Assembly (NCBI GenBank): GCA_964650645.1
Contig: CAZYUH010000001.1
Coordinates: 283,032 to 347,031 of the forward strand
From: an uncultured Candidatus Saccharibacteria bacterium
GTDB taxonomy: Bacteria > Patescibacteriota > Minisyncoccia > Phycocordibacterales > SBAW01
Length of the DNA stretch: 64,000 nt
Direction: 5' to 3'
Position numbers and translations under genes: made by a program. How positions within the stretch are numbered: position 1 is the first letter of the stretch; the number at the start of each line of letters is the position of its first letter. This document shows positions 1 to 64,000 of the stretch, piece after piece. The notes beneath the pieces were generated by a model. The model was not told where the DNA came from. It was given only the letters and a program-made list of their open reading frames with translations, and ran no database searches.

Positions 1-2071
1 TGAGCCCATCCGAGCCGGGGGTCTGCCATATGCCATTAAGCACCGGCTTTGAGGTGGGCTGCGCTTCCGCGCGCGCGAACGGCTCCTGCGGCAGCCTGGT
101 AAGAGCGTAGCGCATGAATTCCGACCAGGCGGGGCCTATGATGAAGCCCGACACGCGGCGCACCATCGGCGTGTTGTCGTTGTTGCCCGCCCATGCGCCG
201 ACTGAAATGTTGGGGGTGAACCCGACGGTCCAGGCGTCGCGGTAGTTGTTGGTGGTACCGGTCTTCACCGCCACGTCGTGGCCCGGGAAGGTGAACAGGT
301 TGTTCTCGCCCAAGGGCGCGCGCGCGACCGGGTCTGAGAGGACGTCGGCGATTTCCTGGGCCACCAGGGGCGGTATGACCTGCACCCCGGGCGCCTGAGT
401 GTTGTCTTCTATGATGTTGCCCTGCGAGTCCTCAATCTTGAGTATCGACTGCTCCTCGTAGTGGAGGCCGTTGTTAGCGAACGCGCCGTACGCGTTGGTC
501 ATGTCCAAAGGCGTCACTTCGCCGCCGCCGAGCACTAAGGTGAGCCCGTACTGGTTGGGATCGCCCAGGGTCGAGATGCCCATGGCCTTGGCGAGGCGCA
601 GGGTGTCGGAGAGGCCGGCGAGGTACAGGGTCTTCACTGCAGGGACGTTGATGGACTGCGCGAGCGCGTTGCGCAGGGTCATGGGGCCGCGGAAGCCGTT
701 GTCGTAGTTCTGCGGCGCGTAGCAGGGCGCTTCGCTGTTGCGGTTGTCCGAGGGCTCGCAGGCGGTCGAGAACTGGGTCGGCAGGTCGAATACGACCGTG
801 TCGGGGGTGTAGCCCTCGGCGAAGGCCTGCGCGTAGGCGAACGGCTTGAACGAGGAGCCCGGCTGGCGGCCCGGCGCCATGGTGGCGACGTTGTAGGCGC
901 CCGGAATCTCCGTGTCGAAGTAGTCGCGCGAGCCGACCATCACCAGTATCTGCCCGTTGTGCGGGTCGGTGGCGACCATGGCCATGTTGGTGGCCGCGAA
1001 ATTCTCGACGTTCGCCAGGGCGTTGCGCTTCACTATCTCCTCGGCGTGCGCCTGCAGGTCCGCGTCGAGCGTAGTGGTGACCCTCCAGCCGCCGCGCTCA
1101 AGCGCCTCGGAGCCGTACTTGTCCTCGAGGTATTGCTGGACGTAGAAGACGAAGTGCGGAGCGAGGATCCCATTGCGCTTCTGCGGCTGGAAGGCGGCTT
1201 TCTGGCCCTGGTACTCGTCGCGCTCGGCGGCGGTTATGACGCCGTGCTCGTACATCTTCTCGATGACGAGGTTCTTGCGCGCCTCGAGCTCCTCTGGGTG
1301 CTTGCCGTAGGGCGAGTAGTGGGTGGGGGCGGGGAGCATGGCTGCCAGGTAGGCCGACTCGAGGACGGAGAGGTCGGCCGCGTGCTTGTCGAAGTAGGTC
1401 ATCGAGGCTTCCTCGACGCCGTAGAGCTGGCCGCCGAAGGGCGCCTGGTTGAGGTAGAGCTCCAGTATCTGGTCTTTGGTGAGCACGCGCTCCATCTTGA
1501 GCGCCAATATCCACTCCTTTATCTTGCGAATGGGGGACTTGTCGGAGGTGAGTATGGTGAGCTTGACCACCTGCTGGGTTATGGTCGAGCCGCCCTGGCC
1601 CGACAAGAGCTCGCCTTGCAGGAAGTTGGTCCATATGGCGCGGGCTATGGCCGTGGGCTTTATCCCGAGGTGCGTGTAGAAGTCAGGGTCCTCGATGGAG
1701 ATGATGGCCTGCTGGAGGTTGGTCGAGATGGAATCGAGCGGCACGGCGGTGCGCTGCATGTCCTTGTGGAGGTCGTAGAGAAGGACGGTGCCGGTGCGGT
1801 CGTATATCTTGACCGACTGCTCGACGCGGCGGGTTTCCAGGGAGTTGAGGTCGGGGAGCCGGAGGGTGGCGGCCCATATGAGGAGCCCGCCGCCTATGAT
1901 GAGGCATAGCCCGAACGCCCAGACGCCGAACGACTGCCAGTTGCGGCGCGCGTAGCGCGTCCAGTAGTCGAATGAGTCGTCCGCGCGGTCGAACAGTTTC
2001 CCGAATCGCGGATGGAGCGCCTTGTGGGCCTTATTGTAATAGCGGCGGTACATCGCCTTTAATGTGCGCAT
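1..2071 (-). CDS. Class A penicillin-binding protein (PBP1A, transglycosylase + transpeptidase). N-terminus at 2071; the C-terminal part runs past the window start, so the gene is partial.
   Basis: The reverse translation reads MRTLKAMYRRYYNKAHK, then a TM segment, a glycosyltransferase-51 motif (QGGSTITQQ), and a transpeptidase region (SSFKPF, KTGTTNN). There is no stop codon inside the window. Confidence 0.8.
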   Translation of the reverse strand, partial: MRTLKAMYRRYYNKAHKALHPRFGKLFDRADDSFDYWTRYARRNWQSFGVWAFGLCLIIGGGLLIWAATLRLPDLNSLETRRVEQSVKIYDRTGTVLLYDLHKDMQRTAVPLDSISTNLQQAIISIEDPDFYTHLGIKPTAIARAIWTNFLQGELLSGQGGSTITQQVVKLTILTSDKSPIRKIKEWILALKMERVLTKDQILELYLNQAPFGGQLYGVEEASMTYFDKHAADLSVLESAYLAAMLPAPTHYSPYGKHPEELEARKNLVIEKMYEHGVITAAERDEYQGQKAAFQPQKRNGILAPHFVFYVQQYLEDKYGSEALERGGWRVTTTLDADLQAHAEEIVKRNALANVENFAATNMAMVATDPHNGQILVMVGSRDYFDTEIPGAYNVATMAPGRQPGSSFKPFAYAQAFAEGYTPDTVVFDLPTQFSTACEPSDNRNSEAPCYAPQNYDNGFRGPMTLRNALAQSINVPAVKTLYLAGLSDTLRLAKAMGISTLGDPNQYGLTLVLGGGEVTPLDMTNAYGAFANNGLHYEEQSILKIEDSQGNIIEDNTQAPGVQVIPPLVAQEIADVLSDPVARAPLGENNLFTFPGHDVAVKTGTTNNYRDAWTVGFTPNISVGAWAGNNDNTPMVRRVSGFIIGPAWSEFMRYALTRLPQEPFARAEAQPTSKPVLNGIWQTPGSDGL

Positions 2072-2104
2072 GCGGCTATTCTACCACTGTGATACAGTAC
2101 CGCT

Positions 2105-3274
2105 ATGGGTTTTTTTAGTAAGCGCGCCGCTGTTTCTACCGACCGGGCGGCTATAGATGAACTCCTCAGCCGCGGCGTGGAGAACGTCCTGCCCAAGGAG
2201 CTGGCGCAGAAGAAGCTTGCGAGCGGAGAGCGCCTCCGCGTATACCTCGGCATAGACCCTACGGGAGCCAAGCTCCATTTAGGCCACTCGGTGCCGTTGC
2301 GCAAATTGCGCGCGTTCGCCGACCTGGGCCACGAGGTTATTTTCGTCGTAGGGAGCTTTACCGCGACGATAGGGGACCCGACGGGCCGCGACGCGGCGCG
2401 CGAGCCCCTGACCAAGAAGCAGGTGGAAGAGAACTTCAAGGACTACAAGCGCCAGGCGCAGAAGATACTGGACTTCTCCAATATAGAAGTGCGCTATAAC
2501 GGCGAGTGGCTCGAGCCCCTGAATTTCGCCGACATTGTAAGGCTCGCCAGCAACTACACGATAGGGCAGCTTATACAGCGCGACATGTTCCAGAGGCGCA
2601 TCAAGGACGGCAAGCCTATAAGCCTCCACGAGTTCCTCTATCCGCTCATGGTCGGGTACGACTCGGTCGTGCTCGACGTGGACTGCGAGCTCGGCGGCTC
2701 CGACCAGGAGTTCAATATGCTTTCAGGGCGGCACTTGCAGGAGCGCATGGGCAAGCGCGACAAGTTCATACTTACGACGCGGCTCATAGAGGGCCTTGAC
2801 GGGCGCAAGATGAGCAAGACGTACGATAACTGCGTGTACCTCGAGGACGAGCCGGCCGATATGTACGGAAAGATAATGGCGGTGAAGGACGAGCTTGTGG
2901 GCGCCTACTTTGAAACGGCCACCGGCGTGCCCATGGGCGAAGTGGAGGAGATACTGAAAGGCCACCCCAAGGAGGCGAAGATGCGCCTGGCGCGCGAGAT
3001 AGTGGCCATGTATCACGATGCGGCCGCGGCGCAGAAGGCTGAGGCTGATTGGCAAAACACATTCAGCCAGGGCGGCGTGCCCGCAAATATCCCGACCGTA
3101 GCCGCAGGCAAGCTGCGCGACATCGTGGACGGCGTTTCGATGAGCGAACTGCGCCGCCTCGTGGACGCGGGCGCGGTTTCCTACGTTGAGAGCGGCGAGA
3201 AGGTGCCGAGCATCGATGCGGAAGTGAAAGGCGTCATACGCATCGGCAAGCACCGGTTCCTGAAGGCGGAATAA
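2105..3274 (+). CDS. tyrS: Tyrosyl-tRNA synthetase with a C-terminal S4-like domain
   Basis: A class I HIGH-like motif (DPTGAKLHLGH), KMSKT, and a C-terminal S4-like tail (RIGKHRFLK). The 389-aa length fits TyrRS rather than TrpRS. Confidence 0.85.
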   Translation: MGFFSKRAAVSTDRAAIDELLSRGVENVLPKELAQKKLASGERLRVYLGIDPTGAKLHLGHSVPLRKLRAFADLGHEVIFVVGSFTATIGDPTGRDAAREPLTKKQVEENFKDYKRQAQKILDFSNIEVRYNGEWLEPLNFADIVRLASNYTIGQLIQRDMFQRRIKDGKPISLHEFLYPLMVGYDSVVLDVDCELGGSDQEFNMLSGRHLQERMGKRDKFILTTRLIEGLDGRKMSKTYDNCVYLEDEPADMYGKIMAVKDELVGAYFETATGVPMGEVEEILKGHPKEAKMRLAREIVAMYHDAAAAQKAEADWQNTFSQGGVPANIPTVAAGKLRDIVDGVSMSELRRLVDAGAVSYVESGEKVPSIDAEVKGVIRIGKHRFLKAE

Positions 3275-3280
3275 GCATGG

Positions 3281-3310
3281 AAAATCCCCGGCCTGCGCCG
3301 GGGATTTTCG
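3281..3310. terminator. Bidirectional rho-independent terminator between tyrS and the acidic micro-ORF
   Basis: AAAATCCCCGGCCTGCGCCGGGGATTTT, a GC-rich stem flanked by A and T tracts. Confidence 0.75.
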
Positions 3311-3447
3311 CTACATCTCCTCCTCGTCGAGGCCTTCTTCCTCCTCTTCGTCCTCGAGCTCTTCCTCGTCATCGCCCTCGCCGGTGGGGGAGTTGTCGAG
3401 CTCGGGCTCCTCGTCCAGCATCATCTCGGGGTCAAACTCTTCGTGCA
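3311..3447 (-). CDS. Small, highly acidic 45-aa ORF (MHEEFDPEMMLDEEPELD...EEEM). Hypothetical, and absent from the ORF track because it is under 60 aa.
   Basis: An ATG-to-stop frame on the minus strand lies between the bidirectional terminator at 3281..3310 and ruvC. Composition is extremely D/E-rich. No homology could be confirmed. Confidence 0.3.
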
Positions 3448-3506
3448 TGGGTGCTGTAACCTATTCTTATTAATTACGCGGACCTTAACGCCTCTGTTTT
3501 ACCAAA

Positions 3507-3977
3507 CTATCGGATTGACGCAAGGCAGGTAATCCCCACGGCTATGGCATCGAGCTCGTCGTCGAGGCGCTTGCCCGGCTGCATGCCCACGAGACGCGGG
3601 ACCATGAGCGCGATGCCCGCCTTGTCGCTGCGCCCGTTGCCGGTAATGGCGACTTTTACCTGGAGCGGCGTGTACTCGTGCGCCGGGAGATTGCTGCGGG
3701 CGGCGAGGTACAGGAGCATGCCGCGCACCGCCGAGACATTCATCGCCGTTTTCGCGTTGTTCTCGAAATACAGGCTCTCGAGCGCGACGCACGAGGGCGC
3801 CCATGCCGCGATGAGCGATTCCACCTCGCGGCCCAGAATCGCGAGGCGCGCGGGGAAGCTGTCCTTGGCGCTCGTGCGCGCGCATGCGGAGTACAGGAGC
3901 TTCTCCCTCCCGTTCCCCCTCTCCAGCACCGCGATGCCTAAGCGCTCGTAGCCGGGGTCAAAGGCAAGCACTCTCAT
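3507..3977 (-). CDS. ruvC: Holliday junction resolvase RuvC
   Basis: MRVLAFDPGYERLGIAVLE... shows the RuvC catalytic-fold signature. The gene sits in a ruvC-yebC-ruvB arrangement. Confidence 0.85.
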   Translation of the reverse strand: MRVLAFDPGYERLGIAVLERGNGREKLLYSACARTSAKDSFPARLAILGREVESLIAAWAPSCVALESLYFENNAKTAMNVSAVRGMLLYLAARSNLPAHEYTPLQVKVAITGNGRSDKAGIALMVPRLVGMQPGKRLDDELDAIAVGITCLASIR

Positions 3978-3985
3978 GCGGCTTA

Positions 3986-4510
3986 TTATGCCGCATTCGT
4001 ATAAATAGCGTTAACGTCGTCGTGCTCTTCGAGCGCCTCCATGAGGTCGGCGACCTTCTGGGTGTCCTCATCGCTCAGCTCGAGCGGGGAGAGCGGCTCC
4101 AGCGCGCCTTCTGCGTTCTTTGAAAATGCCCACAGCGCGGCGCCTTGCGTGGCCAGCGAGCCGCCGTGCAGCGACAGAAGATGCTTGAGTTCCTGCACGG
4201 TGCGGTTGCGGTTGTCGGTCATCGCCTCTATCACCATTGCGGTGCCGCCCGGGCCGTAGGCCTCGTAGGTGGCGGTTTCCATCTCGACCCCGTCGCTCTT
4301 GCTGAGAGCACGCTCGATGTTGTCCTTGGGCATGTTGTCCGCGAGCGCGCGGTCCACCGCATTGCGCACGCCGGCGGCGGTCTTGTCGCCCTTCGCCTTC
4401 TTGAGCTCCACGCCGATGATCTTCACGTGCTTGCTGAAGAGCTTCGCTTTCTGCGCGTCGGTCTTGCCCTTGGTGTGCTTTAATTTCGCCCATTTGGAAT
4501 GCCCTGCCAT
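3986..4510 (-). CDS. yebC: YebC/PmpR family transcriptional regulator (short form)
   Basis: An MAGHSKWAKLKH N-terminus, YEAYGPGGTAMVIEAMTDNRNRT, and its position between ruvC and ruvB. Confidence 0.8.
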   Translation of the reverse strand: MAGHSKWAKLKHTKGKTDAQKAKLFSKHVKIIGVELKKAKGDKTAAGVRNAVDRALADNMPKDNIERALSKSDGVEMETATYEAYGPGGTAMVIEAMTDNRNRTVQELKHLLSLHGGSLATQGAALWAFSKNAEGALEPLSPLELSDEDTQKVADLMEALEEHDDVNAIYTNAA

Positions 4511-4526
4511 ATGCTGGAAGTGTAAT

Positions 4527-5570
4527 TTATATGAGCCGCTCGTTCAAATCCTCCGGCGGGGTGAGCCCCAGGTGCTCGTAGGCGCGGCGCGTAGCGACGC
4601 GGCCGCGCTGGGTGCGCTCGATGAGGCCCAGCTGCAGGAGGAACGGCTCGTGCACCTCGCTTAAGGTCGCCGGCTCTTCCGAGAGCGCGGCGGCCAAAGC
4701 GTTCACGCCCGTGGGGCCACCGTTGAAGCGCTCGATGAGCGCCAAAAGAAGCTTGCGGTCCAAGGGCGTGAGGCCTAGCGCGTCTACTTCAAGCAAGCCG
4801 AGCGATTCGCCGACTATCTGCGCGGACAGCGGCGCGCGCTTGAGCTGGGCGTAGTCGCGGGCGCGCTTCAGGAGGTAGTTGGCCGTGCGCGGCGTGGAGC
4901 GGGAGCGCTTGGCGATTTCGCGCACGCCGCTCTCTTCTACCTCCACGCCTAGTATTGCGGCCGAGCGCGTAACGATGTCCGCGATATCGTCCTCGCTGTA
5001 GAACTCGAGGCGGTACACGCCGCCCGAGAAGCGCGAGCGAAGCGGCGCCGAGAGGTCCGCGACGCGCGTGGTGGCGGCCACGAGCGTGAACGGCGGCAGA
5101 GGAAGCTCGATGGTGCGCGCCGAGGGGCCCTTGCCGATGATGATATTGAGGACGCCCGACTCCATGGCGGGGTAGAGCACCTCTTCGATACTGCGCGAAA
5201 GGCGGTGTATCTCGTCAATGAACAGGATGTCGCCCTGCTGGAGATTGGTAAGCAGCGCCGCGAGGTCGCCGACGCGCTCAATGGCCGGGCCCGAGGTGGA
5301 GCGCAGGGCGCCGCCGAGCTCGCGGGCGATGAGGTGCGCCAGCGTGGTCTTGCCCAGCCCCGGCGGCCCGTAAAACAGCACGTGCTCGGGCGGGGTGCGA
5401 CGCTCCTTTGCGGCTGATATCAAAATATGCAGGTTGTTCTTGACCGATTCCTGGCCCACGTACTCGTCCCAGGAGGCGGGGCGCAGGGTCTGGTCCAAAT
5501 ACGAGGCGTCGGGGGCCGGGGAGGGGGATTCCGGCTCGAAGTCCTGGGGTTCCAAGGCGTCGCTTGACAT
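4527..5570 (-). CDS. ruvB: Holliday junction DNA helicase RuvB
   Basis: An AAA+ Walker A ([11 protein letters not shown]) and the DEIHRL motif, with RuvB-like N- and C-terminal domains. Confidence 0.9.
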
Positions 5571-5820
5571 AAAATAGATAGTATGATAGGCTACCCATTA
5601 GCCAGCACCTCCTATGGGGAGGTCTTTTCTTTTAGCTATTTGGGAGAAGTTCACCATCAAGCAATGCGGCTTAACCGTTTTGGAACCGTACCGAGGACCT
5701 CCTGGCGCCTGTTTTATACATGGACCGCGGGGAGTATCCTTAGATGCGACTTCCGCTTCATCGCTAGTCGATGATGTGCATTGCTTGGCGGTGAACTCTT
5801 CCTGAACCCACTCTACACCC

Positions 5821-5860
5821 AAACCCCCCGCCGCGGCAGATTGACCGGCGGGGGTTTTGT
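5821..5860 (-). terminator. Rho-independent terminator downstream of the GspE/PilB ATPase gene
   Basis: The hairpin CCCCGCCG...CGGCGGGG with flanking T/A tracts. Confidence 0.6.
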
Positions 5861-5864
5861 GGCC

Positions 5865-7535
5865 CTAGTCGAGGTCGACGACGCGCCTCAGTTCCTCGAG
5901 CGAGGTGATGCCGCGCAGGACCTTCATGATGCCGTCCTCCTGCATGGTCGGTATCCCTTGCGGCTTGGCCGCCGCGGCAATCTCGCGCCCCGAGGGCTTG
6001 GAGCGCAGGATGGCCTCTATCGCGGCGTCCATGAACACCGCCTCGAAGATGCCCACGCGCCCCCTGTAGCCGCGGCCGCGGCACTCCGCGCACCCCTCCG
6101 GGTTCGCGTCCCATACCGCGTCGGTCTTCTGCGGCACCAGCGCCTTGTCCGCGACGGTCGCCAGGTGCTTGTCTATCAGCGCCTTTTCCTCGGGCGTCGC
6201 GGGGCGCTCTTTCTTGCACGCGTTGCACAGCGTGCGCACGAGGCGCTGGGCCAATGCGGCGTTGACCGCCGAGGAGATGACCTTCTCGTCGACGCCCAGG
6301 TCGATGAGGCGGGGGAACGAGCCCGGCGCGTCGTTGGTGTGGAGCGTGGAGAACACCAGGTGGCCTGTGAGCGCGGCGTTAATGGCAACCTCCGCCACCT
6401 CGCCGTCTCTAATCTCGCCGACCATGATGATGTCGGGGTCCTGCCTGAGCGCCGAGCGCAATCCTTCGGCGAAGGTGTACTTGCCCTTTTCCACCTGGGT
6501 CTGCACGATGCCCTGCAGGTGGTACTCGATAGGGTCTTCTATGGTGATGATTTTCGAGCCGGGCGAGTTGACTTTGCGCAGGAACGCGTAGAGGCTGGTC
6601 GTCTTTCCCGAGCCGGTGGGGCCGGTCGTGAGTATCATGCCGTTGGGCTTGCTTATCTCCTTTTCAAGCCGCGTCCGGAGCTTCTCGCCCAGCCCGAGCG
6701 CCTCGAGCTCGACGCCTATCGCCTTGGGGTTGAGGATGCGCAGCACCAGGGTGTCCTGGTAGTTGCCCGGGAGTATCGAGGTGCGCAGCTCTATCTCGTC
6801 GCCCTTTATCTTGATGGAGAAGCGGCCGTCCTGCGCCTGGCCCTCGATGTTGAGCTTGAGGCCCGAGAGGAGCTTGAGGCGCGAGAGGATGAGGCGGTAG
6901 GTCTCGTGGTCGAAGGAGAGCATGTCCACCAGTACGCCGTCGAGGCGGTAGCGCAGGCGCACCTTCGCCTCCTCGGGCTCGAAGTGGATGTCGGAGGCGC
7001 CGGTCGAGAGTCCGCCTGCCAAAATAACCTCCAGTATGCGCGTGATGCGGTAGGCTTTCTTGAGCTCGATGGCCTCGGTGATGAGGGTAGTGATGTCCTC
7101 GGGCCCTTTGACTTTTTCAAGGAGCCCCTCGAGCTCCTCGTTTGAAAGCTCGAACACGCCCGCCTTCGTTTCCGTGGCGTAGGAAAGGTCGGCGTAGCGC
7201 TGGTACGCGCGCTTGAGCGATTCAAGCGAGCACATGAACAGCGCGACCTCGTAGCCCTGCTCCTCGAGCTTGCGCGCGAGCAGCTTCACCTTGTCGCTCT
7301 CGGGGGCGCGCACCGCGACCGAGAGCCGCTTGTTGACCTTGCCGAACGCCGCCGCTTCGGCCGCTTTCGCCTCGGCTTCGGGGATGACGCGCAGGGCGTC
7401 GGTGTTCACCGCCACCAGGGAAAGGTCGACGTACTCGACGCCGTACTTCCTCGAGAGCATCTGCGCCAGCTCCTCCTCCTCGCGCTTGCGCAGGAACTCC
7501 ACGCGCTTCTCGCCCTCATCGTTGAATTCCAGCAT
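5865..7535 (-). CDS. Type II secretion / type IV pilus assembly ATPase (GspE/PilB family)
   Basis: Walker A (GPTGSGKTT) and the GspE-type Asp/His boxes. A C-terminal tetracysteine is not obvious. Length is 556 aa. Confidence 0.85.
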   Translation of the reverse strand: MLEFNDEGEKRVEFLRKREEEELAQMLSRKYGVEYVDLSLVAVNTDALRVIPEAEAKAAEAAAFGKVNKRLSVAVRAPESDKVKLLARKLEEQGYEVALFMCSLESLKRAYQRYADLSYATETKAGVFELSNEELEGLLEKVKGPEDITTLITEAIELKKAYRITRILEVILAGGLSTGASDIHFEPEEAKVRLRYRLDGVLVDMLSFDHETYRLILSRLKLLSGLKLNIEGQAQDGRFSIKIKGDEIELRTSILPGNYQDTLVLRILNPKAIGVELEALGLGEKLRTRLEKEISKPNGMILTTGPTGSGKTTSLYAFLRKVNSPGSKIITIEDPIEYHLQGIVQTQVEKGKYTFAEGLRSALRQDPDIIMVGEIRDGEVAEVAINAALTGHLVFSTLHTNDAPGSFPRLIDLGVDEKVISSAVNAALAQRLVRTLCNACKKERPATPEEKALIDKHLATVADKALVPQKTDAVWDANPEGCAECRGRGYRGRVGIFEAVFMDAAIEAILRSKPSGREIAAAAKPQGIPTMQEDGIMKVLRGITSLEELRRVVDLD

Positions 7536-7648
7536 TGCCTATATTGTATACTCCTTTAGATATGGCCATACCGCCCCGCATAGCCGCCGCGCGCGAGACA
7601 TTCCGAAAGACATTACAAGCAGGCCCTCATTCTCCCGCTTTCTAGGCT

Positions 7649-8113
7649 ATGACCCGCGTGGCGCTCTATGAGCTGTCGTATTTCGTCCGCAACATGCTCG
7701 CGGTCCTGGCGCTCGCCGACAGCAAGGACTCCGCGACCGTGCTCGCGCTCAAGGGCGACCTCGGAGCAGGAAAGACGACGTTCACGCAGGCGCTCGCGCG
7801 CGAGCTGGGGGTGCAGGATGCGGTGCAGAGCCCGACGTACGTCCTCATGAAGAGCTACCCGCTGGAGCTTTCCGATGCGGGCGCGAACACGAACAAGAAG
7901 TTCACGAAGCTCGTGCACATAGACGCCTACCGGCTGGAGCGCCCGGAAGAGTTCGACGTCCTGCGGCCGCAGGAGTTCCTTAGCGACCCGTATGCGCTGG
8001 TGGTCGTCGAGTGGCCGGAGAAGCTTGAAGGCAGGCTCCCCAAGCCCGACATGACGCTGGTGTTTTCTGCCGACGGCGCGGCCCCCGACGAGCGGGACAT
8101 CGACGCGGTGTAA
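7649..8113 (+). CDS. tsaE: tRNA threonylcarbamoyladenosine biosynthesis protein TsaE (YjeE ATPase)
   Basis: A P-loop (LKGDLGAGKTTF) and a size of about 150 aa. Confidence 0.8.
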   Translation: MTRVALYELSYFVRNMLAVLALADSKDSATVLALKGDLGAGKTTFTQALARELGVQDAVQSPTYVLMKSYPLELSDAGANTNKKFTKLVHIDAYRLERPEEFDVLRPQEFLSDPYALVVVEWPEKLEGRLPKPDMTLVFSADGAAPDERDIDAV

Positions 8114-8141
8114 AATCCCTCCCAAGAGGTACAATGGCCCC

Positions 8142-10565
8142 ATGGCCAAAAAGGAGGCGAAAAAAGAGGAGCGGAAGCGGCTGGTCATCCTCGACACCCA
8201 TGCCATCCTGCACCGGGCGTACCACGCCCTGCCCGACTTCTCCTCGGGAAGGGGCGAGCCTACCGGCGCGCTGTACGGGCTCATTACGATGCTCGTGAGG
8301 ATAATCAACGACCTCAAGCCGGACTACATCGCCGCCGCGTACGACCTGCCCGGCGGCACGTTCCGGCACGCGGCATACGAGCACTACAAGGCCAACCGCA
8401 TCAAGGCCGACGACGACCTGTACGCGCAGATCAACCGCGCGCGCGACGTGCTGGGGGCGTTCGGCATCCCCGTGTACGACGCGGCGGGCTTCGAGGCCGA
8501 CGACGTGGTGGGCACTATTGCCGAGCAGGTGAAGAAAAAGAAGGGCGTGGATACCGTTATCGCATCGGGCGACCTCGACACGGTGCAGCTCGTGGACGGC
8601 ACGCAGACGCGCGTGTACACCCTGCGCAAGGGCCTGACCGATACGGTCTTCTATGACGAGGACGCGGTGCGGGCGCGCTTCGGCTTCGGGCCGGAGGCCA
8701 TACCGGACCTCAAGGGCATCGCGGGCGACGCCTCCGACAACATAAAGGGCGTGCCGGGCGTGGGCGAGGGGAGCGCGGTCAAGCTCCTGCAGGCGTACGG
8801 CAGCATAGAAAAGATATACGCGGCGATAAAGAAAGAGGGCGTCGAGAAGGTGGCGGAAAAGGCGGCCGTGCAGAAGCGCTTCGTACAGCTGGTGGCCGAC
8901 AACAAAGAAAGCGCCGAGTTCAGCAAGGAGCTAGCGACCATCAAGTGCGACGCGCCCGTTACGTTCACGATGCCTGAGAAGTCGTGGCATGAGGTTGCCG
9001 ACCAGGCAAAGATCATGGACATGCTCGCGGAATTCGATTTCCGCTCGCTGATGCCGCGGGTGAGGGAGATGCTCGGCTCCGGCGGGAATGGCGCGGAAGG
9101 CTTGGAGGAGTCTGGTGACGGGCTGGGTGGGGAGCCGGGGCAGGAGGGCATGTTCGGCGCCCCGCGCGAGGATGTGCCGCCCGAGGAATTGCATAAGGCG
9201 GCGCTCGCCGTGTCGGTCATCGACTCGAACATCGCCGAGCCCGACTACGACGACATTTTGCGCATGGGGCGGGCGGATACGTTCAACGAGGCGTACCAGG
9301 CCCTGCTTAAGGAGGTGTCCGCGCACGGGCAGGACTTCGTGTACTACCGGATGGAGCTTCCGCTTAGCCCGGTGCTGCGCCGCATGGAGGAGCGCGGCGT
9401 CCTGGTAGACACGGGCTTCCTGAAGAAGCTGTCCAAAGAGTACAAGGGCGAGCTCGATGCCATAAGCGAGCGTATCTACGCGCATGCGGGCGGCGAGTTC
9501 AATATAGGCTCGCCCAAGCAGCTGGGCGAGGTGCTGTTCGACAGGTTGGGGCTGGTTGCCAAGAAGAAGACCGCCGGCGGCCAGCGCTCCACGAAAGAAT
9601 CCGAGCTCCAGAAGCTCGCCGACGCGCATCCGATAATCGGGGACATTTTGGCGTACCGTGAGCTCTCGAAGCTCCTTTCAACGTACATCGATTCCATCCC
9701 GGCCCTGGTGGACGGCGAGAGCCGCCTGCACACGCGCTACGTGCAGATCGGCGCCGCGACCGGCCGCATCGCGTCCAAGGACCCGAACCTGCAGAACATC
9801 CCCGTAAAGACCGAGCTCGGCCGCCGTATCCGCCGCGCATTCGTGGCCAGCCCCGGCATGGCGCTCGTGTCGTTCGACTACAGCCAGATAGAATTGCGCA
9901 TCGCGGCGATACTCTCGGGGGACGAGGGGCTTCTGGACATTTTCCGCAACGGCCGCGACGTGCACGCCGAGGTCGCGGCGCGCGTCTTCGGCGCGGACAG
10001 CCCGCTTGATGCGCGCGAGCAGCGCCGCCGCGCAAAAGTCATCAACTTCGGCATCCTCTACGGCATGGGCATTACCGCGCTGCAGCAGGGCCTGGGCACC
10101 AGCCGCGCCGAGGCGCAGGCGTTCTATGACCAGTACTTCGAGGCGTTCCCCAAGCTGGCGGGCTACATAGAAGAGGTGAAGGGGCAGGCGAGCAGGCACG
10201 GCTACACCGAGACGATGTTCGGGAGGCGCCGCTACCTCGACGGCATCAAGTCGCCCATTCCGTACGTGCGCGCCGCGGCCGAGCGCATGGCGATAAACGC
10301 GCCAATGCAAGGGTCCCAGGCCGACATCATAAAGCTCGCGATGATTGATATAGACGCGATGCTCGGTACGGGCGCGGACGCCTACCAGCTCCTGCAGGTG
10401 CACGACGAATTGGTGTTCGAGATACGGAAGGACAAGGTGGCGGAGTACGCGCCGAAAATTAAGAAGATAATGGAAGACGCGTTGCCCGAGGACAAGCGCC
10501 AAGGCGTGCCCATCATCGCCGAGGGCAAGCAGGGGCCGACCTGGGGCGAGATGGAGAGGATATAG
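8142..10565 (+). CDS. polA: DNA polymerase I (5'-3' exonuclease plus polymerase domains)
   Basis: The N-terminal 5' nuclease region (ILDTHAILHRAYHAL) and family A polymerase motifs (DYSQIELRI, QVHDELVFE). A TACAAT -10 hexamer lies 6 nt before the ATG, indicating a leaderless mRNA. Confidence 0.9.
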   Translation: MAKKEAKKEERKRLVILDTHAILHRAYHALPDFSSGRGEPTGALYGLITMLVRIINDLKPDYIAAAYDLPGGTFRHAAYEHYKANRIKADDDLYAQINRARDVLGAFGIPVYDAAGFEADDVVGTIAEQVKKKKGVDTVIASGDLDTVQLVDGTQTRVYTLRKGLTDTVFYDEDAVRARFGFGPEAIPDLKGIAGDASDNIKGVPGVGEGSAVKLLQAYGSIEKIYAAIKKEGVEKVAEKAAVQKRFVQLVADNKESAEFSKELATIKCDAPVTFTMPEKSWHEVADQAKIMDMLAEFDFRSLMPRVREMLGSGGNGAEGLEESGDGLGGEPGQEGMFGAPREDVPPEELHKAALAVSVIDSNIAEPDYDDILRMGRADTFNEAYQALLKEVSAHGQDFVYYRMELPLSPVLRRMEERGVLVDTGFLKKLSKEYKGELDAISERIYAHAGGEFNIGSPKQLGEVLFDRLGLVAKKKTAGGQRSTKESELQKLADAHPIIGDILAYRELSKLLSTYIDSIPALVDGESRLHTRYVQIGAATGRIASKDPNLQNIPVKTELGRRIRRAFVASPGMALVSFDYSQIELRIAAILSGDEGLLDIFRNGRDVHAEVAARVFGADSPLDAREQRRRAKVINFGILYGMGITALQQGLGTSRAEAQAFYDQYFEAFPKLAGYIEEVKGQASRHGYTETMFGRRRYLDGIKSPIPYVRAAAERMAINAPMQGSQADIIKLAMIDIDAMLGTGADAYQLLQVHDELVFEIRKDKVAEYAPKIKKIMEDALPEDKRQGVPIIAEGKQGPTWGEMERI

Positions 10566-10567
10566 CC

Positions 10568-11116
10568 ATGCTGCAAGTCTTAGTCGGCAAAAAAGGAAAA
10601 GGGGAGGAGCTCAAGTGGGAAAGCATCTCGCAGGACGAGCTGCGCTCGCTGGCCTCGACCACGGGGCTCTTCGGCGAAGCCTCCGTATTCGTGCTTTCGG
10701 GCGCTATTAATTCCGCGCGCGGCGAGGAGTTCGTCGGCATGGCCGACGTTTTTATAGAGTCGCCGCACGCGTTCATCTTCGAAGAGGAGAAGCTTTTAAA
10801 GAAGGAAACCGACGCGCTGACCAGGGCGGGGGCGAAGATTGAAATACATAAGGCCGAAAAGAAGGCGTTTGCGTTCGACCAGTACGGCGTCGCCGCGGCG
10901 CTCGGCGCCAAGGACAAGAAGAAGCTGTGGCTCGGGCTGATGCAGAGCTTCAGGGCGGGGGAGAAAGCCGAAGCGGTGGCGGGGCTCATGGCCTGGAAGG
11001 CTCGCCAGATGCGCGACGCGAAGCTGTCGCGCGAGCTCGTGGTCCTGTACCACGACAGCCACAGGGGAGCGGGGGATTTGGAGCTCCTGCTGGAGCGCTT
11101 CGCACTGTCGCTTTAA
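10568..11116 (+). CDS. Hypothetical protein, translationally coupled to polA (its ATG starts 2 nt after the polA stop)
   Basis: A 182-aa ORF with coding-like codon usage. No motif was recognised. Confidence 0.5.
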   Translation: MLQVLVGKKGKGEELKWESISQDELRSLASTTGLFGEASVFVLSGAINSARGEEFVGMADVFIESPHAFIFEEEKLLKKETDALTRAGAKIEIHKAEKKAFAFDQYGVAAALGAKDKKKLWLGLMQSFRAGEKAEAVAGLMAWKARQMRDAKLSRELVVLYHDSHRGAGDLELLLERFALSL

Positions 11117-11179
11117 TTGCAGTTCCTGCGCTTGGGAGATACTATCCTTCGTAGAAGCACCAACGAAAGGGTAATAAAG

Positions 11180-12010
11180 ATGGATATAACCGCGCTTGCC
11201 AGGGACGGGTTCGTCTCAGTCGCGTATCCGGCGGCCCTGCGGCCTGTCGTGGCTAAAGCGATGGGTTCTTGGCAGGAGTTCTGCACCTTGCCGGACAGGA
11301 AGAAGAGCCTGCTTTCCGGCGGCGACCGGCTCAGGGATCTGGGCTACATGCGCCGGCAAGACCGGGGGAAGCGGGCCGACAACAAGGAGCTCTTCCATGC
11401 AAAGCTCTCCACGCTCGACATGCTCAACGGGCAGGCGAAGCTTCTTGAGGATAGGCGCGCGCTTGAGTTCATGTACGCCACGAGCGAGCTTATAGTGGCG
11501 GTATTGCCGCTTATTCGCGAGTTTGCTGCGGATGTGGAGAGCCGCTTCGGTCTCCCTGGCTTTGCCAAAGAGGTCGAGCAAAGCCAGCGGCATTGGACCT
11601 TCCGGTACCTCCACTACCTGGGCGGCGAGATGCTCGCGCATCCGCACGCCGACCGGGGCGGCTTCACCTTCCATATGTACGAGGATGCGCCGGGCGGAGA
11701 ATACCTTGACCATGGCGGTGCGTGGCAAGCGTGGCCTGTCGATCATGAGCGGACTATTATCTTCCCGAGCATGGGGTTGCAGTACCGCTCGCGCGGCAAG
11801 TTGAAGGCCTTGTGGCACCAGGTGGTGCCGACGCCGGAAACCCGCGTTAGCGGGCGGTATTCCATGGTGGCGTTCATAGACTTCGCCATGGGTCATCGCT
11901 ATAACGACGCGATAAGGAGGGTTCAGGATTTCAGTCCGGGCTTTAACTACGCCATGGGACGGGAAGAATTCGAGAGCCTTTTTATCCCTGCAGAATCGCA
12001 GACGGTTTAA
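11180..12010 (+). CDS. 2OG-Fe(II) oxygenase superfamily protein (HxD...H...RxS)
   Basis: HPHAD (an HxD motif), downstream His residues, and RYS (RxS). The ATG at 11180 is preferred over the TTG at 11117 given in the track. Confidence 0.55.
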   Translation: MDITALARDGFVSVAYPAALRPVVAKAMGSWQEFCTLPDRKKSLLSGGDRLRDLGYMRRQDRGKRADNKELFHAKLSTLDMLNGQAKLLEDRRALEFMYATSELIVAVLPLIREFAADVESRFGLPGFAKEVEQSQRHWTFRYLHYLGGEMLAHPHADRGGFTFHMYEDAPGGEYLDHGGAWQAWPVDHERTIIFPSMGLQYRSRGKLKALWHQVVPTPETRVSGRYSMVAFIDFAMGHRYNDAIRRVQDFSPGFNYAMGREEFESLFIPAESQTV

Positions 12011-12171
12011 CGCTCAATGCGCGGCTTCCAAGCCGCGCATTATTTTTATGGAAGGATAGGGTGATTTTTGCTATAGTGCTGTCAATCCGCAAGGATACGC
12101 GTTCTGGAGAGATGCTAAGAACGCTCGTTCGGGGTATTCAAACGCAAGCGCGTTTGCTGCCAGTTCCGCTC

Positions 12172-12244
12172 GCGCCTATAGCTCAGTCGGTAGAGCAGCT
12201 CCCTTTTAAGGAGACGGTCCCTGGTTCGAGTCCAGGTGGGCGCA
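12172..12244 (+). tRNA. tRNA-Lys (anticodon TTT)
   Basis: Cloverleaf: a GCGCCTA/TGGGCGC acceptor stem, a GCTC-AGTCGGTA-GAGC D-arm, a CUUUUAA anticodon loop, and a GGTTCGAGTCC T-arm. A rho-independent terminator follows it. Confidence 0.9.
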
Positions 12245-12249
12245 CAAGG

Positions 12250-12278
12250 TCAAAAAGGCGGACCGCTCCGCCTTTTTG
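12250..12278 (+). terminator. Rho-independent terminator after tRNA-Lys
   Basis: AAAAAGGCGGACCGCTCCGCCTTTTTG. Confidence 0.8.
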
Positions 12279-12285
12279 CATGCTT

Positions 12286-12376
12286 GTGCGGGCCGGAGCG
12301 TTGTATCGCATTTGCGGCACCGCGAGGCAGGGTCGTGCGGCAATTTGTACGACGGTACAAATTGAACGCCTGACCA
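12286..12376 (+). repeat. Hairpin element, copy A (a degenerate member of the tRNA-associated repeat family)
   Basis: GCCGGAGCG, hp1, CGCGAGGCAGGGTCGTGCGGC, hp2 (AATTTGTACGACGGTACAAATT), then GAACGCCTGACCA. It lies directly after tRNA-Lys and its terminator. Confidence 0.7.
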
Positions 12377-12411
12377 CTCGTGCAAACCGGTCCGACTTGC
12401 GGCAATGGGAA

Positions 12412-12879
12412 TCAGCGCAGGAGCGCGTACAGCGCGACGCCGCAGGCGACGGAGACGTTGAGCGAGTGCTTCTGCCCGCGCATGGGGATTTCAAGCACCT
12501 CGTCGCACAGCGCGAGTTCCTCGGGCGCGATGCCGTCCACCTCGTTGCCGAGCACGAGCGCGATCTTCTCACCCGCTTCGGGCTTGTAATCGAATATGTC
12601 CGCCGCGCCTTCCGCAAGCTCTATCGCCAGCACTGTGTAGCCGTCGGCCTTAAGCGCGGCAATAGCGTCGCGCAGTTCCGGCTCGCGCGAGTAGGGGACG
12701 AAGCGCTGGGCGCCAAGTGCCACCTTTGCAAAATCGGCGCGCTCGCGGCCCGCGGGGTCGAGATGGTCGGGAGTGTAGCCGCACAGCACGATGCGCCCCA
12801 CCCCCGCGCCGTCGGCGGTGCGGAACATGCTCCCCACGTTGTGGGCCGAGCGGATATTATGAAGCACGAGGACCGGCAT
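12412..12879 (-). CDS. SpoU/TrmH family RNA 2'-O-methyltransferase
   Basis: The SPOUT motifs HNVGSMFRTADGAGV, LVLGNE and SLNVSVA. Confidence 0.8.
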   Translation of the reverse strand: MPVLVLHNIRSAHNVGSMFRTADGAGVGRIVLCGYTPDHLDPAGRERADFAKVALGAQRFVPYSREPELRDAIAALKADGYTVLAIELAEGAADIFDYKPEAGEKIALVLGNEVDGIAPEELALCDEVLEIPMRGQKHSLNVSVACGVALYALLR

Positions 12880-12897
12880 GCGCCCACACTAGCAGAT

Positions 12898-13293
12898 TTA
12901 CAAAGGAAGGTCTTGCGCGAAGGCGCCCGCGCCAGAAAGGACGAGCGAAAGCGAGATGACGAGCATGAGGAGCCCGGCGGCGCGGCCCAGCGGGAAGAGG
13001 AGCGGATAGCGGCGCGCCCAGAACGTGTGCTTGAGGGAGATGAGGGCGCCAACCAGGGCGGCTACCTGCGTGTACAGTCCTATGACGAGCAATGCGGCCA
13101 CGGCGGCATGCGCCGCCACGGAGAACCATACCCACCAGCCGCCGCGGCCTACGACCGGCAGGTCTACCTGCGCTATTTGGTCGCGGCGGGCCCATTGCAG
13201 GTACGCGGCGGCCGCGAGCGCGGCGGCGAGGCCCAAGCGCAGCAAAAGCGGCGCGAGGAAGGGGATGAGGAGGCCGGGGAATACGTTCAGCAT
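12898..13293 (-). CDS. Small integral membrane protein (DoxX-like topology), hypothetical
   Basis: A 131-aa ORF with four predicted TM helices. Confidence 0.45.
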   Translation of the reverse strand: MLNVFPGLLIPFLAPLLLRLGLAAALAAAAYLQWARRDQIAQVDLPVVGRGGWWVWFSVAAHAAVAALLVIGLYTQVAALVGALISLKHTFWARRYPLLFPLGRAAGLLMLVISLSLVLSGAGAFAQDLPL

Positions 13294-13295
13294 GG

Positions 13296-13520
13296 CTATT
13301 GGTTCGCGGCGGGAATCATGGGGTTAGGCTGGCCCACCTCCGGGCCGTAGGCGTTGCCGGGGCCCACGGGCGCGGGGGGTGCCAGGAACATGCCGCGCAG
13401 GTCGGAGCGCTCAGGCCCGCCGTTGGCGAACCAGAGGATTACTAAAATGGCCAATATGCCGAGGATGGAGAGCGCCGCCTGGGCCGCAGTCTGCCCTCCT
13501 TCTTTCTTTTCTTCTGCCAT
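13296..13520 (-). CDS. Small membrane protein, hypothetical
   Basis: A 74-aa ORF with a single TM helix (LSILGILAILVILWF). Confidence 0.35.
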   Translation of the reverse strand: MAEEKKEGGQTAAQAALSILGILAILVILWFANGGPERSDLRGMFLAPPAPVGPGNAYGPEVGQPNPMIPAANQ

Positions 13521-13569
13521 GGTTTGGTCGAAATTAGGCCGCGTAACGTCCTTATGACGCGGCGACCCT

Positions 13570-14823
13570 TTAAGTATACCCGAGCTTTATAAGCTCTTCT
13601 TCCGCGACCTGCGCGTCGCTCCAGGCCTGCTTGGCGCCGTTCGGGCCCATGATGTAGGGGTCGGTGCCCTTGCCGGTTATGAGCACCGCGTCGTCCGCGT
13701 CCTTCGCCTCGGCCAGCGCCTCGGCGATAGCCTGGCGGCGGTCCATGGTGACGCGCGGCGCCCTGTTCGTGAAGCCTGCCGAGAGCTCTTCGATGATTTT
13801 CTTCGGGTCCTCGTCGTACGGGTCCTCGTCGGTGAGTATCGCGATATCGCACATCGCGTCGGCCATGGCGCCCATCTCGGGGCGCTTCCATGCGTCGCGC
13901 CCGCCGCCTGTCGAACCCAGCACGCACACGAGGCGCTTGCCCGCGCCGGCGTAGGTGTCGTACAGGGCCTTGAGGCTGTCGGGCGTGTGCGCGTAGTCGA
14001 CGACGACCGTGAACGGCTGGCCCTGCTCGATGCGCTGGGCGCGGCCCGCGACCGGCTGGACGCGCTCGAGCGCCTGCTTCATCTTTTCCGTGCCGAGCCC
14101 GAGCGCTTGGCCGAGCGCGAGCGCGGCGAGGCAGTTCTTGAGGTTGAACAGGCCGGGGAGGGGGACGGAGAACAGGACGTTCTTCCAGACGAAGCGCGCG
14201 CTCCTGTCGTCGGCGGTGTAGGGCTCGGCGTCCTTCAGCGAGAACGGCGCGCGTATGTCGGCGTCGACCGCGAGGAACTCGGCGCCGTACGCGTCGTCGG
14301 CGTTGGCCACGATGATGCGCGGGCGCTTGGGAGAGGCCGAAACCGCGCGAGCGAGCGAGAGCTTCGCGTCGGCGTACGCCTCGAAGCTGCCGTGCCGCTC
14401 GATGTGCTCGGGCGCGAGGTTGGTGAACACGAGCGCGTCGAGCTCCACTCCGGCGTGGCGGTGCTGGAGCGCGCCCTCGCTCGTAAGCTCCACGACGGCG
14501 TGCGTGCATCCGGCGTCGGCGGCCTGCCGCAGGAACTTCTGCAGGTAGCCGCGGCCGGGCATCGTCATCTTAAAGAGGTTGCGCTCGACGGCGTCGCCTA
14601 TCATGAAGCGGATGGTCGAGGCGAGCGCCACCTGGTGGCCGGTGCCGGCGAGCATGTGGCGTATGATTTCCGAGGTGGTGGACTTGCCTTTGGTGCCCGT
14701 GACGCCGATGACGACGAGCCGGCGCGAAGGGCGGCCGTACCACCACGCGGAGCCGTGGGCCCATGCCAGGTGGTAGGCGCTGAGCAGCCAGTCGGGCGTC
14801 ATGGAAAGTATGAGATTCTTCAT
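13570..14823 (-). CDS. Mur ligase family protein (MurE-like, lacking the usual N-terminal domain)
   Basis: The P-loop VTGTKGKSTT, a DYAHTPDSL motif and a Mur ligase C-terminal domain. At 417 aa it begins directly at the central domain. Confidence 0.7.
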   Translation of the reverse strand: MKNLILSMTPDWLLSAYHLAWAHGSAWWYGRPSRRLVVIGVTGTKGKSTTSEIIRHMLAGTGHQVALASTIRFMIGDAVERNLFKMTMPGRGYLQKFLRQAADAGCTHAVVELTSEGALQHRHAGVELDALVFTNLAPEHIERHGSFEAYADAKLSLARAVSASPKRPRIIVANADDAYGAEFLAVDADIRAPFSLKDAEPYTADDRSARFVWKNVLFSVPLPGLFNLKNCLAALALGQALGLGTEKMKQALERVQPVAGRAQRIEQGQPFTVVVDYAHTPDSLKALYDTYAGAGKRLVCVLGSTGGGRDAWKRPEMGAMADAMCDIAILTDEDPYDEDPKKIIEELSAGFTNRAPRVTMDRRQAIAEALAEAKDADDAVLITGKGTDPYIMGPNGAKQAWSDAQVAEEELIKLGYT

Positions 14824-14831
14824 CGGTGTGG

Positions 14832-15425
14832 TTATGCGGCGCGGCGCGTACCCAGGCGGCGCAAGGCGGCGCCCAGTCTTTCCTTAATGTTGCCCGCGCC
14901 TTCCGCGCCGATGGCGCGCAGGGCCTCGCGGCTCTCCTGGGAGCGGTAGCCGAGCGCCATGAGGGCCTCGATGACCTCGCCGTCGTCGCCCGACAATGTG
15001 TCGGCTTCGGCGGGCCTCTGCGCCTGCTCAAGCGAGAACGCGTCGCGCAGCTCGACCACGATGCGCTCGGCGCTCTTCTTGCCGATGCCGAAGACCTTGG
15101 TGAGCGCCGCCGCGTCGCCCGCGGCTATCGAGCGCTTGAGGCTCTTTATGTCCGATACGTTGAGCACGCCGAGCGCGGTCTTGGGCCCTATGCCCGACAC
15201 GCCCGTGAGCTGCCTGAAGAAGGAAAGCTCCTCCTTGGCGGCGAAGCCGAAGAGGTCCAAAGCGTCCTCGCGCACCGAAGTGTGTATATATAAGGAAAGC
15301 AGCGTGCCCGGCGGGGTGGAAAGAGTATAGAAGGGGACCCGTACCGCGTAGCCCACGCCGCCCACCTCGATGAGTCCCATGCCGTCCTCTGAGCCGCCCC
15401 AGGTGCCCGTGAGCTTGCCTATCAT
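14832..15425 (-). CDS. ruvA: Holliday junction branch-migration protein RuvA
   Basis: MIGKLTGTW... with HhH motifs (GIGPKTA, GIGKKSAERI) and a C-terminal domain III. Confidence 0.85.
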   Translation of the reverse strand: MIGKLTGTWGGSEDGMGLIEVGGVGYAVRVPFYTLSTPPGTLLSLYIHTSVREDALDLFGFAAKEELSFFRQLTGVSGIGPKTALGVLNVSDIKSLKRSIAAGDAAALTKVFGIGKKSAERIVVELRDAFSLEQAQRPAEADTLSGDDGEVIEALMALGYRSQESREALRAIGAEGAGNIKERLGAALRRLGTRRAA

Positions 15426-15518
15426 GCGTATAAGTGTACAGGCATCGCGGGCCGGGTGCTAGCCAAACCCCTCAGCCTATTGCCTAAAACGCCCCTGTGC
15501 GGTAGTATCCGCGTACAT

Positions 15519-15764
15519 ATGGCAATTACCAAATCGGCAAAGAAGGCCCACCGCCAGTCCCTGCGCAAGAAGGCCCAGAACGCCAAGCGCCGCGACGGCC
15601 TGCGCACGGCCATGAGGACCGCCCGCACGGGCGAGAAGGGCGACGCGAAGACCCTGTCCGAGGCCTACAAGGCTATAGACAAGGCCCTCAAGCGCGGCAT
15701 CATAAAGAAGAACACGGCGGCCCGCCGCAAGGCCCTCGCCTCCAAGCTCCTCAAGAAGGCCTAG
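15519..15764 (+). CDS. rpsT: 30S ribosomal protein S20
   Basis: MAITKSAKKAHRQSLRKKAQNAKRR is a typical S20 N-terminus. The ORF in the track is extended upstream of this start. Confidence 0.85.
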   Translation: MAITKSAKKAHRQSLRKKAQNAKRRDGLRTAMRTARTGEKGDAKTLSEAYKAIDKALKRGIIKKNTAARRKALASKLLKKA

Positions 15765-15765
15765 C

Positions 15766-15792
15766 AAAAACTCCCCGTCCGGGGAGTTTTTG
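15766..15792 (+). terminator. Rho-independent terminator after rpsT
   Basis: AAAAACTCCCCGTCCGGGGAGTTTTTGG. Confidence 0.8.
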
Positions 15793-15810
15793 GTATATAG
15801 TCCTGGAGTA

Positions 15811-15883
15811 CGCTCCTGTCGTTCAATGGATAGGATGCCTCCCTCCGAAGGAGGCGATGCAGGTTCGATTCCTGCCGGGAGCA
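15811..15883 (+). tRNA. tRNA-Arg (anticodon CCG)
   Basis: Acceptor GCTCCTG/CGGGAGC, D-stem GTTC/GGAT, anticodon stem CCTCC/GGAGG with loop CUCCGAA, and T-arm GCAGG-TTCGATT-CCTGC. Coordinates may be off by 1. Confidence 0.85.
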
Positions 15884-15926
15884 CAGCGTTTACTAAACAC
15901 GGTTTCTGGGTTAATCTTGCCTTGAC

Positions 15927-15998
15927 GCTCCCGTCGTTCAATGGATAGGACGCAAGCTTGCGGAGTTTGTGATGTAGGTTCGATTCCTACCGGGAGCA
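15927..15998 (+). tRNA. tRNA-Arg (anticodon GCG), a tandem paralog of the preceding tRNA
   Basis: Same scaffold as the neighbouring tRNA. The anticodon stem CAAGC/GUUUG has one G-U pair, and the loop UUGCGGA has U33 and anticodon GCG. The T-arm is GTAGG-TTCGATT-CCTAC. Confidence 0.7.
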
Positions 15999-16425
15999 CA
16001 AATCAGACACAAAACCAGCCCTGCGGCTGGTTTTGTGCTATTTGTGAGCCGGAGCGATGATTCGCCAGCGGGCGAATCCGCGAGGCAGGGTCGTGCGGCA
16101 ATGCGCGCGACGGCGCGCATTGAACGCCTGACCAAAAGACACAAAGAACCGCCTTGAGGCGGTTTTTGTGCTTATGTGCTGGCCGAAGCCATGTCCTGCA
16201 CTTGCAGGACGGCGAGGCGGGGTCGCGAGGCGTTTGCGCGACGGTGCAAACGAACTCGTGACCACAAAAAACACAAAACCAGCCCTGCGGCTGGTTTTGT
16301 GCTATTTGTGAGCCGGAGCGATGATTCGCCAGCGGGCGAATCCGCGAGGCAGGGTCGTGCGGCAATGCGCGCGACGGCGCGCATTGAACGCCTGACCAAA
16401 AGACACAAAACCGCCTTGAGGCGGT
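15996..16425 (+). repeat. Modular array T-E-T-E-T-E-T. Terminator-like hairpin modules (ACACAAA-stem-loop-stem-TTTGTGCT) alternate with hairpin elements B (16033..16124), C (16165..16254) and B' (16296..16387). Segments 15996..16124 and 16260..16387 are near-identical direct repeats.
   Basis: Each E module is GCCGGAGCG, a variable hairpin with an ACTTGC-type loop, the conserved core hairpin CGCGA-GGCRGGG-TCGYG, a variable hairpin with a GACG-type loop, then GAACNCNTGACCA. Stems differ between copies through compensatory changes. Confidence 0.8.
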
Positions 16426-16452
16426 TCTGTGCTACTTGCGACTATAGTAAAA

Positions 16453-16932
16453 CTAAAGCCCGAAGAGTTCCGCGAGGTGCTCGCCCAGGTGGGCGTCCTG
16501 CTCGACCTCCTGCGCGTGGCGGCGCATGAAGGCGCGCACGTTCTGCGCGCGGGTCCCGACGCCAAGCGGTATCACGAGCTGGGGCGAGAGCATCCCGCTC
16601 GTCGTCACGAGCATCCGCGCCTCGCGGGCCTCGGTTTCGGGCTGGACCCAGAAGGATTGTATAGCGGAGAAGCGGTAGAGCGTGCCGTCCACGGAAAGCC
16701 CGCGGCTGTCGAGGCGCATGCTGTGCTCGCGGGGCCCGCGCGCGGCGAGCACGCCGATAGAGCCCGCGCCTACGGCGATGACGACCGCGAACAATATGTT
16801 GCCGAAGAACAGCGAGAGGCCCGCCGCCGCCGCCGCGCCCAGTCCCAGGCCCCAGTACCAGTCGGCGCTGCGCTCGCGGTGCTCGTGGGTGAGCACGTTC
16901 CAGGATATGCCTTGTCCTTCGTGGCCGCTCAT
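16453..16932 (-). CDS. Hypothetical membrane protein
   Basis: A 159-aa ORF from the ATG at 16932 with two TM helices. The track's upstream GTG start was rejected. Confidence 0.45.
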   Translation of the reverse strand: MSGHEGQGISWNVLTHEHRERSADWYWGLGLGAAAAAGLSLFFGNILFAVVIAVGAGSIGVLAARGPREHSMRLDSRGLSVDGTLYRFSAIQSFWVQPETEAREARMLVTTSGMLSPQLVIPLGVGTRAQNVRAFMRRHAQEVEQDAHLGEHLAELFGL

Positions 16933-16967
16933 TGCTGTAAGTATACCCCCTGCGCTAGTATGGGCGC

Positions 16968-17654
16968 ATGAGTATTTCACTGGTACTGGCGTGGGCGTGC
17001 GCGATAGGGGTGTCCGTCCTGGGCGCGGCGTACTGGGCGCGCCGCTCGGGCCGCTCCGACCCGCTCATGGCGCTCTTCGTCACGCTGGTGCTCGTCTCCA
17101 ACCTCGTCGCCGCCAAGATAGTCGGCTTCGATTTCCTTGTGGCGACGCTCTACGCGCCGGCCGCGACCGTGTTCTTCTCGGTGACGTTCCTCGTCTCGGA
17201 CATCATAAACGAGCGCTTCGGCCGCGCCGAGGCCCAGCGCGCCATCATAATGGCGACGCTCGCGCAGATAGCGTTCATCGCGTTTTCCGAAATCGCGCTG
17301 AGCGCGGCGCCGGCGCCGTTCTTCACGGGGCAGATAGCGTTCGAGGCGGTCTTGGGCGCGGTGCCGCGCATCGCGCTGGCCGGGCTCATCACGTTCCTTA
17401 TAAGCGAGTCGCTCGACGCGTACCTCTATTCCTGGTTCAGGGAGAAGACCGAGGGCCGGCACCTGTGGATGCGCTATGCGTTCAGTTCGCTCCCCGCGAT
17501 GCTCATCGATAGCGTCCTGTTCGTCGTGCTCGCGTTCGCCGGCGTCCAGCCCCTTCTGCCGCTCATTATCGGGCTCACGGTCATAAAGTACCTGGTGGGG
17601 CTCGCCAACGCGCCGCTCATGTACGCGGCCCGCGCGGTCCTGCGCGGGGAATAG
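16968..17654 (+). CDS. Queuosine-precursor transporter family membrane protein (YhhQ/DUF165-like)
   Basis: Multi-TM protein with FFSVTFLVSDIINERFG and a DUF165-like layout. A TAGTAT -10 lies 6 nt before the ATG. Confidence 0.6.
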   Translation: MSISLVLAWACAIGVSVLGAAYWARRSGRSDPLMALFVTLVLVSNLVAAKIVGFDFLVATLYAPAATVFFSVTFLVSDIINERFGRAEAQRAIIMATLAQIAFIAFSEIALSAAPAPFFTGQIAFEAVLGAVPRIALAGLITFLISESLDAYLYSWFREKTEGRHLWMRYAFSSLPAMLIDSVLFVVLAFAGVQPLLPLIIGLTVIKYLVGLANAPLMYAARAVLRGE

Positions 17655-17707
17655 GGGAGCTCGCCGTCCTGGCTAATCGCGGCATTGGTGATATAAGCTA
17701 CGTATAC

Positions 17708-17792
17708 GGAGGGGTGCGTGAGTGGTCGAAACGAGCGGTCTTGAAAACCGCCAGGCCGCAAGGCCTCGTGGGTTCGAATCCCACCCCCTCCG
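17708..17792 (+). tRNA. tRNA-Ser (anticodon TGA)
   Basis: Acceptor GGAGGGG/CCCCTCC, anticodon loop CUUGAAA, a long variable arm (CAGGCCGCAAGGCCT), T-loop TTCGAATCC, and discriminator G. Confidence 0.9.
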
Positions 17793-17805
17793 CCGCGTCA
17801 TATAT

Positions 17806-18216
17806 ATGAAACACATCGGCATAGATTACGGAACCCGCCGCATCGGCATCGCCGTCTCGGACGAGACGGGCTCTTTGGCGTTCCCACTCGGGGTCGTAAA
17901 GGCGGGGCAGGGGGCGCTTGAGGAGGTTGCGAGCATTGCCCGCGAGAACGGCGTGCAGAAAATCGTCATCGGCGAGTCGCGCGACAACAGCGGCAGGGCA
18001 AACGAGGTAATGGAGGACATCGAGCAATTCAAAAGAGATATCGAGGAGCTGACGGGGCTTTCCGCGGACTACGAGCGCGAGTTCTTTACGAGCGCGCTGG
18101 CGGCGCGCCAGTTCGCCCCGGAGGCGAAGTCGCGAAAAAAGAACCCCTCGCACGACGACCTCGACGCGTCGGCCGCCGCCCTCATATTGCAGAGCTACCT
18201 GGACAGGGTAAAGTAA
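17806..18216 (+). CDS. yqgF: Putative pre-16S rRNA nuclease / Holliday junction resolvase-like YqgF (RuvX)
   Basis: MKHIGIDYGTRRIGIAVSD... shows the RNase H-like YqgF signature. The ORF in the track runs upstream into tRNA-Ser and was trimmed. Confidence 0.8.
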   Translation: MKHIGIDYGTRRIGIAVSDETGSLAFPLGVVKAGQGALEEVASIARENGVQKIVIGESRDNSGRANEVMEDIEQFKRDIEELTGLSADYEREFFTSALAARQFAPEAKSRKKNPSHDDLDASAAALILQSYLDRVK

Positions 18217-18220
18217 GCGT

Positions 18221-18553
18221 ATGGACCCTATCTCCATAGACGACGTCAAGAAGGTCGAGATAACGGTGGGCGAGATACGGAGCGCCGAGCGCATCGAGGG
18301 GAGCGACAAGCTCCTGAAGCTCTCGGTGGACTTCGGCGAGGAGTCTCCGCGCCAGGTGCTCTCGGGCATCGGCCGCCACTTCGAGGACGTGCAGGCTTTG
18401 GTGGGGAAGCGTTATCCGTTCGTCACCAACCTGGCGCCCCGCACCATGATGGGCCTTGAGAGCCAGGCGATGATACTAGCGACCGGCGGCTCGGGCGAGG
18501 AGCCGTTCAATCTATTCGAAACGAAGGCGTCTCCGGGCGCCAGGGCGAACTGA
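18221..18553 (+). CDS. Stand-alone tRNA-binding protein (CsaA / Trbp111 / MetRS-C-terminal-like OB fold)
   Basis: A 110-aa protein with VGEIRSAERIEGSDKLLKLSVDFGEE... and YPFVTNLAPRTMMGLESQAMIL, typical of the Myf/EMAP-II tRNA-binding domain. Confidence 0.7.
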   Translation: MDPISIDDVKKVEITVGEIRSAERIEGSDKLLKLSVDFGEESPRQVLSGIGRHFEDVQALVGKRYPFVTNLAPRTMMGLESQAMILATGGSGEEPFNLFETKASPGARAN

Positions 18554-18554
18554 C

Positions 18555-19175
18555 ATGGAGGTGCTGGAGCATATAACGCCGCCGCCCAAGCGCACCCGGC
18601 TGTGGCACTGGTTCAGGGAGCACGCGAGAAGCCGCATGGCGCTGGCGTGGCTGGCGCTCATCGCCTTTACCGACACGCTGTTCTCTCCCATTACGGCCGA
18701 GGCGTTCCTGACCGCGCTCATGCTCGCCCATCGCGACCGCTGGCGCGCGTACCTGCCCGTGGCGCTCGCGTTCTCCGTGCTCGGGACCGTGACGGGGTAC
18801 TGGCTCTTCTATTTCCTGTACCGGTCGTTCGGCGAGGCCCTGCTCGCGTCGTGGGGCTACGCGGGAGCCTTTTCGGCCGCGCAGGAGCTCGTGGGCGCGC
18901 ATATCTTCACCGCGCTCCTCGTCGCGTCGTTCACGCCGCTCCCCGACAAGGTGTTCATCTACGCGGCGGGCATACTGGGCGCGCCGTTCGCCCCGTTCAT
19001 CGCGGGCTTCGCCCTGGGCCGGGGCCTGCGCATGAGTGCCGTCACGTACATCGTCTGGAAGTTCGGCGAGCCCGTGCTCGATATCGCGGACCGCTACTGG
19101 ATGTACGCCAGCGCGGCAGCCGTGGCGCTGTTCGCGCTGTATGCTATCTTGAAATTCCACCTGCTGCCCCTGTAG
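18555..19175 (+). CDS. DedA/YqaA (VTT-domain) family membrane protein
   Basis: A 206-aa multi-TM protein with DedA-like conserved Gly/Phe spacing. Its stop codon overlaps the 5' end of tRNA-Arg(TCT). Confidence 0.5.
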   Translation: MEVLEHITPPPKRTRLWHWFREHARSRMALAWLALIAFTDTLFSPITAEAFLTALMLAHRDRWRAYLPVALAFSVLGTVTGYWLFYFLYRSFGEALLASWGYAGAFSAAQELVGAHIFTALLVASFTPLPDKVFIYAAGILGAPFAPFIAGFALGRGLRMSAVTYIVWKFGEPVLDIADRYWMYASAAAVALFALYAILKFHLLPL

Positions 19176-19237
19176 TTAAATGGATATAACTGCGGACTTC
19201 TAAGCCGCTGTTCGAGGTTCGATTCCTCGCGGGGGCA
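19166..19237 (+). tRNA. tRNA-Arg (anticodon TCT)
   Basis: Acceptor GCCCCTG/CGGGGGC, D-arm GTTA-AATGGATA-TAAC, anticodon loop CUUCUAA, and T-arm CGAGG-TTCGATT-CCTCG. The anticodon stem has one A-G mismatch. Confidence 0.75.
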
Positions 19238-19240
19238 CAG

Positions 19241-19560
19241 AAAAAACACAAAGACCTGCCTTGAGGCAGGTTTTGTGCTTTTCTGTGGGGCGCAGCCATG
19301 TCCCGCACTGGCGGGACGGCGAGCCGGGGTCGCGAGGCGTTTGCGCGGCGGCGCAAACGGACTTGTGACCAAAGTACACAAACAACCGCCTTGAGGCGGT
19401 TTTTGTGACTTGGTGCCGGCCGCAGCGGTGTTTTGCACTTGCAAAACCGCGAGGCGGGGTCGCGAAAAGTTTTTGCGACGACAAAAACTTATTCGTGACT
19501 GTAAAGCAGGCGGTCGCCTTAAGCTCAAGGCAGGTTTTGTGCTTTTCTGTGAGCCGGAGC
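19241..19560 (+). repeat. Modular array between tRNA-Arg(TCT) and tRNA-Val: element D (19281..19372), element E (19412..19500), and a truncated copy (19525..19560)
   Basis: The same conserved flanks and core are present. Hairpins are GTCCCGC/GCGGGAC and GTTTTGC/GCAAAAC in hp1, and GTTTGCGCG/CGCGCAAAC and GTTTTTGCG/CGACAAAAAC in hp2. Confidence 0.8.
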
Positions 19561-19613
19561 GCCGCCGCGCGCTGATAGGAAAAAAGCCGCGTTTCTGCTA
19601 AAGTGTGCCGTAC

Positions 19614-19686
19614 GGGCGATTAGCTCAGTTGGTAGAGCAACTCTTTTACACAGAGAAGGTCACAGGTTCGAGTCCTGTATCGCCCA
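19614..19686 (+). tRNA. tRNA-Val (anticodon TAC)
   Basis: Acceptor GGGCGAT/ATCGCCC, D-arm GCTC-AGTTGGTA-GAGC, anticodon loop UUUACAC, and T-arm ACAGG-TTCGAGT-CCTGT. Confidence 0.9.
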
Positions 19687-19696
19687 CAGATGACAT

Positions 19697-19727
19697 GCGA
19701 AAAAACGGCCGGGGGCCGTTTTTTTGC
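19697..19727 (+). terminator. Rho-independent terminator after tRNA-Val
   Basis: GAAAAAACGGCCGGGGGCCGTTTTTTTG. Confidence 0.8.
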
Positions 19728-19734
19728 ATTGTGT

Positions 19735-19870
19735 CACTGTGCGGCGATACAGAACTCGAAAGCGAGCGCGGGCACCCGCCGAGCGCGGCGGGTCGCGCGA
19801 GCAGGGCCGAGAAATTTTTTGCCGCGTCGGCGGCAAAAAATGTTCTTGGCCGAGTCCTGTATCGCGACGG
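19735..19870 (+). repeat. Variant element copy H after tRNA-Val; it ends in a duplicated tRNA-Val 3' segment (GAGTCCTGTATCGC at 19849..19862)
   Basis: A core-like GCGGCGGGTCGCGCGAGCAGGG, the hairpin TTTTTTGCCGC-GTCG-GCGGCAAAAAA, then a 14-nt exact repeat of the tRNA-Val T-arm and acceptor 3' end. Confidence 0.55.
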
Positions 19871-19944
19871 CTGCCTTTGAATGCCTGGCCACGCATGGCC
19901 CCCGCCTCCTCGACTTAAAACTATAAGAACGCTACAGTGCGCGT

Positions 19945-20634
19945 ATGGAGCCCGTAATCCTGTTCGAGGACGACCATCTGGTGGTCGTCGATAAGCCGGC
20001 GGGGATGATCGTATACCCGGACGGCCGGCACGACTATCCGGCCCTTTCGCATTGGCTCGAGGGCCGCTACGGCGAAGGCGGCTTCTTCTTCGTGCACCGC
20101 ATCGACCGCGAGACGTCGGGCGCGCTGGTCGTCGCAAAAACGGAAGAGGCGTTCGAATTCCTCAAGGAGCAGTTCAAGGGCCGGCAGGTCAAGAAGACGT
20201 ACCGCGCGTTCGTGCACGGCACCTTCAAGGAAGAGCGGGGAATAATAGACAAGCCCATAGGCTCCAGCCGCGGCGGCGCGGGCCCGCGCTCGGCCAAGCT
20301 TTCCTACGGGGTGCAGCGCGACGCGGTGACCATGTACAAGGTGCTTAAGAGCCGGCCGCATAGCGGCGGGACGCAGGAGCCTGTCTCGTACGTCGAAGTG
20401 TTCCCCAAGACAGGGCGCACGCACCAGATCCGCGTCCATTTCGCCTCGGTGGGCCGGCCCATCATCGCCGACAGGCTGTACGGCGCCGGCCGCCCCGCGC
20501 TCCTGGGCTTTGAGCGGCTCGCCCTGCACGCGCTTTCCCTGGCAATCATCCACCCGAGCGGCCAGGAGATGGTGTTCAAGGCCCCTCTGCCGCCCGATTT
20601 CGCCGCGGCGGAAGCGCAATTGCAGGGCAACTAG
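19945..20634 (+). CDS. rluA: RluA-family 23S rRNA/tRNA pseudouridine synthase
   Basis: The catalytic motif HRIDRETSGALVVAKT and a length of 229 aa. Confidence 0.8.
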   Translation: MEPVILFEDDHLVVVDKPAGMIVYPDGRHDYPALSHWLEGRYGEGGFFFVHRIDRETSGALVVAKTEEAFEFLKEQFKGRQVKKTYRAFVHGTFKEERGIIDKPIGSSRGGAGPRSAKLSYGVQRDAVTMYKVLKSRPHSGGTQEPVSYVEVFPKTGRTHQIRVHFASVGRPIIADRLYGAGRPALLGFERLALHALSLAIIHPSGQEMVFKAPLPPDFAAAEAQLQGN

Positions 20635-20742
20635 CTTTGTGTTACAGTCTTGTGGCAATATAAGCAGCTCTAGGCGCTCTTATATATCCGTCGCTCGCTC
20701 GGAAATAAAAGCGGGGCTTATATTTCTCTCACTCGCTAGGAT

Positions 20743-21237
20743 ATGAAAACGGCAGTCAAAACCTCTACGGTAGACATGGCAGCGCGCAAGGACCTCGGCA
20801 TCCGCTCGGGGGACACGGTGCGCGTCTGGCAGAACATCGTCGAGCTCAAGACCGGCAAGGCCGCCAACAAGAAGGAGGTCACCACCAAGAACGTCCGCCG
20901 CCAGGCGTTCGAGGGCCTTGTGCTCGCCGTCAAGCACGGCACCGAGGCGGGCGCCACGTTCACGGTGCGCAAGGTGTCCGGCGGCATCGGCGTAGAGAAG
21001 ATTTTCCCGCTGTACTCGCCGATGATCGACTCGGTCGAGGTGCTGCGCCGCACCCGCACCCGCCGCGCCAAGCTCTACTTCATCCGCGACAAGGCCGCCC
21101 GCGACCAGAAGCGCGCGATGCGCCGCCAGATGAGCGTGACGCCCAAGAAGGCGCTCGCCGATGAGGCTCCGGCAGAGGAGCTGGCAGCCGAGGCTCCGGC
21201 CGAGGCGGTAGAGGCAGGGGCAACTGCCCAGGAGTAA
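20743..21237 (+). CDS. rplS: 50S ribosomal protein L19 (with a C-terminal Ala/Glu-rich extension)
   Basis: [12 protein letters not shown]...[41 protein letters not shown] matches the L19 signature. Confidence 0.85.
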
Positions 21238-21242
21238 GAAGA

Positions 21243-21268
21243 ACCGGCGCTCGCCGGTTTTTTTAATT
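21243..21268 (+). terminator. Rho-independent terminator after rplS
   Basis: AACCGGCGCTCGCCGGTTTTTTT. Confidence 0.8.
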
Positions 21269-21274
21269 TTGCGT

Positions 21275-21303
21275 TTGAGAAATAGGGGAATATTGGGTAT
21301 AGT
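21275..21303 (+). promoter_or_regulatory. Sigma70-like promoter for tRNA-Leu: TTGAGA, a 17-bp spacer, then TATAGT
   Basis: Hexamers lie at 21275..21280 and 21298..21303. The tRNA starts about 18 nt downstream. Confidence 0.55.
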
Positions 21304-21320
21304 GGGGCGGTTCGGCATCT

Positions 21321-21404
21321 GCCCAGGTGGCGAAATTGGTAGACGCACTACCTTGAGGTGGTAGCCCCGGCAACGGGTTGGAGGTTCAAGTCCTCTCCTG
21401 GGCA
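21321..21404 (+). tRNA. tRNA-Leu (anticodon GAG)
   Basis: Acceptor GCCCAGG/CCTGGGC, anticodon stem CTACC/GGTAG with loop UUGAGGU, a long variable arm, and T-loop TTCAAGTCC. Confidence 0.9.
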
Positions 21405-21625
21405 CTAACGACACAAAGGCGCTCCCTGCGGAGCGCTTTGTGCGTTAGTGCCGGCCGCAGCGATGTTTTGCACTTGCAAAACCGCGAGGCGGGTTCGCGA
21501 GCGAATTTGGCGACGGCCAAATTCGACTTGTGAACGCAAACACGAATACTTTTGAACGCCTGACCAAAAAGACGCAAAGACCTGCCTTGAGGCAGGTTTT
21601 GTGCTTTAGTGCCCGAGCGAAGCCG
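21405..21625 (+). repeat. Array after tRNA-Leu: a T module, element F (21445..21571, with an extra partial 3' flank), a T module, and a truncated start of another element
   Basis: GCCGGCCGCAGCG, hp1 GTTTTGCACTTGCAAAAC, core CGCGAGGCGGGTTCGCGAG, hp2 AATTTGGCGACGGCCAAATT, then CGACTTGTGAAC ... GAACGCCTGACCAAAAAG. Confidence 0.75.
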
Positions 21626-21644
21626 CATATGGTAGTGTGTGGAA

Positions 21645-22625
21645 ATGCTTTGGATTATTTTCGCAGCGATAGTCGCGGTAGCCCTGCTCGTCGATTTTTT
21701 CGCCATGAACAGGCAGGGCGCGCACCGGGTCTCCATAAAGGAGGCGGGGCTGTGGTCGGCGGCGTGGGTGGGGCTTTCGTTCCTGTTCGTCGGATGGCTG
21801 TGGTGGTACATGGGCGGCGTCGGGGCCGATCTGGCTGCGCGGGCGGTGGCGCACACCAAGGCCGTCGAGTTCATAACCGGCTACCTCATAGAAAAGGCGC
21901 TGGCGGTCGACAACATCTTCGTCTTCCTGCTCGTGTTCACGTATTTCTCGGTTCCGGCGGAATTCCAGAAGCGCCTGCTCATGTTCGGCATCCTGTTCGC
22001 GCTCGTCCTGCGCGCGGTCATGATACTGCTGGGCGCGTGGCTCGTCTCGGAATTCCACTGGATACTCTACGTGTTCGGGGCGTTCCTGTTCTACACCGGC
22101 ATAAAGATATGGCGCTCGATAGGGAAGGAGCCGGACCTGGAGTCGAACCTGGCGCTCCGGTGGATCAACCGCACCTTCAAGCTGTCCCCGCGGCTGGACG
22201 GCGAGAAGCTCTTTACCGTCCGGGACGGCGTGAAGATGGCGACGCCGCTCTTCGCCGCCATGGTGCTCATCGGCATAGTGGACGTCCTCTTCGCGGTCGA
22301 CTCCATTCCGGCCATATTCGCGGTCACGACCGACCCGTTCATCGTGCTTAGCTCCAACGTGTTCGCCATACTCGGCCTGCGCGCCATGTACTTCCTGCTT
22401 GCTGGCATGCACGAGCGCTTCCACCTGCTCTCGTACGGCCTGTCCATAATCCTCGTGCTTATCGGCGCGAAGATGATGCTCATGGACGTGCTGAAGATCC
22501 ATATCGCCTGGTCGCTCGGCGCCACCGTCGCCGTGCTCGCCGCGTCGGTCGGACTGAGCCTGCTTATAAAGCCCAAGGGCGTGGTGGGGAGCGCGTACCC
22601 GTTCGATTCGAAGGAAGAGGCTTAA
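21645..22625 (+). CDS. TerC/Alx family integral membrane protein
   Basis: The multi-TM TerC signature (AVDNIFVFLLVF, DSIPAIFAVT). The ATG at 21645 is preferred over the GTG at 21639. Confidence 0.75.
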   Translation: MLWIIFAAIVAVALLVDFFAMNRQGAHRVSIKEAGLWSAAWVGLSFLFVGWLWWYMGGVGADLAARAVAHTKAVEFITGYLIEKALAVDNIFVFLLVFTYFSVPAEFQKRLLMFGILFALVLRAVMILLGAWLVSEFHWILYVFGAFLFYTGIKIWRSIGKEPDLESNLALRWINRTFKLSPRLDGEKLFTVRDGVKMATPLFAAMVLIGIVDVLFAVDSIPAIFAVTTDPFIVLSSNVFAILGLRAMYFLLAGMHERFHLLSYGLSIILVLIGAKMMLMDVLKIHIAWSLGATVAVLAASVGLSLLIKPKGVVGSAYPFDSKEEA

Positions 22626-22641
22626 ACACCGCGCCGTTGTG

Positions 22642-22650
22642 TGCTATAAC
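22642..22650 (+). promoter_or_regulatory. Extended -10 element TGCTATAAC for tRNA-His
   Basis: A TGn-TATAAC element ends about 8 nt before the tRNA 5' end. Related motifs are TGCTATAGT at 12069..12077 upstream of tRNA-Lys, and TGCTACACT at 22888..22896 and 59666..59674. Confidence 0.5.
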
Positions 22651-22658
22651 TGCTGCAC

Positions 22659-22731
22659 GGTGGTCGTAGCTCAATGGTAGAGCCCTGGTTTGTGGTACCA
22701 GTTGTTGTGGGTTCGAGTCCCATCGATCACC
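22659..22731 (+). tRNA. tRNA-His (anticodon GTG) with an encoded G-1
   Basis: A G at -1 then acceptor GTGGTCG/CGATCAC, discriminator C, anticodon loop UUGUGGU, and T-loop TTCGAGTCC. Confidence 0.9.
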
Positions 22732-22734
22732 CCT

Positions 22735-22766
22735 GAGAAAAAGCGGCCCATAGGCCGTCTTTTTCG
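22735..22766 (+). terminator. Rho-independent terminator after tRNA-His
   Basis: GAAAAAGCGGCCCATAGGCCGTCTTTTTCG. Confidence 0.75.
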
Positions 22767-22817
22767 TAAGAGGGCGGTCGAAGCGAGAGGCTTGAGCGTC
22801 TTGCGGTGGGACTCGAA

Positions 22818-22872
22818 AGCCGGAGCGATGCCCTGCACTTGCAGGGTAGCGAGGCGGGCGGCCTGGCCGCGC
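22818..22872 (+). repeat. Partial element copy G after tRNA-His and its terminator
   Basis: GCCGGAGCG, hp1 (CCCTGCACTTGCAGGG), then a degenerate core. Confidence 0.6.
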
Positions 22873-22907
22873 CTTTTCTGCATAAAGTGCTACACTAACC
22901 GCATTCC

Positions 22908-23399
22908 ATGGACCCAAAGCAAGACAATCTGCGCCGCGCCGTGTCCGCCACCACCCGCTGGGTGGGGTCGCCGCAGTCGGTGGTACTGCATACGGTGCTG
23001 TTCATAGGCAGCTTCGCGGTGGCGTTCATCGGCTGGATAGACACCGACCGCATGCTCCTCATCCTCACCACCATCGTCTCCCTCGAGGCGATATACCTCT
23101 CGCTGTTCATACAGATGACGGTCAACTACCAGCAGCAGAGCCTCGAGGAGGTGGGGCAGGACATCGAGGAAATCCAGGAGGATATCGACGAGATCGCCGA
23201 GGACGTTGACGAGATCGCGGAGGATGTCGATGAAATCGCCGAGGACGTGGATGAGATACAGGAGGACGTGTCGGAGATGTCGGAGGAGGATGCCGAAGAG
23301 GAGGCGCGCGAGCAGGCGCAGGACAGGACGCTCGAGGAGATACGCGGCACGCTGGGCGCGCTCATGAAGGATTTGGAGCGGTTGCAAAACAGGAAATAA
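22908..23399 (+). CDS. DUF1003-like membrane protein with a C-terminal acidic heptad-repeat tail
   Basis: Two TM helices, an LFIQMTVNYQQQ segment, then a (EDVDEIA)n coiled-coil-like tail encoded by 21-bp tandem repeats. Confidence 0.5.
   Translation: MDPKQDNLRRAVSATTRWVGSPQSVVLHTVLFIGSFAVAFIGWIDTDRMLLILTTIVSLEAIYLSLFIQMTVNYQQQSLEEVGQDIEEIQEDIDEIAEDVDEIAEDVDEIAEDVDEIQEDVSEMSEEDAEEEAREQAQDRTLEEIRGTLGALMKDLERLQNRK
23157..23282 (+). repeat. 21-bp tandem repeats (about 6 units) encoding the acidic heptad (E/Q)EDVDEIA repeats
   Basis: gaggacgttgacgagatcgcg-like units in direct tandem, inside the DUF1003 gene. Confidence 0.8.
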
Positions 23400-23415
23400 T
23401 TGCTATTACTGAGCT

Positions 23416-23856
23416 ATGACAAACAAAGTGATCTCCGGAACGCGCGGGCTTCTCGCCGAGTTCAAGAGCTTTGCCATTAAAGGCAACGCGTTCGAGTTGG
23501 CTATCGCGGTCGTCGTGGGCAACGCGTTTACCGGCGTGGTCAATTCGCTCGTCAAGGACCTCATTACGCCGTTCCTGGGGCTTCTCACGAACCACGTGGA
23601 CTTCAAGACCCTCGCGTGGGAGCCGCACGCGGGGCTCATCGTCACGTACGGCAACTTCCTGCAGGCGCTCATTAACTTCGTCATCGTCTCCCTTTCCATA
23701 TTCCTCGTGTTCAAGGCGCTTACCGTAGCGCGCAAGCGCGTCTTCGAGCGGGGCGAGGAAGGCGAGGTGCCTCCGCACGAGAAGCCTGAAGACGTCCGCC
23801 TGCTGGAGGAAATCCGCGATATACTGAAGGGCAATGCCAAAGAAACTGGAATTTAG
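23416..23856 (+). CDS. mscL: Large-conductance mechanosensitive channel
   Basis: FKSFAIKGNAFELAIAVVVGNAFTGVVNSLVKDLITP is the canonical MscL TM1 and loop. Confidence 0.85.
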   Translation: MTNKVISGTRGLLAEFKSFAIKGNAFELAIAVVVGNAFTGVVNSLVKDLITPFLGLLTNHVDFKTLAWEPHAGLIVTYGNFLQALINFVIVSLSIFLVFKALTVARKRVFERGEEGEVPPHEKPEDVRLLEEIRDILKGNAKETGI

Positions 23857-24526
23857 CCCGTCCATATCCATACTGGTCGCCGGCGCGCTCATCGCGGGCG
23901 CCATCGTGTTCGTCAACATGCGCCCCGGCGCGGCCGCCACGGCGGACGGCGGGGCGCTCCCGGGCAATGCCGCGGTCCCTGCGCCGTCGGCAAGCGACCA
24001 CATCATCGGCTCGCCCGACGCCCCCATCGTGCTCATAGAGTACAGCGACTTCCAGTGCGCGTACTGCTCCATGGTGTACCCGACCATCAAGAAGATTGTG
24101 GAGGAGAGTAACGGCCAGATAGCCTGGGTCATGCGCAACCTGCCGCTCGATTCCATACACCCCGAGGCGCGCCCCGCGGCCTTGGCGGCCGAGTGCATCG
24201 CCGAGCAGAAGGGGAGCGAGGGTTGGTGGCGGTTCGCCGACGCCATGTTCGCCGACCAGAGCAAGGTGGATTCCGCGGGCTACCTGGCCGAAGCCAAGGC
24301 TATCGGCGTCGACATGGCGCAGTACCTCTCGTGCGTTTCAAGCAAGAAGTACGACCAGAAGCTCAGCGACCAGTCCGCGGAAGCCCAGGTCGCGGGCGCG
24401 CAGGGCACGCCCTACACCATCGTGTACGGCAACGGCGCTTCGGTGCCGCTCTCGGGCGCCCTGCCCGAGGCGCAGTTCAGGGCGGTTATAAAGGCCGTCC
24501 AGAACAAGGGCCAGGCCGCGCAGTAA
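23834..24526 (+). CDS. DsbA-family thiol:disulfide oxidoreductase (membrane-anchored)
   Basis: An N-terminal TM helix and a CAYC (CxxC) active site inside a thioredoxin-like fold. Confidence 0.7.
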   Translation: MPKKLEFSPSISILVAGALIAGAIVFVNMRPGAAATADGGALPGNAAVPAPSASDHIIGSPDAPIVLIEYSDFQCAYCSMVYPTIKKIVEESNGQIAWVMRNLPLDSIHPEARPAALAAECIAEQKGSEGWWRFADAMFADQSKVDSAGYLAEAKAIGVDMAQYLSCVSSKKYDQKLSDQSAEAQVAGAQGTPYTIVYGNGASVPLSGALPEAQFRAVIKAVQNKGQAAQ

Positions 24527-24613
24527 GCCGCGACATCCGCGTCCTTGGTAATCGGGACGGCGAAGCGCCGTCAGCACCAGCACAGCCGCTTTACTAACTA
24601 GCACATCACGCAC

Positions 24614-25405
24614 ATGACTTGGTTCGATGATATCCAGTTCCGCAACGCCGTGCGCGCAGCTGCGTGGCTCCTCGTCGCGCTCCTTGCCGTTTCGCTCGTG
24701 TACCTCCTCAGCTCCATGCGCTACGTGGGCGCCGGCATCGCGCCGGGCAACACGATAAGCGTGTCGGGCTACGGCGAGAGCTACTCGACTCCGGACATCG
24801 CGACGTTCAATTACTCCGTCGCAAGCGAGAAGGCGACCGTCGCCGACGCGCAGGCCGACGCGACCGCGAAGGCGAACGCTATCCTCGACTACCTGAAGTC
24901 GGAAGGCGTCGACGAGAAGGATATACAGACCAGCAATTATTCCATAAACCCGCAGTACGACTACGCGGGCACGGTGTGCGCTAACGGCTACTGCCCTCCG
25001 GGCAGGCAGACCCTGCGCGGCTACGAGGTGCGCCAAACGACGACCATAAAGGTGCGCGATACCGCCAAAGCGGGCGGCCTCTTGGCGGGCATAGGAGGCA
25101 AGGGCGCGACCGAGGTGTCGGGCCTGCAGTTCACCTTCGATGATCCCCAGCAGGGCCAGCTTGAGGCGCGCGCCGAGGCCATAGCCGACGCAAAGGCGAA
25201 GGCGAATGAGCTCGCCAAGCAGCTCGGGGTCTCGATAGTCCGTGTTGTCTCGTTCAACGAATCGTCGGGCGGAGCGCCGGTGCCCATGTACGCGAAAATG
25301 CTCGACTCGGCGGCGGGGAACGCGGTGGCCCAGTCGGCCCCCGAGCTCTCGGTGGGGCAGAACAAGACCAGCTCGAACGTCTCGGTCACTTACGAGATTC
25401 GCTAA
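24614..25405 (+). CDS. SIMPL-domain (DUF541) protein
   Basis: An N-terminal TM helix and the SIMPL motifs (GYGESYSTPD...NYSVAS..., RQTLRGYEVRQTT). Confidence 0.7.
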   Translation: MTWFDDIQFRNAVRAAAWLLVALLAVSLVYLLSSMRYVGAGIAPGNTISVSGYGESYSTPDIATFNYSVASEKATVADAQADATAKANAILDYLKSEGVDEKDIQTSNYSINPQYDYAGTVCANGYCPPGRQTLRGYEVRQTTTIKVRDTAKAGGLLAGIGGKGATEVSGLQFTFDDPQQGQLEARAEAIADAKAKANELAKQLGVSIVRVVSFNESSGGAPVPMYAKMLDSAAGNAVAQSAPELSVGQNKTSSNVSVTYEIR

Positions 25406-25421
25406 CAGGAAAGGGTAGGGA

Positions 25422-25454
25422 GCGAAAACCGCCCTTATGCAGGGCGGTTTTCGC
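25422..25454 (+). terminator. Rho-independent terminator after the SIMPL gene
   Basis: GCGAAAACCGCCCTTATGCAGGGCGGTTTTCGC. Confidence 0.8.
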
Positions 25455-25457
25455 GTA

Positions 25458-25487
25458 TTTGACGCGATTCAAAAACGGCGGTACTAT
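25458..25487 (+). promoter_or_regulatory. Promoter for secE-nusG-rplK: TTGACG, a 17-18 bp spacer, then TACTAT
   Basis: Near-consensus hexamers. It is followed by a short hairpin (GGCCCCCGGAGGGCC plus a T tract at about 25491..25515) in the leader. Confidence 0.55.
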
Positions 25488-25557
25488 GGGGAAAAGGCCC
25501 CCGGAGGGCTTTTAAAAATGCTCGCGAGAGCGCGCAGGCAGCTAACACTAAGAACGT

Positions 25558-25728
25558 ATGTGGAATTACTTTAGGGATGTCAGGGCCGAAATGAAGCATG
25601 TCAGCTGGCCGAGCCGCCCGCTTATCGTCGCCTACACCATCGTCGTGGTCGGCGTCTCTATAGCGACGGCGCTCTACCTCGGGCTCCTCGACTACGTCTT
25701 CCGCCTCTTTATCGAGCAGCTAATCTAA
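25558..25728 (+). CDS. secE: Preprotein translocase subunit SecE (short 56-aa form). It is missing from the ORF track because it is under 60 aa.
   Basis: MWNYFRDVRAEMKHVSWPSRPLIVAYTIVVVGVSIATALYLGLLDYVFRLFIEQLI, sitting immediately upstream of nusG as in the conserved secE-nusG-rplK order. Confidence 0.7.
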   Translation: MWNYFRDVRAEMKHVSWPSRPLIVAYTIVVVGVSIATALYLGLLDYVFRLFIEQLI

Positions 25729-25734
25729 CCTCCC

Positions 25735-26286
25735 ATGTCCAAGCAAGATACATCAGTAGGGCGCGCCTGGTACGCCATACATACCTACGCCGGCTACGAG
25801 AACGCGGTGGCGCGCAACCTGCGCCAGCGCATCGAGTCCCTGGGCCTCTCGGAGAAGATATTCCAGGTCATCGTGCCGACCGAGAAGACCATCAAGATAA
25901 AGGGCGGCCGCCGCGTCGAGGAGGAGGAGAAGGTCTACCCGGGCTACGTGCTCGTGGACATGATAGTGGACGACCAGTCGTGGTACGTCGTGCGCAACAC
26001 GCCGCGCGTCACCGGCTTCGTGGGCTCGGGTGTCAACCCGGTGCCGCTTCGCCAGGACGAGGTGGACACGCTCCTGGGCCGCATGCAGGCGACCGAGGGC
26101 TCGGTCAAGCACGCCATAGACCTCAGCGCCGGCGACTCGGTCGTCATCGTGGACGGCCCGTTCAAGGACCTCGACGGCAAGGTGGGCGAGGTGGACGAGG
26201 CCCGCGGCAAGGTGAAGGTCCTGGTGGCGATGTTCGGCCGCGAGACCCCGGTGGAGCTGGACTTTTTGCAAATCAAGCGCATATAA
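25735..26286 (+). CDS. nusG: Transcription termination/antitermination factor NusG
   Basis: An NGN domain (WYAIHTYAGYENAV) and a KOW domain (GDSVVIVDGPFKDLDGKVGEVD). Confidence 0.9.
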   Translation: MSKQDTSVGRAWYAIHTYAGYENAVARNLRQRIESLGLSEKIFQVIVPTEKTIKIKGGRRVEEEEKVYPGYVLVDMIVDDQSWYVVRNTPRVTGFVGSGVNPVPLRQDEVDTLLGRMQATEGSVKHAIDLSAGDSVVIVDGPFKDLDGKVGEVDEARGKVKVLVAMFGRETPVELDFLQIKRI

Positions 26287-26308
26287 GGTATTGTCTTAAC
26301 TCACAGAT

Positions 26309-26731
26309 ATGGCCAAGAAAATAGTTAAAAAGATAAAGATTATCGCGCAGGGGGGCGCCGCCGCCATGACTCCGGCCATGGGCCAGGTGCTGGGTCCGGC
26401 CGGCATCAACATCGGCGAGTTCATCAAGCGCTTCAATGACGCGTCCAAAGAGATGCGCGGCGACTTGGTGCCGGCCGTCATCTCAGTCTATGAGGACCGC
26501 AGCTACGACTTCGTGCTGAAGACCCCTCCGGTCTCCTCGCTCATACTCAAGGCGCTCGGCAAGGAGAAGGGGAGCGGCAAGCCCAACACCCAGAAAATCG
26601 GCGCCCTTTCCAAGGCTCAGGTGCAGGAAATAGCCGAGAGGAAGATGCCCGACCTCAGCGCCCATGACATGGACCAGGCGGTGAAGACCGTCGCCGGGTC
26701 CGCCAGGTCTATGGGGGTTGAAGTGAAGTAG
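26309..26731 (+). CDS. rplK: 50S ribosomal protein L11
   Basis: MAKKIVKKIKIIAQGGAA...PPVSSLILKALG matches the L11 signature. Confidence 0.9.
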   Translation: MAKKIVKKIKIIAQGGAAAMTPAMGQVLGPAGINIGEFIKRFNDASKEMRGDLVPAVISVYEDRSYDFVLKTPPVSSLILKALGKEKGSGKPNTQKIGALSKAQVQEIAERKMPDLSAHDMDQAVKTVAGSARSMGVEVK

Positions 26732-26765
26732 AGGTTTCGCTGAGGCAAGGCAGGTTTGGAAAATT

Positions 26766-26805
26766 AAAAAGCGCCCGCGAGTTTCCGCTCGCGGGCGCTT
26801 TTTTG
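26766..26805 (+). terminator. Rho-independent terminator after rplK; it ends the secE-nusG-rplK unit and no rplA follows
   Basis: AAAAAGCGCCCGCGAGTTTCCGCTCGCGGGCGCTTTTTTG. Confidence 0.8.
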
Positions 26806-26885
26806 CCGCTTTTACTCGCCAACTTCCTTTTTGTTCGTATGTGTGGCATTATGTTTTCGGATACCGCACACCACAGGAGATTGTA

Positions 26886-27557
26886 ATGCAAAGAGGCAAA
26901 TTGCTCGCTTTCGAAGGACCCGGCGTCTCTGATAAGGATGGCCGAATCGAGCGCATACGGGAGAAATCCCCCGTCAAGTGCTTCCTTGTCCGGGATCCGT
27001 GGGGCGACAGCTTCGCTGAACTCGTTCAAGAGCTTCCTGCGTGGATGCGCGCGAACCCGTCGCGCGAGCCGGCCTGGGATTCCTTCCCCTTTTTCAAGGC
27101 CCGCGCGGAGTACGTGAAGAGCGTCATCGAGCCCAGGCTTGAAGAGGGTGTTAGCGTGTTCGCGAGCCCCTATGCGGCGTCAGCGTACGCTTCCCTGATA
27201 GCGGGGGACGGGCGGAGGGAGCTTGGATCGGCATTCGTTTCGATATGCGCTTCGCTTCCGCGCGCGCTGAAGCCCGATGCGTACATTGTCTTGAATATGC
27301 CGCCCGGGACCATGCATTCCCGCATGAAGCTGTGCGCTGAAGACGCGCTTGCGAGAGGGGAGGAGCTCGAGGTCAGGCCGCACAAGTACTACGAGGGCGT
27401 CAGGGACGGGCTTCTTAGGTTTGGAAGGCATGCCCGCGAGACCGAGAAATCCCAGCTTGTCGTCATCAGCGCTGAAAAGGACCCACTGTACATCGAAGAG
27501 AACCTGCGGCATTGGATAGGGGACGTGCTGGGGGTGGAGCAGGCGGCGACCGCGTAA
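26886..27557 (+). CDS. Thymidylate-kinase-like paralog with a degenerate P-loop (GPGVSDKDG instead of GxxGxGKT)
   Basis: It aligns to Tmk blocks (LLAFEG..., VRDPWGD versus TREPGGT, and a DAYIVLNMPPG lid region). A strong AGGAG SD lies 8 nt upstream of the ATG at 26886. Confidence 0.5.
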   Translation: MQRGKLLAFEGPGVSDKDGRIERIREKSPVKCFLVRDPWGDSFAELVQELPAWMRANPSREPAWDSFPFFKARAEYVKSVIEPRLEEGVSVFASPYAASAYASLIAGDGRRELGSAFVSICASLPRALKPDAYIVLNMPPGTMHSRMKLCAEDALARGEELEVRPHKYYEGVRDGLLRFGRHARETEKSQLVVISAEKDPLYIEENLRHWIGDVLGVEQAATA

Positions 27558-27598
27558 AAAAACGGCCCGTCCGGATACTTCCGGACGGGCCTTTGTTG
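27556..27598. terminator. Bidirectional terminator between the tmk-like gene (+) and thyX (-)
   Basis: AAAAAAACGGCCCGTCCGGATACTTCCGGACGGGCCTTTGTTG. Confidence 0.75.
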
Positions 27599-27608
27599 CC
27601 GCCGTTCC

Positions 27609-28982
27609 TCAGGCGCTTGCCGCCGGACGCTCGACGATGTCCTGCTCGCCCCGCTCGTAATAGAAGCGGTCGCCCTCGGTTTCCATGTAGAGATGGAGGC
27701 CGAGATCGCCGAACTCCTCAAGCATGAGCGCGCCGGTCTGCTGCGCGACGCGACGCATGGTTGCGTGGACGTCCAGCCTGGCGCGCCGCTCGACGAAGTA
27801 CGTCATCGCCGGCAGATCGCCGACTTTCTGGCATGGCACGAGCAAGCCCATGGGGCAATAGTACTGCCGCATGAAATCGTCCGAGAACATGTTTTTTACA
27901 TACCCCATCTGCTGGGCGAGGAACGGGCCTGTCTCGTCCCTGTACCTGTCCGGCAGCTGGCTTAGGTACCATGGCGAGAAGCCGTGGCCCGTCGTAAGGA
28001 GCGGCATGCGCTGAGCGACGGACCTGTGCCGCTGGTCGTCGCGGAACGACCCGAAGTCCAGCGCGTAATTGAACCGCATCGTCCCGCATTCGGCCAGGAA
28101 CTTTGGCAGCTCAGTCTGCTTCGGGCGCTTTGCGAGCAGGTCCCGGTGAGCGGCAAGCATGTCCTTGTCGAACCCCGAGAACGCGCCCGCTACGTCCGGG
28201 GAACCGGATTCCGGAGCGGTGTAGTAATAGGACTCCCTCATCCAGTAGTCGAGATAATCCTCGGTATCCCGGTAGCGCTTCTTTTGGAAGGAGCTCGGAT
28301 ACTTCTCATTCAGCGCGTCCTCGAGCGTCTCGGCGACAATGCGCACTTCCGCGAGCGGATGGTGGCGAAGTCTGTCGAGATGGTCGCTGATGTGCCGCAG
28401 TTCGCCGTGCCATGCGAGATTGGTCGACGCCCCCGCGGGGAGGAAGCCGCGCATGATATCGAAGGAGCGCGCCTTTATGGCCTTCTCGTATATGTCTTCC
28501 TTCTCACCCTCTCGCCGCGGGTGCCGCTGCACGAGCGCGTTCTGGACGACGCCAAGCCCCTGGAGGTAGCGCTGCCGCCATCGCTCGAGGAGCCATTTCG
28601 AGCTTTCCGAGCCCTGGGGATCGATGAAGGGCTGCGTCGCGAAGTCTATGTAGCGGGTCGAGGCCTCCTGCCCGTTATAGAGCATGAAGTCCTGTATCGC
28701 CTTGGCCGCGAGCATCGAAACGCCTTCGATAAAGAGCGTAGTCGAGCCGCAGTCGCCTATGGACTTGTGCCCGTAGCCGACATAGAACCGCGACATGAAC
28801 ATCTCGGGCCCGGATTTCCAGAGCTTCTCGAGATGCGCGCGCAAACCGCCGACCGAGCGCGAATGCAGGGCTTGGAGCATGGCCTCTGCTTCGGCGCCGA
28901 TAACCGCTCCGGTATTGAGCACGAATACTTCGCCGCTGCCGGGAAGGGGTCTTGCTGTGTGAATGAGGTCCTTAACCTGCAT
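27609..28982 (-). CDS. thyX: Flavin-dependent thymidylate synthase ThyX, tandem-domain (pseudo-dimeric) form
   Basis: The N-half carries GHKSIGDCGSTTLFIEGVS...EASTRY and LRxxxxxLAEVR ThyX-like blocks but no RHR motif. The C-half carries FRDDQRHRS, where RHR is present, and LDVHATMRRVAQ. The 457-aa length is about twice a single ThyX. Confidence 0.55.
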   Translation of the reverse strand: MQVKDLIHTARPLPGSGEVFVLNTGAVIGAEAEAMLQALHSRSVGGLRAHLEKLWKSGPEMFMSRFYVGYGHKSIGDCGSTTLFIEGVSMLAAKAIQDFMLYNGQEASTRYIDFATQPFIDPQGSESSKWLLERWRQRYLQGLGVVQNALVQRHPRREGEKEDIYEKAIKARSFDIMRGFLPAGASTNLAWHGELRHISDHLDRLRHHPLAEVRIVAETLEDALNEKYPSSFQKKRYRDTEDYLDYWMRESYYYTAPESGSPDVAGAFSGFDKDMLAAHRDLLAKRPKQTELPKFLAECGTMRFNYALDFGSFRDDQRHRSVAQRMPLLTTGHGFSPWYLSQLPDRYRDETGPFLAQQMGYVKNMFSDDFMRQYYCPMGLLVPCQKVGDLPAMTYFVERRARLDVHATMRRVAQQTGALMLEEFGDLGLHLYMETEGDRFYYERGEQDIVERPAASA

Positions 28983-29111
28983 CGTCCGTCCTTTCTGTAT
29001 GGTGAGCGTCCTCGTGCACGCTACCCTGCGGGGGAGGGCCGGTCAACTTCCTTTTTGCCCCGCACCGTGCCATCATGCCGGACGGGTACAGGCAACAGAT
29101 CGGAGCGAGTC

Positions 29112-29735
29112 ATGCCAAGAGGCAGGTTCATAGCGTTCGAGGGCGGGGAAGGGTCGGGCAAGGACTGCAACATAAGCCGGCTCATGGAGAAATATACCGG
29201 CCGCGACGATATCGTATTTACCCGCGAGCCGGGCGGAACGGAGGCGGGGGAAAGGCTCCGGTCTTTCCTGCTTACTCCCAGGGAGCGTGGGATAGATGTC
29301 GCTCGCGAACTCGTCGTATTCGTTGCCGCGCGCGCCATACTGATTGAAGAGGTGATCATTCCAGCCCTCGATGCGGGAAAGGCGGTGTTCAGCAACCGAT
29401 TCCATCTCTCTACGCTGGCGTATCAGATCCATGCCCGGCAAAGGCTCAACTACCTGCCGCTCCTTGAGGAAATGAGCAGGCTGGTGGTGCAAGACGTCGT
29501 TCCTTACTATATCCTGCTCGACGTAAAGCCGGAGGTCGGCTTGGCGCGGGTGCGGTCTCGCGGCGAGGAACTGACCAGCATCGACGCGGAAGACATCGCG
29601 TTCCATGCGCGCGTCAGGCAGGGATATCTCACGCACGTAAAGGAATTCCAGCATTGCGTCATAGACGCCGGCCAGCCGCCTGAAACGGTGTGGAGCGAAG
29701 TCGAGGCGGAAGTCGACCGGCTTTTCGCCGCATAG
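29112..29735 (+). CDS. tmk: Thymidylate kinase
   Basis: The P-loop IAFEGGEGSGK, TREPGGT and lid motifs. Only the 3' 207 aa of the 583-aa ORF in the track are real. Confidence 0.8.
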   Translation: MPRGRFIAFEGGEGSGKDCNISRLMEKYTGRDDIVFTREPGGTEAGERLRSFLLTPRERGIDVARELVVFVAARAILIEEVIIPALDAGKAVFSNRFHLSTLAYQIHARQRLNYLPLLEEMSRLVVQDVVPYYILLDVKPEVGLARVRSRGEELTSIDAEDIAFHARVRQGYLTHVKEFQHCVIDAGQPPETVWSEVEAEVDRLFAA

Positions 29736-29776
29736 GCCGGGTATTAAATATGTTGCGCGGTTAAATGCGCGGCCTA

Positions 29777-29813
29777 GGCGCCCCTCGCGGGGCGCCTTTC
29801 TCTTTGCTATGCT
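29777..29813 (+). promoter_or_regulatory. Terminator-plus-promoter cassette (GC hairpin GGCGCCCCTCGCGGGGCGCC, T tract, then TTGCTATGCTCGG). A second copy lies at 30239..30288.
   Basis: Two near-identical cassettes flank the Zn-ribbon gene, and a third related motif (TTGCCGTATGCGC) sits at 31591..31603 in front of dut. Confidence 0.5.
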
Positions 29814-29857
29814 CGGTATGGAACAGGTGGTGCGTTACTCAAAAGAGAGGAACAAGC

Positions 29858-30214
29858 ATGGATATCGGGCTTTCGCCTTCACCTTTCGCTGAAGACAAGC
29901 GGCCCTTGGGAGAGGTGTTCTCCCACAAGGATCCGGCGCCGGAGAGGGAGCTGCCGCCGGCATTCGACAGCGCTTGCAGGAAGTGCGGTACCGGCATGGA
30001 GCGGGTGGATCCCGTGTACTGCACGCGCCGCAAGCCGTACGCGACCTTCCAGTGCGCGAACGGCGCCTGCATGGAGCGCCTGCTCATATTCGACGCGCCG
30101 CGTGCGCCGTTCATCATACGGTCCGTTAACTTCCGCCAATGGACGAATTTCTCGGACCAGATCGATGCGGCAATAGAGCAGCGAGAAATCCAGCACGCTG
30201 CCCGCACCGCCTAG
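29858..30214 (+). CDS. Small zinc-ribbon protein (CxxC...CxxC), hypothetical
   Basis: The sequence CRKCGTGM...CANGAC, preceded by the SD-like AAAAGAGAGG. The gene sits between two copies of a terminator-plus-promoter cassette. Confidence 0.4.
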   Translation: MDIGLSPSPFAEDKRPLGEVFSHKDPAPERELPPAFDSACRKCGTGMERVDPVYCTRRKPYATFQCANGACMERLLIFDAPRAPFIIRSVNFRQWTNFSDQIDAAIEQREIQHAARTA

Positions 30215-30324
30215 GCCGGCCTGCGGCAAATGCATTACGGGGCGCCCGCGAGGGCGCCCTTTTTCTTTGCCTGCCGCTTTGGTATGCTCGGCTCGGATAC
30301 GAACCTCATAAAAGGAGTGCAGCG

Positions 30325-31470
30325 ATGGTCATGCCGTCACAAATGATACGCCGGAACGTGTTCGGCGCATCGCCGACGATACTAAGCGGCGCCGAGAATC
30401 CCATTACCGAAGACCAGATACAGCCGGCCTCGCTCGATTTGCGGCTCGGCAGCGCAGTCTACCGGGTGTGGTCGGCCGCCCTGCCAAGGAAGTACCAGCC
30501 CATACTCGACATGGTTTCTCCCAAGGAAAGGCATAAGTACACATTCAGCCTCGATAAGGAAACCACCAATTTCCTTGAGAAGGACAGCACGTACGTCGTC
30601 GAGCTCATGGAGTCGTGCGCGCTGCCCCAGCACGCGTGGATCGAATTCTCTCCGAAAAGCTCCACTGGCAGGTGCGACGTGTTCGCGCGGGTGCTGTGCA
30701 ATAACAACCCGCATTACGATATGACCCCGAAAGGGTACCAAGGGCCGTTGTGGCTCGAGATAACCCCCTTGTCGTTCGATGTCGGCGTGCGGGAAGGCCT
30801 TTCATTGGTGCAGGGCCGCATCAAGACCGAAGATACCCATATGCTCAGCAACAGGGAGCTCTCCGAGCTCCAGGTCGAGCACGGGGTGCTGTGCGGCATG
30901 GACGGCACGCCCCTTTGCCAAGGCGATCTCAGCATCCATGACAGCGAGCTGTATTACCATGTCGACCTCGACAGGCCGGTGGTCGGATTCGTTGCGAAGA
31001 CGAACGCCGGTATGAGCATTGACCTGACGCAGGGAGGCGGCAGCGGCCTCTTGCACGAGCCTAAGGACTTCTGGGTTCCCATCGAGCGGCCCAAGAACAA
31101 CCGTCTCGTGCTCGCGCCGGGGCTGTTCTACCTGCTCGCGACCAAGGAGCGCACGCGCATACCCCCGACGGTGTGCGGCCAGGTAACCTCGTTCAAGATA
31201 ACGACGGGGGAGATCAGGCCGCATTATGCCGGGTTCTTCGACCCGGGCTTCGGCGGGAGGAATGGCACCAACGGGGTGCTGGAAGTGAGGGCGCGGGACG
31301 TTCCGTTCGAGATAGCGGATGGGGCGCCTATCTGCTCGATGAAGTTCGAGCGGATGCTCGAGGTGCCCGATAAGCTCTACGGTACCGGCATAAAGAGCAG
31401 CTACCCGGGTTCCGGGCCATCGCTTTCCAAGCACTTCAATAGCAGATACGAAGCATGGCAGGCCAAATAA
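30325..31470 (+). CDS. dCTP deaminase / dUTPase-superfamily protein (long DCD-like form)
   Basis: The beta-clip nucleotide motif SLDLRLG, a length of about 381 aa, and an AAAGGAG SD 8 nt upstream of the ATG. The N-terminal extension in the track contains a terminator and was rejected. Confidence 0.6.
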   Translation: MVMPSQMIRRNVFGASPTILSGAENPITEDQIQPASLDLRLGSAVYRVWSAALPRKYQPILDMVSPKERHKYTFSLDKETTNFLEKDSTYVVELMESCALPQHAWIEFSPKSSTGRCDVFARVLCNNNPHYDMTPKGYQGPLWLEITPLSFDVGVREGLSLVQGRIKTEDTHMLSNRELSELQVEHGVLCGMDGTPLCQGDLSIHDSELYYHVDLDRPVVGFVAKTNAGMSIDLTQGGGSGLLHEPKDFWVPIERPKNNRLVLAPGLFYLLATKERTRIPPTVCGQVTSFKITTGEIRPHYAGFFDPGFGGRNGTNGVLEVRARDVPFEIADGAPICSMKFERMLEVPDKLYGTGIKSSYPGSGPSLSKHFNSRYEAWQAK

Positions 31471-31481
31471 GCCTTGTGCCA

Positions 31482-31517
31482 GCGGCCCGCGCACGCGCGG
31501 GCCGTTTTCTTTTTTTA
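31482..31517 (+). terminator. Rho-independent terminator after the dcd-like gene
   Basis: GCGGCCCGCGCACGCGCGGGCCGTTTTCTTTTTTT. Confidence 0.8.
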
Positions 31518-31597
31518 TAAACGGGCCGGATGCCGTTTCCGGTTTTACGGCCGCGTTCTTGGTGGAGGCGCCGGGTCAAGTCTGGTACGCTTGCCGT

Positions 31598-32026
31598 ATG
31601 CGCATACCTATAAAGCGGTTCGACGCGGGCCTGGAGCTGCCGCAGTACAAGACGCCGGGCGCGGCGGCGATGGACTGCCCGGTGCGCGAGGGCGGCGTCG
31701 TGCCGCCCAAGGGCCTCCTGTACCTGCCGCTCAACGTCGCGCTCAAGCCGCCGCCCGGGCACTTCGTGCTTATGGCGGCGCGCTCGTCGCTCCATAAGCG
31801 CGGGCTCATGATGGCCAACAACGTTGCCGTGTTCGACGAGGACTATTCGGGCGACAACGACGAATATAAAATCGTGCTCTACAATTTCACCGACAAGCCG
31901 GTGACTATCGAGAAGGGCGAGCGGCTCTCGCAGATCATCTGCATGCCGTACGACAAAATAGAATGGCAGGAGGTCGCGGCGCTGGGCGCCCCGGACCGCG
32001 GCGGTTACGGCACCACGGGCAAATAA
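31598..32026 (+). CDS. dut: dUTP diphosphatase
   Basis: The dUTPase motifs PGAAAMDC, GHFVLMAARSSL, VFDEDYSGDNDE and a C-terminal GGYGTTGK. Confidence 0.8.
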   Translation: MRIPIKRFDAGLELPQYKTPGAAAMDCPVREGGVVPPKGLLYLPLNVALKPPPGHFVLMAARSSLHKRGLMMANNVAVFDEDYSGDNDEYKIVLYNFTDKPVTIEKGERLSQIICMPYDKIEWQEVAALGAPDRGGYGTTGK

Positions 32027-32031
32027 CAACC

Positions 32032-33291
32032 ATGTACGATTTTATACAACAGCAGGACAAGGAGGCATACGACGCGCTTGCGGGCGAGGAGGCGCGCGAG
32101 GCTGCGGGGCTCGAGCTTATCCCGTCGGAGAATTACGCCTCCAAAGCGGTGCGCGAGGCGCAGGGGAGCATTTTCACCAACAAGTACTCGGAAGGGTATC
32201 CGGGCCGCCGCTACTACGGCGGGCAGGAGTTCGCCGATGCGGTCGAGACGCTCGCACAGGAGCGCGCCAAGAAGCTCTTTGGCGCGAAGTTCGCCAACGT
32301 CCAGCCGCACTCGGGCGCCAACGCCAACATGGCGCTCTACTTTGCTTTGCTTGAGCCGGGCGACACCGTGCTCGGCATGGACTTAAGCCACGGCGGGCAC
32401 CTGACGCATGGCGCGCCGGTGACCGCCGCCGCGAAAGTGTTCAACTTCGTTCGCTACAAGATGAAAGACGCCGAGACCGGCGAGATAGACTACGACGAGC
32501 TGCGCCGCCTCGCGCATGAGCATAACCCCAAGATTATATTGGCGGGCTTCAGCGCGTACTCGCGCGAGCTCGATTACGGGAGGTTCGCCGCCATAGCCAA
32601 GGAGGCCGGCGCGTACGCCGTGGCCGACATCGCGCACATCGCGGGGCTCATCGCGGGCGGGGCGCACAAGAACCCGTTCGAGTACGGGTTCGATGCGATG
32701 ACCTCGACGACGCACAAGACCCTGCGCGGCCCGCGCGGCGGGCTCATTCTCGTACGCGAAAGCGAAGAGATTGCAAAGAAGATAGACAAGGCGGTGTTCC
32801 CGGGCCTGCAGGGCGGGCCGCTCATGCACGCCGTTGCGGCGAAGGCGGTGGCGTTCGGCGAGGCGCTCGCGCCCGGCTTTAAGGACTACGCGGCGCAGAT
32901 TTTAAAGAACGCCAAGGCTATGGAAGAAGTGCTCAAAGCGCGCGGCGTGCGCATGCTCGGCGGCGGCACGTCCAACCATTTGATACTCGCCGACGTAACG
33001 GCATTCAGCATCGGCGGCCGCGAGGCGGAGCGTGTTTTGGATAGCGTCGGCATCACGCTCAACAAGAACATGATTGCGGGCGACGCGCGCAGCCCCGTGG
33101 ACCCCTCCGGCATCCGCTTCGGCACGCCGGCCGTAACCACGCGCGGATTCAAGGAGGCCGAGTGCGCCCGCGTGGCGCATCTCATGCTCGACGCGCTCGA
33201 GAACAGGGAAGACGCGACGAAGCTCGACGCCGTGCGCGCCGAGGTGCGCGCGCTGGCGGAGAAGTTCCCCATACCCGATTCATTCGCCTAA
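32032..33291 (+). CDS. glyA: Serine hydroxymethyltransferase
   Basis: LELIPSENYAS...GYPGRRYYGG, and TTHKTLRGPRGG containing the PLP-binding lysine. Confidence 0.9.
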   Translation: MYDFIQQQDKEAYDALAGEEAREAAGLELIPSENYASKAVREAQGSIFTNKYSEGYPGRRYYGGQEFADAVETLAQERAKKLFGAKFANVQPHSGANANMALYFALLEPGDTVLGMDLSHGGHLTHGAPVTAAAKVFNFVRYKMKDAETGEIDYDELRRLAHEHNPKIILAGFSAYSRELDYGRFAAIAKEAGAYAVADIAHIAGLIAGGAHKNPFEYGFDAMTSTTHKTLRGPRGGLILVRESEEIAKKIDKAVFPGLQGGPLMHAVAAKAVAFGEALAPGFKDYAAQILKNAKAMEEVLKARGVRMLGGGTSNHLILADVTAFSIGGREAERVLDSVGITLNKNMIAGDARSPVDPSGIRFGTPAVTTRGFKEAECARVAHLMLDALENREDATKLDAVRAEVRALAEKFPIPDSFA

Positions 33292-33307
33292 GGGGTACAA
33301 TGAGGCA

Positions 33308-34405
33308 ATGGCCTTCCGTGAGAGCAAAATATTCAAGTGGTGGGAGCGCTACGAGCACCAGCTGGGCATGGGCGCGCTCGCGGTGGGCTTCCTGTTTGAC
33401 CTCATCGTCGCCGACCGGCCCGACAGCATAGGGAACAACCTTTTGCTCCTCGCGTACCTCGTGGCGGCGGGCGCGGTAATCATCCTTCTTAACCGCCGCG
33501 AGATGCGCAGGAAGGAGCGCCAGCACTCGACCGAGCCGTTCTTCCTGCTCCTCCTTCTGCAGTTCTGCTTCGGCGGCCTGGCCAGCAACCTGCTCGTGCT
33601 GTACGGCAGGAGCGGCACGCTGGCCGTCAACGCGCTCTTTTTGGGGCTTCTGGCGGCGCTTTTGTTCGGTAACGAGTTCCTGCGCAGCCGCTACGCGCAG
33701 CTGCGCTTCAATGTCGGCGTGTACTACCTGCTCATCCTGACCTACTGCATCATCGCGGTGCCCGTCTTCCTCACGCATACCGTCAGCACGTGGGTGTTCC
33801 TGCTCAGCGGGCTCATAAGCCTCGGCATCATCGCGGGATTCCTCTTCCTGCTCCTTACCATAGTGTTCCGCAATAAGGAGCCGCAGAAGGTGTTCGGCGT
33901 CGCGGCCATGGTGCTCGGGATATTCCTGACCTTCAACCTGCTGTACTTCCTCAACATCATCCCGCCGGTGCCGCTCTCGCTGAAGGACATCGGTATCTAC
34001 CACTCGCTCTTGAAGAAGAGCGACGGCAACTACACCGGGCTCTACGAGCCGGCGCCGTGGTGGCAGGTCTGGCGCACCACTAACCGCGCCTACACGCTGA
34101 GCGCGGGGGAGAGCGCGTTCTGCTTCTCGTCGGTATTCGCGCCGACCAACCTGAGCGCGCCTATATACCACCGCTGGGAGAAGTACAACGACGCGAAGAA
34201 GGCGTGGGAGACGCAGTCGCTGGTGGCGTTCCCCATTGCGGGCGGGCGGGCCGACGGCTACCGCGGCTACTCGGTCAAGTCGGCGCTCGCGGAGGGCGAG
34301 TGGCGCTGCGATGTGGAGACCAAGAGCGGGGCGCTCATCGGCCGCAGCGTTTTCGAGGTGGTCGCATCGACCTCGGCTCCGGTGCTCAGCCAGAGGACGC
34401 TGTAG
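33308..34405 (+). CDS. Polytopic membrane protein with a C-terminal extracytoplasmic domain, hypothetical
   Basis: A 365-aa ORF with about 8 TM helices followed by a soluble region of roughly 120 aa. Confidence 0.5.
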   Translation: MAFRESKIFKWWERYEHQLGMGALAVGFLFDLIVADRPDSIGNNLLLLAYLVAAGAVIILLNRREMRRKERQHSTEPFFLLLLLQFCFGGLASNLLVLYGRSGTLAVNALFLGLLAALLFGNEFLRSRYAQLRFNVGVYYLLILTYCIIAVPVFLTHTVSTWVFLLSGLISLGIIAGFLFLLLTIVFRNKEPQKVFGVAAMVLGIFLTFNLLYFLNIIPPVPLSLKDIGIYHSLLKKSDGNYTGLYEPAPWWQVWRTTNRAYTLSAGESAFCFSSVFAPTNLSAPIYHRWEKYNDAKKAWETQSLVAFPIAGGRADGYRGYSVKSALAEGEWRCDVETKSGALIGRSVFEVVASTSAPVLSQRTL

Positions 34406-34446
34406 GAGCTTTGTTCTAACAGCGGCAGGTGCTAGATTAGGCGTAC

Positions 34447-36054
34447 ATGAAAGAGAGGATTGAACAGGCGGTGCGCGACGCGCTGAAGGGTCTCGGGGTC
34501 GAGGCGCCTTTCGCCGTAGAGCGCCCGCGCGCTATGGAGCACGGCGACTATTCGACCAATGCCGCGCTGGTCGGCAAGCTCGACGCGCAGGCGCTCGCGG
34601 ACAAGCTTTCAATAGACGGCGTCGAGAAGGTCGAGGTTGTGGGGAAGTTCATAAACTTCTTCCTGTCGCGCGAGGCGCTGGTGCCGCGCGAGGAAGGAAT
34701 CCCGCAGCTCTATGCCGGCAAGCAGGCGCTAATCGAGTACACGAGCCCCAATCTCTTCAAGCCGCTCCATATAGGGAACCTGGTGGGGAATATTTTGGGC
34801 GAATCGGTCGCGCGGCTGTACGCCGCCGCCGGCGCGGACGTGAAGAGGATAAACTACCCGTCCGATATCGGGCTCACCGTCGCCAAGGGCGTGTGGGGGC
34901 TCGCGACGCTCGGCCTTGATCCGGCGCGCATCAATGACCTGGGGAAGGCGTACGTCGCGGGCAATGCCGCGTACGAGGACGGCTCGGCCAAGGCGGAGAT
35001 TGAGGAGATAAACCGCGCGCTCTACGCGGATTCGAACCCCGAATGGAGCCGCCTGCGCGAGGCCGGCGTCGAAACGTCGCGCAGGCACCTGGACGAGCTG
35101 TGCAGGAAGCTCGGTACCGAGTTCGATGCGGAATTCTTCGAGAGCGAGGCCGCGCCCATAGGCAAGGAGCTGGTGCTCGCGCATATGGGCGCGGTATTCG
35201 AGGAAAGCGACGGCGCCACCGTGTACAAGGGCGAGCGGGACGGCCTGCATACGCGCGTGTTCCTCAATTCGCAGGGCCTGCCCACCTACGAGGCGAAGGA
35301 CCTCGGCCTGTTCGCGCTCAAGCTGAAAGCGTATCCTGATTTCGATATCACCGTCACTGACACGGGCTCCGAGCAGAAGGAGTACTTCAAGGTGCTGTAC
35401 GCGGCGGCGCGCCGCGTGTTTCCCGAGGCGGCGGGCAAGACGCTCCTGCATAGCGCGCACGGATTCCTCCGGCTGACCACCGGCAAGATGTCCTCGAGGC
35501 TCGGGAACGTAATAACCGGCGAGTCGCTGATAGAAGGGCTGGTGGCGGCGTCAAAGGAGAAGATGCGGGGCCGCGCGCTGGACGGCGTCGATGCGGTCGC
35601 CGAGGCGGTCGCGGTGGGCGCGATCAAGTACGCGGTACTCAAGCAGGGAAGCGGGCGCGACATCGTGTTCGACCCGGAGAAGTCGCTTTCGCTCGAGGGC
35701 GACAGCGGGCCCTATCTCCAGTACTCGCGGGTGCGCGCGCTGTCCCTCCTTAAAAAAGCGAAAGAGGCGGGCATAAGCGCGGGCACGGACGACGCGCCCG
35801 CGCAGGCGTCCGTCCTTGAGAGGACGCTCCTGCACTACCCCGCGGCGCTCGAGCGCGCCGCGCGCGAGCTGGAGCCGCACTACGTTACCACGTACCTGAC
35901 CGAGCTCGCGGGCGCGTTCAACTCCTGGTACGCGACCGAGCGCATCATCGGGGGCGCTTCTCCGCGCTACGGCGTGCTCCTGGCACAGGCGTTCGAAAGA
36001 ACGATGGCGCAGGGCCTTCACGCGCTGGGCATCCCGGCGCCCGAAGAGATGTAG
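34447..36054 (+). CDS. argS: Arginyl-tRNA synthetase
   Basis: A class I HIGH variant (PLHIGNLVGN), the KMSSRLGN (KMSKS) motif, an ArgRS-like N-terminal add-on domain, and a length of 535 aa. Confidence 0.85.
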   Translation: MKERIEQAVRDALKGLGVEAPFAVERPRAMEHGDYSTNAALVGKLDAQALADKLSIDGVEKVEVVGKFINFFLSREALVPREEGIPQLYAGKQALIEYTSPNLFKPLHIGNLVGNILGESVARLYAAAGADVKRINYPSDIGLTVAKGVWGLATLGLDPARINDLGKAYVAGNAAYEDGSAKAEIEEINRALYADSNPEWSRLREAGVETSRRHLDELCRKLGTEFDAEFFESEAAPIGKELVLAHMGAVFEESDGATVYKGERDGLHTRVFLNSQGLPTYEAKDLGLFALKLKAYPDFDITVTDTGSEQKEYFKVLYAAARRVFPEAAGKTLLHSAHGFLRLTTGKMSSRLGNVITGESLIEGLVAASKEKMRGRALDGVDAVAEAVAVGAIKYAVLKQGSGRDIVFDPEKSLSLEGDSGPYLQYSRVRALSLLKKAKEAGISAGTDDAPAQASVLERTLLHYPAALERAARELEPHYVTTYLTELAGAFNSWYATERIIGGASPRYGVLLAQAFERTMAQGLHALGIPAPEEM

Positions 36055-36096
36055 CCCGTTTTTCCTTTTGGCCGCAAAACGGCTATAGTTAAGGGC

Positions 36097-39553
<3,457 letters not shown>

Positions 39554-39561
<8 letters not shown>

Positions 39562-40132
39562 GATTTTCGTTACCGACGGCATAGTCTTGAGCAAGCGCGG
39601 GGTGGGGGAGGCGCACACGCTCGCCTCTGTCCTTACCTACGAGCTGGGGCTGGTGCGCGTCAAGGCGACCAGCGCGCGTGCCGAGGCGTCCAAGCTGCGC
39701 TACGGGCTCGAGCCCCTGAGCCTCGGGCGCTATGCCATGGTGCGCGGCAAAGCCGAGTGGAAGCTGACCGGCGCCGAGGATGTGTCGCACGAGCTCGCGC
39801 ACGGCGCCCACGGGAACCGCACGCGCTCAGGGAAGATTGCCCGGCTCCTCTTGCGGCTCATCCACGGCGAGGAGCGCGTGCCCGCCTTGTACAAGACGGT
39901 CGTTGAGGGCCTGCGCGCCATGGCGCGCGCGCAGAGCGCGGCCGACGCCGAGGCTGTAGAGACCGTGCTCGTCCTGCGCGTGCTCGCGCACTTGGGCTAC
40001 CTGCCGCGCACGCAGGCGCTCGCGCAGTTCATCGAGGGCGGCTATTCCGTCGAGCTGTCGGCGGAGGCGCTCAAGTCGCGCGCGCTTTTGGTGCGGGCCA
40101 TAAATGAGTCGCTCACGGCGACGGGGCTGTGA
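39554..40132 (+). CDS. recO: DNA repair protein RecO (short form)
   Basis: An N-terminal OB fold (GIVLSKRGVGEAHTLASVLTYELGLVRVKA...). It overlaps the ileS stop codon. Confidence 0.6.
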
Positions 40133-40151
40133 GTGCGATACAATACAACGG

Positions 40152-42077
40152 ATGGCACAGGATAAGGGCGGGGTAGAGCACCTCAAGGACAAGCTCTACT
40201 CGCGCAAGCACCAGGGCCCCATACAGGACATGCGCTCGACGCTCAGCCGGGGCGGCGCGGACGTTCCGGTCGCTTGGGAAGCGCCGCCTCCGCCCCCGCG
40301 CGCGCCGGAAGGCCCGCGGCAATTCGAAGGCGGCATGGATACCTCGAAGCAAAAGAAGGGCATGGCGTTCTCGACCAAGTTCTTCATCGCCTCCATGCTG
40401 TTCTTCGTCGCGGCGGCGGGCGCGGCGGCCTACTATTTCGTCGGCGGAGGCAATTTCGTGTCGCCCAACAACATAGACTTGCAGATAGTCGCGCCCTCGC
40501 TCGCGGACGGCGGCTCGCAGGTCGATTTCCAGATACTCGCGACCAACCGCAATTCCTCGCCGCTCATCCTCAGCGACCTCGTCATAACCTATCCCGCGGG
40601 CACGCGCGACCCCAAGGACCCGCAGAAGCCCCTGCAGACCGAGCGCCAGTCGGTGGGCACCATAGCGCCGGGCCAGGCCATTAAGCGCACGTCCTCGGCC
40701 ATACTGTACGGGCAGGAAGGCGGCGTGCAAAAAGTGCATGTGGCGCTCGAGTACTCGCTTGAAGGCTCCAACGCGGTGTTCGTGCGCGAGAGCGACGTGG
40801 AGCTCACGCTCGGCTCCTCGCCAGTGTCCGTCACGGTCGCCGCTCCCGAAACCGCCGCATCGGGGCAGTCCTTCACGATGGACGTGACCGTGCGGAGCAA
40901 TTCGCAGGAAACGGTCGACGACGTGGCGCTTGAGGCGCAGTACCCCTTCGGGTTCACGGTGCAGTCCGCGAGCCCTGCGGCCGACTCGGGGCAGAAGCTC
41001 TGGCACTTGGGGTCCTTGAAGCCCGGCGCCTCGACCGTGGTGCGCATAACCGGCGCGATAGACGGCCAGGACGGCGACCAGCGCATATTCAGGTTCCTGA
41101 CCGGCTCGGAGCCCGACCGCACGGCGGCGCACATAAAGATTCCGTTCATCAATACGCCGACCGCCATAACGGTAAGCAGGCCGTTCGTGTCGGCCCAGCT
41201 CGCCGTGGCGGGGAAGACCGGCAGCTCGGTCTCGGTGAGCCCTGGCCAGAACATACAAGGCACCGTCAGCTGGAAGAACAACCTCAGCGATTCGGTGTCA
41301 AACATAGAGGTGTCGCTCAAGCTCGACGGCCCCGCGCTCGATACGCAGTCGGTGCAGAGCCCCAACGGCTTCTACCAGTCCTCCGACAGCACGATAACGT
41401 GGACGAGCGCGCAGGACCCGTCCCTGGCGCAGGTGGCGCCGGGCGCGACGGGGAACCTGTCGTTCAGTTTCGCCACCCTGCCGCCCGGCACCGGGGGCAT
41501 CGTGTACACGAACCCCAAGGTAACGCTGACGCTCAATGTTAAGGGAACGCGTGGGAGCGACCAGTCGCCCGAGTCGGTGTCGGCGCTCACGACGACCGAC
41601 GTAGTAGTGGGCTCCCTACTGTCGCTCGAGGCGCAGTCGCGCTTCGGCGGCGGCCCGTACCAGAATTCGGGACCGACGCCACCGCGCGCCGAACAGCCCA
41701 CCACGTACACGGTGGCGTGGACCGCGAAGAACTCCTCTAATGCGATAGCCAACGCGCAGGTGTCGGCGGTACTGCCCCCGTACGTTTCCTACAAGACGGG
41801 CCAGGCGGGCGTTGCGTACGACGCGCCCAGCCGCACGGTGCGCTGGAGCCTGGGCGAGCTGAAGGCCGGCACGGGCTACACCACCGCGGCCCAGACCGCC
41901 GCCTTCCAGGTAACGCTCAATCCTTCCGTAAGCCAGGTAGGGCAGGCGCCCGCGCTTACCGGCACTGCCGAGCTGTCGGGCACTGACCGCTTCGCGCAGA
42001 TACAAGTGAGCGCCCAGGCGCAGGCGCCCACCACGCAGACCGCCGACGGCCAAAACGGCGTCGTGCAGGGCAAGTAG
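40152..42077 (+). CDS. Membrane-anchored large extracytoplasmic repeat protein (DUF11/CARDB-like beta-rich domains), hypothetical
   Basis: An 80-aa cytoplasmic N-terminus, one TM helix (FFIASMLFFVAAAGAAAYYFV), then about 550 aa of repetitive Ser/Thr/Gly/Val-rich beta-domain sequence. Confidence 0.5.
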   Translation: MAQDKGGVEHLKDKLYSRKHQGPIQDMRSTLSRGGADVPVAWEAPPPPPRAPEGPRQFEGGMDTSKQKKGMAFSTKFFIASMLFFVAAAGAAAYYFVGGGNFVSPNNIDLQIVAPSLADGGSQVDFQILATNRNSSPLILSDLVITYPAGTRDPKDPQKPLQTERQSVGTIAPGQAIKRTSSAILYGQEGGVQKVHVALEYSLEGSNAVFVRESDVELTLGSSPVSVTVAAPETAASGQSFTMDVTVRSNSQETVDDVALEAQYPFGFTVQSASPAADSGQKLWHLGSLKPGASTVVRITGAIDGQDGDQRIFRFLTGSEPDRTAAHIKIPFINTPTAITVSRPFVSAQLAVAGKTGSSVSVSPGQNIQGTVSWKNNLSDSVSNIEVSLKLDGPALDTQSVQSPNGFYQSSDSTITWTSAQDPSLAQVAPGATGNLSFSFATLPPGTGGIVYTNPKVTLTLNVKGTRGSDQSPESVSALTTTDVVVGSLLSLEAQSRFGGGPYQNSGPTPPRAEQPTTYTVAWTAKNSSNAIANAQVSAVLPPYVSYKTGQAGVAYDAPSRTVRWSLGELKAGTGYTTAAQTAAFQVTLNPSVSQVGQAPALTGTAELSGTDRFAQIQVSAQAQAPTTQTADGQNGVVQGK

Positions 42078-42112
42078 TTTTAATCGCCGCCGTGCGCTAT
42101 ATTGGGGAGGTT

Positions 42113-43510
42113 ATGGCAGGCCAAGACGCAATGGAGAAAGTCGTGTCGCTCGCCAAGCGGCGCGGCTTCGTGTACCAAGGGTCCGAGATTTACGGCGGCC
42201 TGGCCGGCACCTGGGACTACGGCCCTTTGGGCGTGGCGCTCAAGAAGAACATCGAGAACCTCTGGTGGAGGATGTTCGTCGAGAGCCGCGACGACATGTA
42301 CGGGCTCGACTCGGCCCTGCTCATGAATCCGAAGGTGTGGGAGGCATCGGGCCACGTGGGCGGCTTCAACGACCCGTTGGTGTCCGATTCAAAGACCAAG
42401 AAGCGCTTCCGCGCCGACCATCTTCTGGAGGAGGCAGGCGAGAACCCGACCGGGCTCTCGCTCGACCAGATGGCCGCGCTCATAAAGGAGAAGGGCATCA
42501 AGAGTCCTGACGGCAACGAGCTTTCCGCCCCCCAGCAGTTCAACATGATGTTCAGGACGTCGGTGGGCTCGGTCGACGGCTCGGACACCACCGTGTACCT
42601 GCGCCCCGAGACGGCGCAGGGCATGTTCGTCAATTTCAAGAACATCATCGACAGCTACCACCCCAAGCTGCCGTTCGGCATCGCGCAGATAGGCCGCAAC
42701 TTCCGCAACGAGATAGCGCCGCGCGACTTCATCTTCCGCGTGCGCGAGCTCGAGATAATGGAGCTCGAGTATTTCATAGAGGAGAAGGCGTGGGAGGAGA
42801 AATTCGAGTACTGGCGCAACGAGATGCAGGCGTGGTTCCGGGCGCTCGGCTTCGAGGCGGGGGACATACAGGAGGTGGAGATACCGGACGGCGAGCGCGC
42901 GCACTACTCCAAGCGCACGGTGGACTTCCATTTCCGCTACCCGCACAAGTTCGACGAGATAGGCGGGCTGGCGTACCGCACCGACTTCGACCTCAAGAAC
43001 CATATCGAGCACAGCGGCGCCGACCTGTCGTACCTCGATTCCGCCACCAATGAGCGCGTCGTGCCGCACGTGCTTGAGCCCACCTTCGGCTTGGGCCGCC
43101 ACCTCTTGGCGGTCATGACCAAGGCGTATACGGAAGACGAGCTCGGCGGCGAGGCGCGCGTCGTCATGAAGTTCCCGCCGCACCTGGCGCCCGTCAAGGC
43201 CGCGGTATTCCCGCTTTTGAAGAACAAGCCCGAGCTGGTGGGGAAGGCGCGCGAGGTGTACGCGGCGCTCAAGAAGGAGATTCCGCAGATAGTCTGGGAC
43301 GACAACGGCAACATCGGCAAGCGCTACCGCAGGCAGGACGAGATAGGCACGCCGTACTGCATTACGGTGGACTTCGATACGCTGGGCGAGAATCCGGAGC
43401 ATGCGGACACGGTGACCGTGCGCGACCGCGACACGGGCGGGCAGTCGCGTATGAGCATCGGCAGTCTTGCGGGCTTTTTGAGGGAAAAGATAAAAATGCC
43501 GCTTGCGTAG
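42113..43510 (+). CDS. glyQS: Glycyl-tRNA synthetase, alpha2 homodimeric (archaeal/eukaryote-like) type
   Basis: FVYQGSEIYGGLAGTWDYGPLG, class II motifs, and a C-terminal anticodon-binding domain. The ATG at 42113 has a GGGGAGG SD and is preferred over the GTG at 42092. Confidence 0.85.
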   Translation: MAGQDAMEKVVSLAKRRGFVYQGSEIYGGLAGTWDYGPLGVALKKNIENLWWRMFVESRDDMYGLDSALLMNPKVWEASGHVGGFNDPLVSDSKTKKRFRADHLLEEAGENPTGLSLDQMAALIKEKGIKSPDGNELSAPQQFNMMFRTSVGSVDGSDTTVYLRPETAQGMFVNFKNIIDSYHPKLPFGIAQIGRNFRNEIAPRDFIFRVRELEIMELEYFIEEKAWEEKFEYWRNEMQAWFRALGFEAGDIQEVEIPDGERAHYSKRTVDFHFRYPHKFDEIGGLAYRTDFDLKNHIEHSGADLSYLDSATNERVVPHVLEPTFGLGRHLLAVMTKAYTEDELGGEARVVMKFPPHLAPVKAAVFPLLKNKPELVGKAREVYAALKKEIPQIVWDDNGNIGKRYRRQDEIGTPYCITVDFDTLGENPEHADTVTVRDRDTGGQSRMSIGSLAGFLREKIKMPLA

Positions 43511-43532
43511 CGCGGCGCATGTTCCGGCAATA

Positions 43533-43560
43533 AAAAAGCGGCGGGCCTTGGCCCGCCGCG
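43533..43560. terminator. Bidirectional terminator between glyQS and the convergent hypothetical gene
   Basis: AAAAAAGCGGCGGGCCTTGGCCCGCCGCGTGCTG. Confidence 0.7.
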
Positions 43561-43567
43561 TGCTGCG

Positions 43568-44158
43568 TTATGCGCACTCCTTCATTAGGCTAGTCGTTGC
43601 GATGCTCTTTGAAACGGGGCAGATGCGCATGCGCGCTCCCTGCGCCGTCTCAAATTCGACATAGGGCTTGATGCCCGCGCCGTTGCTGCCGTCGCCCCAG
43701 GCGCGGTACGCCGCGCTGATAGCCTCTTTTTCGAGCAGCTTCCTGGCTTCTGAAAGGTACCCCAGAAGCCTCCTGCCCCTGTCGCTCAGCACGCATTTGC
43801 GCTCGTCGAACTGGTAGATGCCGTCGTGGCCTCTGGCGCCGCATTCGACGAGCCGGTCGTCCACGGCCAGCCTGGCCAGGGTCGGGTCGACCTCGTAATA
43901 CCCCAAGGGGTCCTCTCCTTCGACCGCGCCGTGCAGGCGCACTTCCACTTCGGGCCGCGGCTTCCTTGCCCACAGGCACCGCGTGGCGTGCGGGCGGAAG
44001 TCGCCCTCTTCCTTCGGCTTCAGCAGAGCGAGCAGTTCGTAGAGGTCTGATACAGGCTCCTCATTCTCCCAATGGGTAGAATGGTCGCGTCGGCGTCTAG
44101 TCACTTGAAACCCTTTCTTTGCTGGTACGGTCCGTACCGAGGATACCACCCGCACCAT
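43568..44158 (-). CDS. Hypothetical protein (start uncertain)
   Basis: A 196-aa ORF with no recognised motifs. Its ATG shares the CATG tetranucleotide with the divergent AI-2E gene's start. Confidence 0.35.
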   Translation of the reverse strand: MVRVVSSVRTVPAKKGFQVTRRRRDHSTHWENEEPVSDLYELLALLKPKEEGDFRPHATRCLWARKPRPEVEVRLHGAVEGEDPLGYYEVDPTLARLAVDDRLVECGARGHDGIYQFDERKCVLSDRGRRLLGYLSEARKLLEKEAISAAYRAWGDGSNGAGIKPYVEFETAQGARMRICPVSKSIATTSLMKECA

Positions 44159-45260
44159 GAAGAGTGCAATATGCTACAGTAGTGCCATGGACGGAACGAA
44201 GGGCGTCAGCGTGCACATCACTGCCGGAAGCATCGTCACGGTCTTCCTGTTCGGCGCGCTGGCCGCGCTTTTGTGGTTCCTGCGCGACATCGTGCTCATC
44301 GTGCTGACCTCCGTCGTCATCGCTTCGGCCATAGAGCCGGGGGTCCATTTCTTCCGCCGCTACGGGATAAACCGCATCTTCAGCGTCATCATCATCTACC
44401 TCTCCGTGGCGGCCGTCTTCTTCAGCATCGTGCTCCTGTTTATCCCGCCGCTCATAAACGACGCGCTGAGCTTCCTCGCGCGGCTCCCGCAGGCGCTGGC
44501 GGGCCTCAGCGTCTCGCAGGCGACCCACGGCCTCCTGCCCGATTTCAGCTTCTCGTTCTCCCCGAACGACGTATGGGGGAGCGTGTCGCAGTCGGTGTCG
44601 TCCGCAACGGGCGGCGTATTCTCGACCCTCTCGGCGTTCTTCGGCGGGGTAACCTCGTTCATACTCATCGTCGTGTTCGCGTTCTATTTCTCGGTGCAGG
44701 AGACGGGCGTCGACGACTTCCTGCGCCTCGTGACCCCGGCCCGGCACCAGGCGTACGTGCTCAACCTGTGGAAGCGCTCGCAGGACAAGATAGGCAAGTG
44801 GATGCAGGGCCAGCTCATACTCGGCGTCATCGTGGGCGTGCTTTTGTACCTCGGACTCACCATTTTGGGCGTGCCCAACGCGCTCCTTTTGGCCGTTCTG
44901 GCGGCGGCCTTCGAGCTCATACCGGTCTTCGGGCAGATACTGGCGGCGGTGCCGGCGGTCGCGCTGGGCTTCGTCGACGGCGGCCTCACGGGCGCCTTCC
45001 TGGTGGCCGGCCTCTACATGGTGGTCCAGCAGTTCGAGGCGCATCTCATCTACCCGGTGGTCGTCAAGAAGGTGGTGGGCGTGCCGCCGCTCATGGTCAT
45101 ACTGTCGCTCATCGTCGGCGCGAAGGTCGCCGGGTTCCTCGGCATACTGCTCTCGGTGCCCATCGCGGGCGCGATACAGGAGTTCGTCAACGACGTGGAC
45201 CGCCGCAAGTCGCGCGAGCTCGCGCGCGAGGGCTTGACCCCGGACGGCGCGCCGAAGTAG
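44157..45260 (+). CDS. AI-2E family transporter (PerM/UPF0118)
   Basis: An 8-TM layout with the conserved PerM features. The start could alternatively be 44187. Confidence 0.7.
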   Translation: MKSAICYSSAMDGTKGVSVHITAGSIVTVFLFGALAALLWFLRDIVLIVLTSVVIASAIEPGVHFFRRYGINRIFSVIIIYLSVAAVFFSIVLLFIPPLINDALSFLARLPQALAGLSVSQATHGLLPDFSFSFSPNDVWGSVSQSVSSATGGVFSTLSAFFGGVTSFILIVVFAFYFSVQETGVDDFLRLVTPARHQAYVLNLWKRSQDKIGKWMQGQLILGVIVGVLLYLGLTILGVPNALLLAVLAAAFELIPVFGQILAAVPAVALGFVDGGLTGAFLVAGLYMVVQQFEAHLIYPVVVKKVVGVPPLMVILSLIVGAKVAGFLGILLSVPIAGAIQEFVNDVDRRKSRELAREGLTPDGAPK

Positions 45261-45272
45261 GGTTAACCGGCT

Positions 45273-46718
45273 ATGGAAGGCACTAGACCGCTGTATCTCA
45301 CCACGACGCTCCCGTACGTGAACGCCGCGCCCCATATCGGCTTCGCGCTCGAAATCGTGCAGGCGGACATCATCGCGCGCTATCACCGCCTCGCGGGCCG
45401 GGACGTGTTCTTTTCGACCGGTACCGACGAGCACGGGCAGAAGATTGCGCAGAAGGCCGCTGAGGAGGGGAGGGGCGTGCAGGAGTACGTCGACCATTTC
45501 GCGGGACAGTTCGGCAGGCTAAAGGACGGCCTCAATCTCTCGAACGACGCATTCATCCGCACGACCGACCCTAAGCATGCCGCGGCGGCGCAGGAGTTAT
45601 GGAGGCGCTGCCAAGAGGCGGGCGATATATATAAGAAGAAGTACAAGGGCTTGTACTGCGTGGGCGACGAGATGTTCCTGAAAGACGGCGACCTGGTGGA
45701 CGGCAAATGCCCCAACCACCCGAACATGGAGCCGGTCGAGATAGAGGAGGAGAACTACTTCTTCAGGCTGAGCGCGTACCAGGACAGGCTCGGGGAGTAT
45801 CTTTCCCGGGAAGGCGCCGTCCTGCCCGAGTGGCGCCGGCAGGAAGCGCTCAATTTCGTCAACGGCGGGCTCGAGGATTTCAGCATCTCGCGCGAGCGAG
45901 CGCGCATGAGCTGGGGCGTTCCTGTGCCGGGCGACGAGAACCAGGTGATGTATGTCTGGTTTGACGCGCTCGCCAACTATATTTCGACGCTCGGCTGGCC
46001 CGATGACGCAAAGGGGGCGTTCGCGAAGTTCTGGGACGGCGGCGAGGCGGTGCAGATGGCCGGCAAGGATCAGGTGCGCTTCCAGTCGGTCATGTGGCAG
46101 GCGATGCTCATGTCGGCAAAGATAAAATGCACCGACAGGGTCGTGTACCACGGCTTCATTACCTCGGGCGGACAGAAGATGTCCAAGTCGCTTGGCAATG
46201 TCATCGAGCCGTTCGAGCTTATCGATGAGTATGGCACCGATGCCGTGCGCTACTTCCTGGCGCGGCACGTGCACCCGTTCGAGGACAGCGATTTCACGCT
46301 TGAGCGCTTCAGGGAGTTGTACAATGCGGGGCTCGCGAACGGCCTGGGCAACATGGCCTCGCGCGTCATGACGCTTTCTGAGAATTACGGAGTGCAGACC
46401 GCGCTGGCGGATGAGCAGGGGCGCTCTTCGCTTGAGCAAGACGTTGCGAAGGCGGTCGAGAAGTTCGAGCTTAACGAAGCACTGAACCGCATCTGGTCCG
46501 AGATAGACAGGATTGACAGGGGGATTACGGAAAAAGCGCCGTTCAGGGTGATAAAGACGGACGAGGCGCTCGGAAAGGCGCTTATCCAGGGGTTCGTGCA
46601 GGATCTGTACGCGGTTGCGAAAGCCCTCAAGCCGTTCATGCCTGACGCGTCCGAAAAGATCCTTGCCGCGATTAATGAGAACAAAAAGCCTGAAACGCTC
46701 TTCCCCCGCAAGGACTAG
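45273..46718 (+). CDS. metG: Methionyl-tRNA synthetase (minimal form lacking the C-terminal tRNA-binding domain)
   Basis: TTTLPYVNAAPHIGFALE (HIGH), KMSKSLGN, a length of 481 aa, and no Zn-knuckle cysteines. Confidence 0.85.
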   Translation: MEGTRPLYLTTTLPYVNAAPHIGFALEIVQADIIARYHRLAGRDVFFSTGTDEHGQKIAQKAAEEGRGVQEYVDHFAGQFGRLKDGLNLSNDAFIRTTDPKHAAAAQELWRRCQEAGDIYKKKYKGLYCVGDEMFLKDGDLVDGKCPNHPNMEPVEIEEENYFFRLSAYQDRLGEYLSREGAVLPEWRRQEALNFVNGGLEDFSISRERARMSWGVPVPGDENQVMYVWFDALANYISTLGWPDDAKGAFAKFWDGGEAVQMAGKDQVRFQSVMWQAMLMSAKIKCTDRVVYHGFITSGGQKMSKSLGNVIEPFELIDEYGTDAVRYFLARHVHPFEDSDFTLERFRELYNAGLANGLGNMASRVMTLSENYGVQTALADEQGRSSLEQDVAKAVEKFELNEALNRIWSEIDRIDRGITEKAPFRVIKTDEALGKALIQGFVQDLYAVAKALKPFMPDASEKILAAINENKKPETLFPRKD

Positions 46719-46720
46719 CT

Positions 46721-47494
46721 ATGGAGTTCAAATTGTTTGATTCGCATTGCCACCTCTACATGCCGCAGTTCGATGTGGACAGGGAAGAGGTGCTCGCGCG
46801 CATGCGCGAAAAGGAGATGGGCGCGGTCGTCATCGGCGTTGATTACGCGTCGAGCAAGGCTGCGCTCGAGCTTGCCCGGAAGCATGATTTCTTGTGGTCC
46901 TCGGTCGGCCTGCATCCCAACGACACGCCTTTAGAAGCATTCGACGCGGACGCGTTTGAGGCGCTCGCGCGCGACCCGAAGGTCGGCGCCGTAGGGGAGT
47001 GCGGCCTCGACTACTACCGCCAGGACCCGTCGCCAGAGGAGAAGGCGCGCCAGCGCGAGCGCTTCGAGGCCCACATCGCTTTGGCGGCTAAAGTTAACAA
47101 GGCGCTCGTCGTGCACTGCCGCGACGCCCACGAAGACTGTTTCGGTGTTTTGCAAAACACCGGCATAGCGCAGAAGGTGCCCGTCGTCATCCATTTCTTC
47201 GCCGGCTCGGGGGAGCTGGCGCGAAAGTACCTTAATCTGGGGTGCTACCTGTCGTTCCCGGGCCCTGTTACGTACGCCGACATGTACGACGATTCGATAC
47301 GCGCCGCGCCGATGGACAGAATCCTCATTGAAACCGACTCGCCGTACGCCGCCCCGGTACCCAACCGCGGCAAGCGCAACGAGCCGGCGTTCGTTTCCGG
47401 CGTTGCGGCAAAAATCGCCGCGCTCAAGGGCGTGCCTGCCGAGGAGGTGGCGCTGCACGCGGCGCGCAACGCCTCGTCTGTATTTTCCCTGTAG
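46721..47494 (+). CDS. tatD: TatD family metal-dependent DNase/hydrolase
   Basis: The HCHL motif (SHCHLYMPQFD), HCRDAH, and a TIM-barrel hydrolase signature. Confidence 0.85.
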   Translation: MEFKLFDSHCHLYMPQFDVDREEVLARMREKEMGAVVIGVDYASSKAALELARKHDFLWSSVGLHPNDTPLEAFDADAFEALARDPKVGAVGECGLDYYRQDPSPEEKARQRERFEAHIALAAKVNKALVVHCRDAHEDCFGVLQNTGIAQKVPVVIHFFAGSGELARKYLNLGCYLSFPGPVTYADMYDDSIRAAPMDRILIETDSPYAAPVPNRGKRNEPAFVSGVAAKIAALKGVPAEEVALHAARNASSVFSL

Positions 47495-47514
47495 CTTTGG
47501 TAGACTGGCCCCCT

Positions 47515-48969
47515 ATGCCGGAATTCCTGAAGAACCCGAAGGCTCTGGCCATGCTCGGCGCCATGCTCGCCATGCTTCTGGCGGCGCTTGACCAGACCAT
47601 CGTCTCGACCGCCCTGCCGACTATCGTGAAGGAGCTGGGCGGGCTCGAGCACCTTTCATGGGTGTTCACCGCCTACATGCTCGCCTCGACCGTGACGGTG
47701 CCGCTGTACGGCAAGCTGTCCGATACCTACGGCCGCAAGCCGTTCTTCATCGCGGGCATCATCATATTCCTCCTGGGCTCGGTGCTCTCTGGCGCTGCAA
47801 CCTCGATGTTCGAGCTCATACTCTTCCGTGGCCTCCAGGGCGTCGGCGGCGGCGCCATCATGGTCAACGCCTTCGCCGTAGTGGGGGATCTCTTCTCGCC
47901 GCGCGAGCGCGGGCGCTGGCAGGGGCTTTTGGGCGCCATGTGGGGGCTCTCAAGCGTCGTGGGACCGCTCTTGGGCGGCTGGCTTACCGACGCGGCGTCG
48001 TGGCGCTGGATCTTCTACATAAACATCCCGCTCGGGCTCCTCGCTCTGGGCGTCATCGCCTACGCGCTTCCCGCTATCGCGCGCCGGCACGAGAAGCCGC
48101 TCGACTACTTCGGCGGCCTGCTCATCGGCGCATCCTTGCTGCCGCTCCTGCTTGCTTTGGTGTGGGGCGGGTCAACGCATCCATGGATATCGCCCATAAT
48201 CATCTGGCTCTTCAGCGCGTTCGCCATCATCCTGTACTACTTTATCCGCGAGGAGCGCTATTTCGCCGAGGACCCGGTGCTCCCAATGTTCTTCTTCAGG
48301 ACGCGGGCTTACGTCGTATCGGTCGCGACGGTGTTCCTGACCGCCATAGGCATGTTCGGCTCCATAGTCTACCTGCCGCTTTTCGCGCAGAACGCGCTCG
48401 GCTCCTCGGCCACGGGAGCGGGGCTCATACTGACGCCGCTCATGCTCGGCATCGTCGTCGCTTCGACCGCGACGGGCCAGATAGTCTCGCGCACGGGCAA
48501 GTACAAATGGATAGCCGTCGGGGGCATGGCCCTGGCTACCGTTGCAATGTTCCTGTTTTCGCAGATGTCCGCGGACACGGGCTATTGGACCGTCGTGCGC
48601 AACATGGTGGTCATGGGCCTCGGGCTCGGCGTATCCTTCCCGATATTCACCGTGGTGGTGCAGGCGGCGTTCGAGCCGCGCTACCTCGGCGTCGCCACCG
48701 CCTCGGTGCAGATGTTCCGCACGGTGGGGGCTACCGTTGGCACCGCGCTTATGGGCGGGCTTCTCAACTACTATATGGCCGCCCAAGGCCTCGCGTTTAC
48801 GGACGCGCTCGACCGCGTGTTCCTGGTAGGCGCGGCAGCCATGGCGGGCGCCTTCGTCATGTCGCTCTTTCTGCCGCAGATACACTTGCGCCACAGCGAA
48901 CCTGAGGAGGGTCAATCGCTCGAAGAGATGGCGCGCGAATTCGAGGAGGCGTACGGGGCGCGCAGGTAG
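47515..48969 (+). CDS. MFS transporter (DHA2-like, 14 TM)
   Basis: MFS motif A (GKLSDTYGRKP) and a 14-helix profile. The ATG at 47515 is preferred over the TTG at 47497. Confidence 0.8.
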   Translation: MPEFLKNPKALAMLGAMLAMLLAALDQTIVSTALPTIVKELGGLEHLSWVFTAYMLASTVTVPLYGKLSDTYGRKPFFIAGIIIFLLGSVLSGAATSMFELILFRGLQGVGGGAIMVNAFAVVGDLFSPRERGRWQGLLGAMWGLSSVVGPLLGGWLTDAASWRWIFYINIPLGLLALGVIAYALPAIARRHEKPLDYFGGLLIGASLLPLLLALVWGGSTHPWISPIIIWLFSAFAIILYYFIREERYFAEDPVLPMFFFRTRAYVVSVATVFLTAIGMFGSIVYLPLFAQNALGSSATGAGLILTPLMLGIVVASTATGQIVSRTGKYKWIAVGGMALATVAMFLFSQMSADTGYWTVVRNMVVMGLGLGVSFPIFTVVVQAAFEPRYLGVATASVQMFRTVGATVGTALMGGLLNYYMAAQGLAFTDALDRVFLVGAAAMAGAFVMSLFLPQIHLRHSEPEEGQSLEEMAREFEEAYGARR

Positions 48970-49014
48970 GCCTTGCCTTGCCAAGCGGCTTGGCCTTTGG
49001 TATGGTGCTCTGGT

Positions 49015-49551
49015 ATGGAACAAACGTCGCAGGCCGATACGGCCTTTACCCAAGCGACAGACGCCAACTCCTTGGCCGATGTCAGCAGTGCCCCCATTAT
49101 TTATGAGGTCGGTTTTCATTTGGTGCCCACTATCGCCGAGGACGGAGTAGGGGCCGCGGTCGAGGGCGTTCGCCGGCTTATAGGCGATGATGCCGAGTTT
49201 ATCAGCGAGGGCTATCCGTCCAAGGTAGCCCTGGCCTACGTCATCGAGCGCGCCTCGCAGGGCAAGCGCGAGAAGTACAGCGAAGCGTGGTTCGGCTGGA
49301 TAAAGTTCGCCGCGACCCGCGACAAGATCCCCGCGCTCGAGGCCGCCCTTAACGCCTCCCGCGACGTCCTGCGCTCGCTCATCATTGAGACCGTCCGCGA
49401 GGATATCGTCGCGCCCAAGCCCCGCGCGGTATTCAGCTCCGACAGGCTCCAGGGCGAGACCATCAAGAAGCCGGATGCGCCCGCCGAGAAGGCCGTCCCG
49501 GTCTCCGAGGCGCAGCTTGATAAGTCCATCGATGCGCTTGCCGCCGAGTAG
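49015..49551 (+). CDS. rpsF: 30S ribosomal protein S6 (with N- and C-terminal extensions)
   Basis: The IYEVGFHLVP core, plus the conserved rpsF-ssb-rpsR gene order. Confidence 0.7.
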   Translation: MEQTSQADTAFTQATDANSLADVSSAPIIYEVGFHLVPTIAEDGVGAAVEGVRRLIGDDAEFISEGYPSKVALAYVIERASQGKREKYSEAWFGWIKFAATRDKIPALEAALNASRDVLRSLIIETVREDIVAPKPRAVFSSDRLQGETIKKPDAPAEKAVPVSEAQLDKSIDALAAE

Positions 49552-49563
49552 TACAATACCGGT

Positions 49564-50016
49564 ATGAACAAAGTCATCCTCTACGGCAACCTTACCCGCG
49601 ACCCCGAACTGAAGTCCCTTCCTTCGGGCATGCAGGTGGCCTCCTTCGGCGTAGCGACCAACCGCCGCGTCAAGAAGGACGAGCAGTGGACCGACGTGCC
49701 GGAGTTCCACAACGTGGTGGTGTTCGGCCGCCAGGCGGAGACGAGCGCGCAGTACCTCAAGAAGGGAAGCTCGGCGCTCATCGAGGGCCGCATCCAGACC
49801 CGCTCGTGGGACAGCCCCGAGAAGGGCAAGCAGTACCGCACCGAGATAGTGGCCGAGTCGGTCACCTTCGGCTCGCGCGCGTCGGGCGGCGGGGGAGCGC
49901 CGTCCGGCGGCTCGCGCGGTGGCTACTCGGACGCCGAGGCGCCGCAGAAGGCTCCCAAGGACGACGGCATCGACTACCCTGCAGAGGACATTAACCCTGA
50001 CGACATTCCCTTTTAA
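49564..50016 (+). CDS. ssb: Single-stranded DNA-binding protein
   Basis: [16 protein letters not shown], an OB fold, a Gly-rich tail, and the acidic C-terminus DDIPF. Confidence 0.9.
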
Positions 50017-50027
50017 TCCCAAGACTT

Positions 50028-50222
50028 ATGGCTAAAGAATACGCACCCCAGTTCGCGCGCATCGACTACAAGGATGCCGAGACGCTCAAGAAGTTCATCA
50101 ACCCGCACGGCAAGATACTGCCGCGCCGCCGCACCAACCTCTCCGCGCCCAACCAGCGCGCGGTCGCCGAGGCTATAAAGCGCGCGCGCTTCATGGCGCT
50201 TCTGCCCTACATCATCCGCTAG
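50028..50222 (+). CDS. rpsR: 30S ribosomal protein S18
   Basis: [25 protein letters not shown]. Confidence 0.9.
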
Positions 50223-50241
50223 CCCTGTCCGGGAGGCGCAA

Positions 50242-50275
50242 CGAAAAGGCCGCGGCGCATGCCGCGGCCTTTTCG
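50242..50275. terminator. Bidirectional terminator after rpsR
   Basis: CGAAAAGGCCGCGGCGCATGCCGCGGCCTTTTCG. Confidence 0.8.
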
Positions 50276-50303
50276 TATCCTGATGTGCGCCCGTGCTGAC
50301 TGC

Positions 50304-50486
50304 CTAGCGGTGCGCGAACGCGCTCTGGCTGTAGGCGGTTTCCTCTGCGGCGCTCCAGATGGAGAGTACGGCGACCACGAGGCCTGCGATGGCGAGCGTC
50401 CACGTCATGGCGCCGCTAGAGAGGCTTAAAAACGGGGTCGCTAGCACTGCAATTCCCGCGATTGCGTTTACCCATTGCTTCCACAT
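50304..50486 (-). CDS. Small two-TM membrane protein, hypothetical
   Basis: A 60-aa ORF with two hydrophobic helices. Confidence 0.3.
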   Translation of the reverse strand: MWKQWVNAIAGIAVLATPFLSLSSGAMTWTLAIAGLVVAVLSIWSAAEETAYSQSAFAHR

Positions 50487-50579
50487 ATGCCTTTGTAAGT
50501 TAGCTGGCTCGTAATGTCGACCTGGAGCCAGGATAGCGCAGGGCAGGTGTCGCGCGGATGAAGCAATGGCGCCGCTTTC

Positions 50580-51710
50580 CTAGAGTTCCTGGTACGCAGG
50601 GATAAGCCCTGCCGTCGCCTGCTCGGAGACGCTTCCGCATGACAGGGTGTAGGTAATCGATCCGGTTATGGGGCCTATGGCTACGGAGTGTTCGGCGCCA
50701 TCCGCGGTAACGGGATAGGAAGAGCCGTCCGTGCCGGATATGGCGCAGGAAGCGCCCGTGGCCTTATATAGGAGGCTTGATGCGCCCCCGCTGCGCACGC
50801 GCGAGGGCGAAACGATGAACTCATCAACGCTGTCGGGGGGCACGCACTGGCTTGGATCGCCGGTCTGGAGGCCCGGCATAAGGGGGCATACATCCACCTC
50901 CGCCGAGAGCGCCGGTGACGTCGAGCAGGAGCTTGCTCCCGAGAGGCTCGCTACGTCCATGGTGTAAGTATACGAGCCGGCGCTCGATGGGGCGGTGGCG
51001 CTTACGGCGCCGGAAGGGGCGGTCGCGCCGCTTGTTATGGTGGCGCCTCCCGCGTCCTTTATAACGCCCGTGTCCGGAGTATTGGTGGTTGTGTAATTAA
51101 GGGTAATAGATGAGCCGGTGGCGGCAGGATTAGGCGCGACGCTCAGCGTGCAGGTGGGGCTCCCGGCGCCGCCATAGACGACCGCGTAGGGGCTGCCGTC
51201 TGTCGCTGTGCCGGAAAAGCTCAGCCAGCCCACGACGTCGCTGCCCCATGCATAGCCGGTAAACGTGGTGCCGGAAAGGGTTACGCCGTAGGCCGGCGAC
51301 GCGCCGCTTAAGGAAATGCACCCGTCCCAGCCGCCGCCCGCGCCGGTCGCCTGAGCGAAGCCGGAGAGCGCCCCTGCGCTGAAGTTCGCCTGCGCGCCGC
51401 ATGAGTTGGGGCCGAAGGTTATCCAGCCGATGTTGTCGCTCCAGGCGTAGCCCGAGAGGACGCCGCCCCCGCCGACCGTTACCCCGTACGGGCTGCCGTT
51501 TGCGGCCGTGCCCGAAAAGCTCACCCAGCCTATAGTGTCGCTCCAGGCGTAGCCGGTTATGGCAATGTCGGCTGCATGCGCGGTCGCGGGCGCAAGGCGC
51601 GGATGCTTGGGTCCGTACTCGACAAGCAGGGCGGCGCAGGCCGCCAGCAACAGGAGTCCGGCCAGGGTCGCGAGCTCCCTATAGGTGCGCGTACGCAAAA
51701 ATTTCCGCAT
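50580..51710 (-). CDS. Secreted repeat protein with GYAWSxxIGWxSF repeats
   Basis: A signal/anchor (MRKFLRT...LLLAACAALLV) followed by at least three copies of a roughly 40-aa GYAWS(D/N)xIGW(V/I)SF repeat. The track's N-terminal extension overlaps a plus-strand gene and was trimmed. Confidence 0.6.
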   Translation of the reverse strand: MRKFLRTRTYRELATLAGLLLLAACAALLVEYGPKHPRLAPATAHAADIAITGYAWSDTIGWVSFSGTAANGSPYGVTVGGGGVLSGYAWSDNIGWITFGPNSCGAQANFSAGALSGFAQATGAGGGWDGCISLSGASPAYGVTLSGTTFTGYAWGSDVVGWLSFSGTATDGSPYAVVYGGAGSPTCTLSVAPNPAATGSSITLNYTTTNTPDTGVIKDAGGATITSGATAPSGAVSATAPSSAGSYTYTMDVASLSGASSCSTSPALSAEVDVCPLMPGLQTGDPSQCVPPDSVDEFIVSPSRVRSGGASSLLYKATGASCAISGTDGSSYPVTADGAEHSVAIGPITGSITYTLSCGSVSEQATAGLIPAYQEL

Positions 51711-51828
51711 ACGGCTAGTATACCGCCGTATTTCACCGCTATTCCCGCATACCGGCGGTACTGCGGCAGTGTGTGGATAAGGAGGCGCAGGCGTTCCGTG
51801 GGAGAGTATAGTTACAAGTGACGCTAGT

Positions 51829-52431
51829 ATGAATACTTTTAATATTGTCTCCCGTGTTTTTGCGGTACTGGCAGTGGCGGCGATAGCCGCCCCCGTTGCG
51901 GCATGGACCGGCCCCAGCACGGCGCCTCCCGGCGGCAACGTGGCGGCGCCTATCAACGTGGGCGGCACGGCGCAAGCGAAGAGCGGCTCCTTGATCCTTA
52001 ATGGCAATTCGGGAACATATCCCCTTAACGTCAGCGGGTGGGCGAGCCAGTGGACTGCTTTATTCAATTGGCCGCCCTCCTCTGCCCCCGCAAGCAGCTA
52101 TGGCATCCTCGTAGGCACAAGTGCAGGCGGCTACTCGCTATTCCAGAATGCTTCAGGATATTATGCCCAGCTTGCCCAAAGCAGCTACGGCCTATACACC
52201 AACGGGAACGTGTACGCGTCCGACGTGTATAGTTCCGCTGCGGGCATATGGATGAGTACGCTGGTCGCCAACAACCCGCGCAACGGCGGGCAGTACTGGT
52301 ACGGCGCGTACAGCTATATCCCTAACCCCGCGACCGGCGGATACAGCTGCCCCTCCGGGTTCTCCGCGTACGGGCCGTACACGATAGACATGTCGGACGG
52401 ACACTTCTCGTACACGTATATGTGCCGATAA
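51829..52431 (+). CDS. Secreted Gly/Tyr/Ser-rich protein, hypothetical
   Basis: A signal peptide (MNTFNIVSRVFAVLAVAAIAAPVAA) followed by low-complexity Tyr-rich sequence. Confidence 0.5.
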   Translation: MNTFNIVSRVFAVLAVAAIAAPVAAWTGPSTAPPGGNVAAPINVGGTAQAKSGSLILNGNSGTYPLNVSGWASQWTALFNWPPSSAPASSYGILVGTSAGGYSLFQNASGYYAQLAQSSYGLYTNGNVYASDVYSSAAGIWMSTLVANNPRNGGQYWYGAYSYIPNPATGGYSCPSGFSAYGPYTIDMSDGHFSYTYMCR

Positions 52432-52440
52432 TCATCCCGT

Positions 52441-53013
52441 ATGAATCAAAAGGAAAAACTATTGTGGGGCGTTATAGCGGTACTGGGCGCAACCCAGCTC
52501 CTTGTGCTGTGGAGCGTATTCCGGCCTTCCATGCAGCCCCAGGGGCCGGCGGGGCAGGAGGTCGCGGGCGCGCCTTCCGCGCCCGAGGCCACCACTACGC
52601 CTCCCGTGCTGCCGGGTTCGAGCCTGGCTCTCGTGAGGGGCAAGGTGCAGTTGGTAAGCGGCCAGACGCTGACCCTGAGCACGTCTGAAGATGGGTCCAC
52701 TGCCGCGGCGCGCATTACGCCTGAAACGAGAATCGTCAAATCTGACGGGTCGCAGAAGGACCCGGGGATTCAAAAGGCGGAACTTGACGCGTATAACGCC
52801 AAGATAGACGAGCTGAGGAAGGACGAGGAGAAGAACAGAGCGGCGCTCGAGACGCTCATGATGCCGAACCCGTTCGTCGAGAAGGCTATACAGCTCTCTG
52901 ATATAAAAGCGGGGGATTCGGTTACGGTCTTCTCGTTCAATAAAAACAGCGACGGCTCGTACGATGCGCGGCAGGTGGTCGTGCTCGTCTCCACCGAGGC
53001 GTTCCGGCAGTAG
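52441..53013 (+). CDS. Membrane-anchored hypothetical protein
   Basis: An N-terminal TM helix (LLWGVIAVLGATQLLVLW) and a soluble domain with a charged helix. Confidence 0.45.
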   Translation: MNQKEKLLWGVIAVLGATQLLVLWSVFRPSMQPQGPAGQEVAGAPSAPEATTTPPVLPGSSLALVRGKVQLVSGQTLTLSTSEDGSTAAARITPETRIVKSDGSQKDPGIQKAELDAYNAKIDELRKDEEKNRAALETLMMPNPFVEKAIQLSDIKAGDSVTVFSFNKNSDGSYDARQVVVLVSTEAFRQ

Positions 53014-53016
53014 GGT

Positions 53017-53592
53017 TTATTTCTTGTCGGCGCGCTCGACGTACTCGCCGGTCTGGGTGTTGATGCGCAGGACGTCGCCCTCGTTTATGAACATGGGGAC
53101 GAAGAGGGTGGCGCCAGTCTCGAGCGTCACCTGCTTCGTGCCGCCCTGGGCGGTGTTGCCCTTGACCGCGGCAGCCGCTTCGGTCACCTTGAGGTCCATT
53201 TTAATGGGGAGCTTGATGCCGATGATCCGCTCGTCGAAGACGAGCGCCTCGACGATGCTGTTCGCTTTCAGGAATTGGGCCGGCGCGCCAATGAGGTCGT
53301 TGGAGAGCGTGAAGCGGTCTGCGGGGTTGTCTTCCGCGCAGAACCAGCGCTCGCCCTTGTTGGAATAGAGGTATTTGACCCCTTTGGTGGAAAGGTCGGC
53401 CTCCTCGGCCTTTTCCGAGACATGGAAGGCCTGCTCGGTCACCTTGCCGGTAATGATGTTGCGCAGCTTGGTCTGGTTGACCGGCTTGCGCTGCTGCTTG
53501 CGGAATACGTGCGCGTCGAGGACTTCGTACGGCTCGCCATTGAAGAGGATGACCCTTCCCTTGAGTATCTCGTTGTATTCAAGCATCGCCAT
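53017..53592 (-). CDS. efp: Elongation factor P
   Basis: MAMLEYNEILKGRVILFNGEPYEVLDAHVF...KVTEAAAAVKG. The track's 68-aa N-terminal extension was rejected. Confidence 0.85.
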   Translation of the reverse strand: MAMLEYNEILKGRVILFNGEPYEVLDAHVFRKQQRKPVNQTKLRNIITGKVTEQAFHVSEKAEEADLSTKGVKYLYSNKGERWFCAEDNPADRFTLSNDLIGAPAQFLKANSIVEALVFDERIIGIKLPIKMDLKVTEAAAAVKGNTAQGGTKQVTLETGATLFVPMFINEGDVLRINTQTGEYVERADKK

Positions 53593-53642
53593 AATGTGTG
53601 TCGCAAAAAAATGAGCCCTTGGGGCTAATGGGGCAATAGTAC

Positions 53643-54287
53643 TTGAAACCAGGGCGGCGTTCAAGCGGTTGCAATGGGTATCCCATGATATACAGTGTGG
53701 CAATGGACCGCCTCTCTTCGGGGGAGCAGGGGGAAGCGAGAAGCGACGAGGAGCTTCTGGCGCTTTCCGTGTCGCACCCGGGCCTGTTCGCATTGCTTGT
53801 GCGCCGGTACGAGGAGCCGTTCCTGCGCAAGGCGCGCGGCATCATACGGGATGCCCATGAGGCCGAGGATATAGTGCAGGAGGCGTTTACCAAAATCTAC
53901 ATAAACGCGAACAAGTTCAAGAAGCAGGAAGGCGCGCAGTTCTCTTCCTGGGCGTACCGCATACTCATCAATACCGCGCTCACGCACTACGCGAAGAAGA
54001 AGAAGGGCTGGGAGCGCGAGGCGCGGCTCGACGAGGAGATATGGGCGCTCGTGCCCGACCGTTCGCTCAAGCAGTTCGAGAAGAAGGAGCTTGCTGACCT
54101 GGTGGCGTCGGTCCTCTCGCGCATGCCGGCGCCCATGGCACGGGCCCTGTCGAGCTTCTTTTTGGACGGCAAGACGCAGGAAGAAATCGCGCGCGAGGAG
54201 GGCGTGGGCGTGGGCGCCGTCAAGACGCGCGTGCACCGCGCGAAGGCCGAGTTCAGGAGGATATTCGAAACTATCAGCCCTAAGTAA
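53643..54287 (+). CDS. ECF-type RNA polymerase sigma factor (sigma-70 regions 2 and 4). The true start is probably 53685 or 53703.
   Basis: Region 2 (DAHEAEDIVQEAFTKIY) and a region 4 HTH (EEIAREEGVGVGAVKTRVHRAK). Confidence 0.7.
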   Translation: MKPGRRSSGCNGYPMIYSVAMDRLSSGEQGEARSDEELLALSVSHPGLFALLVRRYEEPFLRKARGIIRDAHEAEDIVQEAFTKIYINANKFKKQEGAQFSSWAYRILINTALTHYAKKKKGWEREARLDEEIWALVPDRSLKQFEKKELADLVASVLSRMPAPMARALSSFFLDGKTQEEIAREEGVGVGAVKTRVHRAKAEFRRIFETISPK

Positions 54288-54300
54288 CCGTTATAGAGGC

Positions 54301-54627
54301 ATGCAATCGAAGATAGAGCGTCAGGTAATGGCATCGGTCGGCGCGGTGTACGCGGCGCGCCGCCTCGCGTCCGCGACGGCGCTCAAGCTCTACGCGCTCG
54401 CCGCGTCGGCGTACGCCCTGGGTGCGCTCGTGTGGGTGTCGGAAATAAAGGCAAACCTGCTCCATGTGATGAACGGCGGCGTGCTGGCGGTAGGCAACTT
54501 CGTCCTGTACGCGGTGTTGCATACGACCGTCGCGGTGCAGGCGGTGCTCCTGGTCGCGGTGCTGGCGCTCGCCTCGCTCGCGCTCGATGCGGCGCGCTCC
54601 GTCTCCTCCGGGCAGGCCGCTGCATAA
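54301..54627 (+). CDS. Putative anti-sigma factor / small membrane protein
   Basis: A 109-aa ORF immediately after the ECF sigma gene, with three hydrophobic helices. Confidence 0.4.
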   Translation: MQSKIERQVMASVGAVYAARRLASATALKLYALAASAYALGALVWVSEIKANLLHVMNGGVLAVGNFVLYAVLHTTVAVQAVLLVAVLALASLALDAARSVSSGQAAA

Positions 54628-54667
54628 CCCTTTTGCGCGCGGGTCCCGCCGGGTGTACTGTTTTTCC

Positions 54668-55786
54668 ATGACAAGCAGGGAGAAGGCGGCCGAGCTTTTG
54701 GGCAAGGCGGGCGTCGCCATAAACGGCCCCAAGCCCACGGACGTGCGGGTAGCGGACGAGCGCTTGTACGACCGGGTGCTCTCGGGCGGCACCCTGGCCG
54801 TCGGCGAGGCGTACATGGACGGCTGGTGGGAGGCGGAGGACCTCTCCGGATTCCTCAGCCTCATGCTGCGCGCGCATATAGACGAGTCGCTCAAGAGCTT
54901 CTCGACGCTGTTCTACATAGCGCGGGCGCGGGCGCTCAATCTCCAGAACAAAAACAGGGCGTTCGAGGTGGGCAAGAGGCACTACGACATCGGCAACGAC
55001 CTTTACGAGCGCATGCTCGATAGCCGCATGGTCTACACCTGCGGCTACTGGAGCGGCCCGGCGCCGGCGCAGACACTGGACGACGCGCAGGAGGCCAAGC
55101 TCGACCTGGTGTGTCGCAAAATAGGGCTCAAGGCGGGCGACACGGTGCTTGACGTGGGGTGCGGGTGGGGGAGCTTTGCGAAGTTCGCGGCCGAGCGCTA
55201 CGGCGCCAAGGTGGCGGGCATTACGGTGTCGAAGGAGCAGGCCGAGCTTGCCCGCGCGCGCTGCGCGGGGCTCGATGTCGAGATACGTGTCGAGGATTAC
55301 CGCGACACGCAAGGCCGGTTCGACCATATAGTGTCTTTGGGGATGTTCGAGCACGTGGGCCCCAAGAACTACCGCGCGTACATGGAGAAGATGCACGGGC
55401 TTTTAAAAGACGGCGGGATATTCCTCCTGCACTGCATCGGCGGCAACGAAAGCGTCCTGTGGAGCGACCCGTGGATAGACCGCTACATTTTCCCCAACGG
55501 GGTCCTGCCGTCCATAGCGCAGATAGGGAAGGCCGCGGAGCGGCTGTTCGTCATGGAGGACTGGCACAATTTCGGCCCCGACTACGACCGGACGCTCATG
55601 GCGTGGTGGCGCAACTTCGATAGCCGCTGGCCTGAAATAGCGGACCGCTACGGCGAGCGGTTTTACCGCATGTGGAAGTTCTACCTCCATTCATGCGCGG
55701 CGGGGTTCCGCACCCGCCACACCCAGCTCTGGCAGGTCGCGCTTTCCAAGGGCGGCCTAGAGGGCGGCTACCGTTCGGTGCGCTAG
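54668..55786 (+). CDS. cfa: Cyclopropane-fatty-acyl-phospholipid synthase
   Basis: The SAM motif VLDVGCGWGSFAKFAAERYGAKVAGITVS and a CFA-synthase C-terminal region. Confidence 0.8.
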   Translation: MTSREKAAELLGKAGVAINGPKPTDVRVADERLYDRVLSGGTLAVGEAYMDGWWEAEDLSGFLSLMLRAHIDESLKSFSTLFYIARARALNLQNKNRAFEVGKRHYDIGNDLYERMLDSRMVYTCGYWSGPAPAQTLDDAQEAKLDLVCRKIGLKAGDTVLDVGCGWGSFAKFAAERYGAKVAGITVSKEQAELARARCAGLDVEIRVEDYRDTQGRFDHIVSLGMFEHVGPKNYRAYMEKMHGLLKDGGIFLLHCIGGNESVLWSDPWIDRYIFPNGVLPSIAQIGKAAERLFVMEDWHNFGPDYDRTLMAWWRNFDSRWPEIADRYGERFYRMWKFYLHSCAAGFRTRHTQLWQVALSKGGLEGGYRSVR

Positions 55787-55797
55787 GGCGCATGCGC

Positions 55798-55832
55798 AAA
55801 AAACGGCCCGGGTATCCGGGCCGTTTTTTTTT
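55798..55832. terminator. Bidirectional terminator between cfa and recA
   Basis: AAAAAACGGCCCGGGTATCCGGGCCGTTTTTTTTT. Confidence 0.8.
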
Positions 55833-55836
55833 GCTC

Positions 55837-56922
55837 TTATTCCTCGTCCTCGTCTCCCGAAGCGGGCGGCGCTTTCTTCGCGTCGGCGTTCTCCTTGAGC
55901 GCCTTGCGTATCTCGCCCATGAGCGCGGCGGCGGTCTTCTTGTTCTCGCGCAGGTACGTGCGGCTGGCGTCGTAGCCGCGGCCTAGCTTCTCCTCGCCGA
56001 AGGAGTACGAGCTGCCGGACTTAGACACGATGCCGTACTTCTCGCCGAGCGCCAGGAGCTCGCCCTCCTTGGAGATGCCCTCGTTGTACATGAGGTCGAA
56101 CTCGGTCGTGCGGAACGGGGGAGCGACCTTGTTCTTGACCACCTTGATGCGGTGGCGGCCGCCCACGACCTCCTCGCCCTTCTTAATCTGGGCGATGCGG
56201 CGTATGTCGAGGCGCACCGAGGTGTAGAACTTGAGCGCCTTGCCGCCGGTCGTCGTCTCGGGGTTGCCGAACATGACGCCTATCTGCATGCGTATCTGGT
56301 TGATGAATATGACGATGGTCTTCGATTTGGACACGATGGCCGTGAGCTTGCGCAGGGCCTGGCTCATGAGGCGGGCCTGCTTGCCCACCTGGTAGGAGCC
56401 CATGTCGCCCTCTATCTCGTCCTTGGGGGTGAGCGCGGCGACCGAGTCCACGACGATGATGTCTATTTTCCCCGAGCGCACGAGGCTCTCGGTAATCTCG
56501 AGCGCCTGCTCGCCGGTATCCGGCTGGGAGATGAGGAGCTCGTCGAGCTTCACGCCGAGCTTGCGGGCGTATTCCGGGTCGAGCGCGTGCTCGGCGTCTA
56601 TGAAGGCGCAGATGCCGCCCTTCTTCTGCGCCTCGGCAATAGCGTGGAGGGTCAGCGTGGTCTTGCCCGATGACTCGGGGCCGAAGACCTCGATGATGCG
56701 GCCGCGCGGGTAGCCGCCGATGCCGAGCGCCCAGTCGAGGCCTATCGAGCCCGAGGGGACGGTGTCTACGTTCACCTTGGGCTGCTCGCCGAGCATCATA
56801 ATGGACTCGTCGCCGAACTTGGTCTTGATGGCGCGCAGGGCTGCGTCTATCGCGGTGCTGTCCTTCTTGTTCTCCTGCGGGGAGACCTTCGCTGCCTTTT
56901 CCTTTCCTTTTTTAAGTGCCAT
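55837..56922 (-). CDS. recA: Recombinase RecA
   Basis: [17 protein letters not shown] (Walker A), loops L1 and L2, and a length of 361 aa. Confidence 0.9.
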
Positions 56923-56958
56923 AGGGGTGTGTGCGTGTGCTATGCGGGCCGCGGGCGC

Positions 56959-57303
56959 CTACAGTGTAACCGGGCAATACGTTAATAAAGTGAACGAGAC
57001 GCGCTTCTGCGTCTGCCGGCCGAACCGGTCCGTGGCCAGCACGGTGGCGACAGTATACCCCACGGGAGGGGAATAGCGGTACACAAATCGGCCCTCCTCG
57101 TTTGCCGCGGCCGCATGGCCGTTTATGGTCAGAAAAGAGATGTTCTCGACGCGGCCTGAAATGGTCACGAGGGAAGTGGAGGTGGCCGACCCGTCTATGG
57201 GGGAGTCTATGACAAGCTCCGGCCCGGATATGATGCGCCGGGCCTCGAACAGGGCGTAGCCCGCGATGAGGACGAGGGCGGCGATGACGAGCAGGCGTTT
57301 CAC
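56959..57303 (-). CDS. Small secreted protein, hypothetical
   Basis: A signal peptide (MKRLLVIAALVLIAGYA) and a total of 114 aa. Confidence 0.4.
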   Translation of the reverse strand: MKRLLVIAALVLIAGYALFEARRIISGPELVIDSPIDGSATSTSLVTISGRVENISFLTINGHAAAANEEGRFVYRYSPPVGYTVATVLATDRFGRQTQKRVSFTLLTYCPVTL

Positions 57304-57316
57304 TCAGCCAGTATAC

Positions 57317-59569
57317 CTACAACGCCTCTTCCGGGGAGGGGGCGGCCGCGGGTGCGGGGCCGGCGCCCTTGTCCAATATGTCGCGGGGCTTGGCGCCGTT
57401 TGCCGGGCCTATGACGCCTTTCGCCTCGAGCGCGTCCATGATGCGCGCCGCGCGCGCGTACCCGATGCTGAGCCGCCGCTGCAGGAACGAGGTGGAGGCC
57501 TTGCCGCTTTCAACGACCACGCGGCGCGCCTGCTCGACCATGTCGTCGTCCACGTCCTCATCGTCGCCGAAGCCGCCGCTCGAGCCGCCCGCGGACGAGC
57601 CCAGGCCCACGCCGTCCGAGCCCTGCTGGGCGGGCGCTATCTCGACCGGCACCTCGGCCTCGTTGTTGTCGGCGATGAAGTCCACAATCTTCTTCACCTC
57701 CGCCTCGCTTACGAACGCGTTCTGGAGGCGCACCGGCTTGTTCATGTCGGCCGACAGGTACAGCATGTCGCCCGCGCCCAAAAGGCTCTCGGCGCCGCCC
57801 TGGTCGAGTATCGTGCGGCTGTCTATCTGGCTGGCGACCTGCAAGGCGATGCGGGCGGGCACGTTGGCCTTAATAAGGCCCGTGATGACGTTAACGGAGG
57901 GGCGCTGGGTCGAGAGTATGAGGTGTATGCCCACGGCGCGCGACATCTGCGCCAGGCGCACGATGCCGGCCTCCAGCTCGCGCGGGTAGCTCTGCATGAT
58001 GTCGGCAAGCTCGTCTATGACGATGACGATGTAGGGCATGGCCTCGGGGACCGGCTCGCCCTCAGTCGCGCCCTGCTTCTTTATCTTTTCAAGCTGGGGC
58101 GCCAGCACGGTGGTGTGGTACGACTCGATGTCGCGCACGCGGTGCTCCTCAAGCAGGTTGTAGCGCCGCTCCATTTCCTTGCCGGCCCAGCGCAGGGCCA
58201 TAATCGCCTTCTTGGCATCGGTGATGACGGGGGTCAGAAGGTGGGGAAGCGAGCGGTACAGGGTAAGTTCCACGCGCTTGGGGTCGATGAATATGAAGCG
58301 AAGCTGCGAGGGGCCGCACCTATAAAGAAGGGAGGTGATGATGGTATGGATGGCGACCGACTTGCCCGAGCCGGTGGCGCCCGCAATGAGCGCGTGCGGC
58401 ATTTTTGCCACGTTAGAAAACAGCGAGCCGCCCGCAATGTCGCGCCCGAGCGCCACCATGAGCGGCTTGTGCGAGTCCTGGAACTCGGAGGCCTCCAGGA
58501 GCGTGCCGAGGCCCACGGTCACTTTGGCCGAGTTGGGGACCTCGATGCCTACCAGCGCCTTGCCGGGTATGGGCGCCTCGATGCGGATGCCGCCCTTTGC
58601 GGCCAGGGCAAGGGCGAGGTTCTGCTGGAGCGCGACTATTTTAGAAAGCCGCACGCCCTCGGCCGGCTTTATGGCGTAGCGCGTGACCGACGGGCCTATG
58701 GATATCTCGTCGAGCTCTATCTGCACGCCGAAGTTGGCCAGCGTGCGCTTGATGATGTTGGCGTTCCCTTTTATGTCGCCGACGCCCGGGCGGCCCTTGT
58801 CGCGCTCAAGAAGCGACAGGGGCGGGGGCGTATATGTGCCCAAAAGGGACTTCAGCGAGAGCGCGGCGGCCTTGGCCTGCTGTGCGGCCGTATCCACCTT
58901 GGCTGCGGCCGCGGCCATGGCCGGGCGCGGCGGCACCGGCTCGCCGGCTTGGGCGGGCTCGGGCCTCTGGGCCGCTCCGGCATCTTCTTCGTCCTCGTCC
59001 TCCTCTCCGGTAAAGCCTGTTACGACAGGCTCGCCGCCTGCCTCCTTTTTGCGCCACAGCGACGACACGAGCGCCCATGCGCCCGCGAAGGGCTGCATGC
59101 TGATGCGCCCCTCAAGCAATAAGAGGAGCGATATGAGGAGCAGGCCGCCGAGCCCGATGACCGCCGCGTATATATCGAAGTACTTGACCGCCGGGTCGGC
59201 TATGGCCCGGCCGAAGAACCCTCCCTTGCCTGACACTATCTGTATGAACCCGAGCCCGGTGACCAAAAAGAGCACGCTCGATACGAGCTTGAGCGGGCCC
59301 ACGCTCGGGCGTTCCTCGCGCAGGGCCGCCCCGCCGAGCATGAAGAAGAGTATAGGCAGAAGGAAGTACCCGACGCCCAGGAGGTTGCCGAACAGTATGT
59401 AGGCGTCCGAGCCCGCGGGCCCGGCGGCGCCGAACCCCGCCAGGGTAAGCACCGCGCCCACAATAATAAGGAGCACTGCCACTATGGCCCTGAAGGTGTC
59501 TTTGGGTACGCTGGCAAGCGGCTTCTTGCCGGAGGAGGACTTGCCGTTCTTCTTTGCCATGATGTGCAA
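57317..59569 (-). CDS. ftsK: DNA translocase FtsK/SpoIIIE
   Basis: N-terminal TM helices, a Pro/Ala linker, a motor domain (GATGSGKSV, and DELAD for Walker B), and a C-terminal gamma wHTH. Confidence 0.85.
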   Translation of the reverse strand: MHIMAKKNGKSSSGKKPLASVPKDTFRAIVAVLLIIVGAVLTLAGFGAAGPAGSDAYILFGNLLGVGYFLLPILFFMLGGAALREERPSVGPLKLVSSVLFLVTGLGFIQIVSGKGGFFGRAIADPAVKYFDIYAAVIGLGGLLLISLLLLLEGRISMQPFAGAWALVSSLWRKKEAGGEPVVTGFTGEEDEDEEDAGAAQRPEPAQAGEPVPPRPAMAAAAAKVDTAAQQAKAAALSLKSLLGTYTPPPLSLLERDKGRPGVGDIKGNANIIKRTLANFGVQIELDEISIGPSVTRYAIKPAEGVRLSKIVALQQNLALALAAKGGIRIEAPIPGKALVGIEVPNSAKVTVGLGTLLEASEFQDSHKPLMVALGRDIAGGSLFSNVAKMPHALIAGATGSGKSVAIHTIITSLLYRCGPSQLRFIFIDPKRVELTLYRSLPHLLTPVITDAKKAIMALRWAGKEMERRYNLLEEHRVRDIESYHTTVLAPQLEKIKKQGATEGEPVPEAMPYIVIVIDELADIMQSYPRELEAGIVRLAQMSRAVGIHLILSTQRPSVNVITGLIKANVPARIALQVASQIDSRTILDQGGAESLLGAGDMLYLSADMNKPVRLQNAFVSEAEVKKIVDFIADNNEAEVPVEIAPAQQGSDGVGLGSSAGGSSGGFGDDEDVDDDMVEQARRVVVESGKASTSFLQRRLSIGYARAARIMDALEAKGVIGPANGAKPRDILDKGAGPAPAAAPSPEEAL

Positions 59570-59697
59570 ATAATACCATGGGCGCGCCTCAAAATTCCGT
59601 ACCCTTTAAAGCTTGCCTCCGGCACGCGCGGCCTAATGGCGAACCTTGTCTTTGGGCGCTCCCTTGCTACACTTAGGGACATACTCTGTCCAATAAA

Positions 59698-59717
59698 GTC
59701 CTTTAAATGTAAAGGAC
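59698..59717. promoter_or_regulatory. Perfect palindrome GTCCTTTaaatgtAAAGGAC; a candidate operator for the adjacent wHTH protein
   Basis: An inverted repeat of the AAAGGAC half-site. A second palindrome TCCTTTttAAAGGA lies at 59801..59814, and AAAGGTCAAAA direct repeats at 59742..59775. Confidence 0.5.
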
Positions 59718-59754
59718 AACATACAGACAACGGAGCGCAATAAAGGTCAAAAGA

Positions 59755-60471
59755 ATGTCAGACAAAAGGTCAAAATTCCATGAATTCGCTTTAAAATCAA
59801 TCCTTTTTAAAGGACGCTATGACTGGTATTTCTGTTACCTAAAAACTGAGAAAATAGCCCATGTGCTCGCGGTGCTGGAGCGCAGGGTGGAGGGAGGCGA
59901 GGGCCGTGTCCAGGAAATAGCGACCCGCGCCGCCGCCTTGCCCGGCGACATCGCCCACTTGGCCGCCGGCGAAATAGACGCGCCGGTGGTGCTTGCGGAT
60001 ATATTCTCGCTCCTGTGCGCGGTGCGCCTGGCCACGACGGAAGAGCTTATCCATAAGGAAACCGGCTCTATTTTAGAGTCCGAGTACGAAGCCGTGGCCG
60101 AACGGCTCATGGCGGGGAGCCACCCGTCGCCGTTCGTCAGGGTAGAGGACTTCCATGTGCCGCACCTCTCGCTTGAAAGCGGCCACACACGCATAACGGA
60201 CGACGACATGCCGCATACTGTCTTTGAGCGTCCTATAAAACAGGACACCCGAAAAGGACAATCAGGCGAGCCATATAAAGGACAAAATGAGCGGGCTGAG
60301 CGCATTCTTGACTATATCCGCCTTAAGAAGAGCGTCTCTATAAAAGAAATTGCCGCAACTATAAAGGGGTGTAGTGAAAAGACTATTCAGCGCGAGCTCA
60401 TACTATTAATACAGAAGGGGCTAGTGCGGCGGGTAGGCGAGCGTCGTTGGAGCCAGTACGAGCCTGTCTAA
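59755..60471 (+). CDS. Winged-HTH (DeoR/Rep-like) DNA-binding protein in a low-GC islet; possible autoregulator or replication-initiator-like protein. The start is uncertain, and a GTG near 59866 is an alternative.
   Basis: A C-terminal wHTH (VSIKEIAATIKGCSEKTIQRELILLIQKGLVRRV). AAAGGAC palindromes and direct repeats sit upstream and inside the 5' end. Local GC content drops markedly. Confidence 0.5.
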   Translation: MSDKRSKFHEFALKSILFKGRYDWYFCYLKTEKIAHVLAVLERRVEGGEGRVQEIATRAAALPGDIAHLAAGEIDAPVVLADIFSLLCAVRLATTEELIHKETGSILESEYEAVAERLMAGSHPSPFVRVEDFHVPHLSLESGHTRITDDDMPHTVFERPIKQDTRKGQSGEPYKGQNERAERILDYIRLKKSVSIKEIAATIKGCSEKTIQRELILLIQKGLVRRVGERRWSQYEPV

Positions 60472-60875
60472 GAATAAGCGCTTAAAATCGAGGCAGGCGT
60501 ACGGCTTTACAACAACACACGCTATTTATTTTGTCTATTGCCTCCAAGGTTCCGCTGATGTAGGGTAGGCGGGTCCTCTGGACCTTGGGTAACGGGCTGT
60601 TGAGAGCCTTCAAGTGAGGGTCCTCCAGTCTAAAAATCCAATACGCTTTACGCGCGTTGTCCACAGGGCGTGTGCGTTCGCCTTTAATTGCTCAGCTATA
60701 CTACTGAGTGACCTCTGAGTTAGAGGGGCGCGTTCGTTGACAATTGCCCTGCATACATACTCCCGCTTCACCTTGTCCCGTCACGGAAAGATTACGACTG
60801 ATACTCCGTCTACATTTTTGCTACCCAACCTCCTGCCCGAAGAGTCGAGAGGCTCCACAGCAGGGGAGGTAGAAC

Positions 60876-62993
60876 ATGTTCTACGTGCGGTTCGATTACT
60901 CGTGTTTACCAGTAATTATTCGTTGCAGTAAGAAGATTATGACTATTACCAACAGCTCCACCCGCCTCGCTGCGCTCGTCGCAGGCGTCGCAGTTGCTAT
61001 CGCGCTCATGGGCGCAGTTGCAGTTGCTCCGGCGCAGGCCGCAGGCCTTTCGGCCTCGCAGGTCCAGGCAATCGTATCCCTGCTCGCATCGTTCGGTGCT
61101 GACCAGGCTACGATAAGCAACGTTACCGCGGCCCTCAACGGCCAGGCAACGACGGGCACTGGCTCCACCGGCGGTTCCACCACCGGCGGCACCTGCCCGG
61201 TCCTTACCCGCTCCCTTCAGTTGGGCTCCACTGGCGCGGACGTCCTGTCCCTCCAGCAGTTCCTCAACGCTAACGCAAGCACCCGCGTATCGGTATCCGG
61301 CGCAGGCTCTCCCGGCATGGAGACCACCTACTTCGGCCCGGCTACCCAGGCTGCGGTTATCAAGTTCCAGGCCGCTAACAACGTCTCCGCAATCGGCGTA
61401 GTCGGTCCGGCTACCCGTGCGGCTATCGCGGCAGTCTGCGGCACGACCGGCGGTTCTACCGGCGGCTCGACCGGCGGCAGCACCGGCGGTTCTACCGGCG
61501 GCGCCCTCTCGGGCGGCGAGGCGGACCTCCGCGACTTCGACCTCATCTCGGGCGACGACCTCATGGAGGGCGACTCGAACGTTGAGATCGCTGTTGCTCG
61601 CTTCGATGTCGACGGCGGCGATGCCCAGGTGCAGCGCGTAACCCTCGACTTCCAGGCCACCAATGGCAGCCTTGAGGAGCAGCCGTGGAAGTTCATCGAC
61701 ACGCTCGCCGTCTACAACGGCAGCACCAAGGTGGGCTCGGTTGACGCCTCCTCGAAGTCCGACTGGGACAAGGAGGATGATGACGCCGACCACGCTGGCT
61801 CGGTCGACTTCTACACCATCGACATCCCGGTCAACACGATCATCCGCGAGGATGACCGCGCAGAGCTCTCTATCCGCGCTGACGCGCAGAGCAACATCGA
61901 TGATGCTGACGAGGCTCAGACCTTCTATGTCCAGGTTCCGACCGACGGCATCCGCGCTGTCGATGCCAAGGGCATCCAGCAGTACACCGGCGACGGTGAG
62001 GAGGTTACCCTCGGCTTCGATGCCGCAGAGAACGGCGACATCACCATCCGCGAGACCTCTGACAACCCTGACGCGACCGTGCTTGTTGCTGACAGCGATG
62101 AGACTTCGAATGAGTTCACCGTCCTCGCGGGCGAGTTCAAGAACGATGATGACGCTGACGCGCTCCTCAACAGCTTGACCTTCCAGGTTGCGACTTCGTC
62201 CGCTACCGGCGGCGCAGGCGACATCAGCGATATCATCCGCACCGCTACCCTTACGGTAGACGGCGATGACTTCGACTGCGATGTCAATGCGAACAACACC
62301 GTTGACTGCGATGACCTCGACGTTACCCTCGCGGGCGACGACACGACGGACTTCTCGCTCGCTATCGAGCTCTTCGCTCAGAGCGGCCGCTACGCTGCGA
62401 CCGGTGAGTCCCTCACCTTCTCGCTCGCGAACGCCGATGCTGATATCGAGGGCGAGGACACTGGCGATGCTTCGACCAAGTCCGGCTCCGTACAGGGCGA
62501 GCAGCAGTCCATCACGACTGATGCTGGCATCAACGTAGCAGGCAGCACGATGAGCGGCGCTGAGACCTACAACAGCACTTCTCCGGCAAGCAGCTACGGT
62601 ACCTTCACCCTGAAGTTCAGCGTCACCGCAGACGGCGATGATGTGTACATTCCTAAGACCGTTGGCGATAGCGTTACGACCGCTTCTACCACTTACCTCG
62701 GCGTAATAGTGGATACGGACATCAACGCTTCGTCCACCTCTTCGGGTGTTACCACGTCGGTCACCTCGACTGCTGACTCTGAGAACTCCATGTTCTACGT
62801 CATCCACGACGGCGACTCGGAGACCTTCACGATCAGCGTCCGCATCGATCCGACCGATACTGGCTTCTACCAGGTCGGCCTCGACAAGGTCCGCTTCTCG
62901 ACCACGGCTACCGACCTCAACAGTCTCCAGACTCTCGAGGTTGACCAGACCAAGGACGAGTTCCAGACCAGCCCGGTCAGCATCTCTAACTAA
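60876..62993 (+). CDS. Cell-surface protein: signal peptide, a peptidoglycan-binding (PG_binding_1-like) domain, a GGSTGG linker, and a long acidic Asp-rich beta-repeat region
   Basis: The ATG at 60876 has a perfect GGGGAGG SD. An alternative start at 60939 would give a canonical signal peptide (MTITNSSTRLAALVAGVAVAIALMGAVAVAPAQA). The PG-binding motif is LQQFLNANAS...YFGPATQAAVIKFQAAN. Confidence 0.6.
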   Translation: MFYVRFDYSCLPVIIRCSKKIMTITNSSTRLAALVAGVAVAIALMGAVAVAPAQAAGLSASQVQAIVSLLASFGADQATISNVTAALNGQATTGTGSTGGSTTGGTCPVLTRSLQLGSTGADVLSLQQFLNANASTRVSVSGAGSPGMETTYFGPATQAAVIKFQAANNVSAIGVVGPATRAAIAAVCGTTGGSTGGSTGGSTGGSTGGALSGGEADLRDFDLISGDDLMEGDSNVEIAVARFDVDGGDAQVQRVTLDFQATNGSLEEQPWKFIDTLAVYNGSTKVGSVDASSKSDWDKEDDDADHAGSVDFYTIDIPVNTIIREDDRAELSIRADAQSNIDDADEAQTFYVQVPTDGIRAVDAKGIQQYTGDGEEVTLGFDAAENGDITIRETSDNPDATVLVADSDETSNEFTVLAGEFKNDDDADALLNSLTFQVATSSATGGAGDISDIIRTATLTVDGDDFDCDVNANNTVDCDDLDVTLAGDDTTDFSLAIELFAQSGRYAATGESLTFSLANADADIEGEDTGDASTKSGSVQGEQQSITTDAGINVAGSTMSGAETYNSTSPASSYGTFTLKFSVTADGDDVYIPKTVGDSVTTASTTYLGVIVDTDINASSTSSGVTTSVTSTADSENSMFYVIHDGDSETFTISVRIDPTDTGFYQVGLDKVRFSTTATDLNSLQTLEVDQTKDEFQTSPVSISN
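61445..61504 (+). repeat. 12-bp tandem repeats (accggcggttct x5) encoding a (TGGS)n linker
   Basis: A direct tandem repeat inside the surface protein gene. A shorter copy sits at 61150..61195. Confidence 0.75.
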
Positions 62994-63035
62994 TAGCTTC
63001 GAGAGCGATCTCAACAGCTTAAGTTAGCTGACGCA

Positions 63036-63067
63036 AGCAAAAACTCCCCCGCAAGGGGGAGTTTTTG
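63036..63067 (+). terminator. Rho-independent terminator after the surface protein gene
   Basis: GCAAAAACTCCCCCGCAAGGGGGAGTTTTTGC. Confidence 0.8.
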
Positions 63068-63168
63068 CGTTATGGGGCAGGGGACAAGGGTGCGTGCAGG
63101 ACAGGAAGGGAGGTATGATTAGGGTAGTTGTTGTTTGGTCTGCATTTATTTCCTAACCCCTTATCGCC

Positions 63169-64000
63169 ATGCCTTCATCATTATCCTCATCGCTCATCAG
63201 GAGCATTGCGCTCGCGGCGCTCGCCGTCCTTGCGCTCCTCGTGTCCTTTGCGGCTGCACCGCACCGGGCCCGTGCCGCAGCCCTAACCCTGTCGACCGCG
63301 ACAACCACCTCAAGCAACGCCTCAACCACGCTCGCCAAGGTGGGCGATACCGTTTCCTACCGGATCGTGCTCTCCGGCACTCCCTGGGAAGCTCCTAAGA
63401 TAAACATCCTGAACATGGGCACGACTACCATGTCCGGTTCGGGAACCGCGTACATCTACTCGACGACGACCACGAGCGCGTGGACTAACGGTGCGGTGCC
63501 GTTCTACTTCTCGTTCGGCGGGACGACCGCGGGAGACGCGACCACTACCAAGTCGCAGGCCGACATAACGAGCGGCGGCAATGTCCGCTTCGACAAGACC
63601 GCGCCTACCGTCAACTCCCTCGCGTCCGATGCGGGCTCGGCAGGAGTGCTCAAGGTGGGCGATACGATCGTCTTTACCATGACGCCCGCCGCGCCCGAAT
63701 ACGGCGCTACGATGACCGGCTCCTATAACGGCCGCTCGCTTACGTGGAGCACCGCCAACAGCGGGACGACGTATACGGCAACCTATACCGTAACCGAAGG
63801 GGATACCGACCAGGCTTCCGCCCTCCAGATGACTGGCGCTGTCATTACCGATGCGGCGGGCAATGCCGCAGGCGCCGCAGCAACCCTTAACGTCGCAAAG
63901 ACAATCGATGCCAATTCGCCGGCAACTCCCACGGCAGGCACGCCTGCCGGCTCCTACTCGTCCAGCCGGAGCGTCACGCTCTCCTCGACCGGCTCCGACA
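63169..64000 (+). CDS. Cell-surface Ig-like/Thr-rich protein with a signal peptide. The gene runs past the window end, so it is partial.
   Basis: MPSSLSSSLIRSIALAALAVLALLVSFAAAPHRARA, then Thr/Ser/Gly-rich beta sequence. No stop codon lies inside the window. Confidence 0.55.
   Translation, partial: MPSSLSSSLIRSIALAALAVLALLVSFAAAPHRARAAALTLSTATTTSSNASTTLAKVGDTVSYRIVLSGTPWEAPKINILNMGTTTMSGSGTAYIYSTTTTSAWTNGAVPFYFSFGGTTAGDATTTKSQADITSGGNVRFDKTAPTVNSLASDAGSAGVLKVGDTIVFTMTPAAPEYGATMTGSYNGRSLTWSTANSGTTYTATYTVTEGDTDQASALQMTGAVITDAAGNAAGAAATLNVAKTIDANSPATPTAGTPAGSYSSSRSVTLSSTGSD

Follow-up and report, generated by a model that had tools for sequence, protein, structure and literature searches.

A tandem-domain ThyX with active-site residues partitioned between its two halves, encoded in a dTMP synthesis gene cluster of Patescibacteria

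The 64-kb window (the whole stretch of DNA that was analysed, 64,000 nucleotides of an uncultured Candidatus Saccharibacteria bacterium) carries a gene for a tandem-domain ThyX, found at exactly 27609-28982, where an earlier note made by a model from the letters alone had claimed a 457-aa minus-strand open reading frame. The neighbours that this note had named, tmk, a dcd-like gene, dut and glyA, were all confirmed by Pfam, and each of the four passes its family thresholds (Table 1). Among 80 related loci, glyA lies within 8 kb of the tandem gene in 44, tmk in 41, dut in 29 and dcd in 23, which confirmed that the dTMP/dTDP synthesis cluster is conserved in related Patescibacteria. The Cys-rich ORF between tmk and dcd has no Pfam match, only a sub-threshold similarity to DUF1936 (E 0.059). 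The Tmk paralog fared less uniformly: its homology to Tmk stands (28% identity to the adjacent Tmk, E 4e-12), but it scores under the cut-offs of both PF02223 (E 1.1e-4, 22.3 bits vs 27) and TIGR00041 (E 1.4e-8, 34.7 bits vs 83.25), lacks an intact P-loop GxxGxGK[ST] and is not conserved, no second Tmk-like ORF being present in any of the 80 related loci. It was rejected as a conserved member of the cluster and is lineage-specific; it is probably unable to bind ATP in the usual manner and is unlikely to be an active kinase. The claimed lack of thyA holds within the 64-kb window, where tblastn detected neither thyA nor folA nor a single-domain thyX (all E>0.9).

Table 1. The tandem ThyX gene, its neighbours and residues discussed in the text. 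Positions refer to the window; Tm, T. maritima ThyX; Mtb, M. tuberculosis ThyX; fractions are counts among 105 members of the tandem ThyX family.
Feature	Position	Strand	Evidence
Tmk-like paralog (223 aa), degenerate P-loop EGPGVSDKDG	26886..27557	+	sub-cut-off Pfam/NCBIfam; identity to Tmk
Tandem-domain ThyX gene (457 aa)	27609..28982	-	ORF, Pfam Thy1, AF2 model, Foldseek
C-half (aa 246-457), diverged and trimmed ThyX domain; only RHR and R174 equivalent kept	27609..28247	-	stand-alone model, Foldseek, HHalign
R444 in conserved C-terminal tail R-G-x-Q-D-I, family-specific	27651..27653	-	conservation
R400 = Tm R174, dUMP-activating arginine, same subunit as RHR	27783..27785	-	residue map; 105/105
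P391 at Tm R165 position; second-subunit role lost	27810..27812	-	G-[ED]-L-[R/P] motifs align between halves
Q324-R325-M326, shortened, degenerate SxRY-loop remnant	28005..28013	-	residue map
R318-H319-R320 = RHR FAD-binding motif, Tm R78-H79-R80	28023..28031	-	alignment
N-half (aa 1-245), complete ThyX domain without RHR; substrate-loop and second-subunit residues kept	28248..28982	-	HHalign, residue map
R196 = Tm R165 (Mtb R190), second-subunit FAD-phosphate contact	28395..28397	-	residue map; kept in 86/105
R178 = Tm R147	28449..28451	-	residue map; kept in 96/105
S108-T-R110-Y111 = Tm S88-G-R90-Y91, catalytic substrate loop	28650..28661	-	residue map
D98-F99-M100 at RHR position (Tm R78-H79-R80)	28683..28691	-	alignment
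G71-H72-K-S74-I-G-D77 = Tm G52-H53-x-T55-x-x-E58	28752..28772	-	residue map
tmk (dTMP kinase, 207 aa), divergent from thyX	29112..29735	+	PF02223 E 9.2e-35
Cys-rich ORF (118 aa) between tmk and dcd	29858..30214	+	gene call on identical contigs
dcd, two-domain dCTP deaminase (381 aa; DCD_N + DCD_C)	30325..31470	+	PF06559 5e-41, PF22569 1.8e-45, PF22769 4e-45
dut (dUTPase, 142 aa)	31598..32026	+	PF00692 E 2.1e-19
glyA (serine hydroxymethyltransferase, 419 aa), 5,10-methylene-THF source	32032..33291	+	PF00464 E 1.2e-151

Pfam Thy1 (PF02511) recognises the 457-aa protein in one significant stretch, aa 66-229 (E 1.8e-10, 41.3 bits vs a gathering cut-off of 24.8), which lies in the N-half only. The earlier note had proposed counting Thy1 domains, with a single significant hit speaking against its two-domain reading, and taken literally the count does speak against it. 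Furthermore, with the NCBIfam thyX equivalog TIGR02170 the protein reaches 27 bits, far under the curated cut-off of 87.9. The full-length AF2 monomer model (pLDDT 88.7, pTM 0.88) contains the strand-helix...strand-helix-helix pattern twice in its secondary structure, and the pTM indicates that the two halves are packed in a defined way in the predicted structure. Foldseek comparison of this model with the PDB returned ThyX as all of the top 50 matches, with an identity to solved ThyX chains of 10-19% among the matches listed. Searching the PDB by sequence gave no meaningful match with the single 457-aa protein, only C. glutamicum ThyX (E 0.24) with the full-length profile and no match with the C-half profile; a tandem ThyX was not found in the PDB copy searched.

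Examined separately, the N-half aligns with the canonical ThyX profile in HHalign at 97.6% (E 3e-12, Tm residues 3-209) and the C-half at 95.4% (E 1.9e-8). Pfam found no match to this protein's C-half alone even at E<=10, and Thy1 matches the C-halves of 16 out of 20 relatives (best E 1.1e-5). Modelled alone by AF2 (pLDDT 79.5), the C-half gave 141 Foldseek matches in the PDB at E<=1e-3 (best 1e-5, TM ~0.5), and all 50 listed of these 141 are ThyX. Compared with each other by HHalign, the two halves do not match significantly (E 0.069 with a shallow alignment, 0.019 with the 105-sequence alignment), and the case for a duplication runs wholly through the similarity of each half to canonical ThyX. 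Independent homology of both halves to a whole ThyX domain is supported, for the N-half by the sequence HMM and HHalign and for the C-half by the fold search and HHalign, and the two ThyX-like halves suggested earlier were recovered in this way. The single Thy1 stretch and the lack of a Pfam match in its own C-half would also fit a single-domain ThyX of the usual kind that carries an unrelated extension at its C-terminus, or a fusion produced by assembly or gene calling, but we hold either to be highly improbable. An unrelated extension was rejected on the ThyX fold and ThyX profile similarity of the C-half, to which the Thy1 matches in the relatives add, and the N-half alone, being without RHR, would be unable to bind FAD in the manner of ThyX. 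An artefact was rejected since the identical protein is encoded on six independent contigs, relatives are encoded by 477 stretches in GTDB species-representative genomes and homologs number at least 3,828, of which the 120 listed are 444-501 aa long except for one 704-aa fusion.

Residues were mapped with numbering of T. maritima TM0449, the sequence of which was checked as identical to 1kq4_A, and conservation was counted in 105 diverse members of the tandem ThyX family. The contiguous RHR-x7-S-x-R-Y signature is present in neither half and is complete only across both domains: the N-half reads DFM-x7-S-T-R-Y, and in the C-half a shortened loop, A-Q-R-M, comes after RHR. The N-half keeps the Tm equivalents of H53, T55, S88, R90, Y91, R147 and R165, the RHR being replaced by D-F-M. 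S74, S108 and R110 are invariant (105/105 each), H72 is found in 101 and Y111 in 99 of the 105 sequences, while position 98 is D in 86, with N, H, E and Q as the other listed residues and R outside the five commonest. R178 corresponds to R147, another invariant ThyX residue, which binds the dUMP phosphate. The R174 equivalent of the N-half is not conserved (R206 in 41/105, R204 in 17/105), and H208 and E212 are equivalents of H178 and E182. The C-half keeps RHR (R318 105/105; H319 91/105, with Q in 13; R320 104/105) and the R174 equivalent, and the other equivalents are lost: its loop has 5 residues fewer than that of Tm ThyX, with loss of the S88 and Y91 equivalents and an R90 equivalent, R325, that is not conserved (only 40/105); the H53/T55 loop either is deleted or cannot be aligned; Q373 occupies the R147 position; and position 391 is P in 56 and R in only 8 of the 105 sequences. 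R314 and D315 are invariant (105/105). In addition, several near-invariant residues are specific to the family and have no canonical counterpart, namely R286 (104/105), H406 (105/105), T408 (103/105) and R444 (105/105), the last accompanied in the tail by G445 (101/105) and I449 (100/105). The motifs listed in the earlier note are all present, in the N-half GSTTLFIEGVS...EASTRY, which ends in S108-T-R-Y111, and L205-R206-HHPLAEVR, with D98-F99-M100 in place of RHR, and in the C-half FRDDQRHRS and H406-ATMRRVAQ.

In solved ThyX tetramers, each site combines residues of three subunits, with RHR and Mtb R199 in subunit A, Mtb S71 and R190 in subunit B and Mtb S105, R107 and Y108 in subunit C (PMC6514825, structural review). 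In Tm numbering, one subunit contributes RHR and R174, another T55 and R165, and the remaining one S88, R90 and Y91 (PMC6514825); the catalytic roles of S88, R90, Y91 and R174 are described in PMC8316439. The C-half of the tandem protein keeps only what belongs to the subunit that holds FAD (RHR and R400), and the N-half keeps only residues assigned to the two other roles, S74 and R196 together with S108, R110, Y111 and R178. The complementary retention is real and follows the three subunit roles of the solved tetramers. The earlier note had proposed such a retention, and the partition is sharper than it had stated, with the R174 equivalent invariant in the C-half and relaxed in the N-half.

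Both halves are ThyX domains, their residues are partitioned and the gene context is conserved. We consider it likely that the protein is a tandem ThyX with specialised copies, acting as a two-site pseudo-tetrameric enzyme that converts dUMP to dTMP. The ThyX domain would have been duplicated in tandem long ago, after which the two copies would have specialised. The canonical homotetramer has four sites of three subunits each, in which subunit A holds FAD through RHR and activates dUMP through R174, subunit B directs T/S55 and R165 to the FAD phosphates and subunit C supplies the substrate loop S88-x-R90-Y91. In the tandem protein the C-half has retained 'A' residues only (R318-H319-R320 and R400), and the N-half only those of 'B' and 'C' and, in addition, the equivalent of R147. 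In a homodimer the halves would then be arranged as a pseudo-tetramer, N1-C1-N2-C2, in which the true dyad relates the C-halves to each other. Two catalytic sites would be complete, one C-half and both N-halves contributing to each, and the two positions centred on N-halves would be degenerate. We infer this pseudo-tetramer from the residue partition and the structural review (PMC6514825), and the quaternary arrangement, the number of active sites, the FAD stoichiometry and the enzymatic activity are all to be read as predictions of the same kind.

The invariant residues without canonical counterpart could mean that the degenerate sites, or the chemistry, are other than proposed here. If all four pseudo-symmetric sites worked, giving the dimer as many active sites as a normal tetramer, RHR, S88 and Y91 would be substituted in those centred on the N-halves by family-specific residues such as R286, R444 or H406; the invariance of these residues and of T408 and the retention of H208 and E212 in the N-half are in favour of this. 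An N-centred site would, however, need 'B' and 'C' residues from the C-half, which are lost (H53/T55 loop, R165 to P391, R147 to Q373, S88 and Y91 equivalents), and the R174 equivalent of the N-half is evolutionarily relaxed, as a dead site predicts, so that we regard four working sites as improbable. It is conceivable, though unlikely, that the degenerate pseudo-sites were remodelled into a new pocket for ligand binding or regulation, for example by a reductant or an allosteric nucleotide, and this would account for the invariant R286-P287, Q373, V405-H406-x-T408 and R444-G445-x-Q447. Should that be true, this would be a ThyX in which half-of-sites action is obligatory and a regulatory site is integral to the enzyme.

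For the two-site tandem ThyX, the gene context predicts a route in which Dcd would convert dCTP to dUTP and Dut would convert dUTP to dUMP, dTMP would be formed from dUMP with methylene-THF from the adjacent GlyA, and Tmk would carry dTMP onward to dTDP. ThyX chemistry needs no DHFR, and ThyX is usually the only thymidylate synthase of its genome, thyA being absent. A ThyX fold might also serve another chemistry, a flavin-dependent modification of another pyrimidine nucleotide such as UMP or dCMP, along the lines of the ThyX homolog PolB. The score far under the thyX equivalog cut-off and the low identity to solved ThyX chains among the matches listed would agree with this. It is nevertheless distinctly improbable in our view, given that the canonical dUMP, FAD and catalytic residues are all found in one half or the other and are conserved, that dcd, dut, tmk and glyA are neighbours in many genomes, that in one lineage the protein is joined to a DCD/dUTPase-like domain (P0102, the 704-aa homolog, a natural DCD/dUTPase-like-ThyX fusion) and that the 64-kb window holds no other thymidylate synthase candidate.

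With canonical ThyX/FDTS, represented by T. maritima TM0449 (1O26/1KQ4), M. tuberculosis (2AF6/3GWC) and PBCV-1 (2CFA), the tandem protein shares the ThyX fold in both halves, the Thy1 match of its N-half and, somewhere in the chain, equivalents of H53, T55, E58, RHR, S88, R90, Y91, R147, R165 and R174. The two also share the pathway context, formation of dTMP from dUMP with methylene-THF, here as predicted from the neighbouring genes. The tandem protein differs from the canonical enzyme in having two domains per chain, SxRY lying in the first and RHR in the second, and two complete sites are predicted per tandem assembly vs four. Double-length ThyX proteins are also encoded by the Vibrio jumbo phages vB_VmeM-Yong and BONAISHI; they align with 93-98% of the query at 29-33% identity and keep S74, S108, R110, Y111, R178, RHR, R400, H406 and R444. 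These two proteins, however, are viral, are labelled hypothetical or 'thymidylate synthase-like', lack R196, R206 and P377-type details in places and have no dcd/dut/tmk/glyA neighbourhood. One BFVD model matches the whole tandem ThyX structure (TMq 0.77), and the 'thymidylate synthase' of Microcystis phage LMM01 (491 aa) matches it with TMq 0.61 over 497 alignment columns. The chlamydial ThyX (C. trachomatis CT632) is likewise said to be about twice the usual length and enzymatically active, as Griffin et al. reportedly found (2005, JBC).

The tandem form is widespread in Patescibacteria (CPR) and in some large phages, and is shared by the whole family instead of being confined to this genome; the family has many members and is already annotated as ThyX. 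An uncharacterised 'duplicated' ThyX in Chloroflexi and 'a few other species' was mentioned by Valas & Bourne 2009 (PMC3224940). That protein resembles ours in the internal domain duplication, but the account holds no residue-level analysis and predates Patescibacteria genomes. The Chloroflexi form may belong to the tandem subfamily or may stem from an independent duplication, and one conceivable reading is that Patescibacteria and Chloroflexi share the duplication as a derived character. A homolog search that started from the Vibrio phage protein yielded further contigs and CPR entries, and no named Chloroflexi or Chlamydiae. Our literature search on tandem or fused ThyX, on ThyX in Patescibacteria/CPR and on CT632 retrieved only the one-paragraph remark in PMC3224940, and no biochemical characterisation of a member of the tandem subfamily was found in the searchable literature. 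For specialists the surprise is limited, as degenerate pseudo-symmetric fusions are familiar and the duplication had been noted in passing in 2009.

ThyX has a three-subunit active site according to the structural review (PMC6514825), and a fusion that sorts the residues of three roles into two domains offers an independent natural test of that model; the residues kept and lost in this protein agree with the role assignments made from crystal structures. The tandem protein would also be a simpler experimental scaffold, with two predicted sites and no symmetry averaging, in which residues of one role could be mutated separately, which is impossible in the homotetramer. ThyX is an antibacterial target. 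A large part of Patescibacteria apparently relies on the tandem ThyX as its thymidylate synthase. Standard models serve it poorly, Pfam seeing half of the protein and the NCBIfam equivalog rejecting it, and metabolic reconstructions of CPR that rely on equivalogs may wrongly call dTMP synthesis missing.

The Pfam scan of the 457-aa tandem ThyX yielded a single Thy1 (PF02511) stretch (aa 66-229, E 1.8e-10, 41.3 bits), and the NCBIfam thyX equivalog matched at 27 bits, below its cut-off of 87.9. The C-half alone (aa 246-457) had no Pfam match, even at E<=10, and PDB sequences, queried with the tandem ThyX both as a single sequence and as profiles, yielded next to nothing. The count of Thy1 domains per protein suggested in the earlier note therefore gave only one stretch, but this is a misleading negative, as the second domain was shown by other lines. 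Scanned separately, the C-halves of relatives contained Thy1 in 16 of 20 cases (best E 1.1e-5), and no other family was matched by more than one of these 20. Modelled by itself with AlphaFold2 (pLDDT 79.5), the C-half had 141 matches in the PDB at E<=1e-3 (best E 1e-5, TM ~0.5-0.55), and all 50 listed of the 141 were ThyX chains. Using a canonical profile composed of T. maritima TM0449 (sequence identical to 1kq4_A), 78 ThyX ORFs of viral origin and three fragments taken from the PDB, the N-half (aa 1-245) matched at 96.1% (E 2.9e-9) when represented by the first family alignment and at 97.6% (E 3e-12) when represented by the one of 105 sequences, and the C-half at 79.4% (E 1.5e-5) and 95.4% (E 1.9e-8), respectively, each half covering approximately the whole 220-residue ThyX domain. 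In the full-length model (pLDDT 88.7, pTM 0.88) a pattern of strand-helix, long helices and strand-helix-helix occurs twice, as E81-89/H90-97...E185-193/H195-205/H211-227 and as E301-309/H310-317...E380-389/H390-400/H407-427. Four independent lines thus identify the C-half as a ThyX domain that has diverged and, with the N-half identified by Thy1 and profile, the two ThyX-like halves claimed earlier stand. Compared directly, the halves had no detectable match to each other, so the duplication is old.

The ORF and every sequence block quoted in the earlier note were found, and motif positions were obtained by translation of the coordinates. Both halves were mapped onto TM0449 (Tm) numbering and conservation was counted over 105 diverse full-length members.

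Coordinates of features (in the window unless a related locus is named)
Feature	Location	Strand	Remark
Tandem ThyX ORF	27609-28982	-	457 aa
D-F-M, aa 98-100	28683-28691	-	N-half
S-T-R-Y, aa 108-111	28650-28661	-	N-half
R-H-R, aa 318-320	28023-28031	-	C-half
Family-invariant non-canonical residues	27651-27653, 27765-27767; aa 286-287
Tmk paralog	26886-27557	+
orf118	29858-30214	+	118 aa, Cys-rich
dCTP deaminase	30325-31470	+	381 aa
Class I aminoacyl-tRNA synthetase	36097-39561	+	1154 aa
Eight tRNA genes	12172-22733	+	Lys, Arg x3, Ser, Val, Leu, His
Vibrio phage vB_VmeM-Yong MS32 tandem ThyX	L165 4013-5398
Vibrio phage BONAISHI tandem ThyX	L164 3902-5344
P0102	L006 7251-9386		704 aa, Candidatus Paceibacterota

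Canonical ThyX residues in the two halves
Tm residue	N-half	C-half
H53	H72, 101/105	loop deleted or unalignable
T55	S74, 105/105	loop deleted or unalignable
E58	D77, 94/105	E298, 24/105 (variable)
R74-Q75	K94, 99/105; A95, 46/46 (first alignment)	R314-D315, each 105/105
R78-H79-R80	D98-F99-M100; D98 86/105, R not among five commonest	R318-H319-R320; 105/105, 91/105, 104/105
S88	S108, 105/105	lost
R90	R110, 105/105	R325, 40/105
Y91	Y111, 99/105	M326, 65/105
R147	R178, 96/105	Q373, 99/105
R165	R196, 86/105	P391; R in 8/105 only
R174	R206, 41/105, or R204, 17/105	R400, 105/105

The map confirms complementary retention, with the substrate loop but not RHR kept in the N-half and RHR in the C-half. 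The canonical site is assembled from three subunits, of which A contributes RHR and M. tuberculosis (Mtb) R199 (Tm R174), B contributes Mtb S71 and R190 (Tm T55, R165) and C contributes Mtb S105, R107 and Y108 (Tm S88, R90, Y91) (PMC6514825). Tm R174 activates dUMP, while S88 and Y91, the latter tuned by R90, assist methylene transfer (PMC8316439). What the C-half retains is precisely the A-role set; the N-half retains precisely the sets for roles B and C, together with the counterpart of R147, and its own A-role arginine is evolutionarily relaxed. Family-invariant residues with no canonical counterpart are R286-P287, V405-H406-x-T408 and, in the C-terminal tail, R444-G445-x-Q447.

The genes stand in the order nusG, rplK, tmk-like, thyX (on the other strand), tmk, orf118, dcd, dut, glyA, a DUF2914 protein gene and argS; all neighbours claimed for the dTTP cluster (Tmk paralog, tmk, dcd, dut, glyA) are present, and the path dCTP to dUTP, dUMP, dTMP and dTDP is covered by Dcd, Dut, ThyX (with GlyA) and Tmk. 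The claimed absence of thyA holds within the 64-kb window, where no thyA, folA or single-domain thyX was found. GTDB species-representative genomes gave 477 matching stretches, and in the best 80 of these, some of them incomplete loci, we found within 8 kb of tandem thyX rplK in 53, nusG in 50, glyA in 44, tmk in 41, dut in 29 and dcd in 23. In protein P0102 a DCD/dUTPase-like domain (PF22769, aa 3-179) is fused to the tandem ThyX, a Rosetta-stone link tying the latter to dUMP supply. The dCTP deaminase of the window is of the long two-domain type (DCD_N + DCD_C).

The homology of the neighbouring Tmk paralog to Tmk is real (28% identity to the adjacent Tmk, E 4e-12). Its P-loop is degenerate (EGPGVSDKDG versus GxxGxGK[ST]), and no counterpart occurs in the best 80 of 477 related loci, even in the nearest ones, whose ThyX is 81-84% identical. 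The paralog may represent a pseudo-kinase or nucleotide-binding protein specific to this lineage. Between tmk and dcd, orf118 contains CRKCG...CTRRKPYATFQCANGAC, is annotated as a gene on identical contigs, had no significant match to family profiles and may encode a small zinc-ribbon protein. Elsewhere in the window, the synthetase (tRNA-synt_1 + Anticodon_1) carries an unusual insertion, a histidine-phosphatase-superfamily domain (PF00300, E 1.1e-32, aa 514-679), and the tRNA genes lie within ~10.5 kb upstream of the dTMP cluster.

Tandem ThyX is not unique to the source genome. At least 3,828 homologs were found at E<=1e-3 in a 90%-identity collection, and the 120 listed measure 444-501 aa, save one 704-aa fusion. 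The C-half profile matched 231 clusters (50% identity) at E<=1e-30, always C-terminally in ~430-520-aa proteins, fragments aside. Record titles name Kaiser-, Adler-, Uhr-, Nomura-, Paceibacteria and similar, and the closest relatives (81-84% identity) are from MAGs machine-labelled 'Saccharibacteria'. Vibrio jumbo phages (~280-290 kb) encode full-length homologs, 29-33% identical to the window's protein and annotated as hypothetical or 'thymidylate synthase-like', with the key residues split between halves in the same way; the nearest named cellular relatives of the phage protein are again CPR (Patescibacteria). Whole-model matches in BFVD included the Vibrio phage protein (TMq 0.77) and the double-length 'thymidylate synthase' of Microcystis phage LMM01 (491 aa, TMq 0.61). 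The window itself has a G+C of ~62% and bacterial housekeeping genes (nusG, rplK, aminoacyl-tRNA synthetases, polA). In chlamydiae, too, ThyX has approximately double the usual length. NCBI and JGI already name the homologs 'FAD-dependent thymidylate synthase' or 'ThyX', and the domain duplication itself had been noticed earlier. We found no tandem ThyX in the searched copy of the PDB and, in a literature search, no paper on residue partition or biochemistry of any tandem ThyX; the sorting of residues according to subunit role seems to be new.

Pfam and fold evidence place the protein in ThyX, whereas the equivalog threshold and the contiguous ThyX motif do not. It is best classed as a divergent ThyX subfamily with two domains in tandem, its activity and oligomeric state being predicted, and the interpretation in the earlier note is supported and sharpened. 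We infer the quaternary arrangement and number of working sites as follows: the homodimer would form a pseudo-tetramer of D2-like symmetry, in which the two C-halves are related by the true dyad, and would hold two complete and two degenerate sites. The observed partition is the expected outcome of purifying selection if the only sites in use are those in which a C-half takes role A and N-halves take roles B and C.

Follow-up and report, generated by a model that had tools for sequence, protein, structure and literature searches.

CtsR, the class III stress repressor of the Firmicutes, binds tandem direct heptads (A/GGTCAAA-NAN-A/GGTCAAA) that overlap the -35, the -10 and the transcription start site (TSS), including those of its own operon. 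Auxiliary operators may also lie in coding sequence, as do LacI O2 at +401 in lacZ and GalR OI in galE, and DeoR acts by looping among several operators. MraZ, encoded by the first gene of the dcw cluster, binds short direct repeats with ~10-bp spacing in its own promoter, and the parS sites of ParB/Spo0J can lie within spo0J. The locus described here, found in a window of 64 kb (the whole stretch of DNA that was analysed), encodes a 238-aa protein ending in a winged helix-turn-helix (wHTH), and repeated copies of a short motif occur both upstream of its gene and inside it.

Like CtsR, the 238-aa protein has both a winged HTH and a four-helix bundle. The two come in the opposite order, however, with the wHTH N-terminal in CtsR and C-terminal here; the motif has a GACA core with a TAAA flank and is present in about ten copies, some of them intragenic; and the neighborhood is that of ftsK and recA, not of clp genes. 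Neither Pfam nor NCBIfam gave a match to the CtsR family (PF05848/PF17727). As in the LacI, GalR and DeoR systems, the main operator would sit on the core promoter and a second one inside a gene, here about 500-550 bp downstream, with an oligomeric repressor presumed to bridge them. In contrast to those systems, the auxiliary element is an array of 2-5 copies within the putative repressor's own gene, its sites are read in two frames within the codons of a disordered linker and are conserved throughout the class, and the effector domains of those repressors have no sequence relationship to the 238-aa protein. MraZ is likewise small, widely conserved, autoregulated (putatively so here) and fixed in position beside cell-division genes, but it has a SpoVT/AbrB-like fold unrelated to the wHTH, its repeats are upstream only, and it heads the operon under its control, whereas the wHTH gene is divergent from ftsK. 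The ParB/Spo0J-parS and TubR-tubC systems also pair an HTH or wHTH protein with clustered sites, possibly within its own gene, and TubR binds direct-repeat arrays; unlike them, this locus has no partner NTPase gene and no ParB or TubR sequence signal, and its sites overlap a promoter.

The first-pass annotation had described a 238-aa ORF with a C-terminal winged HTH of DeoR type, like those of plasmid or phage Rep proteins. The ORF and its C-terminal wHTH were confirmed, while the DeoR-type label is marginal: Pfam matches were confined to residues 180-227 and consisted of HTH_DeoR, scoring 21.8 bits where the cutoff is 21, and HTH_36. The DeoR family itself was rejected, as HTH_DeoR (PF08220) lies at the C terminus rather than in the N-terminal position of that family, the N-terminal bundle belongs to no family, and Pfam searches gave no DeoRC sugar-phosphate-binding effector domain (PF00455), either in the window protein (E<=0.1) or in three relatives (E<=1). 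The NCBIfam models DeoR, GlpR and AgaR reach the HTH alone, with 12-17 bits against cutoffs of 260-351. Certain database records label relatives "DeoR family". Pfam and NCBIfam gave the protein no match to a Rep family, and a Rep WH1-WH2 architecture was rejected in favor of the four-helix bundle and single wHTH of the AF2 model. In that model the bundle has a pLDDT of ~90, the value falls below 50 over residues 143-174 of the linker, where the intragenic motif array is encoded, and fold comparison places the wHTH close to the DNA-binding domains of BlaI, MecI and ArsR. We consider the protein best read as an uncharacterised, putative four-helix-bundle-linker-wHTH regulator.

The repeats are copies of a single 9-bp motif, TAAARGACA. 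With at most one mismatch allowed, the 64 kb contain 25 matches, compared with 7.9 +/- 2.9 in shuffled sequence, and none of 100 shuffles reached 25. Eight of these matches, including both perfect ones, fall in 59697-60349, and a PWM scan detected no second cluster elsewhere in the window. The density is 10.0 per kb in the gene and its flanks and 0.48 per kb outside. Two palindromes noted earlier, GTCCTTTAAATGTAAAGGAC and TCCTTTTTAAAGGA (59801-59814), and the direct repeats AAAGGTCAAAA were all found as described (Table 1); in the first palindrome a reverse site, TAAAGGACT (59705-59697), is joined by a forward site that matches the motif perfectly, TAAAGGACA (59710-59718). Of three further repeats reported at 60229-60290, two are exact copies of AAAGGACAA (60253 and 60277), and in place of a third exact copy the linker region holds one degenerate forward copy and two reverse-like copies. 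At the position of the predicted wHTH -10, orthologues have TATACT, TACTCT or TATAAT, and the relatives' counterpart of the inverted repeat at the predicted TSS is AAGACA-N5-TGTCTT. Where the window encodes SIKEI, many relatives carry ATAAAAGACAT, which encodes SIKDI. Two copies of GGTCAAA, resembling the CtsR heptad, are present at 59744 and 59767.

Table 1. Features of the ftsK-wHTH-surface protein region (positions in the window)
Feature	Position	Strand	Remarks
ftsK	57317..59560	-	FtsK_alpha, FtsK_SpoIIIE, FtsK_gamma
Predicted extended -10 of ftsK, TGGTATTAT	59570..59578	-	AATAATACCA conserved across loci
-35-like TTGTCT (predicted)	59646..59651	+	16-nt spacer to -10; also resembles a reverse motif copy
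Predicted extended -10 of wHTH gene, TGcTACACT	59665..59673	+	hexamer TACACT 59668-73
Converging inverted repeat GGGACA-N5-TGTCC	59676..59691		at predicted TSS; GGGACA 59676-81; candidate first operator pair
Perfect palindrome GTCCTTTAAATGTAAAGGAC	59698-59717		within 59697..59718
Degenerate site ACAGACAA	59723..59730	+	11-13 nt past preceding site
Two AAAGGTCAAAA direct repeats	59742-59752, 59765-59775	+	astride start codon
wHTH gene	59755..60471	+	238 aa
CAGACAA	59759-59765	+	near start codon, between AAAGGTCAAAA repeats
TCCTTTTTAAAGGACG in codons I16-R21	59801..59816		motif copy in codons 17-21
Protein domains	residues 22-122, ~125-174, 175-238		four-helix bundle, disordered linker, wHTH
Intragenic array	60219..60284	+	linker codons
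Reverse-like motif copies	60219-60227, 60230-60240		linker codons
Degenerate forward copy AACAGGACA	60239-60247	+	linker codons
Forward copies AAAAGGACA and TAAAGGACA	60252-60260 and 60276-60284	+	both read as KGQ
Degenerate copy ATAAAAGAAAT	60340..60350	+	wHTH SIKEI codons
DnaA-box-like TTGTCCACA	60657..60665	+	upstream of surface-protein promoter
Predicted surface-protein gene -10 TATACT	60697..60702	+	relatives: TTGCA-N16/17-TATAAT
Surface-protein gene non-coding leader, ~231 nt	60708..60938	+	conserved blocks
boxA-like GTTCGTTGACAAT	60732-60744		in surface-protein leader
CTACC...GGTAG stem	60821-60872		in surface-protein leader
PG_binding_1 surface protein	60939..62993	+	

The arrays are kept in related loci, upstream of the gene in 74 of 83 and in the linker in 63 of 83. 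Across these 83 loci A[AG]GACA is enriched ~30-70x over background at exactly two places, at -100..0, with 2.3 forward and 0.6 reverse copies per locus, and at +450..+650, with ~2.5 forward copies per locus. An unbiased 8-mer enrichment gave TAAAAGAC, TAAAGGAC and AAAGGACA as the top words in both regions, and the extended flanks, T-A-A-A-R-G-A-C-A, are identical in the upstream-forward, upstream-reverse and CDS-forward sites, though not in background sites. Site spacing peaks at 10-13 and 21-24 nt. In 63 of 83 loci, against 2.8 expected, RGACA comes 0-5 nt after a hexamer resembling a -10, and these pairs cluster between -75 and -90; the last upstream copy is often flush with the start codon or runs into it. 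The promoters are predicted from conservation alone; they were missed by a simple sigma-70 scan.

The linker copies are under strong synonymous-codon selection, and this holds in two frames: 130 intragenic copies read as [ILV]KD and 88 as KG[QH], with 23 in the third frame. In the KGQ codons of GC-rich loci, K is AAA in 51 of 55 cases and G is GGA in 50 of 55, as against 50% and 19% elsewhere, and in the IKD codons of GC-rich loci D is GAC in all 42 of 42. Near the start of the gene, LFKG is written CTT TTT AAA GGA in 33-35 of 35 GC-rich relatives, and these fixed codons imply nucleotide-level selection on the TCCTTTTTAAAGGACG motif copy. The locus is an unusually clean natural case of overlapping codes, with a putative operator array written into the disordered-linker codons of the regulator's own gene and kept in two frames across lineages whose proteins share as little as 24% identity, and it bears on how signals at the DNA level can make use of disordered linkers as "free" sequence space.

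We put at roughly 60% the probability that the wHTH protein represses its own promoter through putative operator arrays in the promoter and inside the gene. As in other cases of a promoter operator combined with an intragenic one, motif sites overlap the gene's own predicted core promoter and TSS, and copies fitting the same PWM inside the CDS are held at the nucleotide level. The array begins on the predicted -10 and TSS and fills the 5'UTR up to the start codon; the wHTH domains of an oligomer, joined by the four-helix bundle and reaching out from flexible linkers, would bind TAAARGACA sites cooperatively at spacings of 10-13 and 21-24 bp, and the bound protein would occlude RNA polymerase at the wHTH promoter. 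The intragenic array may act as an auxiliary operator, by looping, or may be a roadblock to elongation, and the outcome would be tight negative autoregulation of the wHTH gene. The broader suggestion of the first-pass annotation, that this is an autoregulated DNA-binding protein acting through AAAGGAC-type repeats, is very probably correct, judging from the conserved arrays, their overlap with the predicted -10 and TSS and the nucleotide-level selection.

Several of the same observations would also suit control at the RNA level, with the mRNA copies bound by the protein itself or another RNA-binding factor, or paired with reverse copies, so as to control translation or decay. In the GC-rich clade, to which the window belongs, no site lies upstream of the predicted TSS, so that all of them fall inside the predicted transcript; the CDS copies are nearly all on the sense strand, as an RNA reading predicts; the last upstream copy lies so often at the start codon; and the 5'UTR of the window folds somewhat better than its shuffles (z = -2.2). 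Coding constraints can explain the strand bias, which is expected in any case since a reverse motif would probably encode Cys, Pro, Leu and Phe in a hydrophilic linker. Against RNA-level control, the extended consensus is present in reverse copies too, and the R/Y positions of the inverted-repeat arms do not covary: an RNA would have A.C at 10 of the 25 pairs, which speaks against conserved RNA hairpins. AT-rich members have copies between the -35 and the -10 and also upstream of the -35, where they are untranscribed from that promoter, and a DNA operator suits both the spacing, which follows the helical repeat, and the overlap with the -10. We therefore regard RNA-level autoregulation as unlikely, if the least unlikely of the alternatives.

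No second target was seen in the 64 kb or in ~700 kb of related loci, ftsK-orf114-recA included. A single target is odd for a transcription factor. It would suit a centromere-like or nucleoid-organising site, where the protein coats the array of about ten sites at its own gene and acts with FtsK in segregation, terminus or dimer handling; the gene would then be less a feedback-controlled unit of transcription than a nucleoprotein nucleation site and a single, class-wide landmark beside ftsK-recA, in a ParB/parS- or MatP/matS-like system built on a new protein family. The gene keeps its place beside ftsK-recA without exception across the class, the joining of a wHTH to an oligomerisation domain is suitable, TubR is among the weak fold matches (rank 38), and parS inside spo0J offers a precedent. 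However, no ParA, ParM or TubZ-type partner NTPase was present in the +/-4 kb neighborhoods, nor among the genes called up to 6 kb to either side in three of the loci (L001, L002 and L004), which comprise recA, orf114, ftsK, surface proteins, ECF sigma factors, and TPR and SET proteins; the first sites fall exactly on the -10 and TSS, as a repressor requires; the GC-skew turn at the locus merely tracks the switch of coding strand; and no dif-like site was found. Both this role and its ParB- or MatP-like form appear improbable, as does a lesser variant in which protein bound at the linker array would block elongation and give truncated, bundle-only products that tune the oligomer.

The wHTH protein is the presumed reader of the motif by its adjacency and its generic wHTH, and adjacency is all that ties the two. 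A different, unlinked factor, global or associated with RNA polymerase, might instead read the arrays while the wHTH protein recognises something else, and a minority of copies have an A-rich part that can pass for a -10 (TATAAA). We give this proposal little credence, similar to that for a centromere-like site: the arrays are exclusive to the wHTH gene in all sequence examined, autoregulation is classically marked by a repeated, gene-specific motif at the gene for a DNA-binding protein, and an invariant recognition helix (SEKTIQRE) accompanies the invariant motif, although the fetching of loci was biased by that peptide.

Autoregulation by the wHTH protein would also accommodate the composition of the locus. 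In 400-nt windows, GC averages 0.627 (sd 0.037) and is below 0.53 only in those starting at 59401-60601, with a minimum of 0.468; the trough thus spans about 59.4-61.0 kb. This sharp drop between ftsK and the surface-protein gene, noted earlier, is indeed the window's sole stretch below 53%, and in a composition test the locus (0.47-0.53, against 0.627 +/- 0.037) is atypical. The same trough is present at every one of the 84 loci fetched from relatives, and is therefore ancestral. The low GC is that of the AT-rich motif arrays, two long AT-rich regulatory intergenic regions and the Lys/Ile-rich wHTH, and recent transfer is not its cause; a sharp GC trough beside ftsK need not signal horizontal transfer.

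The order recA<-orf114<-ftsK<- | ->wHTH-> long leader ->PG-binding surface protein recurs at the 84 Paceibacteria loci (protein identity 24-94%), which cover the candidate lineages Adler-, Nomura-, Taylor- and Zambryskibacteria, and both neighbors named at the outset were borne out. Relatives of the wHTH protein occur in at least 582 species genomes; tblastn against 72,556 plasmids and 50,697 phages, and a search of IMG/VR, returned no homologues. The "islet" is an ancient, vertically inherited core locus of the Paceibacteria (candidate phyla radiation), conserved class-wide. A genomic island or IMEX was rejected in that its patchy distribution is absent, the gene lying between ftsK and the surface-protein gene in 84 of 84 loci. 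The original proposal, a degraded integrated element with an iteron-binding, Rep-like initiator beside dif or the terminus, could draw on the low local GC, the iteron-like repeats, the wHTH and the sole PHROG Rep match (a replication initiation protein, 27 residues, E = 0.031), and is very improbable given the conservation of synteny and trough down to 24% identity, the breadth of species, the lack of plasmid, phage or viral-contig homologues, an N-terminal four-helix bundle in place of a Rep WH1 domain, repeats of 9 bp that are partly intragenic, and a locus with no flanking direct repeats, no adjoining tRNA and no dif-like match better than 12-13 mismatches in 28 to the E. coli or B. subtilis dif, which may not be the Paceibacteria consensus.

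The tiny genomes of Paceibacteria encode very few regulators, hardly any of their transcription factors have been characterised by experiment, and what is added here is a class-wide conserved, family-less putative DNA-binding protein with a probable 9-bp motif, a predicted promoter and a prediction of autoregulation. Its fixed pairing with ftsK-orf114-recA and with a surface-protein promoter equipped with DnaA-box and boxA elements suggests a conserved module of the cell cycle or the envelope. The promoter of the divergent ftsK-orf114-recA operon lies ~90 bp from that of the wHTH gene. The conserved ftsK start is the ATG at 59560 (MAKK...), as opposed to the mechanically listed TTG at 59569, and the predicted -10 would lie 9 nt upstream of this ATG, so the ftsK mRNA is probably near-leaderless. 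On the other side, the DnaA-box-like element has the form TT[AG]TCCACA, found on the + strand in 72 of 83 loci, and the conserved start of the surface protein is ATGACTATTACC at 60939 (MTIT...), as opposed to the ATG at 60876.

The upstream region of the wHTH gene and the codons of its linker carry arrays of a 9-bp motif, TAAARGACA. With at most one mismatch allowed, 25 matches were found in the window, compared with 7.9 ± 2.9 in shuffled sequences, and eight of the 25, including both perfect copies, fell within 59697-60349. The positions reported in a first-pass annotation for the 20-bp palindrome, TCCTTTTTAAAGGA and the AAAGGTCAAAA pair were confirmed. Of the three copies of AAAGGACAA that it placed inside the gene, two are exact but the third is not, and the rest of the intragenic array consists of degenerate and reverse copies.

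Positions of sequence elements at the wHTH locus
Element	Position	Strand	Remark
ftsK start with putative -10	59558-59578	-	
ftsK putative extended -10 TGGTATTAT	59578-59570	-	9 nt from ATG 59560
wHTH gene putative extended -10 TGCTACACT	59665-59673	+	
GGGACA	59676-59681	+	first site after -10
Perfect 20-bp palindrome	59698-59717		
AAAGGACAA	59711, 60253, 60277		
AAAGGTCAAAA pair	59742, 59765		
TCCTTTTTAAAGGA palindrome	59801-59814		
DnaA-box-like element TTGTCCACA (TTGVCCACA-type)	60657-60665	+	
Surface-protein gene putative -10	60697-60702	+	
Non-coding leader of PG_binding surface-protein gene	60708-60938		about 231 nt
boxA-like GTTCGTTGACAAT	60732-60744		in leader
Perfect 16-bp palindrome GTAGAACATGTTCTAC	60869-60884		in leader

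Across 83 related loci the core A[AG]GACA has a background of about 0.02 per 50 nt. Over the 100 nt that precede the start codon it reaches 0.8-1.5 forward and 0.2-0.35 reverse copies per 50 nt, and at +450 to +650 in the gene 0.3-0.9 per 50 nt, nearly all forward. The upstream-forward, upstream-reverse and intragenic sites share the extended consensus T-A-A-A-R-G-A-C-A, while the background RGACA sites in ftsK lack the T-A-A-A flanks, and an unbiased 8-mer enrichment of both regions gave TAAAAGAC, TAAAGGAC and AAAGGACA as top words. Two or more upstream copies were present in 74 of the 83 loci, two or more linker copies in 63, and at least two upstream plus at least one linker copy in 61. Motif density was 10.0 per kb over the gene and its flanks versus 0.48 per kb in the remainder of these loci. 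A search for a regulon, as proposed in the first-pass annotation, gave no other motif cluster: a PWM scan detected none in the 64-kb window, and among the 83 loci none recurs at ftsK, orf114, recA or the surface-protein gene.

The linker that holds the intragenic copies is otherwise unconserved. The copies are read as ATA-AAG-GAC-A, encoding [ILV]KD (130 copies), as AAA-GGA-CA[AT], encoding KG[QH] (88 copies), and in the third frame (23 further copies), with the first two frames often found within one protein, for example PIKDNNKGHIKD. When codon use was compared in loci with a GC content of 50% or more, the KG[QH] copies used AAA for Lys in 51 of 55 cases and GGA for Gly in 50 of 55, whereas outside the copies the gene uses these codons at 50% and 19%, and in the [ILV]KD copies the first codon ended in TA in 40 of 42 and Asp was GAC in all 42, against 52% elsewhere. 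Judged by this codon use, the intragenic copies are constrained at the nucleotide and not the amino acid level. The invariant N-terminal L-F-K-G is likewise written CTT TTT AAA GGA in 33-35 of 35, so that the TCCTTTTTAAAGGA palindrome is also a conserved nucleotide element. Residues 2-7 (59759-59775), which are poorly conserved with the consensus MPDxxKK, tend toward motif-like codons as well (CCG GAC AA.. in many loci; AAA AGG ACA AAT, in the third frame, in the related locus L001), so the upstream array appears to continue past the start codon and into the codons next to it.

In 63 of the 83 loci, compared with 2.8 expected from shuffles, an RGACA core comes 0-5 nt after a -10-like hexamer (TATACT, TACACT, TACTCT or TATAAT, often with TG upstream), and most such pairs lie 75-90 nt before the start codon. 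So placed, the first site would overlap both the -10 and the predicted TSS, the classical position of a repressor site. The promoters predicted here were not called by a simple sigma-70/terminator scan.

It might be argued that the copies act in the RNA, since all of them would be transcribed in the GC-rich clade and the intragenic ones lie on the sense strand, but a sense bias would be expected in either case, as the Cys, Pro, Leu and Phe encoded by the reverse motif would presumably be poorly suited to a hydrophilic linker. Against an RNA role, AT-rich members have extra copies in the -35/-10 spacer and upstream of the -35, outside the predicted transcript, and neighbouring copies are most often 10-13 or 21-24 nt apart, distances of one and two turns of the helix. 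Nor do the variable R/Y positions of the inverted arms covary (in 10 of 25 converging pairs an A.C would result), which argues against selection for RNA hairpins, and the 5'UTR palindromes were rejected as conserved hairpins on this ground. We therefore regard an RNA-level function as unlikely; from its placement and spacing, the motif probably acts at the DNA level. An SD-like role for AAGGA was also rejected, because many copies read AAGACA and the distance to the ATG is often 0-2 nt. An Rfam search of 59300-61300 (E ≤ 1) gave no match in the locus, and a search of the whole window at gathering thresholds gave eight tRNAs only, all of them outside the locus.

Pfam matched only residues 180-227 of the 238-amino-acid protein (HTH_DeoR, 21.8 bits with a cutoff of 21, and HTH_36), bearing out the C-terminal winged HTH noted at first pass. 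The label "DeoR family" is unwarranted: the HTH lies at the opposite end from that of DeoR proteins, and there is no DeoRC domain. An AlphaFold2 model, built from a 17-sequence alignment with a mean pLDDT of 75, has a confident four-helix bundle (helices 22-44, 50-70, 76-95 and 101-122, pLDDT about 90), a disordered linker (143-174, pLDDT <50) and a wHTH formed by the C-terminal residues 175-238. Foldseek searches with the wHTH domain retrieved the DNA-binding domains of BlaI, MecI, ArsR and HlyU, and the bundle gave a weak match to 2rld, a four-helix-bundle protein of unknown function. The N-terminal domain matched no family in Pfam, NCBIfam, PHROGs or PDB sequence profiles, and literature searches gave no description of this protein family, which is uncharacterised. 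The recognition helix SEKTIQRE is invariant in all 83 loci. An internal wHTH-only isoform was rejected, since an in-frame Met after the linker array occurs in a subset of relatives only and is absent from the window.

In the mechanism that we propose, the four-helix bundle would oligomerise, and through the long flexible linkers several wHTH domains could engage 9-bp sites, both direct and inverted, whose spacing varies. The recognition helix would contact GACA through the major groove, and the wing would read the minor groove of TAAA. The occupied promoter array would occlude RNA polymerase, and the array about 500-550 bp downstream would be an auxiliary operator, acting by looping like lac O2, gal OI and DeoR, or alternatively an elongation roadblock. 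The outcome would be tight negative autoregulation, a reading to which we give a probability of roughly 0.6.

The closest analogues of the locus are functional, not homologous. CtsR also combines a wHTH with a four-helix bundle and uses direct heptad repeats on promoters, but its domain order is reversed and no CtsR sequence signal was found here. Repressors with intragenic auxiliary operators are a further analogue, MraZ is an autoregulated direct-repeat binder fixed beside division genes, and in the ParB/parS system a parS site lies inside spo0J. That the arrays form a centromere-like landmark cooperating with FtsK we consider unlikely. Two features are new: the family to which the protein belongs, and the conserved placement of a presumptive operator array, in two frames, within the stretch of codons for the protein's own disordered linker.

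The mean GC content of the window is 62.7%, with a minimum of 46.8% in a 400-nt window (more than 4 sd below the mean), and all 400-nt windows below 53% start between 59401 and 60601, in agreement with the GC drop described in the first-pass annotation. Every relative has this trough, which must therefore be ancestral to the locus: relative to ftsK and the surface-protein gene, GC is 5-10 points lower in the wHTH gene and 8-20 points lower in both intergenic regions. On contigs of three relatives, and then in 80 loci from one-genome-per-species contigs, the gene order was constant: recA, the 114-aa ORF and ftsK in one orientation, divergent from the wHTH gene and the PG_binding surface-protein gene, which are separated by 350-560 bp. 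This synteny is kept even where the wHTH protein shares only 24-30% identity with that of the window (Nomura-, Taylor-, Zambryskibacteria and others). Databases held 718 relatives of the wHTH protein (identity up to 94%), at least 582 species genomes carry one, and all named relatives are Candidatus Adlerbacteria or Paceibacterota. Searches of 72,556 plasmids, 50,697 phage genomes and IMG/VR gave no homologue; compared with the E. coli/B. subtilis dif, which may differ from the host's, the closest match at the locus had 12-13 of 28 mismatches; and neither flanking direct repeats nor an adjoining tRNA was found. For these reasons the earlier view of a degraded integrated element, with a Rep-like iteron initiator and IMEX-type integration at dif, was rejected.

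The predicted extended -10 of ftsK lies so close to its ATG that the mRNA appears to be leaderless or nearly so. This -10 is about 90 bp from that of the wHTH gene and has no motif sites over it, and most related loci have kept the AATAATACCA block. The 114-aa ORF (56959-57303, minus strand) is retained between ftsK and recA in most related loci, which suggests an ftsK-orf114-recA operon specific to the class; relatives of this ORF give a weak Glucodextran_B-like Pfam signal, and an NCBIfam search gave no match.

The remainder of the low-GC stretch, 60472-60938, comprises the predicted promoter and the leader of the surface-protein gene. TT[AG]TCCACA, which matches the DnaA-box consensus exactly, occurs as a single plus-strand copy in 72 of the 83 loci, 6-9 nt before the -35 of a TTGCA-N16/17-TATAAT promoter, an arrangement that suggests DnaA-coupled (cell-cycle) control of the gene. 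An oriC was rejected here, because there is only one box per locus and the turn in GC skew tracks the switch of coding strand. The only other TTGVCCACA-type copy in the 64 kb is at 51772-51780, in minus orientation, just upstream of ORF 51829..52431.

The conserved blocks of the leader (CATACTCC..CACGGAAAGATTACGACTGATACTCCGTC and TTACTCGTGTTTACCAGTAA) contain single-nucleotide indels, indicating that it is non-coding. A boxA-like TC[GAT]TTGACAA is present in the leader in 51 of 83 loci (background 0.05 per kb), and this is possibly a Nus-factor antitermination leader. A CTACC...GGTAG stem encloses a variable hairpin. A structured leader RNA was rejected, since RNAalifold gave only an invariant 5-bp stem without covariation, Rfam gave no match, and the folding energy was no better than that of shuffles (z = +0.9). 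The 16-bp palindrome GTAGAACATGTTCTAC is shared only by the closest loci (L001, L005 and L016); the listed ATG at 60876, which lies inside it, is not the real start of the surface protein, the conserved start being at 60939.

Elsewhere in the window, a 139-nt direct repeat (16007-16145 and 16271-16409) lies downstream of tRNA-Arg(gcg), its copies 100% identical, 264 nt apart and each flanked by terminator-like hairpins AACCAGCCCTGCGGCTGGTTTTGTGCT. Two equal motif matches at 16133 and 16397 were rejected as targets, being part of this unrelated duplication. An Rfam search of the repeat gave no match, and the copies may be small RNA genes that were duplicated, or a repeat element.
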